Part shown: in pieces, positions 1 to 64,000 of the stretch
Numbering within the stretch: position 1 is the first letter of the stretch
Layout of the letters: each line of letters opens with the position of its first letter
From: Proteromonas lacertae
Taxonomy: Eukaryota
DNA: 64,000 bases
Direction: 5' to 3'
Assembly (NCBI GenBank): GCA_002245135.1
Contig: NGBS01000027.1
Location: forward strand, 1 to 64,000
Made by a program: the position numbers and the translations under genes
The notes under the pieces: model-generated
The model's database searches: none
What the model was told of the DNA's origin: nothing
The model's input: the letters and a program-made list of their open reading frames with translations, nothing else

Positions 1-206
1 TAAGATCAACCAGAGATGGCTATTATCATATATTACAGCGATTTGGAAATTTGTATACCCATTTCATCCAAAATTACTCTTTATAAACAATGAATTCATT
101 TTATCATAACTTATTGATGTTTTTACATAAAGATTAATTCAAAATGAAACAGATAGTTTGAGTTTTACATATCAGGTTATATGAAAGATGTGATATTTTA
201 ATGTTA

Positions 207-334
207 AAATCTGTGGCGCAATGGATAACGCATCGGTCTTTCTTAATTCTACAATCTATTAAATCATTATAAAGTGAATAAAAACAAAAACACATCTAAA
301 CCGAAGAATGGAGGTTCGAATCCTCCCAGGATCA
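207..334 (+). tRNA. trnR-UCU: tRNA-Arg(UCU) with a 55-nt intron (240-294) at non-canonical position 33/34 (or 34/35); acceptor stem mismatched at pairs 1:72 and 3:70
   Basis: D arm TGGCGCAATGGATAACGC (A20, Arg identity). Anticodon stem TCGGT(233-237)/ACCGA(300-304). T arm GGAGG-TTCGAAT-CCTCC. 3' acceptor strand CAGGATC-A followed by a T run. Joining 239 to 295 gives loop CT-TCT-AA. Confidence 0.8.
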
Positions 335-341
335 TTTTTTT
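335..341 (+). terminator. RNA polymerase III oligo-T terminator of the tRNA
   Basis: T7 run immediately after discriminator A334. Confidence 0.7.
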
Positions 342-471
342 ATTTTTTTATTTTATTTTTTCGTCATATATATATATATATGAAAATATGTTCATGATAT
401 TTTGATAGAAGAAATAAGATTTAGAAAAATTCTAATTTTTCATTTCAAATAGGTTTGATTCCCTTCAAGCT

Positions 472-1093
472 ATGAATTTAATATTTCAACTATCGTTTAA
501 ACCAAGAGGTATTTCTCCAGTTTTATTTCAAAATTCAAGTACTTTTTAATTTATTTTCTAATATAGTTTTTGAAATCCCTGTTAGATTTGCTCATCATCA
601 AACTGGTGGTAAAACAACAAATGGAAGAGATTCATGTGGTAAAAGATGGGTGTTAAAAAGTTTGGTGGGTATATTTGCATTATTATTATTGAATTAGTGA
701 ATTAGTAAAACCTGGTGCAATAATAATACGTCAAAGAGGTACTCATGTTCAGCCAGGTATGAATGTTGGTTTGGGAAGGGATTATACTATTTATTCGTTA
801 GTAGAAGGAATGGTAGATTTTAAATGGTTTTCAAAGAGACATCAAAACGTATATTTATAAAAGTATAATAATAGTTTGTGTCTGTAATACCTACACATCC
901 TATACCACCCAAACCAGTGAAAGAAAAGAAAGAAAAAACAAAAACAAATATTTCTGATAATAAAACTGTAATTAATGATAAAACCAAGTCTAAAAAGGTT
1001 GAAGTTAAATCAGCAAGGAAAGAAACAACAACAACACCAAAGAAGAACAAACCGCCAAAACAAACTGAATTTAAGCCAATAACAGCTAAATAA
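472..1093 (+). CDS. MRPL27: Mitochondrial/MRO ribosomal protein bL27m with Lys-rich C-terminal extension; 3 introns (539-566, 669-697, 849-874); 1-nt frameshift near 647
   Basis: Spliced translation [70 protein letters not shown] matches the bL27 signature; N-terminal targeting-like leader. Confidence 0.88.
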
Positions 1094-1222
1094 TAATAAT
1101 ATTTATTAAATCTTTTTGTTTTTTCTTCTTATTAATTCTTAAATCCTCATTTAAAACAACAAAAACATTATAATTATTTAAAGAAAGAATATAAAGAATA
1201 AAAAGTTAATCAATAATATTTT

Positions 1223-2680
1223 TTATTCCTCATCTGGTGTTATTCTTTTTAAGATCTAATGGTTCACCAGTAATACGATGATACATCTCTAATACACTAT
1301 CAGCAACAGTCTCAAAGTGACTTGTAGCATCATAAGAACTTGTTATATAACAATTATCAGCTGAACCATCACCAACTGGATCTAAATAGTCAGAAATATT
1401 ATCAAATCTTTCTAATATATCTCCTAATAAATCAATACCACATTGAACTTCCTTTTCTGGAGTTGCTTTCTACAGTTGTACTAACAATAGCAATGTAAAT
1501 ATTATTAGGTGCAACTTGATGGTCAAAGCTAACTAATGAGATATAAATATCATTCTTTCTTGCTGGATATCCTGCTTCAGATACTTGATTAGCTGGAATA
1601 ATGATTTGTGCAGATCCTGTAGCACCTTTAATTTGATGATTCATTATACATATACTTCTAATAACACTTCCATTCTTCTTGGTTTTAGATGGATCGAAAT
1701 AAGATGGATCTCCAATAATATATTTAGCACTTGCAGCTTTTCCTTCAGATACAATACCTACAGCTTTATCACCATCGAATATAATAGAATCTGGTTTAGT
1801 TTGTAACATAAATACTCCTCCATGAATAGCGCATAATCTTGAGAAACCTTCTGGTAAACCTCCTAAACCGTATACTGGATAAATGTAAGGTGAACTTCCA
1901 TATTTATCTAAGGAATAACCATATAATTTGAGTGCTTTTATGACGGGTGTTGCTTTTTCATTGACGTAATCGTCGTTTAATCGTAATGCCATAGCATGAC
2001 CTAAGAAATCTCGACACATATCATCTAATCCATATTCATCGTATATTTGCTTCATTGTTTTCTTATCACTTGGAACTTCAGCGCCTTCTGGTAAATCTTC
2101 ACCTGGGACTTGAGAATCAGCGATGAATGTTAAGAAATTTCGAAGTTTTCTCTTTTGGAAGAAACCAACTAAATCAGTTGATAAAGCTTCAGTTGCTGTT
2201 GATGGAACTTTGCTGATTGACTTCTTAGCACCTCTGTAGACAAAAGATCCTTCAATTACTTTGAAATCTAAGTAACGAGTCACTTTTGTGATGTATAACA
2301 TCTTGACTAATTTACCACAAGCCATTAAAAACTTTGGATTAAGTCAACATTATAATCTCTGTTACTTCCAAGTCTTTTAATATCAGCATCAGTTGGTTCA
2401 GCATTTCTGAACTTTCTATATAAACTCTAATTACATTATATATGTCAACTATACTGTTAAATTCAAAGAGGCGCTTTCTCCTCCATAATAGTCGTTTCTA
2501 TCGACAACTAATACCTAATTAAAATTATACAAAATAAAATACCTTCATTCCTTTCACAGATAACAAACCTGCAAGAATACATTCCTTTAAACCGGTACCT
2601 AAAAAGATAGCGTCGTACTTTCCATCAGCTAAAGCTGGATACTCAGTTCCAAGAATTGTAACTGGAGGGGCTTCTTCCAT
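1223..2680 (-). CDS. GDI1: Rab GDP-dissociation inhibitor; 2 introns near the 5' end; apparent small indels near 2338, 1465 and possibly 1245
   Basis: [35 protein letters not shown], [45 protein letters not shown]. Confidence 0.93.
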
Positions 2681-3485
2681 TTTTGATGGTTTTAAAAATT
2701 AAAGATCTTAATGTTCAGTAATGACAACACAATTGATAATTAAGGAATTAATGAATAACTATACATTCAAGAAATATTCTTTTAAATTTTTTGACGGAGT
2801 GATGATGAGGATTGATTATTAATAGCTATTATGCAAAATACATCATTTATCTTTAGGTATACATACATATTTCAGTGATTGGATGGGTTTTTATAATATT
2901 CATTTCATAAATACTGTTTAGTGAATTGATCATTAATTATTTAATACATAGTCATAGTCAAATAAGTTGTTTCAATCATGAAAATGCTTAGGAATTAGAT
3001 TTAGGGTTAATTAACTTGCAAATTATGATATTACTTACTACACTCTATTATATTTAAGTAAATACAATAATTTCTATTAAAAATAAGCCAAATAAACATA
3101 ACATCAAAAATGACAAATATTAGAATTTAGTAAATAATAAGTATAATTATTGTAAAAGCATTTATAAATATGAGTGGAACTATTAAAATACATAAAACAA
3201 TTAAATACCTCTTAACCATCGAACTGCTTGAAGGAAAGAAATGAATTGATTTTTGAAACTTTTAGGGGATTGAGATGAATCTATTTCATCAAGATTATCT
3301 AGCAAATAAAAGATAAAAAAAATAAAACATACGAGGTTTAAGAAATCTTTTCTCATGTAAAATGGCACAAGCATTGCAAAGAAGTATAAAATAGCCTAAA
3401 ATAGATGCTATTTGATTTAACATTAAGAAAAAATTAAATGAAGTATTTCAAACAAGTTTGACTTGCTTTTTAAATTTTCTTAAAA

Positions 3486-6400
3486 ATGAGATTGATAGAC
3501 TTGGTTTTATTACAATTGCTTGGTATACATCATTTCTATTTATGCTCTCTAGTTTGTGTATGCCTGTGTGACAGTTGTAGTAGTTTGGTTTACAATTTTA
3601 CTTCAACAGAGGTTTACTTTGATGGTTCATTTAAATGTTGCAGGTTGGTTAATGATTCTCCAAATGAATCTCAGTGTAAAGAAGCTGTAAAGTCTTTACC
3701 TTTATCAGATTCCTTTACTTACTTTGAAGTTGAGTGTTTTAAACCAAAATCTGATGAATTGGCATGTCACTCACCAAGATATTACATTCATCCTATTAAA
3801 GCAACAATTGCTATTCAAGCTGAATCTCCTTTTGTGAAATTAATCGATTCAACATGTTCTGATTGTAATGTGTCCTGTATAGCTTCATCAGTAGCCACCA
3901 GATTTATCACAATATCCTATCTCAGGTATAAAACCAGAAGCATTTGCTGAAAAACCATTGAATCCAGTGTTTTGTCTTGTTCAACAAGATTTACATTACG
4001 AAATTATATCTTCACAAGCAGGAGCATTAAACAATCAAAAAGCAGATAATGACAATGACAATGATAATAATGGTGATGATAAAAAAGATGGAGACAATAA
4101 TAATGATGGAGATGATGAAAAGAAAGCAGCAGCAAATAATGAACCTGTAGCAGCAATTGCAGCAACATTACCACCAACTACACTGCCTCCAATGACTGTA
4201 CAACCCACTGTATTTAATAATAATAATAATAATAACCAAGTAATGAATAATAATGGAATGATTAACAACAATGCAGTAAATCAGATGAATAACAACAACC
4301 AAGTGATGAATAATGGTATAAACAATAACAATATGAATAATGGAATGATTAATAACAATCAAGTGATGAATAATCAAGTAAATAATGGAGTTAATAATAA
4401 TGGATTGGTAAATAACCAAGTTATGAATAATGGTGTAGTTAACAATGGAATAAATAACAATAACCAAATGAATAACAACAATCAACTCAACAATGGAATG
4501 AATAACAACAATCAAATGGTCAACAATAATATGAATAATGGTGTAGTAAATAACAATGGAATAAACAATAATGCAGTTGTTAATAATAATCAAGTGATGA
4601 ATAATGGTATGGTTAATAATCAGATGAATAACGCTGTAAACAATAACAATAATGCTGTTAATAACCAAGTAAGCAATGGAATGAACAATAATGTAGTCAA
4701 TAACGCTGTTAATAATAATAATGTAGTTAATAATGCTGTTAACAATGGAGTTAATAATAATGTAATGAATAATCAAGTAAACAATGGAATGAACAATAAT
4801 GTAGTCAATAACGCTGTTAATAATAATGCTATCAATAATAACAATAACGTAGTTAACAACCAAGTTAATAATGGAATGAACAATAATCAAGTAAATAACC
4901 AAATGAATAATGGTGTAGTTAATAATGCAGTTGTCAATAACAATAATGGAGTTAACAACCAAGTTAATAATAATGCTGTAAATAACAATGCTGTAAATAA
5001 TAATAATGGAGTTAACAACCAAGTCAATAACAATGCTGTAAATAACAATGCTATAAATAATAATCAAGTAAACAACAACAATCAAGTAAACAATGCAGTC
5101 AATAATAATGCTGTAAATAATAATGCAGTCAATAATAATCAAGTAAACAATCAAGTAAACAATGCAGTTAATAATAATGCAGTAAATGGTGAAAGTGATA
5201 AAAGGCCAATAATCAAAGATGATGCAGATGGTGTTGATAATAACAATAACAATGTAAAGAGTAATGACACTAATAAAATGCCACCAATAATTCCACCTGA
5301 TGATGTAAACCAACCAAATAATGCCAATCAGAATCAAAACAAAGAACCACCTAATGAACCAGAAATTGCAAGTATTAGAGATAAAGGAAGAAGTGGTTCA
5401 TCTGGTACTGTTGTTATATCATCAAATGTAGCTGGAAAAGTATATTGTATTGCTTTTGCAGAAAATGAACAACAACCTGATGTTGATAAATTGAAATCGG
5501 AAGGTGTTTCTGCAGAACTTAAAGAGAATGATGTAAGTGATGTGAAAGTCACCGATTTAGAGTTGAATAAGAAATATAATGTATCTTGTTACTATGAAGC
5601 TGATAATGGTCAAACCAAACTGTTCGAACCTGTATTATGGACTATAGGTGAAAGTTATATATTATATCCTCCAACAGCAACATGGGAAGGTAATTATACA
5701 ATATTAGTAACCATTAAAGCAAGTCATGCTAGTACAATTCAATGTGTGTTAGCCAGTCATGAAATGGATGAAAATACCTATCCAATTCCAGAATTAGAAA
5801 ATAGTAAATTTAGTGGATCAATCACTGAGAATAATGGTACTGCAACATTGAAATTATCACTCTTGTCTGTCAAAGATTTTAGCTCAAGAAAAGTAATATG
5901 CCTAGGAACAAGAGAAGAAGATACGAAAATGAAAGTTTCCACTATATTTACAATGAATTCGCCAATAGTTACAATCGGAGAATTACCTAGTAAAGGTGAT
6001 ATGAATTTATTACAAGTAAATGTTCCATTAACTTGTACTTCTTCATCTAAAGGTATTTGTCAAGTAACTTTCCCACATCATACATTATCCATTGAAGAAT
6101 TATTAACATCAGGAAAACCCTTTGAATGTGAGAGTTCAACGAATATAAAGTTTGATGTAAAACCATGTAGAGAATATGTAGTTAATTGTATATCCTATGA
6201 TAAGAGTGAAATTCCTTATTCTGTGAATGAATCAAAACGATTTGGATTATGTGATGCAGTAGCTGATAATGAATCATCAGGAGTTACAGTGAGTGAGATA
6301 ATACTAGTATCATTTGTAGTTGGTTTAGTAGTAGTTGGAGGAATATTCGTTTATCGAAGATATATATCCCCAGAAACTGGTGGTTTATCGTATATATAAT

Positions 6401-6797
6401 ATTATATATATATATATGTATATCAATAGAAATGAAGAATCATATTATAATAGTCGATATGATAATAATGATAAATATAAAGGAAGTGAATTACCAGTAA
6501 GTTATAAAGAGCCAAAGAAGAAAGAAACTTCATCTGATATGAGAATATCACCTCAAGAGAAAGATTATATACAACCACAAGCAGTAGGTGGTCTTAGTAA
6601 AAAGAGTATAAGTGATAAACCTAAAAGAGTATATATATTTGTTATAATAATACTTTATAAAAATAGAGAAGAAGATTAGCAACAGATAGAAGTAAGAATT
6701 CTAATAATGCTGGTTCAAATAATAATTATTTTGCCGAATTGGGAATGGAAACACAGTATATTGTTTAGATATATTATATTATCTGTATAGAGTATAG
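3486..6797 (+). CDS. Putative type I surface protein: signal peptide, Cys-rich N-domain, about 320-aa Asn-rich region, Cys-containing beta-rich domains, TM helix, cytoplasmic tail; frameshift near 3893; 3' end approximate
   Basis: ORFs 3486-3950 and 3958-6399; hydrophobic N-terminus; TM IILVSFVVGLVVVGGIFVY followed by RR; GT-AG introns extend the tail to about 6800. Confidence 0.7.
4213..5187 (+). repeat. Low-complexity coding repeat of (N)n-QV/AV/GM/GV units
   Basis: AAT/AAC runs punctuated by CAAGTA, GCTGTT and GGAATG, giving NNQV, NNAV, NNGM, NNGV. Confidence 0.9.
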
Positions 6798-7240
6798 AGG
6801 ATTGTAATAATTTTGATAAATTGAATAAACTGAAATTATTTTTATATATAACTGTTTGATTTGTTCTATCATTAAATTTGAATAGTAATTATTATAAACT
6901 ACAAGGCATTTGTTTGAAATTTTCATTTTGTGGATTTTTTGGTTGAAATTTTACATACTTCTTTTTAAGATTGCAGGATTATTATTATTTTTTGCTACTT
7001 GTTGGTATGTTTGTTTTTATTTATAATAGGGTCGAATTTTATGAATCGTTTTTTATACAGAAATTGACATTTAAGAATTCACTCTTACGTAGTTATTTTA
7101 TGTAAGCAATGTTGAGATTATTCAGATTCATAAAACATTTGACAATCATAGTAACTTTCTTTTTGTTTAAAAAAAAATCCGTTTTATGTTTTAAAAATGA
7201 TAGAAATGCTTGGCTTGACAATCAAAATAGAAATAAAGAA

Positions 7241-8265
7241 ATGTCTATATTGAGTGACAGAAATCTTATATCATCAAATAGTGTTGATAATTCGCAAACT
7301 TATGTTAATAAAGGGTATATAAACGATTTGAATAATTTGTTTAGACTTTATGAAGTTGAAAGTTTTGATAAAGTAGCTGATTTAACATTTGTATGTAACA
7401 ATGATAAATTTAAAGCAATAAGTGCAATGTTAAACTGTTATATACCATATTGGAAACGAGATCATGGAAATAGTAGTAAAAAAGTGATTGAGATGAATGA
7501 TATAGATTCCAAAGTGTTAGAATTATTTTTAATTTACATTCATTTAGGATGTGTATATGAAATATGTTTTATTTGTTGTAGATAATCTTGAAACCTGATA
7601 CTGCTGCAAAGCTATTACTATTATCCCAAAGATTAAATGTAAATAATTTATCTCAGAGTTGTCGAGATTATTTTAATGAAATAGGAAGAATAAATATAGA
7701 TAATTATAACGATCTTGTAACAGGTGCAGGATGTAAGAATAGTAAACAATTACGTGAGACATTACAAAGTTGGACAAAACACAATTTTGATAAATTGTTC
7801 AATGAAAATAATGAATTAAAATTAACCAAAGAGTCATTACTATTTGCTTTAAGAGTTCAAAGACATTGTAAACACGAGAAAAGCTGTGCATATGGAGTAA
7901 ATTCATGGTTACACAATCAATTGAAAAGTGGTAAAATCAGTAAAGATCAAATCGAAAATGATGCTTGGGATTTATATAGACATATACAGTGGAGGATGTT
8001 AGATAATGAAATAGTTGATGAATTATTTAAAGAAGATGTATTAATAAGTGCAGATAAAGTGCAATTAATAAAAGAGTATATGTGTGATAGTGATCATAAT
8101 CAAAATAGTATATTTCACTATCATGGCACAATATTTTCTGAATTTTGTAAGAAAAGCAGTAGTACGACAACAACGACAACTACTACTACCATTTCTGCAT
8201 CATCTACTGCTAATATGACTACCATAACGACAATGACAAATACATCTTCTTCAACTACTCCTTAA
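7241..8265 (+). CDS. BTB/POZ-BACK domain protein with Thr/Ser-rich tail; 1 intron (about 7553-7581)
   Basis: ADLTFVC...FKAISAML...IEMNDIDSKVLELFLIYIH then LLLLSQRLNVNNLSQSCRDY, a BTB pattern followed by BACK-like helices. Confidence 0.75.
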
Positions 8266-8338
8266 ATATAAAATTCTATTATTAATTTATGTTTTTTCTC
8301 TCTATTTTCATGTTAATAATAAAAATGATTATAGGAGG

Positions 8339-10345
8339 TGTTATTGCATGTTACTAATAAATAGTGTTCATCCTATTATCTAAAAACAATAAAATTCAAA
8401 ATAGATTCAAGCTTGACAGTATCAAACTTACTTTTCATTTTTTCATATTTATTTTCTATTTAAGAGTGATTTTATATTTCCTATTATAACAACAGTTAAA
8501 AATTAATATAAAAAAATTAAATTTAATATCTTAAATAATAATATTATATGGAAATTTACTTAATTCATAAGAATTAATTACAATTATATCATACTCAACA
8601 GATTCCTATACATTTATCGATTCTCCTAATGAAACATGATCATTTTCATTATCATCAAAACATTTTGAACTTTGACGACCTAAACTATGAATTACTTTTG
8701 TATTATAACCATTACAATAAATACATTTATGATATACAAAATGAAATTTTACTATGCTCTTCTTTTCACAGTCATTACAATATATCTCATTCTTCATATG
8801 ATTAAATTCACCGGGCAATTCTTCTTCATTCTTTAAATATTCATCGATTGTTTTATAATATTCACTTGCATCATATATGGATTTACAACATAATGGACAA
8901 ACATAATTCGTTTTCATATATTCATCTAAACATTCTTTATGGATTATATGACCACACTTCAATTGAATTATTGTCTCACGACTTTCAAATACTTCATCAA
9001 AACATATTGGACATTTGGATTTACAGTTTGATTCAATACAACTATGACATTCTTTTAATACACAACCTTCACATCGATCACAATGAATATATTTACTCTT
9101 ATCTCCTAAACGACATAAACCACATTTATCACAATGATATATTAACTTTTTATTGTCATTTTCATATAATACACATTTTTCACAGTAATAATTTCCAAAT
9201 TTTATACCACATTTTTCACATTTATTACTTATTGCACTTTGAATTGTATTACAATATAAACATCTGATTTTACTTATATTATCACTTTTACCTGGATGGT
9301 TTACACTTCCATCATGACATCGACAGCATACATACCATCGATTACAACAACTGAAGTATAATACACAGTTACGTTGGTAATGTTCACAACCATATATTTT
9401 CTTATCTTTATTATTCCAATATTCGTCATTTTCATCATCATAATCTTCTAATTCTTTTGAATTACATCGATTAGACATGTTACTGATTTGACGGTATAAT
9501 TTCGTTAAATAATCATAAACTAGACGAAAGGTCAAGATTTTCTATTTAATATTACGATATATGTACCATACTTGATTTATCTTATTCTTTTCTTCATCAC
9601 TCAATTCACTTCGTTTTTCTAAGATTCGAATTGCTTTCTCAATTATCACTTGCTAAAATGCATTAATATTCAAATTTTATACCTCAACAGCTATTTTATC
9701 TTCACCACACATGTTAGGATGCTTGGAAATAAACACTTTGTATAATTTATTCAAATGTTGCTAAAGGACAACTATAAAACAATATAAGCATACAACTAAC
9801 TTATCAGAATCATGATAACACTCAGTTGGTATGTAAATATAGTATGAATTCATTCTTCTTTAAATTCTTTTTGATAAAAAAAAGAATATTCAGTTATTTT
9901 GAATGAATGACGAATCTGGTTTCACGACGATTCATTTTAACTCGTCATTCTAGAAGTATTATACATATATGACAAAACCAATATATCTGAGTGATGTGAT
10001 ACTTGTGACAAAATGAACTGACTACACAGGTGTAGAGTAAATTAAATTCTAGACTACAAATCTATCCCTATAATTAAAACTGTAATATTTTTACATGGCA
10101 TAAAGAGACCATTATATTGTGAAATAATATTGGAGTGATAAAGCACTTCTGATTTTGAAAATGTAGTAATTTTAAAACGTCAATACATCACATTCTTAAA
10201 CATAAACTGATTAATATAATATTCGTTCATCAAATGATTTCACATAACAACACTCTGAAATAGAAGACTATCTAATAGATATTACATTATCATGACGTTT
10301 GCCATTATATCGTGATTGCGATGATGAAATTATCTTAAGCTTATA
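8339..10345. repeat. Left arm of a 2007-bp inverted duplication
   Basis: Reverse complement of 10636-12642 (coordinates sum to 20981); the match breaks at 8338/12643 and 10346/10635. Confidence 0.95.
8606..9853 (-). CDS. RCHY1: RING finger and CHY zinc finger E3 ligase (Pirh2-like), copy A; 3 small 5' introns
   Basis: YGCEHYQRNC...CCRCHD (CHY), YHCDKCGLCRLG (CTCHY), CPICFDEVFES...CGHIIHKECL...CPLC (RING-H2), IYCNDC...YHKCIYCNGYNT (zinc ribbon). Confidence 0.92.
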
Positions 10346-10635
10346 CCATAATTCAAAATATTTACTAAATGAAACTGTTATTCTTCAATAATAAATTAGA
10401 ATAACCATTTCTTTTATCGACTATTTAATTATATTACATTTTCAATGGTACACTCTATCTGTTTATCACAAAAAATACACTCAAACATTTATCAAGCTTT
10501 ATGAGATATATCGAAAATGAGATGATACATATGATTTTTAACAGTATTTGTATGATTATGGTGGTTATAAAAGCAACTATTATTTGTGTTGAATGAATAT
10601 TAGTTAATTATCACAGTGAAATGTCTGAATGAAGA

Positions 10636-12642
10636 TATAAGCTTAAGATAATTTCATCATCGCAATCACGATATAATGGCAAACGTCATGATAATGTAAT
10701 ATCTATTAGATAGTCTTCTATTTCAGAGTGTTGTTATGTGAAATCATTTGATGAACGAATATTATATTAATCAGTTTATGTTTAAGAATGTGATGTATTG
10801 ACGTTTTAAAATTACTACATTTTCAAAATCAGAAGTGCTTTATCACTCCAATATTATTTCACAATATAATGGTCTCTTTATGCCATGTAAAAATATTACA
10901 GTTTTAATTATAGGGATAGATTTGTAGTCTAGAATTTAATTTACTCTACACCTGTGTAGTCAGTTCATTTTGTCACAAGTATCACATCACTCAGATATAT
11001 TGGTTTTGTCATATATGTATAATACTTCTAGAATGACGAGTTAAAATGAATCGTCGTGAAACCAGATTCGTCATTCATTCAAAATAACTGAATATTCTTT
11101 TTTTTATCAAAAAGAATTTAAAGAAGAATGAATTCATACTATATTTACATACCAACTGAGTGTTATCATGATTCTGATAAGTTAGTTGTATGCTTATATT
11201 GTTTTATAGTTGTCCTTTAGCAACATTTGAATAAATTATACAAAGTGTTTATTTCCAAGCATCCTAACATGTGTGGTGAAGATAAAATAGCTGTTGAGGT
11301 ATAAAATTTGAATATTAATGCATTTTAGCAAGTGATAATTGAGAAAGCAATTCGAATCTTAGAAAAACGAAGTGAATTGAGTGATGAAGAAAAGAATAAG
11401 ATAAATCAAGTATGGTACATATATCGTAATATTAAATAGAAAATCTTGACCTTTCGTCTAGTTTATGATTATTTAACGAAATTATACCGTCAAATCAGTA
11501 ACATGTCTAATCGATGTAATTCAAAAGAATTAGAAGATTATGATGATGAAAATGACGAATATTGGAATAATAAAGATAAGAAAATATATGGTTGTGAACA
11601 TTACCAACGTAACTGTGTATTATACTTCAGTTGTTGTAATCGATGGTATGTATGCTGTCGATGTCATGATGGAAGTGTAAACCATCCAGGTAAAAGTGAT
11701 AATATAAGTAAAATCAGATGTTTATATTGTAATACAATTCAAAGTGCAATAAGTAATAAATGTGAAAAATGTGGTATAAAATTTGGAAATTATTACTGTG
11801 AAAAATGTGTATTATATGAAAATGACAATAAAAAGTTAATATATCATTGTGATAAATGTGGTTTATGTCGTTTAGGAGATAAGAGTAAATATATTCATTG
11901 TGATCGATGTGAAGGTTGTGTATTAAAAGAATGTCATAGTTGTATTGAATCAAACTGTAAATCCAAATGTCCAATATGTTTTGATGAAGTATTTGAAAGT
12001 CGTGAGACAATAATTCAATTGAAGTGTGGTCATATAATCCATAAAGAATGTTTAGATGAATATATGAAAACGAATTATGTTTGTCCATTATGTTGTAAAT
12101 CCATATATGATGCAAGTGAATATTATAAAACAATCGATGAATATTTAAAGAATGAAGAAGAATTGCCCGGTGAATTTAATCATATGAAGAATGAGATATA
12201 TTGTAATGACTGTGAAAAGAAGAGCATAGTAAAATTTCATTTTGTATATCATAAATGTATTTATTGTAATGGTTATAATACAAAAGTAATTCATAGTTTA
12301 GGTCGTCAAAGTTCAAAATGTTTTGATGATAATGAAAATGATCATGTTTCATTAGGAGAATCGATAAATGTATAGGAATCTGTTGAGTATGATATAATTG
12401 TAATTAATTCTTATGAATTAAGTAAATTTCCATATAATATTATTATTTAAGATATTAAATTTAATTTTTTTATATTAATTTTTAACTGTTGTTATAATAG
12501 GAAATATAAAATCACTCTTAAATAGAAAATAAATATGAAAAAATGAAAAGTAAGTTTGATACTGTCAAGCTTGAATCTATTTTGAATTTTATTGTTTTTA
12601 GATAATAGGATGAACACTATTTATTAGTAACATGCAATAACA
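10636..12642. repeat. Right arm of the 2007-bp inverted duplication (290-bp spacer 10346-10635)
   Basis: Mirror of 8339-10345; identical ORF translations. Confidence 0.95.
11128..12375 (+). CDS. RCHY1: RING finger and CHY zinc finger E3 ligase (Pirh2-like), copy B
   Basis: Same as copy A; ATG at 11128 and three GT-AG introns join in frame to the 309-aa ORF. Confidence 0.92.
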
Positions 12643-12696
12643 TTCAAATAATCAATTGTACAACAAAAAGAAAGACATAATAAGAAATGCTCAGAA

Positions 12697-15600
12697 TTAG
12701 TTATTAAAACAATTCAATTCATCAAGAAGGGAATATATCTCTTCTTCTTTATTTGGATCATCTCCTATGTATTCTTTTGCATTTTCATAACATTCTTTGG
12801 CTATTTCTTTTTCTTGCTATACAGTTATAGAATAATTATTAGAAGAATATAATATATAATATTATACACATTTAGAATAGTATTTTCCCATTACTAGATA
12901 ATAGTTATATTTTGAAATATCATCATTCATACTCTCTTTAGCTAGATTTAGATAATATAATGACTTTTCTTTATCTTTACAATATAAATAACATTCTGCT
13001 ATATTGGATTGTGCTACAGATATACAATTTTCATCTGCATATTCTAATGATAATAAACAATATTTCAATGATTCTTGATAATCTTCCTAATTCAATATAA
13101 TATTCTCATATGTATACAATACAAAAATAGCAAACACCTAAGTATTGAGCATTTGAATATTTATCTGCATCTGTTAGAGTATATTCAGATTCTGTTTTAA
13201 AGTAATGAATTGCTTCAACATATTTTTTCTATTTTGATTCAATATAATTGTTTTTATATTATACCATATCCATATAACATAAACCAATATAGCTATTATT
13301 ATTTGACATTTCTCTATTTGATGATGAATGTTCTAATGCAGTTTTAAAGTATGGAATTGCTTCTTCATAATCATTCTATTAATTATTATCTGATTGATAT
13401 ACCAAACTATAATAACACTTTCCAATACAAAAATTATTCTCTACAATCACTTCATCTGATGTGCTATTCTCTAATGCTAATTTATAATACTGAATAGCTG
13501 TTTCATAATTTCCCTATAACAGTAATTAAACATTCATTTTTATACTATTATAACATAACATAATGCAATTTTTCCATTACATGCTTCTCTATTTTCATTT
13601 GATGAACAATACTCTAATTCTGATTTATAATATTGAATAGCTTCTTCATAATCATTCTATTAATTATTATAATATATTTATTATCATACAATGTTTATGT
13701 GGCATAAGCCTAATAAATTGTTACAACTTGATGTTGCTTCGTCTGATGAAGAATACTTTAAAGCCAATTTAAAAAACTGAATTGCATCTTCAAAATCACA
13801 CTATATAACATAATTATTTATTTGATATACCATTTCAAAACAGCACATACCTAAAAAATGCATATCATTTAATATTTCTGTATTTAATGAAGTAGATTCT
13901 AATGATGATTGAGTATGTGAAATATCTTCATCAAAATTATGCTATTATTAATATTATGCAATAGTTATTATACTATTTCCTTATAACACGAAGCAATATT
14001 TTTTATATATTTTAATTTATCTTCATTAGATACAGAATTTAGTATAGCACACTTAAGATATTTAATTGCTTCTCTATAATTATTCTATTGTTATTATAAT
14101 ACAATATTGTTATACTAACTTCATATAACATAGAGCAATATTCTCATTATAACCTTTACAATCTTCTAGTGAGGTAGAACATTCTAATCTTGATTTAAGA
14201 TAAGGAATTGCTTCTTCATAATGATTCTATACATTAATAGATAAAAATTGTTATACTGAAGCCAAATAACAAATACCAATTATTCCTATGCATTTTTGTG
14301 TCTGTTCATCTGATGAAGAATATTGTAATGAATATTTAAAATATGGGATTGCTTCTTCAAATTTATCCTATTCAATTAACAACTCTATTATTTATACCAT
14401 ATTTAAATAACATATGCCAATACTATCATTAAATTCTCTTTTATCTTCATCTGATGAAGCATACTCTAATGCAGAATTATAAAAAGGAATTGCTTCTTCA
14501 TATTTTTTCTATTCATTTCTATATTTTATTAACAATACAATTTGCATTAAAACTAAACCAACATTTGCATTATTACCTACAAAATCTTCTTTTGTTGGAC
14601 AAAACTCTAAAGAAGTTGCTATATACGGAATGGCATCTTCATAATTATTCTATTCAATATTATTTACTTCACATTTATACCATTTTCAAATAACATATAC
14701 CTAGATTATTACTATTATATGATCTTTTCTCATCACAAGAACATATATCTAATGCTGATTTTATGAATGGAATAGCTTCTTCAAACTTATCCTATTTATT
14801 TGTATATATTCTAATACTTATACAATTTTCAAATAGCAACTACCAATGTTTGTATAATCCATTTCTTTATCTTCATCTGATTTACTTAACTCTAAAGCAA
14901 TCTTAAAATACGGAATTGCCTCTCCATATTTCTCCTATTCAAACCACATTTGGAATATTTATACCATTACAGAATAGCAATTACCAATCATATTATTATA
15001 TTTTGATTTTTCTTCAATTACTGTTGAATGTTCTAAAGCATTTCTAAAACATGGAATTGCCTCTTCTATATTAACTATCATATAACACATTCCCATTCTT
15101 TCATTCAATTCTGTAATACTATCATTCGATGAACAATAATCTAATGCACATTTGAAATATCTAATTGCTTCTGCATATTCACCCTATTAATAATAATAAT
15201 AATATATTATACCATTCCAGAATAACATAAACCAAGATATTTGTTATTATCAAACTTTTCATTCTTTGAGATTGAATATTCTAATGCTGATTTATAGAAT
15301 GGAATTGCTTTTTCAAACTCATTCTATTTGATGTTATTATACTTTAATTTTATACATTATTGAAATATTGACTTGCATTACTTCTGTAATATTCTTCATC
15401 CTTAACTTTAGATGAAAAGAGTTTTAAAACAGATTTAATGAAAGGATTTGTTTTTCTACTATCTCTCTTTTTATCTTCTAATGGAATAACTGGAATTTCA
15501 GATTTGACATTACTAGTAGCAATTGGAACTTTATCTTCACTTAATCCTATGGTAATACATCACAATAATATATAATTCTATACTTTTCAATTCATTCATT

Positions 15601-16402
15601 ATTTCATTCAACTCCAAACGATCTTTTTTTTCTTTAACTAGTATTTTCTTTAACAATGAGTTTAAGTTATCACTACTTTCACATTCTAATTGAATATATT
15701 TTATATTCTCAATGTTTTTCATTGTCTCAAACGTGTTTGATCCAAGAAAAGGATATTTCCCACTTTTAATATAGTAAACTACTAATCCAAAATTCCACAT
15801 GTCACTTGATATATCTAATTCTTTTCCTAATATTTCATCTATACAAACAAAACATAAAATCATTTTCATCTCTCTTTATTTTGTTTTTTCTTCCTTTATA
15901 TAATAAATTATTACAATAATCATTAATAACTACTTCATTTTCATCATTCAGAAAGATATTGGAGGGTTTTAAATCACTGTGAATTGTTCCTATTTTTTTT
16001 AGAATCTTCAACATCATCAATATTCCATTTAATACTTTAAATATACTAAAATTTTCTTTGAAATATTTGACAGGATTTATTTCAGCTAAATTCACTTTAT
16101 ACCCTTCCATTATTCGATATAATACATTTTCATCTTCCTCTATCACCTTGTATTTCATGAAACAAGATATATTCAGATAATTCACTATCTTCATTTTATT
16201 TAACACTTCAACTACTATTTTGTCATCCAACTCACTCACATCTGTCACTTTTAATAATTTTGTTGAATTGTCATCCATATCTCGAATTCTGTGAAGTTTA
16301 TTCTTCAATAAACCATCATTCAACAACTATGAAGAAATTGAGTAGAAACAAAAATTATACTTCATATCTATGTTTGGTCAACCAATTGACAAGGTTGTTC
16401 AT
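12697..16402 (-). CDS. Degenerate protein kinase domain plus about 19 TPR-like 37-aa repeats, mostly one per exon; 1-nt frameshift near 15860
   Basis: Kinase motifs HSDLKPSNIFL, INDYC (DFG position), SDMWNFG, GKYPF. Repeats of type xxYEEAIPYFKxALEYSxSxExxxxxNxxIGxCYxxM, separated by about 30-nt GT-AG introns. Stop at 12699-12697. Confidence 0.85.
13118..15323 (-). repeat. Tandem exon-intron array (about 142-bp period): 14 exons of 111 nt plus one two-repeat exon, all with phase-0 introns
   Basis: For example exons 15323-15213, 14934-14824 and 13228-13118 are each 111 nt and bounded by tag| and |gtat. Confidence 0.9.
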
Positions 16403-16895
16403 CAATTATTATCAATAATTAAGAGAATAACGCTAATAATCAAATCTTACAGTTTTTTTAATCTCAAGCTTTTGAATTTGGCTTGATTCTTTTTTTTCTT
16501 CTATTCTTTTTGTTCTTATCAATTTCATTTATAACACTAGTGAATATAACTTATAACTGAAAATCTAAAACCTTCATATGATGTGAGAAATGAAAGTAAG
16601 TTTGTATTTTTTTACTTCATTCTTAATTTTGATTATAACAATAATATATTATGCAATACCATTGATATTGAGTAATAAAATGTTTTGGTTGATAATCTAA
16701 ATAAAAGTAAAAGAAGAAAAGGATTTTTATTTTTCTAATTATTTAATTTTAAATGTAAATCAGCAAATGATTAAACTATCCAAATAGAATTTGTAAATTT
16801 TAATCTATTTCATTCTTTATATTTATAATTATTACATTATTCAATAATCTTATCACAAATTCATTACAAATAACAAATAACTAATATAATATATA

Positions 16896-18589
16896 TTATT
16901 TATTATCAACATCTTCATTTTTATTACTATCATCTTTCTCTTTATCATTTTCTTTCTCATCTTCATCATAATTAACTAACGATTTTATCTCTTTCACTTT
17001 CTCATCATATTCACTCTTCTTCTTTGCAAATTCATCCTGTACTTTATGATATACTTCCATCTCCAACTCCTTAGTTGCATTTAAATAAGCATCTTCACTA
17101 TATTGTCCATTCTCTGCTACTTCTTGATTTTGTTCACTGAGTGATTGTACATCACCAGTTATACCATATCCTTGATTAGCAGCTTCTAAATATTGTTGAT
17201 TAGTATTTGGAAAAAGTGTAGAATCATCACCATTCACTAATGGTATTTGTTTTGGAACATTATAGTTCAATGGATAATTAAATCCAGTATCTTGTAAACA
17301 AATCTGATGAGCTTGTAAACCAGCAATTACTGCATCTTGATCTGATCTTTGTACTGCTTTTCTTGCTACTGGATTTGGATCAGTGTAAGACCATCTTATA
17401 TTTAATATTTCACCTCCACCAAGATCTTGACAAGTCATAGCTACTTTGGCGAATTCTGCATTACATCTTAATCTGTATCTAACAAACGCAACCATTAATC
17501 TTTGTATAACATTGATAGATTCTAATTCACCCCATTCACCAAATTGTTCCCATAACTATTAAACAAATAAAATAAATATAAAAAGTTATACTGCTTTATC
17601 TAAATCATATCCTGGTACTCTTTTCAACCCACCAACATAAAGTGTTCTACATGGATCATCATATGCGCCAACACCTGTCATATCTTCACGATGGTCTTTA
17701 TGACGTTGTCTGCCAAAACAATCATGCATTACATCAAGCATACTATATAATAATAATAATAATAAATAAATAAAAATAGTAAAAAAAAAAGCGAAAATTT
17801 ATAATAATCATACTTGTCATCCTCTAATGTAGGTATTCGATGAAAGAATTCACAGTTTTTACCATACATACAAGCACCTCTAGCAAAATGCAAACAGAAA
17901 TATCTCTTATCTTTTTTACCATGATATTTATCTGCTTTTGTATATCCACAATCTGTTTCAGCATGACATCGTGTTTCTGCAGGTTCATCTGGTTCAAATT
18001 CATTCCAATTATCACCAATCCATCTACCATACCATATATTATACTCATTACATCCTTCTTTACGCTGATTTCCTTTACTTTCTAATTTATTCTGTTGCAC
18101 ACGTGCTGGTCGTTTTAAATATTCTAAATTCTTTGCCTCATATGTACCAGAGAGTGGATTATTAGCAGCTCCTCGACCAAACCAACCTGTGCCACTTGCT
18201 ACATCTCCCATTTCTGCTGGTCTTTGCCACTGCACTTGTCCTGTTTGAGAATTGTAGTAGTAAATGTGTAATGTCTTTGGATCAAATGCTTCTCTCCAAG
18301 GTGTTTCTTTACCAGCCTGTATATTAAAATATAATTATTCATACTAATAGATTCTTCATAGCTCCATCCATTACAATTGTGGAAGAATCTTTTGGCTTTT
18401 CAGTACTACATTGAGAACATGTGTTATGTATTGCTAAGTTTTCTGTTTTACATTTAGGACATTTCCAGTTCCTTTCATAAACTGTGAATGCAGCTCCAAC
18501 AGGACCAGCTACACCAACCTATTTATTAAATAAGTCAATAAATTACATACTGCTATTTTCTTTCGAGGTGGACCATCTTCACTATACAT
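16896..18589 (-). CDS. CWC2: Pre-mRNA splicing factor Cwc2/RBM22-like (Torus, CCCH, RRM) with N-terminal RanBP2 zinc finger and WW domain; 4 introns
   Basis: RPARVQ, EYNIWYGRW, TRCHAETDCGYTKAD, FCLHFARGACMYGKNCEFFHRIP, DCFGRQRH, RTLYVGG, AEFAKVAMTCQDL, LNIRWSYTDPNP. N-terminal WKCPKC..N....TCSQC and WREAFDPKTLHIYYYNSQTGQVQWQRP. Confidence 0.9.
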
Positions 18590-18627
18590 TTTAATCAATT
18601 ACGGTGCAAAAAAATAAATTATCGAAA

Positions 18628-19740
18628 ATGTTGTCACCCCTATTAATTAAAGAATTAGCTATTGCTAAAAGGGCAGTCCGTATTGCCTCAAAAATAGCAA
18701 TTAAAGTTCAAGTATTATATATAGAATATATTCATTGGATAGAGTAATTTAAAGAGTTGTGCTTCAATATCAAAAGAAGATAAATCACCTGTAACGGTTG
18801 CTGATTATGCAGTTCAAGCTACAATCGCATTGATCTTGAAGAATGAATATAGTGGATTTCCATTTAAGTATTATTTTAGATTATTGATAAAATTAATAGA
18901 CTTGTTGGAGAAGAAAATACAAATTTCTTAAAATCTGCAGAATATAAAAGCAAATTAAACGAAGTTACAGAATTAGTGAAAGAATTCTGTCCAATCGAAG
19001 CTCAAGACCCAGCTGAGAATAAAAACAAATGCATATCAGATGATATATTGAAAATAATAAGCGAATGTAACGATAATGGAGGAAAAGATCACTTATTTTG
19101 GTGTTTAGATCCAATTGATGGAACATGCGGTTTTTTACGAAATGGACAGTATGCAATAGGTTTATGTTTAGTAAAGAATGGAATACCAATACTTGGAGTG
19201 ATAGGTTGTCCTAATATGAATATGGGTGGATTAAAGACAGAATCCAATGTGAAATACAATACAGGAGGTAGTTTATATTATGGTGTAGAAAATAATGGAA
19301 GTTTCTTAGAAAATTTGAGTGATGAAAGTGTTGAACCAATAGAATTAAAGAAAGGAATATTAAAGAATAGAGATTATGTTACATCTGTTGAAAGTAGTCA
19401 TAGTAATGAAGAATTAGTTAGAAAGATTGCTTTAGAAAGTAATTATAAGAATGAACCGATCAAATTTGATAGTATGGTGAAATATTGTTTAGTTTGTCAT
19501 GGAGACGCTTCTTTATATCTTCGTATTGTCAAGGACAAGAATTACGTTGAACATATATGGGATCATGCCAGTGGTTATGTAATAGTGAAAGAAAGTGGTT
19601 ATAAGATTTGTGATATAAATGGCAAAGAATTAGATTTTGGTTGTGGAAGAGATTTAGTGAATAATAGAGGTATTATTTGCTGTCATAAAGATGTATTTGA
19701 TGAAGTAGTTGAAAAAGCTAAGAAATTATATAATGAATAA
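18628..19740 (+). CDS. HAL2: 3'(2'),5'-bisphosphate nucleotidase (HAL2/MET22/SAL1, inositol monophosphatase family); 2 introns
   Basis: KEDKSPVTVADYAVQA, LVGEE, WCLDPIDGTCGFLRNGQYA, SVESSHS, DSMVKY, EHIWDHASG. Confidence 0.92.
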
Positions 19741-19847
19741 GATTATCGTTATACTTTTATTATTAATTGATTATTATTTATGAAATTTGCATGTTAGAAA
19801 AACAAAAAATAAACAATACATATCAACTGTATTGTTATGTATTTTTG

Positions 19848-21322
19848 ATGTATTGTTTATTATACCTTTTTTCTCTTTATTCGTTAGTTTCATGTAACTT
19901 TAAACATAATAGTATTTATTACAGTAATGAGTTCAATAAGTATCTATCGAAATATAATACGAAGTTTCAATCGAAGGAAGAATATGAGTATAGAATAGTA
20001 ATTTATTTGTCTTAGATATAGATTGAAGATATTTAGTAGAAATTTAGATGAAATCGAAGAAGTTAATTCAAAGCACACAAATTTTCGTTTAGGATTAACT
20101 CCTTTTGTCCATCTAACAAAAGAAGAATTTAAATCAACTCACTCATCCCCTTTAAATACAAACAAGCAAACATTATCATCACTGCCATATATAACACCAC
20201 ATCTCAAATTAATGTCTTCAGAATCAGTAGATTGGAGAGCACAAGGCAAAGTATCATCAGTAAAAGACCAAGATGAATGTGGTGCATGTTATGCATTCTC
20301 AGGAGCAAGTGCAATGGAAAGCAAACATGCAATAATCAATGGAACATTATATGATTTAAGTGTTCAACAGTTAATTGATTGTTCTTATAAACAAGGATTC
20401 AATGATGGATGCAATGGTGGTAGTGCTTATTATGTATGGGAATATGCTGCAAAATATAAATATTTATGTACAGAAGATGAATATCCATATGCAAATGGTT
20501 TGAATTCAGTTTGTTATGAAAAATACTGTAAAAGGATAGAAAATATTTGCACTCACAGTGGAAGAGTAAAAAGTGATGAAAACTCATTGAAAACTATCGT
20601 TTCAGTTCAACCAGTATCTGTAGCAATAAGAAGTGACTCATTACAGTTTTATAATGGTGGTATATATGATGGAGAATGTATTGGAGATATAAACCATGCA
20701 GTATTAGTTGTTGGATATGGAAGTGATGAAAATGGAATAGATTATTGGATAATTAAGAACAGTTGGGGATTAAATTGGGGTGAAAATGGGTATTTGAGGT
20801 TGATAAGAAATGATGGAAGTAAATATGGAAGATGTGATGTAGCTAGTGAAGGATTAATACCATTAACGTATGTATTATGTATTTTAATATTATTATTTAA
20901 ATAGAAGTGGTGAATATCCAATAAAAGGAATGGATTTGAAACAATATTTATTAGTTATAGTTATTTGTATTATTGTATTATTAATATTATGTGAATGTAT
21001 ACATTGTATATGTGTTAAAGTATGTAACAGAAGAAGAAGAAGAAGAACACATGAAAATACAGTGAATATATCAACTATACCAATTATTAGAATTAATGAT
21101 AATGATAATAGTGTTTTATATGGAATAAATAATAATAATAATAATAATAATAATCCTGTTGTAGTACAACCTAATAATAATCCAAGTGTGTTTGTTACTG
21201 CTACTAGTTTTAGTGATGATGTTGTTTCTCCTAGCGATGATGCTTCTCCAAATGATGGGAAGAAAGAAGTACCAAAAATTACTACGAAATTGTTTAGTAA
21301 AGGATATAGTAAGTTAAAATAA
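19848..21322 (+). CDS. Papain-family (C1A) cathepsin L-like cysteine protease with I29 prodomain, C-terminal TM helix and cytoplasmic tail; 2 introns
   Basis: Signal peptide; ERFNIN-like EYEYR..IFSRNLDEIEEVN; VDWR, QDECGACYAFS, NHAVLVVGYG, YWIIKNSWG. Intron 20868-20904 joins in frame to the TM-containing ORF 20930-21322. Confidence 0.88.
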
Positions 21323-21581
21323 TGTTGTAATTGTTTATATTTTTTCACTTTTTTATGCTGTGTTGATTATGTAAATAGATTTTTTAATGTTTAAAAATAA
21401 TATTCGTTTCATTTTCATCTAATCGTATTTTCTTATTTTCTGATCAGTTTCTCAGTTATTCAGTGCTTTTATATCATTTATTGGAAACTATTCATATTTT
21501 AGATTGGATAAAGCAAAATATCAATCAGCAGAGCAAATTTACACAATTTTTGTAACAAATAGTATATAGGTCAATTGAAAG

Positions 21582-24500
21582 ATGAATATCTATATAAAAC
21601 CATACTCAAAGTTATTTGTTGATAATGGGAAATGCTATAAAAAGAAAATCAGCATAATAGATAAATCAAAGGAATCTATCCACAATTTTGTATATTTACT
21701 CTGAATTATTATTTATATAGATATTTTCGTTGAATAAAATTTCATATTTCTTCATTTTTAGACATTCTTTTCAAATACTTCCTTCAGAACTTACAATCAT
21801 TCTTCCTTACTATAAAAATGGTTCAATACAGAATATTATTCCCCTTCAACAAGATGAATCAACAATAATAGAAATAATAAAATCAATAACAAAACAAATA
21901 GTTCAACTTCATTCAATTTATCAATTTCATGGAAGATTGAAAAGTTCAAATATTCTAATAACAGATACAGATGAATACATTATAACAAATTATTGTGAAT
22001 ATATGATAAATGATAATAGATATAGTAATTGGAGAGATAGATTCTACGAAAGTCCTGAAGTATATAGAAATAAAGAATTAATGAATGATAAAAGTGATGT
22101 TTATAGTATTGGTGTTATATTTTATGAATTATTAAATGAAGGAGAACTTCCAATATTAGGAGTGGAAATGAAAAATAATAAATACATTTCCTTAATATGT
22201 AAATTAATAGAAAGTGATTATAGAAAGAGAATATCTGCAGTTGAATTATTAAATGAATTGAAATGTATAGAAAAAAAAAGAATAGAACAAAATAGTGATT
22301 TATTTTGTTTATTATTAAGTAATAAGTATGAATTAGAGGATAGAATTGTAGAAAAATCAATAGAATTCAATGAAAGTATATATTCTTTTATTTTATGTTT
22401 TTTTTTTTTAATAGAGAATTTAATCAGAATAACTAATGATTTAAATAATAGCGATTACAGTTTATATGCTTTTGTATTACTGAAGTTAAGTTGGAAGAAT
22501 AGTAAATGGAAAGAAATAATTGATTCTACAATAGATAGGAAAGTTAGTAGTAATGTAAAAGACTTTTATTTTTCTTCAAAAAGAAAATATGGATTGAATT
22601 TAAGTAATAAAAATAGATTATTAAATATGATGAAGAACAATACAATAAGAATCACTGAATTAAAATCAATAAATTACTATGGTTGTTTGTTACTGTTTAG
22701 TTCAAAAATATATGAACAATTTTATATATTGAGGAATTTGAAATACATTAATATGTCAAGTATATATATTTTTATTTTTATTATTATTATTATTTGATTA
22801 GAAACATCTAGCAGTTATTTATATATTACTAGATTTACTAACCAACTTCATTACTTCACACATCTTAAATCATTAAAAATATCATACAATAGAATTGATA
22901 ATAAAACATTTGGAAGAATTATGAAGAATTGTGGAATTATGAAAGAGTTGGAGATGCTTTATTTAACAGGAAATAATCTTAATAACAATTCAATTAGATG
23001 CTTCTATCATTATGCTTATAAATTTCCAAATTTGAAATTAATAGGTCTATTTAAAAATAGGAAAATTAAAATGAAAAGTGTGAAACTACTTCTGTATGAA
23101 AAGATGAAAAGAAATGAAGATTTTAATTTTATGGTTGATAGTATATATTTATATATTTTCTTAATATAACTGTTATAGTATCATCCACAGCAATATTTGA
23201 CTTGCTATATTATAATGGATATGTAATAAATAAAGGAAATGTATTTAAGTCAATCAACAGAAAGACAATTCAACATATTATAGCATTATTTAACAAAGCT
23301 GAAGATAAGAATGAATTATTCATCATTTTATATATTCTCTCATTTATAAGTGAACAAAATCTCATCTTAATTAAGCCACATGTAGAAGCATTATCTCGTT
23401 ATAGAGATTTATTCAAAGGAATAGGAAATAATGAAATGATTTATCCAAGTATAATTATATATATATTCATTTAGATACATTGATGGATAAAAAATCTTAT
23501 GATTTAATAATGACAATATGTGAAAGAGCACCAAAAATATTAAAAATGGATATGTATAATACATATATAGATGATGATACTCTTTATAAGATATTGAATA
23601 ACAAAAATATTAACAGATTAAAACATGTAAAGTATTTAGATTTTTCATGTATTTATATAATCTATATATTATTATTTGTTTTATTATTTTTGTATAGGTA
23701 ATAGACTTGGTAGAAAGAGTATCAACAAATTATTCAGTTTATTTTCCACATTTCAAAATCTGACATTCTTTGGTTTTAGTGATAATTGTATTACAAGTAA
23801 CTGTGTTGATGGATTTATTGAAAATATCCGTTATTTAATATCTATTCATCATATATTCCTTGGTAATAACAACTTTAGTGAAGAAGGTACTAACAGATTA
23901 TTACAATCATTGACTTGTTGTACAACTTTAGATACATTATCAATACAACGAAGTAATGTGACTGATAAATCTTGTAAATTACTAAACCAATTGTTGAAAA
24001 AACTGCCAATGATATATTATTTAAAATTAAATAGGAATAGAATCACTGATAAAGGGATTTATAACCTTTTCTATGGTATTACAACAGCTATTTCTTTGAA
24101 AATATTAGATTTATGTGGTATATATATATATATATATATATATCATAATATATATTTAGATAATTATATTACAGAAAATGCTTTAAAATATATGTTTTAT
24201 AATACATATCTGGATAATTTAACTGATGTTAGTCTAAGTGGAAATCCAATCAAAAGAGATGATGAATTATATCTTCATATTCTTGATTTTGATGATAAAT
24301 GTATATATATATAGTTATTCATATAAACGTAGATACTGATATTGAAGATATATTATCTGATTTTAGAGGTGAAACAAAACTTACTGTTAAGAATAATAAA
24401 GTCATATCATTATCCCCAAGTATATATATTCATACTATCTTCTATTGTATAGATTTAATACATGAATTAGTTGGATTATATAAAAGTCAAAACAGGAATG

Positions 24501-24661
24501 AAGAGTATTTCAGAATAATGACAAAAGTGATATTTGAAAATCCATACAGTTCAACAAGAAATAATTTCCTGAAAGAGTTTGACAGTAATAAAGATGAGTT
24601 TAAAATGATTGAAGGTATTATTGCTGATAATTCATTAAGTTATAACTGTATGAATATAACG

Positions 24662-24697
<36 letters not shown>

Positions 24698-26525
24698 TTT
24701 ATAGATTCAAATACTATCAGTGAAAACAATTTACCTTTTATAATGGAAACTTTAAGTTATAACACTTTTTTAACATCATTATCATTGAATTACATAAAAG
24801 TATCAGATGATTTATTCACAAAATTGGTAGTAAAATTACAAAGGATGAATAGGTTTAGAGATCTTGATATATATGGTATATAATAATTATATTGATTATG
24901 AATAGGATGTGGAATTGGAGATGAAAATGTTTCTTTACTTTTTAATTCATTATCTTCTCTAACAAGTCTTAAAACAATGTATATTAACTATAACAATTTT
25001 ACACACAATTGTATTGAAAGCTTAAGTAATTTTGAACATTTAAAGAATCTTCAGAAATTGGTAATGTCAGGTAATTATCTTGGTACAGATGCTTTAAATA
25101 TGTTGTTTATAAGTTTAACATCATTAAAAATACTTGATACAATTTGTATTAGCTGTATATTATCAACATATTTATGTATTTTTTTTAAATATATAGATTC
25201 TGGTTTTACTGATGATAATTTTGAATATTTGTCAAAGCTAATGAAAAGTCTTAAGAAACTTATATTTCTTAATTTGAGAAGTATTTTCATTCATTTATTC
25301 TATTCAATAGAAAACAGTATAACTGAAAAAGGAATTAAATATCTATTTAGTAGTTTTGATGAATTAGATGTTTTTCCTTTAAAGGAGTTATATTTATGTG
25401 ATAATAATATAAATGAAGAAGGATTATCAAGTCTTTTTGATGGAATAAACAAACATTTTAGAAATTTGAAATGTCTTTATTTAAGTGGAAATGTTGTGAA
25501 AAGAGTAAATTCTGACTTATATGAAAAGATAATCTTCTATGATAAAGATTATGTTGATGATAGGAAGATTGATGAATTATCAAACAATATAACAAGTTTA
25601 AGTTATTACCATAGCACAGCAATTGTCTATTCCCCTGAAAGATTATTGAAATGTTTATTTGAAAAGTATAATATGAAGAATTATGGAGATAATAATAAGT
25701 ATTTGTTTTTATTATTCAATGCAATTAATAAAGTCACAGAATGGAATTTTAATACTAAGTCATACATTTTGGAGTGTTTAAAACAACATGATAGAGAATT
25801 AGAGGCATTTAAAGGAGCAAATGAACATTATAAGTTGATATATGATAATCTCAGCAATGAAGGATTGATGTTTTTAGTAGAATGTGTGAAATATATTTCA
25901 GATTTGAGTATATTCAAATTGAAAAACACACATATGGATGATAAAGTGTTTATTTCATTGATAAATGAAATGAAAAGGCTAATATCGTTAAAAGAAATAG
26001 ATTTTAGTAATATAGGTGTTGGAGATGAAGGAATGGTAGAATTGTTTAAGATATTTAAGAATATCATTTCAACAAAGTATTTGAATATATCTCATAACAA
26101 ATTTACACACAAAATCATGTCAATATTCACAGAAGAAGTTTATAATCTTAATAAACTGATTAAACTTGACGTTAGTTGTATATTATATATCCTCTCACTA
26201 TCATTTTATAGATAATAATCTGCAGGTAGAAGGATGTATGTTTATACTTAATGCAATTGAATATTTACCTTTATTAAGAGAAATAAATATGAATGAAACA
26301 GGATTTTCAGATAGAAATTGTAAGAAATTGTCTGAGTTACTAAAGATTTTGGATTTGAAGAAGATTTATATAAACGACAATGAAATAACTGATGATGGAG
26401 CAGAGATTCTGTTGTATGAGATAAAGAAACATTTGTATTTGAATATATGTGAGATAAAAAACAATAAAATGAGTAAAGAATTAAGCGATGAATTTGAAGA
26501 TTATATGGAAAGAAGGATGAATTGA
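21582..26525 (+). CDS. Pseudokinase plus multiple RI-like leucine-rich-repeat blocks separated by helical segments; about 14 introns
   Basis: FHGRLKSSNILI (no catalytic Asp), ITNYC, YESPE, SDVYSIG. LRRs such as LKLNRNRITDKG, LYLCDNNINEEG and IDFSNIGVGDEG. Mostly phase-1 introns. Confidence 0.8.
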
Positions 26526-26563
26526 AAAGAACATAATCTAATAATTAATAAACAATTATATAA

Positions 26564-26674
26564 TCAAAAATCAAAATCTTCAAAATCTTCAATTTCTAAT
26601 GAAGAATCTCTTGGTTTAAATAATCCTCTATTTGGTGTTTTATTATTATTAATATTGTTATTGTTGTTGTTTCT
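26564..26674 (-). pseudogene. Detached original C-terminal 36 codons and stop of the DZIP1-like gene, cut off by the hAT insertion
   Basis: Removing the element plus one TSD gives ...SLSMN-RNNNNNNINNNKTPNRGLFKPRDSSLEIEDFEDFDF-TGA in frame. Confidence 0.85.
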
Positions 26675-26682
26675 GTTCATTG

Positions 26683-29389
26683 CTGGGTTCGATAAAGGGC
26701 GTCCTTTTCGAATTTTGCCCTATTTTTGCCCCTTTTTTTTTCAGCTGAAAAGAAGCCTGCCCCTTACTGCTCGGGCATAGTAATATTACCATGTGTTATG
26801 CTGTAGTATATTTTTTCTGATTTTTTGTTATAACTTTTCCATATTATCATCTAGATATACTAACATATGTTAAAAAGGATATATTATTGTGTATTATAGC
26901 ATAATAGTCATCTACTTTTCTTATGATTATATAATATCATATGTTTATGCATATATACTAATTATATAGAATATACATACTGTATATCATATTCTGATAT
27001 GCATATATATACATTATGTACATTTCAAGGTGATTGACGTCACTGAACATAAATGAAATTTATATAATAAATAATTTTGTATATTACACATATATCATAT
27101 AGATAATTAAGAAGTATAGCTATAGAATGGGTATTTTCAGTTAATTGATAATCAATAGTACTTGTTATGATAATAACATAATATATTTCATAAACTAATA
27201 GAAAAACTATTTCAAAATTACTATTTAGTATATTTTGCATACTACTTAATGTATTTCAAGCAATTATTTGAATACTTAGAAAATGGTTTGAGAATTTCGA
27301 GCTATCATTTTGCATTTCAATTGTATATGGGTAAAACGAGAGATGCTGTGTATAGATACTTTAATGAAGATGTGGTGTTAAAGAAACCCCTTGAAAAATA
27401 CAACAGAATTCAATGCAGAAGGTGCAAGGCAATGATTATTGCTCATTGCACTAATTTGAAACGTCATTACAAAAAGTATAAATATATTTATTATATTTAT
27501 TAAATTAGATGTAGTGAAAAGCTAATCCAATCAAAACTTACATAATTGAGATATGATGAACGTGCAATAAACTTAATGGTGACCAAATATCTTATAGAAA
27601 ATAACTTAGCTTTCAGAACCATACAATCTAAATCCTTTAAAAATCTAATATATACATTAAATCCAACTACAAAGTCAATAACAATAAACAAAATAAAAGC
27701 ATCAATGAACGAAGAAGCAGAAAGAATAGTAAAGGAAATTGTAGATAACAGTAAAATATGTATAATTGTGGACGCTTGGAAATCAGTAACCAATGAAAAC
27801 GTTATTAATTTGGCAATAAAGAAAAGCAGTGATATTTCGTTTTTGGAATCCATTTATTTACATAAACGAGAAACATCAGAAAATATAGTGGAATTAATAA
27901 TTCAAACATTAGTGAAGTATAAACTAGATATTAAAAACATTGTTGCTGTGAGTAGTGATAACAACTACACCATGAAAAAGATAAGTAGTATTTTAGAGAA
28001 AAAAATAAATAGACCTGTAGTAAAGTTTGGATGTTTAGCACACATCCTAAACTTAATCAGTAAAAAAGTATTCGAAATAGAGAAATACAAAAAAGTGATA
28101 GTCATGTGTAATGACATTATTCATAAGTTAAATAATAATCAAAAGATTAGAGAAACTATATATTCAATTATACAAAAAAAATATCCAAATACGCAAGGGT
28201 TGTGATACGAGATGGTCAAGCTATAGCGATGTATTTAGAAAAATATTACTCAATAAAGAAATTTTATTACAGATAAAATTATTAAAGGAAGAAGATATAC
28301 AAGAAATTAAAGAATGCTACAAGATTGCAAAATATATTTCCACAAATATACACTTATTATGCAAAGATTCATCTACATTAAATGATGGTTTCAGAATATT
28401 GACCAAAATTAAAAGAAAGTTAATGAAAAGGTCATCAAGTGAAAAAGAACTTATTAAAGACATTATAAAAAAAGAGACTAGACATGCAAACTACAGCATT
28501 TTAGCTCTATATGAATTTTTAGACATAAACAGTAAACATAAATTTTCAGACATGGAGAAGGATAATATAAAAAGATATATATTATCTAAATTCAGCCCTA
28601 TTTTAAATCAGAAAGCATTAAATGAGATTTATCATTTTGAAAGAAGAAAACCATACTGCAAAAAGTGCCCTTCAGATATATTTTCGAAAAAGATATCAAC
28701 TAATATATGGTACAATATGTATGGAGTTTTTTACCCAAATGTTAAGAAGCTATATGATATTCTTTCAACTATTCCTGTCACAAGCTCATTTATTGAACGT
28801 TCATTTAGTATTGAGGGAATAGTTCATAATCATATTAGAAATAAATTACAGCTTAATACTATAAATAATATTTTAAGAATAAAATATGATTTATTAAAAG
28901 AAAAAAACAAAGAAAAAGATATAAATGAAGATGATAATGATATTAGTGAAGAAGAATATAATTTAGATGTGCTGAATGAAATTGATAACAATATAGTATA
29001 TGACACTTTAGATTATCAATGTTCTGGTGATGAAGATGAAAGTTCTGGTAGTTCTAGCGATGAAGGTTTAAGTGATGAAAGTTCTAGTGATGAAGGTTTT
29101 AGTGATGAAGGATCTCAAAGCCCTTACTTTTAAGGCTATTATTATAATGAAATATTATTGTTTGTTATTGTTATAAGATAATAATACATAATTATGAAAA
29201 GAATAAATATTTTTATAGCGTTTAATATCCCTAAAATCGCACAAAATATAAAAATTCAAATAAAATAATTGAAAAGGGCAAATTGTACCCTTTTCTATTT
29301 TTAGATAGTATAAAGGACGCCCCTTTCAATTTTTGCCCGGGACATGCCCTTGTCCCGCCACTGCCCTGTCCCTTTATTATTCAACCCAG
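26683..29389 (+). mobile_element. hAT-superfamily DNA transposon, copy 1 (2707 bp), 8-bp TSD GTTCATTG
   Basis: TSD at 26675-26682 and 29390-29397; imperfect TIR CTGGGTT(CG/GA)ATAA; GC-rich TGCCC/GGGCA subterminal motifs; transposase inside. Confidence 0.95.
27327..29133 (+). pseudogene. hAT transposase (BED finger, DDE, dimerization domain), intron 27476-27508; nonsense TAA at 27543 and +1 A frameshift near 28180
   Basis: CRRC...NLKRHYKK-C; IVDAW; SDN; CLAHILNL; CDTRW; SSFIERSFS. Confidence 0.9.
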
Positions 29390-32121
29390 GTTCATTGATA
29401 ATGATGTTGAATCAAATGGTAAAATATCATCATTTACTGATGTATTTTTTTGTTGATTAACAATAGGAGGAGGAGATGGTTGTTGCTGAGCTATTGGAGA
29501 TGGTCGATATAATCTATTTCTCTGGAATGATGCTTGTAATTGTTGTTGTTGTGGTGAAATATGAGATGGAGTTGTAGTACCAGATGCAACAATCGAATGA
29601 GTTGGAGAGAATGGCTGAGTAGTTGGTGTAAATGGTTTATCAACAACAGGAATAGAAGGAGGTGTAAATTTATTTGAATTTCTTTCTTCTTTTGGAATTG
29701 TTTGTTGAGTTGGAGGAGTTTGTTGTGGTTGAGGTAAAGATGTTATTATTGGTGGTGGTGGAGCAGTAACTGAAGGATGTGGTGATTGAGGTTTTATCTC
29801 ATTCTTCAAGTTTCTTAACTCTTTATGTATATCATCATCTAATGAAGAATCTGATGATATTGAAGTATTGCTTTTTGATTTATTTTTTGTTTCATTAATT
29901 CTGTTCTTTTGGGGTGTTGTTTGTTCCTTTAATTTAGCTAATTGATATTTATAATCATTTGAATCAGCGGATGAGCCAAGTGAGAAATTATCATCATCAT
30001 TCTTATTCTTATTTATATATGATTCATCAAAATTCAATCTATCTTTTTCTAATGGATTTAATTTTCTACTCAACTTATTATCATCATTCTTAATTGTTGT
30101 ATTATTTGGTTTTATTGGAGATAATAGTTGATTCTCTGATTCAAATAGATTCTTGAATTCTGAACTGAGTAGATTTCTATATAAATGAATAAATAATATG
30201 CAATATAATATATACGGATCAATATATGAACTCTCAGATGTAATTGTTGAACCATCAAACATTTCATCTTCATCTTTTCTTAACTCATCTATTACTTTCT
30301 TTGCTTCAATATATTTATTTGTCTTCTTTAATGAATCTTTCATTTCTTCATCAATTATTTCTGCTGGTCCTTTTATTGTATTGTCATTAAACTCTTGAAG
30401 ATATTCAGATTGAACATTTTGAGGTAAAACTGTTTTGTTTTGGTTTGTAATAGTTTTTCTCATTGCCTGTAATTGTGTTTGCTTTAGGTGTATATCCTTT
30501 GGATCAATTGTTTCACTCTATAAGATATATATATCATTATAAATATTTAATACATCATCACTAATACTTAAATTATTCAATTCGTCTTTATACAACTCTG
30601 GATTTATTTGGTAATTCTTATTGATCGATTTGTCTTCATTCAATTCAAGCTCTAAGAATTTCTTTTCCATTTCTTTATCGATATATTCATCATTTAATAA
30701 ATCATATGCTTCATTAATTCTAATAAATTACAATAATATACTAATAATAATACTCTGATGTTTGAATTGATTCTTCTTTCAATGTTTGAGTTTGTTGTTG
30801 TTGTTGTTGCTGAACAATTTGTACTGGTTTTTGTGAAGCAGCTAATCTCAATGACTCTCTTAATTCTTCATCTTCTTCATTCTTCTGTATTAATAAATAA
30901 TAATAATAATAATTAATAATAATAATACAATTCTTATTTTGTTTTGTAATTCTTCAATTGTTTTCATTATATCATTATAATTCTTTTTATCTCTCTCTAA
31001 CTCATCATTTGCTTTTTCTAACATCTTTATTTTATTATTCAACATCTTTATCTCATTCTCTAATTCAGCTATCTTCAATCTTAATTCTCTTATTTCCTTA
31101 TCTTTATCATCTATTTCTTTGGTTTGTTTTTCTAAATTGGCTATTCTCATGTGACATTCATCTAGTAGTTTTTCCAATCCTTTTTTCTCTGTTTCTAATT
31201 CACTTATCTTCTTTTCTAGATCGATTATTTTCTTATTCTGCTCTTGTAATAGAGTATTCAAATCCTGTATTTCACTTTCTTTCTTTTGTAATAAAGGACC
31301 AATAATTGAAGCATCTTGTTCTAAAGAATTCTTCTATATAAAAAATAATATATATAATATATACTTGTTGTGATGGTGGTGATGTTTGATAACACGTATG
31401 AGGAGGATGACCAGTGGCTTGACGATGTTTGTCCAAATAATAATCGGACTTAAATACTTTTGGACAGCCACCACATTTTCTTGCAAATCCATCACCATAT
31501 CGTGGATCACTTATTCCTCCTGCATTTGGAAAGTATCCTCTACTTTGTAACAATTTTTCATAGGTTCTAATTGTTTTTTCTTTTTGTTTTATTGTAATTT
31601 TACTTGTTTTTAAACGTTCATCATATTTTTTTAACTTGTGTGACATTTTGGTAAATACACTATAACATTCTCGTAATTTCTGCTCATATTCATCAATTTG
31701 CATGACCAAATTTTGTTGGCAGTATAACAGATATTCAACACCACATTGAAATATTAGAAATACCTTTAAAATATTATCTGGCGATGCACTATTTATTTGA
31801 TCTATATCCATCTTAGCAAAAGCGATATGATCCAGAATATTCTCCATACTCTTCACATTTGATGTAGATATTAAATCACCTACATCATAATTATACACTT
31901 GTCTCCAATTTATCTGATTTGTTCTTAACTGGAAAGTAAAACTATTAATAACATAAATTACGTTTATACGCTTCATTGGGATGTGTATCCGAAAAATCTC
32001 TTATTGAGAAATTATCAATGTCTGAGTTATCTTCTAGTCTATTTTATAATAACTTGAAAATAAAATACTCTACAGATAAATCAACAGAAATATCGTCTTT
32101 ACCCTCTTCATACTGATCCAT
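29381..32121 (-). CDS. DZIP1/Iguana-like protein (Dzip-like N domain, C2H2 finger, coiled coil, Pro/Gln-rich tail), C-terminus truncated by the hAT element; multiple introns
   Basis: FTFQLRTNQINWR...LKVFLIFQCGVEYLLYCQQNL; CGGCPKVFKSDYYLDKHRQATGH; long coiled coil. Confidence 0.7.
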
Positions 32122-32248
32122 TTTTAAATTTTTATAATACAAGCTTGATTACTTCAAACCGAATTGTTTTTCTTTTTTCTTTTTTTCAATTAACAACAAA
32201 TAACATAGAAATGAAAGTAAATATAATAATATATCATAATTCAATATC

Positions 32249-35200
32249 TTATCTATCCAAATATCTGATTTTAGAAATACATAAGTATAAACATAAAATC
32301 ATCACAAATATGGCAATTAATTGATAACCAACAAAATTCCATAACAAATCATATCTTATTCCATAAAAATCAATGAAATATTCATGAATTGTCAAAGTAA
32401 TATTACCTTCAATACGAACAGTTGGACAAGCAGCTTTATTTGTTTCAAAATTATCACATTTGAACTGATTAATAGTTGCTGCTTGTATTGCATACATTGT
32501 TGGATTTACCCAAAATAACCATTTCCATGGAGCTTTCAATGTACTGTATGGAGTTAAAAATCCAGATATTGTCATTAACATACTCAATAACATTCCTGTT
32601 ACTGTAGCAGCAACACCATCACTTTGAAATAAATATGAGAAACATTGAGCTAATACTGAACAAAACATAAACCATTCAAATGTCACTAAGAATTGTATTA
32701 ATACTTTCTTTATATCACCATCCAAGCCAACCATTGGATAGAATATCAGATTGAATACCAATGATATTATGAATATGTAAACTGCTTCAACAAATACAAT
32801 AGAAAACAAATGTGCAAATGGATGATATGTTTTCATTGCATCTTCTCTATAAAACATCATTCTTGATGTCATAAGAAATTCTAAAACAGGAAACATCACA
32901 TCCATTCCACTTGACATCATGTTTATACTTATTCCAGCAAATTTACTTTGAAGTCCACCTTGATTACTTTCATCTACTTGAAAATACACAACACTAACAG
33001 CAAATATAACCATGAAGATTTCTTCAAATCTTGCCAAATTAAAATCAAGTTTTCTCCAATTCATTCGGAAATTTCTTTTAGTTACTTCATAGATTTGTTT
33101 GAATATTGAAACTGAATATTTGGATTTTGATTTGACTGATGGTTGATCAGAATTCTTTATCTCGTTTATTATTTTCAAATTATCTTCATACAATTTGCTT
33201 TTCATATAATAATTACCAAATTGAATGGTATTTTTACCATCTACACCAGCACCTGTTACTTCTAACATCCAACTAGCTGGATTTTCATTCTCTTTAATCT
33301 TTGGAACATTTTCTATCTCACTTACATATTCTACCACTTTTGAACCATGTTCACCTAATGGACCTAAATAAACTACTTTTCCACCTCTTTCTAATAACAA
33401 TACATCACTAAATAATTCAAATATTTCATAAGATGGTTGATGGATTGTACAAATTATACTTCTTCCACATTCACCTATCTTCTGCAACATCTTACATACT
33501 AATAAAGCTGATGAACTATCTAATCCAGTTGTTGGTTCATCTAAGAATAATATTGATGGATTAGCTGCTAATTCTATTCCAATCATTACCAATTTTCTTA
33601 TACCCATTGGCAAACCATTCTCTTTTGTTCCTATCATCATATTCTTATATTCACTTAATCCTAATAATTCGATTGTTTCATCTACATACTTCACTATCAC
33701 ACTATCTTTAGGATTTCCTGGATATCTTAATCTTGCATTAAACATCAATGCATCTTTGACTGTCTCAGTTTCAGGTAATGTATCTTGTTGTTCTACATAT
33801 CCACTTAACATACACAAATCATTGGTTTTATATTCTTTACCATTCAATAAGAACTTACCTTCTATTTTTCCTTGTGTTTTTCTGTTTGCTAATACATCCA
33901 ATAATGTTGTTTTACCAGCACCACTTGCTCCCATTAAAGCAGTCATACTGTGAGCTCTTACAAATCCACTTACATCATTCAATAACACTTTATCTACTTT
34001 TCTTTTTGTTATAGGATCTTTTACTCTTACACTGTATTTGACATGTTCAAATGTAAAATCTACATTCCTTATTGGATTATCAAGTGAACTAGTTGTCTTT
34101 TCATTCATATGTTTCTTCAATTTTTCTATCTTTTTCACTGAATCTTTGTCTACTGTTTTACTTGGATAGAATGGATCATATTGAAAGAAATGAACTACTA
34201 TTACTTGACATATTACAAAGAAGATATGTTCACATAACATGATTATCAATGAATACCATATTTCACTTCTTTCTGTTGGAAAATCAAATGCTCCAAGATA
34301 TATCTCAGATTCTTCTTTTGTATACTTATTACTTGCAAATTCATTTATTAATTGACATTTTGTCATATGAGCAAGCGGACTGAAATAATAGAATTCAATT
34401 AACCATATTGGAATACTCTTTCTGGTTATGCTAAAACCGTTAAACACATTCATAATAAAACTAATTACTGGTAAAACTGCGCTTAATCCACCCATTGTTT
34501 CACACAGATAAACAAATATTCCAAAACATGATAAAAATGTAACATAACCAAGAAATAAAGATAATATGTAGATGAAATAATATTCACCATTATTATCAAA
34601 TGAAAATCCCATCATTGAATAGATTATTGTACCAAATAACATTGTTTCTATGAATTGAATCAGATAATTGCTCAGAACATAACTGATTATATAAGCACTA
34701 CTACTATAATAACCTTGTTTCAATTGTTTATATAACGGTGGTTTACTAAAGAATGCTGGGTATATTACAGCCATAGAACCATTTACCAATGTAGAAAGAG
34801 CCATAAATATCCCTCCTGTTTTAGATATAAAATCATCTTTATCAAGTCCAAAGAATATCCAACCAAGTAATACACCAGCTATCATTTGTTGAACTATTCT
34901 TCCTACAATTACACCAGGATTCTTGTATATATTCTTACAGTGATAATTGAACAAATAACATAACTGTTGAATGTAAGACATTGTATGTTTTTGATGAAAC
35001 ATTAAATCATTATAATTATTGTGAATTTCTTTGGATGGAATTGTTTCTTCATTTACTTCTCTTTCAATCTTTTCAAAACTTTCACTCTTATGATATAACT
35101 CAACCATTGACTTTGTATCAACATTCACACTTTCATCTTTTCGAAATGATAATCTTGATTCTTCTTTTCCCATATCTGATAAAAATGAAGCAATATCTTT

Positions 35201-36199
35201 ATTATTTGGAATATTATAGCCAATTGAATTGAAATAATTCATAATACACTCTTCATTTGATGATCCACCATAAATTATCTCACCTTCACTCAGTATAATC
35301 ACATTATCAAACAGTTTTATTACCTCTGGATCTGGCTGTAATAAGTGACATACTAAAATTCCTTCAAATATCTTTACCCATTGATTTAGGAATTTACATA
35401 TGTCATAGGTTACTGCACTATCTAAACCAGTACTAACTTTATCCAATAACAATATTCTGGCTGGACTAGCTAATGCCTCACCTAATGTAACTCTTTTCTT
35501 TTCACCTCCACTAATACCTCGAATCATTTCATCACCAACTACTGTATTTTCACAGATATTCAATCCCAACTTTTCTATCAACAGTTTGGTTTTATTACTC
35601 ACATCAGCTTCTAATCTGTAATGGCCTTTCTTTGATAGATTACCTTTACCATTCAAACAATGAACTGCAAAGTCGAATGTTTCTTTCACAGTCAAATTGC
35701 CCAATTGAATGTCATTTTGACCACAGAAACTACACAATTTCTTCCAGTTCAAACTCTCGATTGGCTTACCATCGCATTTCACACTTCCTGTGTGTTTACT
35801 GGATGGAATATAACCTGCCAATGCCTTTAAGAACGATGTAGTACCAGAAGAAGGAGGGCCAAATACCTAATTGCTTATAAGTATGTTTTATACTAACGTT
35901 GATGAACTAGACTTGAAGTGATAAGTCACATCCTTAAGAACCACTTGATTTTTCTTACTCGATAAACCTAATCCATCCACTACTTGACTGTAAACTCCAG
36001 TAACGATATTTGGAATGTTTTCATACTCTTTTTTGACCTTCTTAACCTCATAAGTGTAGTTTTTAACTACAAGATCGACTTTTGGCAAGTCTGGGAGGTA
36101 GGTTTTTAACTCCTTCACATATTTCTCATATTCTGACACCTCTTCAACTATTATATCTGTTTGAGATATACCTACAGGTAGTTGTTGATTAATACTCAT
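32249..36199 (-). CDS. Full-size ABCG/PDR transporter (NBD-TMD)x2; 1 intron near 35866-35892
   Basis: GISGGEKKRV, degenerate NBD1 Walker [56 protein letters not shown]. Confidence 0.95.
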
Positions 36200-36866
36200 G
36201 ATTAATTCAATGATTAAGTGAAATCTATTGGATGTAACTATAATTTAATATGATTCGATAATTAGGATTCGTTTTTTTAGTATTTTTTTTTATTTTTAGG
36301 GCATTTTTAAAAACTTAACACCATAATTTAATTAGTCATACCATAATAGTAATTTAATAAAAATTTTATTATATAAGAAGCTCATCTTGACGAAATTGAT
36401 AAAAATTTAAAATAACTCTCTAATATTCCTTGTGATTCTTTCTTTATTCTGATATATAGTTGTACTGCTATATAATTGAAAATGGTCTAAAAGCATTTCT
36501 AATTGTTAGATTTTAGTGTAATATGTTTTGCAAGTTTTAGTATTATGATGGTTTAATGCAATATTGAACAAGGATATTATGTTATTTTGAAAGAATTAAA
36601 TCAAACTTTAGTAATCGACAACTTTGCATTACCGATTTTAGTAGTAAATATGTTATAATATTATATATATAATTCAGAAAAGGTGTTTTTATCAGTTTAT
36701 ATTACTTGTATCAAAAGATATTAAAAATTGAAATATTCTAAAAACGAATATATTTTTGAAATGCTTTATTTTCTTGATAGTTTCTTATGATATTATTTAC
36801 AGTGAATAATTTGTTAGTTTTTCTATCAACAATACAATCAAATATTAAAAATTAAAGGCAAAATAA

Positions 36867-38386
36867 TTAACTTCTTTTCATTATCATTTCTTTTACCTCT
36901 TTCATCTTCTTCTCATTCTTAATTAATTTATCAACCTTCACTTTTAACTTTATTAAATTCTCATCATCACTTTTTATTTTCAAACCATCTGAAATACACT
37001 CCAAAGAGTCTTTTAATTCATTCATTGAATATAAACAATATGCTTTTCTATAATAACTCTTTATATGATTCTTATCATATTTCAAAGCTTCATTTGAATC
37101 ATTAATACACTTTATAAATAATTCCAAACATTTATTCTTATTGTCTTTTGTTATTTTGTTAAAATCTTCTTTTTCAGCTAATTTTAAATAACACATAGCA
37201 CGATTTGCATAGTAATTACCACTATTATATATATAAATAAAATAAAATAAATAAATACTTGGATGAATCAAATTCAATTGCTTTTGTATATTGATTAATA
37301 GCTTCTTTATAATTTCTATTATTAAATAATTCATTGCCTTTCTCTTTAGCTGATTCTGCGTTCTGTTTCTTCTCCTTTTTCACTTTTTCTTCTTCACTTT
37401 TAATATCAATTGTACTTTCATAATTCACAATGTTATTCATATTCTCTTCAGCAATTGGAAATCTGCTAAAATCATCATATAATTTTTGTGCCAATTCTTT
37501 TTCATCTTTTTCTTTTCCTTCTTTTTCACTCCAATCTTTAATTGCATCTAATAATTTCTTTGATAAATTCAATTTTTGATCTTTGGAATATAACAATCTT
37601 ACCCAACTTAACCAAAATGCTAAAATCTATTTAAATAATAAATAATATAATAATACTTGTAAACAGAAAAAAGAACCACCTGGGAATGGACAATCAATAT
37701 TACTGATCAAATTATTCAAAAAACTTGTTTCACTTAATTTCAATAATTCTATATGAATTGGTCTATCAATTGGATCTGGTGGAACTTTAAACCAATCATA
37801 TTCAGTACTGTCTGTTATATGTATAAATGTATCTATTGCTTCACTTCGTAGATATACATTTGAATCGATTAATAAATTTGATAATGAGATTAAACCACCT
37901 GCTTTTATAAATGATTTGACCAATTTCCAATTATTTACGTGTTTTAAGTATAATGTTGCTAGAAATGGTATTTGTACTAATCTTTGAGGTAATTCTGATA
38001 GGATTTTCTCATCTTCCTCTTTATTTCCTGTTGAAGATGGTAATTCTGGTGAAGAGATTAGAATTGGATAGTAATCCATATCCTCTTCATCAGGGAAAAA
38101 CATCATATGTCTTACACGATCTGGCGTCATCTTTGTCATTATACTAAACTCAATTTCTTTGCATTTTGGATTTTCATATTCCTTTACTAATCTCTATAAA
38201 TTATCACCAAATAATATTTTGGTTATACATTAAGAATTTTTCTTGCTACCTCTGGATCTGGTATACCTTTCTCTAAATCTTGTAATAATAAGATAAACCT
38301 ACATCTTTTACTAATATAATATACTTATCCTTTAATTCTGCAAGAGCATTTGTAGCATTTACTCTTTCTGTGAAGTTAGAACTCAT
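36867..38386 (-). CDS. Helical (ARM-like) protein with C-terminal co-chaperone-type TPR domain; 4 introns
   Basis: AESAKEKGNELFNNRNYKEAINQYTKAIE...YYANRAMCYLKL...KSYYRKA, a carboxylate-clamp-type TPR. Confidence 0.75.
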
Positions 38387-38482
38387 TTTTAAAAACGGAT
38401 GAAACGAATTTAATTTTTAAATTAATCAAGCTGTTTTAAAATTGCTTGACATTCTTTTTTTCTTAATTTTCAGCTTATCCAA

Positions 38483-39159
38483 ATGGTTAGACTTAATTTA
38501 GCTCGTTTTGAACCAACACAATGTCAAATATTTCGAAAAACATTAATGCGGTATTATTATAATTGTTACTCTTTGATTTAGTCGATATAAACAATATGTG
38601 GAAAGTACAATAGTGTGGCATAAAACTAGATGGTTGATTCTATTTATTTTAATGTCATTTTACTATTTAAGGGTTTGGTATCTTGGAAGTTTTGTTCTTA
38701 TAACTTATGGATTGACTATATTCGTTTTTATGCAATTTGTTGATTTTATATCACCTTATGTATTATTGTTTTTAATTCTATTTTCCTTAGGAAGATTACT
38801 CAGATGAAAACACCTTACCAATTGCTGAAGGTGAATTAAGGCCTTTCACTAGGAAACTTCCAGAATTTCAATTTTGGTATAACGTTTTGCTAGGTGTAAT
38901 ACTTTGTTCTTTTCTTACATGTTTTAAATTTATTGATATTCCTGCTGACAAGAGAATATTAATCCCTTTTGCTATTGTATTATATATTATATATTATTAT
39001 TATTATATATAATAGATTGTAATTATATTGGCCTTGAAAGATAGAATTAATAATATGATCAAATATCGTTATTTGCCATGGAGAACAGCTTCTAAAGATA
39101 AAAAGTCCAATACAACCGCTAATACATCGTCAGTAGATAATACAGGTCATGCTGATTGA
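38483..39159 (+). CDS. RER1: ER retrieval receptor Rer1; 3 introns
   Basis: YKQYVES...TRW...TYGLTI...FISP; ELRPFTRKLPEFQFWY; RINNMIKYRYLPW. Confidence 0.88.
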
Positions 39160-39290
39160 AGTAAGTAGATTATTAACCTTTTTTTTTTATTTTTACTATT
39201 CAATTACGGTTTTAATGTTATTATTATTATTTAATCTTGTGTATGTATTTGGATGAACAAAAAAAATATGAAAAAAAATACAAATGATTA

Positions 39291-40689
39291 TTAATTTTCT
39301 CTAACAACAATAACTTCACTGCTACCTCTCTTCACATCATCATCATACTTTAAACATGGATACTGTACAATACCATAATATATGAAAAGCCCTAGAACCA
39401 ATACAACTAAACCTAACAACTGAATAAAACTCATATAAGTAAATCCTTCTAAGTATTTCTTGCCACTAATATAATAAACCAAAGCAGCAGCAATCCAAAC
39501 TGAAAAATTCAATGTTGGTTCTATTGTATTTCTTGCTACACAATTTGCATACTATTTTCATGATAATAAAAACAATAATACTTTAGTGATGTTAATAGCA
39601 GATCCATTTACACCTAAAAACAATACAATCAATGCAATGATAATAACAAACAATGTCCAACTATGTGATAACATATATAAACTATCAATAGTATCTTCAT
39701 GAATACCAGGAGTATTAGGCATGATCTGAGCTATCGGCATACAAACACAAGTGACAAGTATTAAACCCCAAATACCTTCACAACCAACTAAAAATGTAGA
39801 ATCAACTTCTACTCCTTGTAATAAATACTCATCAATAACACTTTGACATGCAGCGATAAATTGACCAACAATTACAAGCGAGAAACCTAACACTTGATAG
39901 CCAACTGAATATGAATCTGTTGTTTTACCATCTAATGATGTAAAGAGTTAAAATTAAAGAATTCTATTGTTGAATAATATTAATAAAATGAAAAAATGAT
40001 ATGATAATCCAGCAATAATAAGTGCAAGACATACAGTAAATATACCAACCCATTCATATCCTTACAAAAAGAAGAATAATTAAAGAAAAATAACATCAAA
40101 ATTTTAAAATGATATTTTTAGATTCTTCTTTAATGAGTACATTCTAATTAATCCTGAAAAAATAACAATTGATCCACGAGCCATTTGCCACATAGATACT
40201 CTAATCCATACTAACCCACAATACATACAAAATGTTGCAGAACAATCACATATTGCTGGAGGCATGCAATATAACATTGTTTTGCACAGTGAAAAATCTC
40301 CAGCTCTATACATATTTTTAGTAATAAAACTATCAATACGGCAAAATCTTTTCATGGTTTATCTTCTTTTTTATCTAACGAATAAAATAATACAATATTT
40401 TTATACTAAGTAGTATGCAAAAGCAATTGACATGCCTGCAAACATCATCCAAGTATTAAACCATGGTTTTTCGAAATCATGAGGTTCTGTGCCTGGTCTT
40501 CCTACAACTTTAATTTGGTAGCTAGATATTGTAAATAATATAATCAAAATACATCAACTTGCTAAGTAGAAGATTGATTGTTCCACAAACCAGAAACGTA
40601 GAAGCACTGATGATCAATTTTATGTTTTTCTGTCTTTTAGTCAACTCTGGCTCTTGTGATACCAATGGAATTTGCTGTGATTCACTCAT
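39291..40689 (-). CDS. SLC35F6-like drug/metabolite-family transporter; 4 GT-AG introns plus 2 minor-type introns
   Basis: HDFEKPWFNTWMMFAGM, PAICD, SMWQMARGSIVIFS, YEWVGI, GQFIAACQSVIDEYLL, LVGCEGIWG, QLLGLVVLVLG. Confidence 0.85.
39940..40002 (-). other. U12-type AT-AC intron (63 nt)
   Basis: 5' ATATCATTTT, branch-like TTCTTTAAT, 3' TAC; contains an in-frame TAA; removal gives GLS-SLDGKTT in frame. Confidence 0.85.
40062..40115 (-). other. U12-type AT-AA intron (54 nt)
   Basis: 5' ATATCATTTT, branch-like TTCTTTAAT, 3' TAA; contains an in-frame stop; removal gives LKKNLK-GYEWVGI; no nearby GT-AG solution keeps the frame. Confidence 0.75.
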
Positions 40690-40966
40690 GAAAAAAAGAG
40701 ACACAAATAAAATATAATCTGCTAAAGTTTCTCTGTTGTATTTAAAATGGAATGGTATGAGTGTGGTAATAGTAATGAATGTTTTTTGATGTATAAAGAA
40801 GTAGTAATCAAAGAAATTGGTTTATATCAAACATAATTTTGTCTATTCAGTATTTAACAAAGTAGATATGTGCAATTAAACACTTGATATGTATTTTTAT
40901 TGTCAATTAAATGATGATTAAATAAAATAAATATATAAGCTTGATTCCTGTTTGAGAATAAAGATA

Positions 40967-43900
40967 ATGTTTTCTTCGGATTTAAAAGGCCTATTGTACA
41001 AATGCTATCTTCAAAAGAGAAAGAATTTGGCATCTACCATATTGATAATAGTATATTGTGTGTTTACTGTAGATTTTTCCCATATTTTTTATGTTTACTA
41101 CATTGTCTACGACTGGTCAAAGTGGACAACAGAAAAGTGACACAAAAGCGTATGACATAATTTTTAAACATCTACTAGTTACGATACTTGTATAGAGTCA
41201 AATATTAAAGCTTTTGGTGATACACCTATGCATTTTAATTATGAAAGGAAAAAAATAGCTCTTATAAGTTCAAACACAGAATTGAAGAAACAATTTCTGA
41301 AAGATATGGATAACTTATATCCTGGATTTAATATTAGTAATATTTTTGATGATAAAGAGGAAATTGAAAAATATAAAATATTTAATATACCAAAATTCAG
41401 TGATATTGTTGAAGATTTCAACAATGTAAAAGAAGTTAAGAATTATGTTAAGAAATCAGATTACACACAACATAATCAATTAGAATATGGCATTGTATTA
41501 ACTTCGGGATCACCAAATTGGCAGTATCATATAATTACTAATATTTCTGAATTAACACTGAAAACATTAGCTGCATCATAGTATGGCCATATATATTATA
41601 TTCTCTATAATAATAATAATTAGTTATATGGATAATGAAATGAAAAACGTTGATAAGAACTCAATTGAGAGAATGAGAATGACAGAATATGATCCATATG
41701 TGATAGGTGGAATGTACAATGAAGAATATCGAAAATTAAAATCAAAATGTCCATATTTTTCAACACCAGGTGTTTTAACAATTCATTCGTTAATATCCAA
41801 GTATATTATCAATCAGTCATTACCACTTCCAGAAGATGATACTAAGTTGATTTATCGTTATAAATGGTCATACTATTTAAAAGACGATTATGTATATTGA
41901 TAATTATTATTATTTAGCGTGATGAATTAAATGAAATGATAAGTATGGCATATTTAAACAATGAAACTAGAACAATTAATGAAATAAAGAAATATCTTAA
42001 AGGTGAATATTATTCTCCACAAAATGTGAAGTTTATACCATTTCCAACAAGAGAATATGTGATAGGAAGTAGTTTTGATATATTCAGAAGTCAAGTATTT
42101 TCATTGTTAATAATGTTGATGTATAAATATATTTAATAATAATAATAATATATAGATTTCCGCAAATATTCGAATTAACAGAAGTAGTTCAAGAAAAAGA
42201 AAAGAAATTTAAAATCTATTTTATACAGATGGGTGTTTCTCATTTTAGTTATGTTATGTCATGGTTAATTACTTATTCAATTTTCAGCTTTATTTCTACA
42301 TTTTGTGTGTCTTATATATTATCTACTAGTTTTACTCATTCTTCATTGTATATTATAGTAATTCCAATGATATTTTATGGTTTTGCGAATGTATCAATGA
42401 CTTATGCAATTTCAACTTTATTCAAAAAGTATTATCTATATATAATTATCTATTTCAATAGTCCAAAGTATGCAAACATGTTTGGCATGATATTATTATT
42501 GCTCCTCACTGAACCAACTGGTGCATTTCATTACAACGGATTATATAATTTACTTTCAATAATAATGCCATCTATTTCATTCATTTCTTTATTAGATCAT
42601 ATGATTGAATGTGAAAGCAATAATATTAATTTGGCATTCACTGCTGATGTGATATATATAATAATTGGATCAATAGTTAGTTTTATACTTTATACTTTAT
42701 TATCGTTCTTTTTAGATATGGTAATACCTGGTCAATATGGAAATACTGTTTCACCATTAAATGCATTAAGAAGAATAAAAGATTGGATTACTTCTGTATA
42801 ATTATATTTTATATTTTATTATTATTATTATTATATAAATAGCGTCATATTACGAAGATCTATTGATTATGAATTACTAAGACATGATGCAGAAGCGGAA
42901 ATGGTTAATATTAGCATATCAGATAATAATAAAGCAAATCCTTTCATTGAACCACCAACAGATTCACAATTGGAACAAAGACTATTTCATAAAACAATAT
43001 TACTGAATAATATTACCAAAATATATAAAAATAGAAATATAGTTACACTTGCTGTAGATGATTTTAACTTTGAGTTTTATGAAGATCAGATATTTGTATT
43101 ATTAGGACATAATGGAGCTGGTAAAACTACTCTATTCAATATTTTAGATGGTTTTATTCCACAAACAAGTAATATTATATATTATTATTATTATTATATA
43201 GGTGGCAGTTGTGACGTTTTAGGTTTTAATCTCAATACAGATTATGATAAAATCAGTCAAATGACAGGTGTTTGTTTACAGGAAGATGTTTTATATGAAC
43301 AGTTTGATGTTATTGAAATGTTGAGATTGTTTGCCATTATTAAGAGAATAAATGCAAATGAAAGAGATCTAGTAGTTCAATCATGTTTAAATCAATTCAA
43401 TTTGAATAGACAACAAAATACAAAATGTAAAGATTTATCAGGTGGAGAAGTATGATTATTATTATTATTATATAAATAGAAACGTAAATTAAGTGTAGCA
43501 ATTGCTTTAATGGGTAATTCAAAGATAATATATTTAGATGAACCAACCAGTGGAATGGATCCACACAGTCGAAGAATATTATGGAATCTTCTACAAGAAT
43601 ATAAACACAATAAAATCATTATTTTAACTACTCATTCAATGGAAGAAGCTGATTTAATTGGAGATAGAATTGGTATAATGGATAATGGAAGATTAATATG
43701 TTGTGGATCTTCACAGTTTTTAAAGGAAAAATATAATGTCGGTTATACATTAACCGTTGATATAGAGAATAGAGATAGTTTTCAATTAATTATTGATTAT
43801 TTAAAAGATAATGTATTTCATTGTAATTATATTATATTATAGTTACCTAATTCATTTATTAAATCTGATGATATAACAATATCAATTCAAATACCATTTA

Positions 43901-46900
43901 CTGAACAATCAAAAATTCCTGATTTATTAGACCATTTTGATGATTTGAAGTTGAAAAAGAAGATATTATCATATGGAATATCAGTTACAACAATGGAACA
44001 AGTGTTTTTAAACTCAAGACATGTATAATTTTATAAAAATTATCTATTTCTCTCTATTTAATAGGATATGTTGTATAAATCCCAAGAAGAATCAAGTAGA
44101 CAGATTGTTCAACATAATAATGCTGAAGTAATTAATACAGCTAGTACAGCTAGTACAGCTAATACTGTATTACCACAATTAGTGTCAAACAAACTAAAAA
44201 CAACAAGAGAAATAAGTATTTTGTTATATAAAAGATTCATGTATATATAAAATATATCAATTATAATATTCTATAAATAGTCAATTTATTCATGATTATA
44301 ATACAATATATGTTCAATATATTCTTCCAATAATAATGGTTGGAACAAGTTCAATATTCTTCTTATTGCCATCAATGATAATGGGTGGAAGTGATAATGG
44401 TTCATCAGTTAGAGTTTCTACATCTTATTACAATCCAAGTGTAAGTAATAGTTCTATAAGACAAAATGCATTATTTCCATATTCTTATGTTAATTCATTA
44501 AGATCAAATAATTATAGAAATGATGATGATTTAATCTCCTATATTCCTAATTCAGTATTTATATGTATTTTTACGTATTTTGCCAAATAGGCAATTCCTG
44601 AAGAAGTGAATTTGTCATATTATTTTGATGACTTAAATAATATTGAAGATTGTGGTAGTTATGTATATATTTATATTTTCTAAAAAGTATTTATGTAAAT
44701 AGAAACCAATCCCTGAATCAACAAAGAATTTAATGTCAATGTCAAACTATCTATTAAAGCAAACAAAAACAACAGAATCCTCGAGATATGGAAGTGTTTT
44801 AATAGATATGAAAGATGATATATCATATACAATATATTTCAATTCAACTTCAACTTTATCTCCACTTATTTATAACAATATAATGACAGAAGCATTAGCC
44901 AATTATTATCATCCTGAAGTAAAAACAACGGTCAAATTCAATTATGATACATTTCCAGTAACAAAAACATTTTTAGAATCAACAATGATGTTTTTGATAA
45001 TTTTTCCAACATTTATGTTGCTTTCAGCTTTGATTGATATATTTCCATTTAATATTAATTTCATAATTAAAGAAAAAGCTGATCATTTGAGAGAATATTT
45101 CTATATTACTGGAATTAGGCCAGTTGTGTATTGGATTTCTACAATTATATGGGATTCTGTTCCATTCTTATTTACGTATTATATATATATATATACTAAT
45201 ATGTTTATAGAGCAATTGAATTGATTCTATTAGGTTTTATAATTGGTATTGATTCAATCACTTCCAATGCTGGAGTTATCTTCTTATTCTTCGTTGGTTA
45301 TACACTCTCTAATGAAGCTTTGTGCTATTTAATCAGTTACAAATTCGATAATCCTGAAAAAGCTCAAATGGCAGTTTTTTATATCAACTTTCCAATGATA
45401 ATTGGTGCATTAGTTGGTTATTATTTATCATTATTACCATCAACATGTAATGCAATGATTTATATTTCTTATGTTTTAAATATTATGCCTTCATACGCCT
45501 TTGCTAGAGGTATAACGAATGTTATTGGATATGATTATCTTGATTATATGTTGAATTATTGTTCTATTGTTAATACAGGTAAAACAAAATATGTGATTGA
45601 TTCAGTTTGGAATTGGAATGCAACAGGTGAATATTTGTTTTATTTATTCATATCTTTTGCTTTATTTTTATTTATATTATCAATTGTTAATACTATTCAT
45701 GTATATATATATAATTATATATTGCTATAGTGTGCAAAAGATGGAGATATTAATAGCTTTAAAGCTCCAATCATTGATGCAGATATCACTGATGAAGAAG
45801 TTAGAGTAAATGGTCAAGGTATAATATATCTATATATATATACTTTATTATAGATTGTGATGATACTATCAAATTCCAACATATTCGTAAAGTCTACAAC
45901 AAAAAGACAGTTGCATTAGAAGATCTTTCATTTGGTATTAAAAAGGGAGAATGTTTTGGATTATTAGGTGTTAATGGTGCTGGTAAGACAACTTTATTAA
46001 GAATAATGACAAAAGTAATCAAACAAACTCAAGGTGAAGGATATATCAATAATCATCCATTTAGTGGAAATATTAATGATTATATTAGACAATGCGGTTA
46101 TTGTCCACAGAATGAGTTAATTATTCCTCATTTTAATGTAAAACAGCATTTATATTTCTACTGTAATTTGAAGGGAATTTTAAAAAGTGTGGTGAATGGT
46201 TATGTGGAAGAATTGTTAAATGTATTTCATTTGAAACAGTATGAAAAACAAGAGGCTGATAAGCTAAGTGGAGGTAATAAAAGAAAATTGTCTTTAGCAA
46301 TATCTTTAATAGGAAATCCATCACTTTTGATATTAGATGAACCTTCAACAGGAATTGATCCTGAAAGTCGAAGATATTTGTGGGATTTAATCTCTACTAT
46401 GTGCAAGAAACAAAGATCCAGTACTGTTTTATTAACTACACATTCATTGGAAGAAGCAGAATCTTTGTGTGATAGAATATCTATCTTAGTGAAAGGTGAG
46501 TTGAAATGCATTGGTGGAATTCAACATATTAAATCGAAGTATGGTCAATCTTATAAGATCGATATTAAGATGATGCCTCCAACCATTGAAGAATATACTC
46601 CATTATTAAATAGATTAAGTTTTTTTACTCAAATTGATCAGTCAAACCTACTTGAAGCTTGTGAAGCTTTGGGAAATAATAGTAGGTTTAGTAATATATC
46701 TGCTGATAAAAAAGGACTGTTTAGATATTTATTTGATAGAGGATTTATGACTCCAATGGAGTTTATTGAGTGCTGGATGTTTGCTAATGCATCTGTTGTG
46801 ATTTCTAGTTTTATTCAATCTATTAATCAGAATATTGTAGCTGTTTAGTATGAAAATGCCAATATTTACCTTTGAGATCAAAGAGAATATTGCGTTAGGT

Positions 46901-47026
46901 AATTTGTTCAGAATTCTTCAGGAAAAGAAAGATCAATATAGAATTGCTAGTTATTCTATCTATCAAGCATCTTTAGAACAAATATTTAATCAATTTGCCT
47001 GTGAAGATCCTGATGAAACTAGTTAA
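40967..47026 (+). CDS. ABCA-family full transporter, intron-rich; 1-nt frameshift near 46846
   Basis: [47 protein letters not shown]; second [36 protein letters not shown]-terminal QASLEQIF. Confidence 0.93.
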
Positions 47027-47187
47027 TAGTTGTATTACCTCATTAATAATAAAAAGTATAATTATTATAAGTGTTTATACCTCTTGATATACTACTGTCT
47101 TCATAAATTACTCCTGAATCACAAAATCTTCTTATACATTAAATACACAAAAATACACAGTATTTTCTTATTTATTTCTTCTTCTAA

Positions 47188-49255
47188 ATGTCAGCTTCTG
47201 CTTCAGAAGTATTCATTTTGATATATTTAATTAGGTTGAAATAAGGGATACTTCACCTCTAGCAGTTATTTTCAAGCCTACATGGTATTTATAGATATTT
47301 ATTTTATAGGGCTGAAATTCAAAGACTTTTAAACCAACAACCACCTATTTCAGATTATGAAATTCCAAAATTAGATAAATTAGTGAATGATATGTTGAAA
47401 CAGCTTGATAATGAAGAAAACTATGTAACAAATGAAACCCAATGTACCAAATATTTCAATGTCAGGCATATATTTGATACATGGTGTTTGTATGCTCAAA
47501 ATAATGTATTTACTCAATCCTTATTATAATTAGAGAAGAGTAAGAAAAGTCTTCCTTTATGCTATTCGTCACGTTATTTTACTTAAGCATCACCCCTTCT
47601 TATTCGAAAATATCGATCCTTTAATCGATTTGATTAATCATCTTAATAACGAGAATCTAGATGAAGAAACACTATCAAGATATCTTCTACTTGTATATGG
47701 AATATGTCAAGTATTTGTATCTCAACCTGCAAATATTAAAGACTTTATGAAAGATAATAATTTATGTTTTTATGATAAGATAGTTAAAGATTTGTATATT
47801 TTTCATATTTATTTTATTATAAATAATAGTACAACTATATCAAAGAATTCAGTTCAATCAATTATCACAGATATATTCCATTCAATTTTATCAATAGCAT
47901 CTGAAGATATATTCAAGTTCCTAAATGAGAAACATTTTGAAGAATTAATTATCGGTGAGTTTATAACAAAATATAAAGAATCTGGAAGTCCACTGATCAA
48001 CGATACAGATATCAGTTTCCACTATCAATTAAACAATATGATTGTATTAATTGAATCACTTGAAAATAACTTCATTTCAGATAATGAAATGATATTGTCA
48101 TTAAAAAATAATATTTTAAATTTAATTAAAACTAGATTCATTTCAGAGATTTTTACTAATAAATTATTAAAAGGAAGTGAGAACGAAATATGTAAAATAT
48201 TATCTCACTTAACTCAAATCGTACAATATTGTGAAGAAACCCATCCAAATTCATTATTTACTGACTTATTTATAAGTTATGTAATAGACGAAGAATTCAT
48301 TGATGATGGTAAGGATAATAACTTAACCGTCTCTCAATTAATAATGAATAAATTATATTCAGTTTCCAGTAATGTTGTGGTATATACTATATCACTATAT
48401 GATACATTATTTTCATTGAAAAACACTAAAGTATTGAATTACTTAATTTATGATTATATAAAAGATCAAAGTTATAGGAAATCAATGAAAGAATCACCAT
48501 CTTCACAAATATATACTGAATTATCTCCTTCTAAAAGAATAGAAAGTAAATTAAATGAATATAACAGTCTATTTCCTCAATCTCCAAAACCAACAAGGAA
48601 ATATATTGATGATAGTCAATCGAAAGTGATTAGTAATTGTGAATTACCTGATATTGAAGCTAGTCAACAACTATCATTTACATTTGATGAAAGTAATGAA
48701 GATTTATTTAAAACACCCACCAAAAATAATAATAATAACTCAAATATAATAGAAAAAGAATTCATTGAAGGTCCATTTTTAACTGCAATTTATACTTTAT
48801 TAGAATCATTTTATAATAATACTCAAGAAGTTAATTTCAATATAACTGGATTATTTATAACATTAATTCAATATGGTGATTTTATTATGAATGATTATTT
48901 CTTTAATTTTGATTATGAAAAAGAGTTTAAGAATAACAGTCGTTGTTTTCTATCAATAATCAGTAAATTATGGAATGAAGGTTTGAATTATATAACAAAT
49001 ACCAATAAAACTCATCAAACATTGGAATATACAAGAAAATTACTTGGAACTTATGATGATGATGATGAAGATGAAGATGATAATAACAAACAAAAAGGAA
49101 GTAAGAAGTTGATGTTGGAGAATGTGTATAACGATGAGTATGAAGAACAGTTCTTTAAGTCGTATGTTGTGTTAGAAGAGTATTTGAAGGAAATAAGTGC
49201 TTATGTTTATGCTAAAGAGTGGAAAGATACAATTTTATTCCAATCGCAGAGTTAA
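47188..49255 (+). CDS. FHF complex subunit FHIP (FAM160/RAI16-like); several introns
   Basis: GPFLTAIYTLLESFYNNTQEVNFNITGLF and YVVLEEYLKEISA match FAM160 C-terminal motifs. Confidence 0.72.
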
Positions 49256-49358
49256 TCATCTTTACATTTTGGTTATTGTTTATTGTTTATATATATTGTT
49301 CTATTTTAAAAATTGACTAATATATAAATCAGAAATAATAATGAAATTCTATATTGTA

Positions 49359-52300
49359 TTATAAGTTATCCATGACTAAATCAGTCAATCTCTTTCCAAA
49401 TAGTTCACTTAAAGCTTCACGAACTTCAGTAAAACTACATTGTATTAATTTCACTAAATAACTCCATATCCATCTAATTGTCTTCTTAAACTATTCAAAA
49501 AATATATAAAAATAAATATAATAAATACATCAACATCATCTAAATCTTCTAATATTAATATTTGATTTCTAACAACTGCTGTATATGATAATACTTCTCT
49601 TCCTACTTCACTATCCATATCTTGTTTACTTTCTACTAATAACCTATGCTTAGTTAAGTAATTATCTAATATAATAATCATTGTAGATTTATATTTATTA
49701 TAACTATTATCTTTGATGTTTTGACTTACACCTTCTTTACAGATTAAAGCGATATAGGAACTTAATATCATATTATAACCAGTAGTTTCTTGTTTTAGTA
49801 AATTGGGAACTTTTGTCATTTTCATTGCTTTAGATAAACCAGCTAAACCCAAATGTTTTCTCAATAAGAAATTATCATTGAATTTTTCTGCCATTTTTGT
49901 ACTCTTCATTTAAACATTTGAAAAATTCATCTAAGACTTCTTTACTCAATTTTTCACCATATACTGAAATAATCTATTCAAATATAATATATATATATAA
50001 TTATATATACATCATAGGTTGTTTTCAATAATTCTAATTGAACTAAACATTTAGTAACAACTCTTGTTGGTACAAATGGTAATTGATTGAATTCTTCATC
50101 TTCCTGTAATTCTTTCTCTTCTTCTACACTTAATAATAGTGTTGGATTTAATGGGAAATAACCTAAACCATAGTCAAATTGTACAATAACCATATTATCT
50201 TCTCTTACTTCTAACACTTTACCATTCATAAAGTATGGAACATTAACTACTGATCCTGCTGGTAATAAAGCAACTTCACTTCCTATTGTCAATCTTCCTC
50301 TAGTTGGAATTGATTCTGATTTTGATTCTGCTCTTGTTTCTACTTCAGCTTCTTCTTTTATTTCTTTTACCCTTTCATTCTCAACTTCTTTTTCTTTCTC
50401 TTCATTCTTTCTTTTTTCTATTTCATCATCACTTTCTACATTCTCTTCATCACTCTCTTCACCATCTTTCTTCTTTGAATCTTTCTCTTCAGGTTTGGAT
50501 TCTGTTTTGGGTGTGGTTTTTGCAGATACATCAGCATTATCTTCTACTTCTTCATTATTACCTTCTGGTTTATTTTGATTTTCACTTTGTAATTTCTTTC
50601 TTATTTCAGCTACTTTTTCTTTTTGTTTCATTAAATTGGATGTATCTAATAATTCTATTGGCATATTATCACTGTAAAACTTCACAATTCTATCTTTCAC
50701 TAACTCCCAACCAGCTTCATCAAAATATCTACCTGCTGCATTAACGAATCTTTTTACACCAGCAACACCATTAATAGCCAAAGATTGAACCTTTTGAGAA
50801 ACACAATAATTGAACAAATCGAATAAATCAGGTAATAAAAACACAAACTTCTCAAACCTATTGACAAATATATCCACTACATGATTCAATGCAACTAATG
50901 CTGAAGTATGTAACCAACAATCTTCTTGTTCTAATAAAGCTTCATCTGCATATTTAACATCATCGAATATTGGGAATATCACTGATTTAAACAATAATCT
51001 CCACAATTCACTTGTACATTGGAATTTATTACTGTTTAATGTTCCAAACATGATTTCTAATGATGCTTTTCTTATATCTTCTTTCTCTGAATTTACTAAG
51101 TGTCCTAAACCAGTCAACCAAGGCCATAATACTGATGTATGTTCTTCTGCATCTGTGTATAATGGAGCTACACCTTCTTGATAGGTTTTTAACATTCTTC
51201 CTCTTTCAATTAAGTTACCACAAATTGTTAATCTTTCAAATGCTTTTGTTCTTAATGCTGGAATCTTACAAGAAGCAAAACCTAATAGGCAATTGACATA
51301 AGCAACAAAGTTATCCAATTTGACTTTAATTTCATAATCTTTACTTACTTTCTTCATTAATGAATAAGCAGTTTTAATAACTTCCTTATCTTTATCTTTA
51401 GCACCAATTTTTAATACAGATAATACAGCACTCCATCCTGAAGCTAATGTTTCATCTTTAGAATAAACAATATTCTCTATAACTTGAATAACTAATAGTT
51501 TAATATTTGTATCTGTTGCTTTGGACATAATCACTTCAAATGGTTTCATAAACATCTTCTGGAAGTGGAAATTAGCTAATTCTTCTTTCTCTAAGAACTT
51601 ATTCGATAATTGTTTCAATGAATCAATAGAAAACAATGATATTGTTTGATTCTGAATACAGGCAATTGTATCGAAATATCCACTCATTACATTCCATATT
51701 TTACTCCATTCTAAACGACTTCTTATATTCATATTGGCATCTGCAACTTCTAACACTTTCTGCATACTGAATCTCTTTGATTCTGTTGTACCATTTTCTT
51801 CAGCGTTTTCATCTTCAGCTGATTTTAATTCTTGTAAGGAAACATCAGTTAATGCTTTTACGAAGGCTAATATTGCATTTCCTGATAATTTATAACTATC
51901 TAAATAAATAGCATCAATAGTGGTAATATTGAAATCTTCAAACAAAGCTTGAGCATAATTTCTTCTACTTTCTTCTATATCAACACCAGCATTAGATTGT
52001 CTACCAAACCAAGTCTTCTTTTTAGGTTTTGGTTGTGGGGCAGAATTTTGGCTTCCAAAATAGGAGCCATCTTTTCGCACACTTGCATATAATGAGAATT
52101 GTGCTAATTGTGAAGTACATTTCAATACATTAAACCATTTTTCACCTAATTTCTCACCATATGGTACAACTAAACCTAATAATGTATTGACTGATTTTCT
52201 AACTTTATCTACTCCTTCCATATCAGTTACATCCTTTATTTCTGCATATTTTGCTAATAAATCCATTGATTTGGAGAATTCATCTGGTATATCATAACTA

Positions 52301-54903
52301 AATAAATATAATATAATATAATATAATATAATATACTTTATTCCAATAGTAATAAGGAATCTAGTACCATCTAAACACATATCTACAACTCTACTATACT
52401 CAGTACTTCCCAACATCTTATCAAATGTATCAACAAACACTTCCCAAGTCTCAGACATCATAGGCTTGACATGAGCTCGACTAGCTGAAACAGTATCAAA
52501 GTATATTCTTGGTCTTTCTTGTCCATGTTCTTCTCTCTGTTCTAATGCAGATTCTGTTTGTTTCAATAATGTATTCGTTTCAATTTGGAAGGCTTCTTGT
52601 TTCTTCTTAATTACATTAGCTGCTTTCTTTGGTGGAGGAGCTACACCTAACTCTGCTCTTAATGCATCATCTTCCTTCAATGTAAATGGATTTTCTAAGA
52701 TATTATTAAATATATTAGTCATCATATCCACTGGGAAATCAGCACCATCATTACAACCTCTATTATTACGAATAAATTCATCTAAATTCATCTTCTTCTC
52801 TTGGGGAATATTGGGATTATGTAAATCTGTATTTAACATGATAACTGAGAAGGCTAATACAAATGCAGCATCAGCACTACCAAATGCTTGAGGATTATTC
52901 TGAGTATATCTTGCCGAGAATGTTTCCATCATTCTATCAATCTTTTGAGCTTCACCTGGAAGTCTGAAACGTAATAAAAACAATCTAATACCTTCACTAA
53001 ATTCTACATTTGTATAATCTTGTAGTTCAACATAAGCATGTAATACTTTACCATTGAATTCATCAGGTCCTGATAGATAATCACCAATAGCTGTTTTATC
53101 AAACTCTTCACAGTATTTATATAAGAATTGAGCTACATCTTCAGGTGTATTCTTTAATCTATTTTTCTGGAATAAATATTCTAATCCTTTCTTTGGTTTA
53201 TCTTTAAATATTGCTGCTGCTTTCTTCAAATCTTCTTGTAATTGTTGTTTGGCACTTAATCCTTGTAATACTTCACTAGCTGCTTCGCTTATTTCTTCAT
53301 CCTTTTGAGGTGTTGGTGTAGTACTTGTTGAAGATGTTTGTTTATCAGATGGTTTATCCTTATCTGATTGCTTTTCTTGTTGTTGTTGTTGTTGTTCTGA
53401 TTTACTTTCATCTCCTCTTGGTGTATTTGTTGAATTATCTTCAATATCATTGTGAGCTAATGGTCGAAGCATTTCTATTACATTCTCTAAGGCTGATAAT
53501 CTTACCTCATTATCTTGTTCTAAAGTATAAGCACCAGCCACATCTACTTCTTTTCTATTTTCAGCTAATTGACATAAACTCTTGACTATATTGGCAAATA
53601 AACTATCAGCATCAACTACACAATCATTATTAAGGAATATTTCAGTAATTGATCTTTCATCTCTCACTATTTTGCTGAATAATTCAATTGTTTTCATTTT
53701 ATGATCATATGGACTATTATCACTGTTTAAGATAGGTAAAAACACTGATGAAATAAACACTTCTATTTCTGGCATTAATTTCTGTTTAAATTTATCAGCA
53801 ACTACAATAAAGAAATCCAATGAAGCTCTAACAACATCAGTATCTTGTCCCAAGAAATTCATTAACAAAGATTTCAATAAATATTTTCTAAAACATTGAA
53901 TAAAAATATCCACTCTATTAATAGCATCTTCTGCTTTCACTATTTGTTCTTCTAACAATAAAAATGCAATTTGACGATATTGTAATCCATTCTTTGAATC
54001 TAATGGACTTAATGTGAATTTACCTAATAATCTTAACATTGCAAATGCATCTCTATGATAAGGAGTTGGTAATTTATCTAACAAATCTTTATCTTCATCC
54101 TTTTCAACATCTCCATTGACTAGAGCCATTCCTGTAGTGTTTATTTCACTTACTGAACCTCTACGCATTGTGTCTAGTGTGTATTTGAATTGTAAATGTT
54201 TTAATACGGATGGATACATGTATATATCAATATCGGGAATAAAATCGGTTTTTAAAGTAGATACTAAATCTGCTGCATTTCCTGTTGTTGTTTGGTTTTC
54301 TTCTTTTTTAGTAGCTTCTTCATCACCATGTTGTTTGACATGCTCAGCATCGGCTGAATTCATTTTTTCAAATACAAAACCAACTATATCACTCAAGGCT
54401 TGAAATCCTCTATCAATACTTTCTTGTTTTACTAAACCAAAATATATCTCAAATGATTGGCATAATGCTAATAGTAAGGTGTATTCATGGATTTCACAAT
54501 TACCACTTGATATTACTGCTGTTATAGTTTCTAATACTTGAACTGATACTTGTTCTTCATTGAGACTTAAACAACTTGTACATAATCTTGTCATTAATTC
54601 TTCTATTGCTGTTTTTGCATCTTCCTTGTCTACTTTCTCTGATCCTGAGTAATATCCTTCTTTTACTATTTCACCAATTTGTACAAGTGCTTGAATTCTA
54701 CAATTAACAGTTGTTGAATCAAGAGCTATGAAGAATGGTTCCATATATGGTGTAGCATCACCTTTTTTACTGCCAGATGAACTTCCAAGTTTTGGTTTCA
54801 AAGCTTTGGTTTGTTCTTCTATTGCTTTCTTTACATCTTTGTCTTTTGTCCAGCCCGTTGACTTTTTCAAAAGTCCCAATGCTTTATAGACAAAATCTTC
54901 CAT
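49359..54903 (-). CDS. SEC7: Sec7/BIG-family ARF guanine-nucleotide exchange factor; 3 introns
   Basis: FRLPGEAQKIDRMMETFS, AFVLAFSVIMLNTDLHNP, HUS box FLNNDC, DSLKQLSNKFLEKEELANFHFQK. Confidence 0.95.
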
Positions 54904-55016
54904 TTTCTGTTCTTCTGTTCAGCTAATAAATAAGATTCGAGAAACAAAATAAAAAAGATCTCAAGCTCAATACAAATGTGGCACAAGCCTTTGAATCAAG
55001 CTTTCTCTTTAATACA

Positions 55017-57920
55017 ATGCAAAGTAAAGGTATATTTAAATTAATTATTACTTTTAGATGAAATTGATGAGACTAATAATAGGTGGTTCAAAGGCGGATT
55101 GTTCGATGTTGATCAAGAAGTAAAAGACTCAAACTGTGAATTTTGTGCAATTTGTTTCAAGAAAGGGTATATTCATTGCATTATTATCATAAATTAGAGA
55201 AGTTTTGATGTGTGACGGTGGTTGTTGCAGATCTTTTCATTTTACCTGTCTTGGAATGAAAGTATATTATTAATTGATATAAAATAGAAAGAGGATATGC
55301 CTGAAGGTAGTTGGATATGTCCAGACTGCAAATCAGGTAATAAAGTCTCTTATGAATATCTTACACATGGTTATACAGTTTTTGAACCTAAGGATATATA
55401 CACATCTGTAACAGGTATTTATTAATTTTAATAATTTCTATTTTATCGAAATAGAAGATCCTGAAGAAGCTATCTGTCGTGGGTTGTCATTCCTGTATAA
55501 GTTACATGAACAACATCCAGATAATGAAGAAATAGCTATTAAAATAAATCTATTCCTTTTTTCTTATTCAAATGTTGCTAGGAATAGAATAAGAGATTTA
55601 TCTCTCCTTCATATTCAAGAATATGCAATGAAACTACGATCCAAATTCCCACCAATCAAATTCATACCTGGAGCTCCACTCAATATAAATTCAATTTTGA
55701 AATACATCAAAGGAATGTATAAAGTCTATATTTATTACAATATGTATAGATATATAATGGAAAAATTAGGATTGGGGATGTTACAACAATCAAAAGTCAA
55801 TATACTCTCCTTATTAGAAAAAACAAGTTTTGATATAAAATGTTTATTAGGTTTTAATCCTTTAAAAGAAAAACCACCAAAATCAATCAATAGTATATGT
55901 CCGTGTGGATGTAGAACATTTTCATCAACTACAACATGTGTATTTAGAATATATATATTTTTATTTATTGTTAGGATAATTGTGGTAAAGCAATAACTCA
56001 AGTTTATGGCTTGGATTTATATACACATGCTTTATTATATAGTTATTATATAGATTATTTAGATTTATATGAATATCCATTATTATCAAGTGTTATACAA
56101 TATATTGATCAATATTTACCGTATATAAATGATTATAATTGTTTTTATTATTATTATTTAATAGTTATCCATCATTTAGTAAGAAATCAGATGTTGTAGT
56201 TGAAAAACTATTTCATTATTTAGATTTTATTTATGTTTTTTTCAATACACTTACTCACTATGGTGAATTTCAATTAACTAAAGACTTGTTAGTGGATGAA
56301 TACGATTTCTTAACCAATCCAGCTCATATTGAAGTATAATATATTATTTTAATGATATATAGTATATACTGAATTGTAATAATGTTTATTATATATCATT
56401 ATATTCACATCTACTAAGTCTCTTTGGTTATGATAATACTAAATTCATTCAATTAATCATATCAATGCAAACAATACAAGGATGTTGGTCTTCTAAAGTA
56501 TTTGATGAAGTGTATAGAAATACTGAGATGGCTTTAAAAGGATTAAATCAACATCCTAGGTATATTATATATATTATTATATTGTATAGATTTAGAGGAT
56601 TAAGTCCATGTGAAGATGAATTATTTAAATTCTTTTTAAATAAAAGAGTAAAGAAAGAGAGAGAAAATCCTTTATTACCTCCACCATGTGATATTTTGAT
56701 ATGTCTTCCTCCTGAAGCTAATAATAAGATTAAATCACTGTATGGTTTAGTGAAACAACCTCCGCCACCATTGCAAATACAACATATCTCAGTGAAATCA
56801 TCATCTTCATCTTTAGTACAGCAGAATAATGGTGTTAATAAACCTAAACAAGCAACACCATCTCCAACAGTACATTCGAAAACTCAATTGAAATCACCAA
56901 CTAATTCATTAGATTCAACTCAACAATTGATAGTTAATAGCAACAACAATAAGCAAAAGACAGTCAAACCATTACTAAAACAATCACCAAATTCTCCATC
57001 AAAAACCATTAATAAACCAAATTCAAATACTAAGAATCAAACCAAACAACAGCAATCAACTAATCCATTTGATAGATTATTATCTAAACCAAAATCACCT
57101 ATTACACCTACTGTCAATAACAATATTAATAAGAATATAAACAAACAGAAACCATCTATTTCACTTGCTTCTCCATTTAATAAACCATCTATATCTCCTA
57201 CTTCAAATAGTAATAATAACATTAATAAACCAATTAAAAGACCATTTCAATCTATTTCTCCTTCAACTCCAAATCAATCTCTAAATACAATGAGATCACC
57301 TCGAATTGTTTCATCATCAACACCAACCAAAATTGTCAATCCAAATACTATAAATAAAACAACAACTACTAAATCTGTTACTACTTCAACAACAGCTACT
57401 ACTCCTCAAGTTGTATTTTTATTTTGTTTTATATTAATAATAGAAATCATTGGGATTGGCTGAATATAAAAGAAGAAAGCTTGAAGAAATATCAAATATA
57501 GGAAAGAAATATATAGAGAATATAAGTGATATATGTTATCATGTATAGTTATTATTGTTTTATATTATTTTCAATAGTATAAATTATATTGTAATATGAC
57601 AAAACATCATTGTGATTATCCACAGTTATCTATCAATAATATTCCATTAGATAATGCCTTAATAGTTAGAGAGTATATTGGTTATATTATTGTATAAATA
57701 GAACAATGATTAGAGGAGGTTATAAAGTAGTTTGTGAAAATAATAAATGGAATGAAGTAGCAGATAAGATTGGATTACAGTCTGTAGATTCAAATAAATT
57801 GAAAGATGTATATTTAAAAAGTTTAAAACAGATAGAAGAAGCATATCCTTTTTTCCCTTATTTTCTATTGAAATTTCTTTAATTTATTTTAATCTGATTA
57901 ATTGGAATAAGAAAGAATAG
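55017..57920 (+). CDS. PHD finger plus low-complexity region plus C-terminal ARID domain chromatin protein; many introns, the last one U12-type
   Basis: FCAIC...LMCDGGCCRSFHFTCL...PEGSWICPDC; ARID-like PLD...RGGYKVVCENNKWNEVADKIG...LKDVYLKSL. Confidence 0.8.
57843..57901 (+). other. Probable U12-type AT-AA intron (59 nt)
   Basis: Canonical ATATCCTT 5' site, TTCTTTAAT at 57875-57883, ends TAA; spliced ending IEEAWNKKE*. Confidence 0.65.
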
Positions 57921-57962
57921 AAAAGAAAAAGTAAGTAACAATTTGTTTATTTATGTTTGATA

Positions 57963-60693
57963 CTGGGTTGAATAATAAAGGGACAGGGCAGTGGCGGGAC
58001 AAGGGCATGTCCCGGGCAAAAATTGAAAGGGGCGTCCTTTATACTATCTAAAAATAGAAAAGGGTACAATTTGCCCTTTTCAATTATTTTATTTATATTT
58101 TTATATTTTGTGCGATTTTAGGGATATTAAACGCTATAAAAATATTTATTCTTTTCATAATTATGTATTATTATCTTATAACAATAACAAACAATAATAT
58201 TTCATTATAATAATAGCCTTAAAAGTAAGGGCTTTGAGATCCTTCATCACTAGAACTTTCATTTTCATCACTAGAACTTTCATCTTTATCACTAGAATTT
58301 TCATCACTTAAACCTTCATCGCTAGAACTACCAGAACTTTCATCTTCATCACCAGAACATTGATAATCTAAAGTGTCATATGCTATATTGTTATCAATTT
58401 CATTCAGCACATCTAAATTATATTCTTCTTCACTAATATCATTATCATCTTCATTTCTATCTTTTTCTTTGTTTTTTTCTTTTAATAAATCATATTTTAT
58501 TCTTAAAATATTATTTATAGTATTAAGCTGTAATTTATTTCTAATATGATTATGAACTATTCCCTCAATACTAAATGAACGTTCAATAAATGAGCTTGTG
58601 ACAGGAATAGTTGAAAGAATATCATATAGCTTCTTAACATTTGGGTAAAAAACTCCATACATATTGTACCATATATTAGTTGATATCTTTTTCGAAAATA
58701 TATCTGAAGGGCACTTTTTGGAGTATGGTTTTCTTCTTTCAAAATGATATATCTCATTTAATGCTTTCTGATTTAAAATAGGGCTGAATTTAGATAATAT
58801 ATATCTTTATATATTATCCTTCTCCATGTCTGAAAATTTATGTTTACTGTTTATGTCTAAAAATTCATATAGAGCTAAAATGCTGTAGTTTGCATGTCTA
58901 GTCTCTTTTTTTATAATGTCTTTAATAAGTTCTTTTTCACTTGATGACCTTTTCATTAACTTTCTTTTAATTTTGGTCAATATTCTGAAACCATCATTTA
59001 ATGTAGATGAATCTTTGCATAATAAGTGTATATTTGTGGAAATATATTTTGCAATCTTGTAGCATTCTTTAATTTCTGGTATATCTTCTTCCTTTAATAA
59101 TTTTATCTGTAATAAAATTTCTTTATTGAGTAATATTTTTCTAAATACATCGCTATAGCTTGACCATCTCGTATCACAACCCTTGCGTATTTGGATATTT
59201 TTTTGTATAATTGAATATATAGTTTCTCTAATCTTTTGATTATTATTTAACTTATGAATAATGTCATTACACATGACTATCACTTTTTTGTATTTCTCTA
59301 TTTCGAATACTTTTTTACTGATTAAGTTTAGGATGTGTGCTAAACATCCAAACTTTAATACAGGTCTATTTATTTTTTTCTCTAAAATACTACTTATCTT
59401 TTTCATGGTGTAGTTGTTATCACTACTCACAGCAACAATGTTTTTAATATCTAGTTTATACTTCACTAATGTTTGAATTATTAATTCCACTATATTTTCT
59501 GATGTTTCTCGTTTATGTAAATAAATGGATTCCAAAAACGAAATATCACTGCTTTTCTTTATTGCCAAATTAATAACGTTTTCATTGGTTACTGATTTCC
59601 AAGCGTCCACAATTATACATATTTTACTGTTATCTACAATTTCCTTTACTATTCTTTCTGCTTCTTCGTTCATTGATGCTTTTATTTTGTTTATTGTTAT
59701 TGACTTTGTAGTTGGATTTAATGCATATATTAGATTTTTAAAGGATTTAGATTGTATGGTTCTGAAAGCTAAGTTATTTTTTATAAGATATTTGGTCACC
59801 ATTAAGTTTATTGCACGTTCATCATATCTCAATTCTGTAAGTTTTGATTGGATTAGCTTTTCACTACATCTAATTTAATAAATATAATAAATATATTTAT
59901 ACTTTTTGTAATGACGTTTCAAATTAGTGCAATGAGCAATAATCATTGCCTTGCACCTTCTGCATTGAATTCTGTTGTATTTTTCAAGGGGTTTCTTTAA
60001 CACCACATCTTCATTAAAGTATCTATACACAGCATCTCTCGTTTTACCCATATACAATTGAAATGCAAAATGATAGCTCGAAATTCTCAAACCATTTTCT
60101 AAGTATTCAAATAATTGCTTGAAATACATTAAGTAGTATGCAAAATATACTAAATAGTAATTTTGAAATAGTTTTTCTATTAGTTTATGAAATATATTAT
60201 GTTATTATCATAACAAGTACTATTGATTATCAATTAACTGAAAATACCCATTCTATAGCTATACTTCTTAATTATCTATATGATTATGTATAATATACAA
60301 AATTATTTATTATATAAATTACATTTATGTTCAGTGACGTCAATCACCTTGAAATGTACATAATGTATATATATGCATATCAGAATATGATATACAGTAT
60401 GTATATTCTATATAATTAGTATATATGCATAAACATATGATATTATATAATCATAAGAAAAGTAGATGACTATTATGTTATAATACACAATAATATATCC
60501 TTTTTAACATATGTTAGTATATCTAGATGATAATATGGAAAAGTTATAACAAAAAATCAGAAAAAATATACTACAGCATAACACATGCTAATATTACTAT
60601 GCCCGAGCAGTAAGGGGCAGGCTTCTTTTCAGCTGAAAAAAAAGGGGCAAAAATAGGGCAAAATTCGAAAAGGACGCCCTTTATCGAACCCAG
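57963..60693 (-). mobile_element. hAT-superfamily DNA transposon, copy 2 (2731 bp), 8-bp TSD GTTTGATA
   Basis: TSD at 57955-57962 and 60694-60701; near-identical reverse complement of 26683-29389. Confidence 0.95.
58219..60051 (-). pseudogene. hAT transposase, copy 2; single nonsense change AAA to TAA at 58809-58807
   Basis: Same BED/DDE motifs as copy 1; the spliced frame is otherwise open. Confidence 0.88.
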
Positions 60694-60776
60694 GTTTGAT
60701 AAGATGTTTATAAGATTAACAAACAACATTAAAAACAAAAAAACACATTAATATGAAAATAAGTAAGGGGGGGAAA

Positions 60777-61778
60777 TCATTCAGTTTTGGATTTCTTTGG
60801 TAATGGAAAAGATTCACTGTCAATTGAACTTAATTGGGGAATTTTTCGTTTATATTTAGCAGGTCTAATCTCTTCACCTTCTTCACTCTTCTTCTTCAGT
60901 AATTTACTACGTCTCTCATCTTTTTCTGCATTTACTAGATAATGAGAAGTTGCTTTAGTTTTTTGACTTAATTCAGCTTTTAATTTTTGTTCTCGGATTA
61001 TCTTTTCATATCCTATTTAAATAGTAAATTATATAAAAATATATACTCATCTTTTCTGTTAAATGACTCCATTTAAAGCCTTTCAAATATTTCATATTCC
61101 ATAAATCATCATGATAATAACTTCTCTTTTTACCTCCTATCTCATGGTTATTTAATTGTTCAGCGATTAATTTCGCTTTATGTTTATCTACAAATTCAAC
61201 CCAGCCTTCTACATATTTACGATTTCGATTTCCACCTTTCTTTACTCTTCGACGATAACATGATTCATCTTCTGGAACAATATACATTCGATTGATTTTG
61301 CCATATTTTTGTAATAATGATTTCAACTTTTCTGGTTTCATATATGGAGGAATTCGACTTAAATAGATTACTCCTGATTTCTTTATCTTCTTCTTCATTG
61401 ATTCCAACTTCTTCTCACAGATTATTTTCTATTAATTATTGAAAATAAAAAAATGAATACTTTCTCTTCAAGTGTTAATTCATTTTCACTTTCATCGCTG
61501 TATAAATCATTCTTTTCTTTAAATTCATTTTCATCATCCAATTCTTCATCTTCCTCTATTTCTTCATTATCTTCTTCTCCATCTTCATTTTCTGTATCTG
61601 TCTCTCCATCATCATCTACATTATTTTCATGTAATTCATTTTCTTCTTCTTCAGCTACAAAAAAATCATCCTCTTCTACCTCAGTATTAACTTCATTTTC
61701 ACTTTCATTGCTCATTTCACCTGATTGTTCATCACTTTCTTCTATTTTAATATCATTCTTATTCTTCTTTCCTTTCAT
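60777..61778 (-). CDS. ESF2: Pre-rRNA processing protein ESF2/ABT1 (RRM, acidic N-terminus); 2 introns
   Basis: SGVIYLSRIPPYMKP, YVEGWVEF, IGGKKRSYYHDDLWNMKYLKGFKWSHLTE. Confidence 0.93.
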
Positions 61779-62210
61779 CTCAAAAATGATTGAATGAAAC
61801 GGATAATTTTTTACTTAATTTGAAAATAAAAATATGAAGTATGTAAACATTAGAATAGAATAAAACTACCATTAAATGTTTTTTGAATTACAGTTATGGT
61901 GTTATTGATGAAAATAATTATTTATTCATAATATAGAAGTGAAATAAGTATTAAAATGCTATAAATACTTTATATATGCATTAATTGATGTGTTTTATAT
62001 ATTATATTCATTGTGCACAAATAAAATAAAAAAATGCACAATTAAAATATATCGGATATTCTATACATCATCATTCACTATATTCATGCTCACTTTATAC
62101 GTTTCATATTTTCATTAATCTATATGATATCTTATTCTTATTTTATTCAGTGTAACTGATTTGAAACGAATCTATTTCTATATTTATACCAAAATCAATA
62201 TTTTGCTGAA

Positions 62211-64000
62211 ATGAAAGTAATCGATAATGAAATTGGTCAGAATGGGTATAGATAATTATATTTGATTATATAGGTTAAGTAGAATGCTAGTGAATAATGG
62301 TTATGGTGATTTGAAAGTTAAAGTTGGAAGCGAAGAAGTTGTGTGTGTGAAAAGTATCTTAATGAACGGTAATGCTACAATTAAGAAATTATTGGATGAT
62401 GAGAAGCAGAGTGGAGTATTAGAAATATATGAAAAATGTGAAATAAACTCATTTTTAGAAATAGAAAAATACTATAGTGGTGGATGTATGGAATTGAATG
62501 AAGATAATGTCTGTGATATATTGAGACTCAGTATCTATTACAATGATAATCGAATAATGAGAATCTGTAAGAGATACTTAAAGAAACATATGAATGATTC
62601 AATAGTAATAGAAATATTCTCAATATTAAATGGTTTAAATATAAACCAGTTGAATGAATTGAGAGATGTAAGTGAAGAATATTTAAAAGTGAATGGTTTT
62701 AAATACTTGAATGATGGTATAAATATATTTATGTTAATATAAAATAGATAAATTATTATCAAAACTGAATTTACAATCAATAAGGTTTATCTTGAATATT
62801 GAAGAGTTAGTTATCAATGATGAAACTTGGTTATTAAATCGATTATTGAAATGGTATAGAAATGTATTGAAAGAAGAGTCAGAAAGTGAAGAAGAATTGA
62901 ATGAGTTTAAGTTATTATTAAAAGAAGAGATTAATCAATTTGAAGTAAAGAAAGAAGAAATAGAAGAAGAAAATTTGAATGTAATAAAAGAATTAAAAAT
63001 TGAAATGAAAGAAAGGAAAAATCATGTTTATATTAAAACTAAAGAAGTGAATAATCCTAACTTAATAAAGATAATTCATGAATTTTACATAAAAGAAGAA
63101 GAAGAAATAGAATTAAATGGAAGATTATATGAAGTATTGAATAAAGAAGAAATGAAAGAAGAAATGATGAAATTGTTGAATAATGAAGATGTACGAGTTA
63201 TTGAAATAGTGTTAAATCTGATAATGGGAATGAAAATCTCTGAAATAATTCCTAATAAAATAAAGAATAATTTGTTAAGAGAATTATTATATGAATATGG
63301 AAGAAACAAAAGAAATCGAACAATGAAATGTTTGTGTTTATTTGTTGCTGATATTACTAATATAATGATAAGTGAAAAGTTATGTGGAAAAGAAATTCTC
63401 TTTAGAATGTTGAATGAAGATTATTATTTAAATTCAAAGTCCAAAGAATTATTAATCGAATATATTCAAGAAATGAAATTGGGTGAGAGCGAAGAAGAAG
63501 AAATGAGAAAAATAATAATGGATGAAGAATTATTAGAAGAATTATTAATAAAAGAAATCACATCATTTTCATATCCTCAATCAGAATATTCATTTATATT
63601 AAATGAAGAAATCTCAATAATTCCTTCATTTGATGGAAATCGATGTGAATTTTTAATAAATCCTTCATTGCCAGATGGTTTAATGATAGATAAAGAGAAT
63701 GGAATAATTCATGGAAAAGTAGAAGAGAGTTATGAAAAGAGAGAATATGAAATAAGTTGTAAGAATAATCATAGTGAAAAGAATTTCAAAATATTATTAG
63801 AATTTATAGATGTAAAATTTACAGAATTTAACAAAAGTAAAGGTGTATCAATCTCAAATAATGGGATGTTAATAACAAACACAAATAATGGAGATAATCA
63901 TTGTTATTTGAATTTGAAAATGGAAAATGGAGTTTATCATATCAAATATCAATTTCATCAAAATGGAAATAAAAATAATGGTATAATGTTAGGGTTATCA
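62211..64000 (+). CDS. BTB-BACK-like plus helical region, He_PIG-type Ig domain and start of a B30.2/SPRY-like domain; runs off the window; 2 introns
   Basis: YGDLKVKVG...CVKSIL...LNEDNVCDIL (BTB); FSYP...INPSLPDGLMIDKENGIIHG (Ig); GVSISNNGMLI...MENGVYHIKY...IMLG (SPRY-like). Confidence 0.7.

Follow-up and report, generated by a model that had tools for sequence, protein, structure and literature searches.

The window (the whole stretch of 64,000 nucleotides that was analysed) carries on its minus strand a gene of 20 predicted exons in which a degenerate Ser/Thr kinase domain precedes an array of 18 TPR-like units of about 37 residues, encoded by 14 single-unit exons and two double-unit exons of 219 nt. 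Our preferred reading, to which a probability of roughly 60% is given, is that the array grew by old tandem copying of an exon-plus-intron unit and that the protein serves as a signalling scaffold and not as a reshuffled receptor. Judging from the types of domain, a scaffold role in signalling is likely. The parts of the gene, as referred to below, are the following.

16402-12697, minus strand: kinase-TPR gene, 20 exons, ATG at 16402 and TAA at 12697
16361..16402, minus strand: exon 1 with the predicted start codon, 14 codons (predicted)
15584..16326, minus strand: exon 2, degenerate Ser/Thr kinase domain with a +1 frameshift (Pfam Pkinase in both halves; homologue alignment; motif map against CDPK 3lij)
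15837..15878, minus strand: interval containing the +1 frameshift, adjoining short A and T runs (frame unbroken in homologues P0001 and P0002)
15356..15546, minus strand: exon 3, linker without a Pfam match, with the likely first helix A of the array at its end
15213..15323, minus strand: 111-nt exon, repeat unit 1 (exon scan)
14965..15183, minus strand: 219-nt exon, units 2 and 3 without an intron between them, 37 + 36 aa (TPR-like four-helix model)
13118..14934, minus strand: 13 consecutive 111-nt exons with phase-0 introns of 27-36 nt between them (exon scan, gene finder)
14934-14824, 14791-14681, 14649-14539, 14508-14398, 14367-14257, 14226-14116, 14084-13974, minus strand: 111-nt exons 1-7 of these 13
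13941-13831, 13800-13690, 13656-13546, 13513-13403, 13375-13265, 13228-13118, minus strand: 111-nt exons 8-13 of these 13
12868..13086, minus strand: 219-nt exon, two more divergent units, 36 + 37 aa (weak TPR_12 match, E 0.016)
12697..12816, minus strand: last exon, likely capping helix and TAA stop (predicted)

The exon boundaries were examined with a pattern scan (YAG, an open phase-0 exon, GTA) at 111 nt and at 40 other lengths between 60 and 180 nt. At 111 nt, 15 minus-strand matches were found inside 12697-16402, comprising the 14 TPR exons and one chance match at the start of the kinase exon, and three in the remaining window, compared with 0-3 matches inside the same interval at each of the other lengths. 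The array exons were recovered identically by a small gene finder whose training set was other ORFs of the window. The 14 exons of exactly 111 nt described in the initial annotation are therefore real features of the sequence, and so are the phase-0 introns of about 30 nt, since all 17 array introns are in phase 0, begin with GTAT and end with TAG, and 16 of them measure 27-36 nt, the last one being 51 nt. This uniformity of phase goes beyond chance, because only 39 of the 97 distinct other predicted introns of the window are in phase 0. The size of the introns was also considered as a special mark of the gene and was rejected, as it is ordinary among the other predicted introns (median 34 nt; 55/99 at 27-36 nt, in predictions from a finder that allowed 22-69 nt). 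This intron size and the GC content of the window (about 26%) are like those of AT-rich Blastocystis lineages in the available text of PMC12129017, and introns of 30 nt also appear in the available part of PMC5608401, which allows a guess at the lineage. Across the whole gene, 19/19 introns keep GT and AG, and all array exons are open. The description of one repeat per exon holds for the 14 exons of 111 nt and fails for the two 219-nt exons, which hold two units each. The fused units in 14965-15183 meet at a junction that lacks 3 nt and has the form of a 10-nt GT..AG stretch, which may have been left by an imprecise intron loss; both double exons have 219 nt, yet their missing codon lies at different places. 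Genes of this type are split by bacterial-style gene calling into fragments of about 50-160 residues.

The identity of the units as TPRs is indicated by a Pfam TPR_1 match (28.1 bits vs a cutoff of 27.8), with a repeat period of 37 and not 34, and by the presence of the TPR pattern G8, Y11, Y17, A20, Y24, A27 together with the TPR fold. Comparison of the 14 single exons (91 pairs) gave identities of 50-76% for DNA (mean 60) and 16-54% for protein, with I7 kept in 14/14, A6 and C33 in 13/14, and G31 and Y34 in 11/14, in agreement with the initial description of a retained scaffold among varying residues. The exons are offset from the 34-residue TPR: each begins at position 15 (helix B) and ends at position 14 (helix A) of the following unit, so that the intron falls in the turn between helices A and B; as anchored by G8 and Y17, the three-residue insertion lies within the exon, between helix B and the next helix A. 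An AlphaFold2 model of the double exon 14965-15183 showed four helices (pLDDT 97.6), and a Foldseek search with this two-repeat model retrieved mostly TPR proteins, with best query TM-scores of 0.83-0.87, LGN/Pins included, and 0 rows at E 0.001. The most variable columns of the window units correspond to TPR positions 5, 1, 13, 2, 6, and 12, and the variable residues lie on the predicted binding groove. According to the available text of Magliery and Regan (PMC1261162), ligands are contacted by TPR positions 2, 5, 6, 9, 12, and 13, and positions 2, 5, 9, 12, 13, 33, and 34 are the most variable in all TPRs. Because such variability is general to TPRs, it marks the binding groove here and not selection.

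The symmetry of the cassettes means that any exon could be skipped or duplicated without loss of frame, as had been proposed, and this part of the proposal stands; introns of about 30 nt make skipping itself unlikely. A single gene could in principle produce many TPR arrays through combinatorial exon skipping at the RNA level, a reading that draws on the phase-0 symmetry of all array exons, on the alternative splicing of LRR exons in brown algal ROCO genes (PMC11378527, part available), and on the few species that pair skipping with short introns (PMC6142364, part available). However, it would require excisions of about 170 nt where introns are about 30 nt, and the accessible portion of PMC6142364 associates skipping usually with long flanking introns and gives retention as the expected error of short ones. 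Moreover, 16/16 array introns checked contain an in-frame stop, and retention would consequently truncate the array. Isoform diversity of this kind is considered highly improbable.

The relationships among the units point to an old array. No near-identical pair was present among the 91 exon pairs (highest value 76% DNA identity), and in the per-exon phylogeny that the initial annotation had put forward as a check the tree was star-like, with internal branches making up 14% of its length and bootstrap values of 67 or less, and neighbouring exons were no closer (59.6% DNA identity) than non-neighbours (59.9%). The 17 array introns all interrupt the repeat at one position, and GTATAA donors are found in 12/17 of them compared with 12/97 elsewhere (p 2e-6). 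The interiors of these introns are more alike than their own shuffles (0/200 as high) and not clearly above other introns, as 11/200 subsets of the latter were equally alike; recent homogenisation of the array introns was rejected. Old common descent of the units fits the shared intron position, the GTATAA donors, the range of exon DNA identity, and the star-like tree. A profile search of 1601 six-frame segments found no spare or inverted cassettes in the window, recovering nothing beyond the 15 training segments (the next segment scored 11 bits, E 0.024), and the array introns, at 27-51 nt, are too short to hold spare exons.

Selection among the repeats was evaluated with codon models on 15 units of 37 codons, using a custom script and a fixed tree from IQ-TREE. 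The array is under purifying selection, with an M0 omega of 0.21 obtained at low power (37 codons, deeply diverged AT-rich units, and synonymous sites near saturation). M2a was no better than M1a, so no class above 1 was detected, with little power for past episodes of selection. Two free omega classes of 0.12 and 0.43 fitted better than M1a. The site-wise comparison that had been suggested thus yielded no positively selected class, although the faster class does contain the groove sites. An initial M2a fit (p 0.07, third class with omega 1.0) was an artefact of M1a convergence and was gone on refitting. Considering the most similar exon pair, the lack of spare cassettes in the window, and the omega value together, the description of this copy as an actively diversifying receptor was not sustained.

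A degenerate kinase ahead of the TPR array had been reported correctly. The two halves of the kinase exon matched Pfam Pkinase with 28.3 and 32.5 bits (cutoff 31.7). The domain was aligned with the proteins P0001, P0002, and P0121 and its motifs were mapped against CDPK 3lij, where LLKV, VVEV, HSDLKPSN, and DYC align with AIK, LLEE, HRDLKPEN, and DFG, respectively; the beta3 Lys, the alphaC Glu, the catalytic Asp and Asn, and the Mg-binding Asp are kept. HSDLKPSN makes the kinase non-RD, the glycine-rich loop GxGxxG before beta3 is absent from the translation of the window, and IDE stands where APE is expected. Because the GxGxxG and APE motifs are lost, kinase activity is doubtful, not excluded. 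The close relatives of this domain are three Logan proteins with 43-63% identity, the next best profile match scoring 77 bits vs 202. P0001 and P0002 share 63% and 46% identity with the window kinase, and their sequences end soon after the kinase; P0133 (43% to P0001) has the HSDLKPSN core in common and continues into a proline-rich tail without a TPR match. Judged from these sequences, the window kinase is a member of a small family whose members have other tails. A structure prediction for P0001 had low confidence (pLDDT 36.9) and was left out of the analysis. The kinase query found no locus in metagenome contigs, and no spliced full-length kinase-TPR relative was found among the longer proteins, which is weak evidence. 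A second degenerate kinase heads a long LRR gene of the window (about 21500-26525, plus strand), where HGRLKSSN and NYC are read and the catalytic Asp is missing; 12/12 predicted introns of this gene are in phase 1, the number of repeats per exon varies, and the introns of the LRR part lie, as judged by eye, at the same repeat position. In this lineage there seem to be repeated instances of degenerate kinases carrying different tails.

The initial annotation overlooked a +1 frameshift in the kinase exon within 15878-15837, through which the assembled frame stops at codon 178, before the TPRs. The homologues P0001 and P0002 have a single frame across this stretch, and the restored open frame of the window gene would yield about 1028 residues. 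An intron bypassing the lesion was considered, the gene finder having picked one of 34 nt, and was rejected, given that each of the eight formal options would remove positions at which the homologues are conserved. Either the assembly is wrong at this point or the gene is a recent null allele, and the frameshift, if real, removes the whole TPR array from the product. A copy that died recently, its product ending inside the kinase domain and its TPR array no longer being made, would agree with the assembled stop, with the lack of a plausible bypassing intron, and with the unbroken state of six long ORFs of the window (about 13.7 kb, 247 A/T runs of at least 4), by which indel errors are not rife, in ORFs selected for being open. 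However, the frameshift is the sole lesion in 3088 coding bases of a gene with all 19 introns keeping their GT and AG, it adjoins short homopolymers, and a one-base difference in an A run likewise separates the two transposase copies of the window. One-base changes in homopolymers are the usual error of long reads, though a transposon may truly decay. Recent death of the copy is accordingly regarded as quite unlikely, and it is compatible with the origin of the array by old duplication.

These transposase copies belong to a DUF659 element, presumably hAT-like, that is present as two inverted copies with 97-100% identity (26672-29401 and 57951-60704), in one of which an extra A in a run near 28175 splits the frame. 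Closer to the kinase-TPR gene, a perfect inverted repeat of 2028 nt (8339-10366 and 10615-12642, with a spacer of 248 nt) ends 55 nt from its stop codon and holds two identical copies of a CHY/RING/zinc-ribbon gene, which we take to be Pirh2-like; it is either a recent inverted duplication or an assembly artefact. The window also has an ORF of 834 codons (3895-6399, plus strand) that may encode a surface protein, with a long low-complexity repeat rich in Asn and a hydrophobic segment at the C-terminus.

Matches to the repeat were also sought in other assemblies. The repeat profile matched 116 database representatives, among which 20 short proteins (170 aa or less) contain 25 units at 20 bits or more. 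A Val directly follows the unit in 19/25 cases in the short proteins compared with 1/56 in longer proteins, and a Gln directly precedes it in 13/23 vs 12/56. Since GTN and CAG become Val and Gln when a bacterial gene caller runs on through a phase-0 intron, these flanks point to read-through of introns, and several of the short proteins have spacers of 8-13 residues between units. A Val-ended unit is present in 16/20 short proteins, each forming its own 50% cluster, and from their sequences these 16 look like read-throughs of a 37-residue exon cassette in other assemblies. All eight short proteins that were looked up occur only in Logan. The comparison set comprised 19 units from 16 proteins, after three ordinary-looking TPRs, two partial units, and one of 36 aa had been dropped. 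The variability profile of these outside units follows that of the window (rho 0.64), with groove columns the most variable in both. The 15 repeats of the window cluster among the 34 units (4 label changes vs 11.3 when shuffled), and a single clade of window units was neither rejected nor demonstrated (p-AU 0.39). Searches with the exact spacing of the exons gave 5/14 window exons and no shuffle in a stricter form, and in a looser form matched nothing in metagenome or viral contigs; a word-index search with the repeat alignment returned 69 candidates, none at E 0.1 or better.

One of the short proteins, P0007, has a hydrophobic segment instead of a kinase at its N-terminus. Its two read-through introns are identical over 10 residues as spacers, one insertion aside, and its neighbouring exons match at 16/19 positions in the helix-B half and at 6/18 in the helix-A half (p 0.0025, post hoc), which suggests a recent duplication in a related array. 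Such observations could indicate that the 111-nt cassettes form a diversifying receptor repertoire to which the window gene belongs as an older member, settled or dying. The variable helix-A halves would then be exchanged between units and paralogues by recombination in the conserved part (intron and helix-B half), changing the groove, as in Ectocarpus NB-ARC-TPR genes. The cassette signature in 16 separate clusters, the near-identical spacers and contrasting exon halves of P0007, the variable groove columns inside and outside the window, the kinase family with its different tails, and a frameshifted copy that fits birth and death would all agree with this. However, P0007 is a single case seen as a protein only, the short matches may be orthologues from many species instead of paralogues, and members of the six multi-member clusters looked up show few differences from one another, with no concentration in the groove as judged by eye. 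In addition, nothing recent was detected in the array of the window itself, and variability of the groove is general to TPRs (PMC1261162, part available). A repertoire is considered unlikely. In its more specific form, in which tiny-intron gut stramenopiles, likely Blastocystis-like, independently evolved a family of 111-nt helixB-helixA cassettes diversifying at the DNA level, the proposal is improbable to a slightly greater degree, and the same doubt applies to an exchange of helix A between units or genes with interchangeable heads (a non-RD kinase without a glycine loop, or the hydrophobic anchor of P0007). Another protein, P0006 (904 aa, one frame), combines a canonical kinase with an array of 37-residue TPRs in which helix B is near-identical and helix A is variable; its bacterial appearance would make this a case of convergence in layout.

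Under the preferred reading of old tandem copying and a scaffold function, whole repeats would have been added in frame when neighbouring units of about 141 nt crossed over unequally, and any copy number could fold, each exon providing helix B of one TPR along with the helix A that follows it. The introns would be spliced out singly and constitutively, leaving one main mRNA, the groove of the superhelix (TPR positions 2, 5, 6, 9, 12, and 13) may bind an extended partner as in LGN/Pins, and the kinase domain could act as a weak enzyme or a nucleotide-binding switch coupled to that partner. The gene offers a clean independent case of a repeat protein that likely grew by exon-plus-intron duplication, and with exons so exactly spaced, the size of the family and the order of its exons could be tested cheaply across a genome. 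A diversifying family, if that reading were true, would amount to a repertoire of intracellular receptors in a unicellular gut eukaryote. The lineage treated in PMC12129017 is reported, in the text available, to have lost many signalling genes, and no TPR or kinase is mentioned in the available main text; a large and recombining family would be a candidate non-self receptor system there, if the guess at the lineage holds. No published description of the kinase-TPR gene or of a 111-nt TPR cassette was found, and supplementary tables may hold more. The N-terminal domain of the window gene is a kinase followed by a linker without a Pfam match, NB-ARC and ROC-COR domains being absent.

Among proteins of comparable layout, BSK proteins consist of a plant RLCK kinase followed by a few TPRs, in contrast to the 18 long units of the window array. 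They provide a functional model of a cytoplasmic kinase or pseudokinase with a TPR tail as a signalling scaffold, taken here as an analogy (PMC6336344, part available). The LGN/Pins TPR structures (PDB 4wnd, 5a6c, and 4a1s), long-helix TPRs solved with bound partners, were among the best matches to the two-repeat model with query TM-scores of 0.85-0.87, a likeness of fold only at 13-16% identity and E about 0.2. Regarding gene structure, the Ectocarpus NB-ARC-TPR genes are stramenopile candidate receptors with repetitive TPR exons (Zambounis et al., PMC3341825), and in the available portion of that study they place symmetric phase-0 exons of one TPR unit each after a signalling domain, as the window gene does. 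The parallel drawn in the initial annotation stands for the structure and is not supported for the dynamics in this copy: Ectocarpus, with a count of 13/24 loci, has exons of 126 nt (42 aa) compared with 111 nt (37 aa), an NB-ARC domain where the window gene has a kinase, inactivated TPR exons inside introns where the window introns are too short and no spare or inverted cassettes were found in the window, scrambled exon order, and positively selected sites where no omega above 1 was obtained for the window array (PMC3341825). The Ectocarpus LRR-kinases, modular and without signs of shuffling in the same available text, are the nearer analogue. Brown algal ROCO genes are a further parallel (PMC11378527, part available). 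The LRR genes of Tetrahymena with 90-bp exons (Xiong et al., PMC6564038, part available) are likewise from a unicellular organism and have equal-length tandem exons with one intron phase; their arrays are ascribed to unequal crossing-over and most are under purifying selection, but they encode LRRs in phase 2 and number thousands of genes associated with retrotransposons, whereas the window gene encodes TPRs in phase 0. The unit described here (111 nt, 37 aa, phase 0, with the intron in the helix A-B turn) is unlike those of both Ectocarpus and Tetrahymena, and the kinase-TPR gene is most likely a signalling scaffold built on an independent 111-nt variant of the repeat-per-exon layout known from the Ectocarpus TPR and Tetrahymena LRR genes.

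Follow-up and report, generated by a model that had tools for sequence, protein, structure and literature searches.

In the genome of this AT-rich protist, which is probably related to Blastocystis, two genes within a 64,000-nucleotide stretch of DNA (the window) begin with a kinase head and continue into different repeat arrays, which raises the question of whether the heads share an origin and what such proteins might do. Our preferred answer, to which we assign a probability of roughly 0.55, is that genes A and B belong to one lineage-specific, expanded family of degenerate kinases fused to TPR or LRR solenoids, and that the proteins likely serve as cytosolic scaffolds. The window gene models place the two genes where the earlier reading of the sequence had put them, with the following parts.

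16402-12697, minus strand: gene A, a kinase head followed by about 18 TPR units
15584..16402, minus strand: kinase head of gene A, about 260 aa (Pfam Pkinase match, gene model)
15856..15859, minus strand: activation-segment frameshift of kinase A, within a homopolymer of four bases (alignment to P0003 and P0004)
15356..15546, minus strand: linker exon of 191 nt, phase 1 in and phase 0 out, from kinase head to TPR cassettes (gene model)
12697..15323, minus strand: TPR array of about 18 units (gene model, Pfam TPR_1)
21582-26525, plus strand: gene B, a pseudokinase followed by four blocks of ribonuclease-inhibitor (RI)-type LRRs
21582..22281, plus strand: pseudokinase head of gene B (Pfam Pkinase match, gene model)
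22282..22759, plus strand: helical cap domain and first LRR (profile from six other family members)
22802..26525, plus strand: four blocks of 28-residue RI-type LRRs with helical spacers between them (Pfam, PDB match)

Splicing of both genes was modelled from sequence, the N-terminal exons without RNA. The genes are not in tandem, and three unrelated genes lie between them. A 2-kb inverted duplication is found 43 bp from the end of gene A, and a transposon 158 bp from the end of gene B. Another gene, which the sequence-only reading described as a nearby BTB-Ig-SPRY gene, in fact starts about 36 kb past gene B and extends beyond the window end. Its BTB domain holds (Pfam E 7e-5), the Ig match is weak (He_PIG, E 0.008, below the cut-off), and SPRY gave no Pfam match.

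Direct similarity between heads A and B is low (31% over 49 residues). Among the best 150 of 2,078 phmmer matches to head B alone, we picked by eye 17 fragments, all unnamed, whose motifs resemble HG[RN][LI]KPSN and [DN]Y[CFS]. The plant protein P0118, which has DYC, was removed from the family. These relatives are single-exon fragments from sequencing-run assemblies. When neither head A nor P0003 is used in building the profile, P0003 (131.9 bits) and head A (127.0 bits) still take the first and second ranks, versus 122.7 bits, among the 237 kinase domains outside the training set, and after P0003 the six best matches of head A among 255 domains are family members that had been recovered with head B. 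In leave-one-out scoring, 5 of 20 members failed to outscore all 235 generic kinases.

Phylogenetic trees agree with the profile ranking. In a tree of 20 family rows and 60 ordinary kinases, the family forms a single clade with 100/97 support (bootstrap not settled), where the controls are all from other organisms and the family rows are all long-branched and AT-rich. When the catalytic-loop, DFG, and activation-segment columns are removed and a mixture model is applied, 16 of 18 family rows, including both window heads, still form a 99/97 clade, and P0095 and P0104 fall outside this core. The AU test rejects constraining the A-type rows with NEK-like kinases (p-AU 0.017) or with bacterial ones (p-AU 0.030), for groups named after a tree was seen. 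Placement of the two heads in unrelated kinase families had been set beforehand as the refuting outcome; what emerged is a shared clade against the 60 ordinary kinases. The earlier proposal of two related heads within an expanded clade of degenerate kinases is thus upheld by both trees and by the profile ranking.

It could still be argued that the heads are unrelated, fast-evolving kinases that long branches and an AT-driven composition have drawn together, with the xYC motif being convergent. Their low direct identity and the small profile-score margins are in keeping with such an artifact, as is the presence, among the matches, of xYC-like motifs in unrelated kinases (plant, animal-type, and bacterial-type). 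Against this, the clade persists without the motif columns and under the mixture model, seven unrelated degenerate kinases included as controls remain outside it, 20 AT-rich unrelated kinases fall outside the clade in the 60-kinase tree, and head A points to members found through head B. We consider this explanation very improbable.

The assignment to the kinase fold is based on Pkinase profile matches, bilobal models of P0016 and head B, and Foldseek kinase matches. RIPK1 led the Foldseek matches and was not accepted as kin because identity is 22% and sequence profiles favor NEK, PDK1, or CDPK. Against single-domain PDB chains, the family profile gives NEK1 a narrow lead over PDK1 (117.5 versus 114.2 bits), yet the family clade does not join the NEK-like rows in either tree.

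The sequence-only reading described small kinase heads that lack a GxGxxG loop and have xYC at the DFG position, and this description is accurate. The loop is missing from both modelled N-lobes, as well as from the visible N-lobes of P0004 and P0110. Head A, which contains a 34-nt phase-0 intron at 16360-16327 and ends at a phase-1 intron, carries HSDLKPSN and VINDYC as claimed. It has no alphaC Glu in register, and IDE replaces APE. Head B, whose start is uncertain and might be preceded by an additional 5' exon, likewise carries the claimed HGRLKSSN and IITNYC, which means that both the catalytic Asp and the DFG Asp are lost, and has Phe at the alphaC Glu position. DFG occurs in none of the 20 family rows. 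Judged by loss of the VAIK Lys, HRD Asp, or DFG Asp, gene B and 18 of 20 family rows qualify as pseudokinases; gene A has all three residues but neither the Gly-rich loop nor the in-register alphaC Glu, which makes it a borderline case. Because the catalytic Asp is missing in 18 of 20 rows, the head, earlier suggested to be an effector, is unlikely to be an enzymatic one. From these residues, most family members are predicted to be catalytically dead and head B cannot be a standard kinase. Head A, with its beta3 Lys, HxD, Asn, and DFG Asp, may retain weak activity.

The remainder of gene A has a regular structure. The linker exon has no Pfam match, and beyond it lie 14 exons of exactly 111 nt (37 aa), two 219-nt exons holding two units each, and one terminal exon. 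All 17 consecutive introns (27-51 nt) are phase 0, and so gene A has one repeat per symmetric exon throughout the 111-nt series. By comparison, introns in six other gene stretches are mixed (six phase 0, one phase 1, and six phase 2). Pfam TPR_1 matches confirm the repeat type that had been proposed. With pairwise identities of 50-76% (nucleotide) and 16-54% (amino acid), these exons are old duplicates, and a unit-profile search of the 64-kb window revealed no orphan, inverted, inactivated, or stray TPR exon.

In kinase A, the reading frame changes within the activation segment, where P0003 and P0004 each stay in one frame; identity to P0003 is 47% in one of the frames of kinase A and 64% in the other. 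An alternative gene model with a 76-nt intron that skips this segment was ruled out because P0003 is conserved through it. The frameshift is either an assembly error or the mark of a young pseudogene. Perhaps the family reflects largely neutral birth and death, in which a repeat-prone genome spawns kinase-repeat fusions, gene A is a recent pseudogene, and selection maintains no function in many of the members. The frameshift, the high divergence among members, and the closeness of genes A and B to the inverted duplication and the transposon fit with this scenario. However, gene A is otherwise free of lesions over about 1,000 codons with all exon lengths and splice sites intact, gene B is open for 1,472 codons, pN is low at the codons for the conserved TPR framework positions, and both heads have conserved counterparts elsewhere. 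Neutral turnover therefore seems unlikely to us as the main explanation.

Gene B is less regular. All 13 introns after the kinase are phase 1, many of them at an identical LRR position, with 6 of the 14 introns being in frame and picked by splice-site appearance. Its exons include lengths of 84, 171, 249, and 420 nt, and the pattern of one repeat per exon is only partly followed. The encoded protein of about 1,472 aa has no internal stop, its self-BLAST showed no internal repeat, and spacers 2 and 3 are weakly similar to each other. Pfam LRR matches, together with one exon whose PDB matches are chains of ribonuclease inhibitor and NLR-family proteins, support the RI-type designation given to these repeats by the earlier reading. 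We found no paper on RI exon duplication in the literature searched. The helical cap that follows kinase B is common to other family members, and gene B has a similar one again ahead of its second LRR block; at two places in gene B, the profile from six other members reaches 12.3 and 7.5 bits, compared with 6.3 for the best of 200 shuffles.

These results bear on the notion of a family with swappable sensors. The family and its two tail types, TPR and helical cap plus LRR, are real, and an expanded clade with at least two tail types is the part of that proposal that stands. Frequent swapping is not seen, as tails partly follow subclades: LRR-type tails cluster in one subclade of the 60-kinase tree (92/90, unstarred), which is recovered only partly in the motif-stripped tree, and the TPR tail is observed in one gene only. 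Because the relatives are single-exon fragments, the two window genes are the only members whose tails can be read to the end. We infer at least one tail exchange in the history of the family, and interchangeability of the tails is weakly indicated.

TPRs and LRRs bind proteins via their concave face. In the TPR units of gene A, framework positions are conserved, and the most variable positions are 24, 25, 28, 35, and 36, which presumably lie on the groove-lining helix, given the register of the general TPR consensus; this pattern fits a scaffold. In the scaffold model that we favor, a partner protein would bind to the repeats, and the role of the kinase-fold head would be that of a docking site or a nucleotide-dependent switch rather than an enzyme. 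By analogy with plant BSKs, head and tail might hold each other in an autoinhibited state, with the partner being released upon binding or phosphorylation. The arrays presumably expanded as exons were duplicated together with introns of matching phase (phase 0 in the TPRs, phase 1 in the LRRs), and tail exchange was probably helped by the phase-1 intron at the kinase end.

A different possibility, which we consider clearly less likely, is that these proteins are NLR-like immune sensors without an NTPase. Their variable repeats would recognise tampered host proteins or molecules from bacteria, phages, or giant viruses, the signal would be passed on by the pseudokinase head, and exon cassettes would be shuffled to diversify recognition. 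As the sequence-only reading noted, NACHT and NB-ARC are absent (no Pfam match in the scanned exons, and no Walker A motif in either gene model). By a hydropathy scan, its statement that both proteins lack a signal peptide and TM segment also agrees with peak 19-residue values of 1.27 (A) and 2.01 (B, within a helical spacer), and by the same scan neither protein has this pair of features expected of a receptor-like kinase. Gene B resembles NLR proteins of the NOD2/NLRP type in having RI-type LRRs that are preceded by helical domains and in being probably cytosolic, and the C-terminal superstructure repeats of NLRs are represented by Pfam and PDB matches. Unlike NLRs, neither gene has the central STAND NTPase.

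Variation in the TPR units speaks to this possibility in both directions. At several groove positions pN exceeds pS, with per-site values near saturation, whereas overall pN (0.39) is below pS (0.47). To our knowledge, TPRs of every kind commonly vary at the residues of the groove. A sensor role is also in line with an expanded and divergent family that has one possibly lesioned member, kinase A. The age of the TPR exon duplicates, the lack of orphan or inverted TPR exons in the window, the separation of genes A and B, and counterparts of head B elsewhere that are 68% (P0006) and 70% (P0155) identical argue against it, and the last of these suggests that gene B is stable.

Plant BSKs, which belong to the RLK/TKL lineage, are among the closest precedents, along with the Giardia Nek-ankyrin pseudokinases and the Ectocarpus genes with one TPR per exon. 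BSKs are described as having an N-terminal kinase or pseudokinase and C-terminal TPRs without a TM segment, with TPR-kinase autoinhibition and scaffolding (PMC9208177). Gene A shares this order of domains but has about 18 units of 37 residues instead of 2-3 TPRs with a myristoylation site; the model of gene A has no N-terminal Gly, and our trees contain no BSK.

Giardia is reported to have 198 Neks, of which 71% lack catalytic residues and 133 carry ankyrin repeats (PMC3218828). As portrayed there, the resemblance is broad: a lineage-specific expansion in a gut protist, with very divergent N-terminal kinases, variable repeat arrays, and cytosolic proteins. The window family differs in that TPRs or RI-type LRRs, which are unrelated repeat types, are joined to one head clade as exon-encoded cassettes. 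Descent from Neks is at best tentative: the lead of NEK1 is narrow, and grouping the A-type rows with NEK-like ones was rejected above.

In Ectocarpus, NB-ARC-TPR, ROCO-LRR, and LRR-kinase genes with one repeat per exon were proposed to be immune receptors (PMC3341825). That account describes another stramenopile whose repeats are joined to signalling domains, and its 42-aa TPR exons in candidate receptors lend some weight to a sensor role here. Unlike those genes, genes A and B have no NB-ARC or ROC, the TPR exons encode 37 aa, inactivated, stray, orphan, or inverted exons do not accompany them in the window, and the highest TPR exon identity is 76%. Other protist repeat genes similarly consist of uniform exons whose introns share one phase, but those genes are young, number in the thousands, have phase-2 introns, and are associated with LINEs, in contrast to old duplicates in phase 1 (LRR) or phase 0 (TPR).

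Lineage-specific kinase expansions are also known from Blastocystis, including 58 STE20/7 kinases in ST1 and a CAMKL clade in ST4/ST7; we compare these by description only, and the part of that paper drawn on here mentions neither motif loss nor repeat tails (PMC5608401). The published InterPro table for eight Blastocystis genomes has no NACHT row and zero NB-ARC (PMC12129017, supplement S5). Because of these values, canonical NLRs may be absent from our organism if it belongs with Blastocystis, which is a point in favor of immune sensing. We regard as somewhat more doubtful the extended proposal that a gut protist without NLRs has an intracellular receptor repertoire, in which one dead-kinase head is combined with exon-cassette TPR or LRR sensors at a phase-1 intron socket.

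The family itself appears to be unnamed. No description was found in the literature searched, which left out most subscription papers. In searches for longer homologs, head B retrieved only generic kinases, namely two bacterial-type proteins, rather than a full-length relative, the best 120 of 943 family-profile matches held no full-length member recognisable by name or Pfam domains, two JGI metagenome scans returned no family relative, and matches in the ESM Atlas were confined to generic clusters of kinases and LRRs.

What these genes offer is a defined pseudokinase clade that joins two unrelated repeat types, with the TPRs as precise exon cassettes. The parallel with the unexplained Nek-ankyrin expansion of Giardia suggests that gut protists repeatedly evolve scaffolds made of dead kinases and repeats. 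An immune-sensor role for the family is possible. If a receptor repertoire indeed exists, then a unicellular stramenopile would have an analogue of NLR immunity that is based on pseudokinases and free of NTPases. If the repeats are diversifying sensors, how unicellular eukaryotes that lack NLRs achieve innate recognition would become a directly testable question.

The window is eukaryotic sequence of 26% GC with short introns (GTA...TAG, mostly 26-50 nt); for Blastocystis, the text of PMC5608401 gives an intron length peak of 30 nt, and that of PMC12129017 gives 21-23% GC and canonical stops for tortoise isolates. We translated the window with the standard code and built gene models from open frames and splice signals with the help of homologs. 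These models, together with motifs and Pfam matches, confirm the claim of the sequence-only reading that two degenerate-kinase genes carry TPRs and LRRs, respectively.

16402-12697, minus strand: gene A, modelled as a short first exon, kinase head (head A), linker exon, and TPR array
15856-15859, minus strand: frame change in head A, inside a four-base homopolymer run, from alignment with its relatives P0003/P0004
21582-26525, plus strand: gene B, 15 exons, about 1,472 aa, without internal stop

Head A retains the beta3 Lys, HSDLKPSN, and DYC, lacks a Gly-rich loop, and carries IDE instead of APE; Val stands in register with the alphaC Glu. The only relative found by searching was P0003/P0004, which matches at 47% before the frame change and 64% after it; P0003 is the closest (56% over 171 columns). 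Residues 240-290 of P0003 form a tail that differs from the gene A linker and shows no match to it, which may reflect a second exchange of tails or linker divergence only. Because gene A is otherwise intact across about 1,000 codons, an assembly error is a plausible source of the frame change; gene A may instead be a young pseudogene.

The array comprises fourteen exons of exactly 111 nt, each encoding one 37-residue unit, and two further exons of 219 nt with two units apiece. The units match Pfam TPR_1, and all 17 introns around these exons are in phase 0; for comparison, 13 introns modelled elsewhere in the window, in six of ten gene stretches tried (the other four yielded no model), include six in phase 0, one in phase 1, and six in phase 2. 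With the register taken from the TPR consensus, exon boundaries separate the two helices of a canonical TPR. Pairwise identity among the TPR exons is 50-76% in DNA and 16-54% in protein, the framework being conserved and the groove positions variable, and overall pS is 0.47 and pN 0.39. Blocks of two exons plus an intron align with one another at 73-76%, consistent with an array that would have grown by unit duplication. A unit profile scan of the 64-kb window found no stray TPR copy outside gene A.

Eight introns of gene B are forced by frame or stops and six in-frame introns were picked by splice sites; only the first of the 14 is in phase 0, and all later ones (13) are in phase 1. Its kinase head (head B) carries HGRLKSSN and NYC and has therefore lost both catalytic aspartates. 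A helical region follows (predicted structure of low confidence, pLDDT about 50-66), and the C-terminal part holds four LRR blocks with helical spacers between them. In a PDB search, an LRR exon matched ribonuclease inhibitor (E 9e-16) and, more weakly, NLR-family chains. The absence of a visible NACHT/NB-ARC domain, also claimed earlier, stands: no Pfam match to either domain emerged in the exons scanned from genes A and B, and neither model contains a Walker A motif.

Compared directly, the two heads are only 31% identical over 49 residues. A HMMER search of 1.84 billion representatives with head B gave 2,078 matches, of which the best 150 were examined; these were mostly generic kinases and included at least 17 short proteins with shared degenerate motifs, selected by eye on those motifs. 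One candidate, P0118, is a plant protein and was dropped. The nine of the 17 that were looked up are all Logan records, and many family records end in intron-like read-through, by which they look like single-exon ORFs. DFG is present in none of the 20 family rows, the position reading DYC in eight, NYC in four, DYF in three, DQC in two, and DYN, DYS, and DCS in one each. The catalytic Asp is missing in 18 of 20, being kept only in head A and P0003.

A family profile built without head A and P0003 gave these two the highest scores of the 237 kinase domains outside its training set, though narrowly, and after P0003 the best six matches of head A are all family members. Leave-one-out scoring placed 15 of the 20 members above all 235 generic domains. 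As to the parent kinase group, the profile places NEK1 (117.5 bits) only slightly ahead of PDK1 (114.2 bits). An LG+G4 tree set the 20 family rows against 60 of the 235 generic domains, chosen as the 25 best-scoring, the 20 richest in AT, and 15 at random; it recovered a single family clade (100/97), with the bootstrap unsettled. In a stricter LG+C20 tree, with catalytic loop, DFG, and activation-segment columns removed, P0057 and P0129 left out, and seven unrelated degenerate kinases added, 16 of 18 family rows, including both window heads, formed a clade (99/97), and P0095 and P0104 fell just outside it. AU tests, on groups defined after a tree had been seen, rejected forcing A-type rows with NEK-like (p-AU 0.017) or bacterial (p-AU 0.030) kinases. 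The proposed relatedness of the heads, for which this monophyly check was run, is supported, with heads A and B in one family; that the family clade is an artefact is very improbable.

By alignment, a cap-like helical region follows the kinase in eight of the 20 rows (head B, P0155, P0013, P0016, P0026, P0057, P0085, and P0105), and P0085 and P0105 extend to an LRR-like start with no Pfam LRR match. All eight lie inside one 10-row subclade of the first tree (92/90), which the stricter tree recovered only in part. A profile from six cap-bearing rows, excluding gene B and its counterpart, scored 12.3 and 7.5 bits at the first two cap regions of gene B (best of 200 shuffles, 6.3 bits) and nothing on the gene A tail; therefore, the clade has at least two tail types, cap-plus-LRR and TPR. 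Several other members end directly past the last kinase helix with the read-through residues of gene A, which suggests that they share with it a phase-1 intron at the head end. No full-length relative was found in searches with heads A and B, among the best 120 of 943 family-profile matches, or in two JGI metagenome scans.

The neighboring features are as follows.

3474-6700, plus strand: long Asn-rich low-complexity protein, by eye, possibly secreted or surface-exposed
7106-8265, plus strand: another BTB-like gene, matching BACK weakly (E 0.002, below cut-off)
8326-10355 and 10626-12654: inverted duplication of 2,030 bp, 99.66% identical, 270-bp spacer
26683-29389 (plus) and 57963-60693 (minus): two copies, 98.2% identical, of a hAT-like DUF659 transposon
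62200-64000, plus strand: gene with BTB, a helical region, and a weak He_PIG Ig match (Pfam), cut by the window end

The last gene had been read as BTB-Ig-SPRY; Pfam upholds BTB, matches Ig weakly, and did not confirm SPRY. The inverted duplication ends 43 bp from the gene A stop, and within it a Cys/His-rich zinc-finger ORF, by eye similar to RCHY1/Pirh2, occurs twice. Either a genuine palindrome or a fold-back artefact of assembly could account for it. Three unrelated genes lie between genes A and B (16896-21322), which we take by eye to encode a WW/CCCH RNA-binding protein, an inositol-monophosphatase-family enzyme, and a papain-family cysteine protease with a C-terminal hydrophobic segment. 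The transposon copies, one of which begins 158 bp past gene B, have short terminal inverted repeats and differing 8-bp target-site duplications, which mark the element as apparently recently mobile. DUF659, found here by Pfam, is listed in supplement S5 of PMC12129017 only for tortoise isolates and Proteromonas. Taken with the intron lengths, GC content, and stops, this points to a probable source among stramenopiles of the Blastocystis/Proteromonas type.

We favor, at slightly better than even odds (roughly 55%), the reading that genes A and B encode cytosolic pseudokinase-plus-solenoid scaffolds, in which the repeats would bind partners and the kinase head would dock or switch, a mode described for BSKs (PMC9208177). 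An NLR-like sensor role is doubtful: the Ectocarpus precedent (PMC3341825) and the lack of NB-ARC/NACHT counts for Blastocystis in supplement S5 of PMC12129017 speak for it, but no hallmarks of active shuffling were seen in the window. Neutral turnover seems to us an improbable account of such genes. The family as a set of swappable immune receptors is thus far unproven.

Expansions of dead kinases with repeats are already known, as are one-repeat-per-exon arrays, and the Nek-ankyrin expansion of Giardia is a parallel (PMC3218828). We found no published description, for this lineage, of one degenerate head clade that bears RI-type LRRs as well as TPR cassettes. Blastocystis kinase expansions are described in PMC5608401, in its section on the kinome, without such features. 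Supplement S5 of PMC12129017 lists 1,100 kinase-domain proteins and 727 with LRR-superfamily matches for Proteromonas lacertae, and 130-330 and 53-404, respectively, for eight Blastocystis genomes. The family may contribute part of the Proteromonas lacertae kinase and LRR counts.
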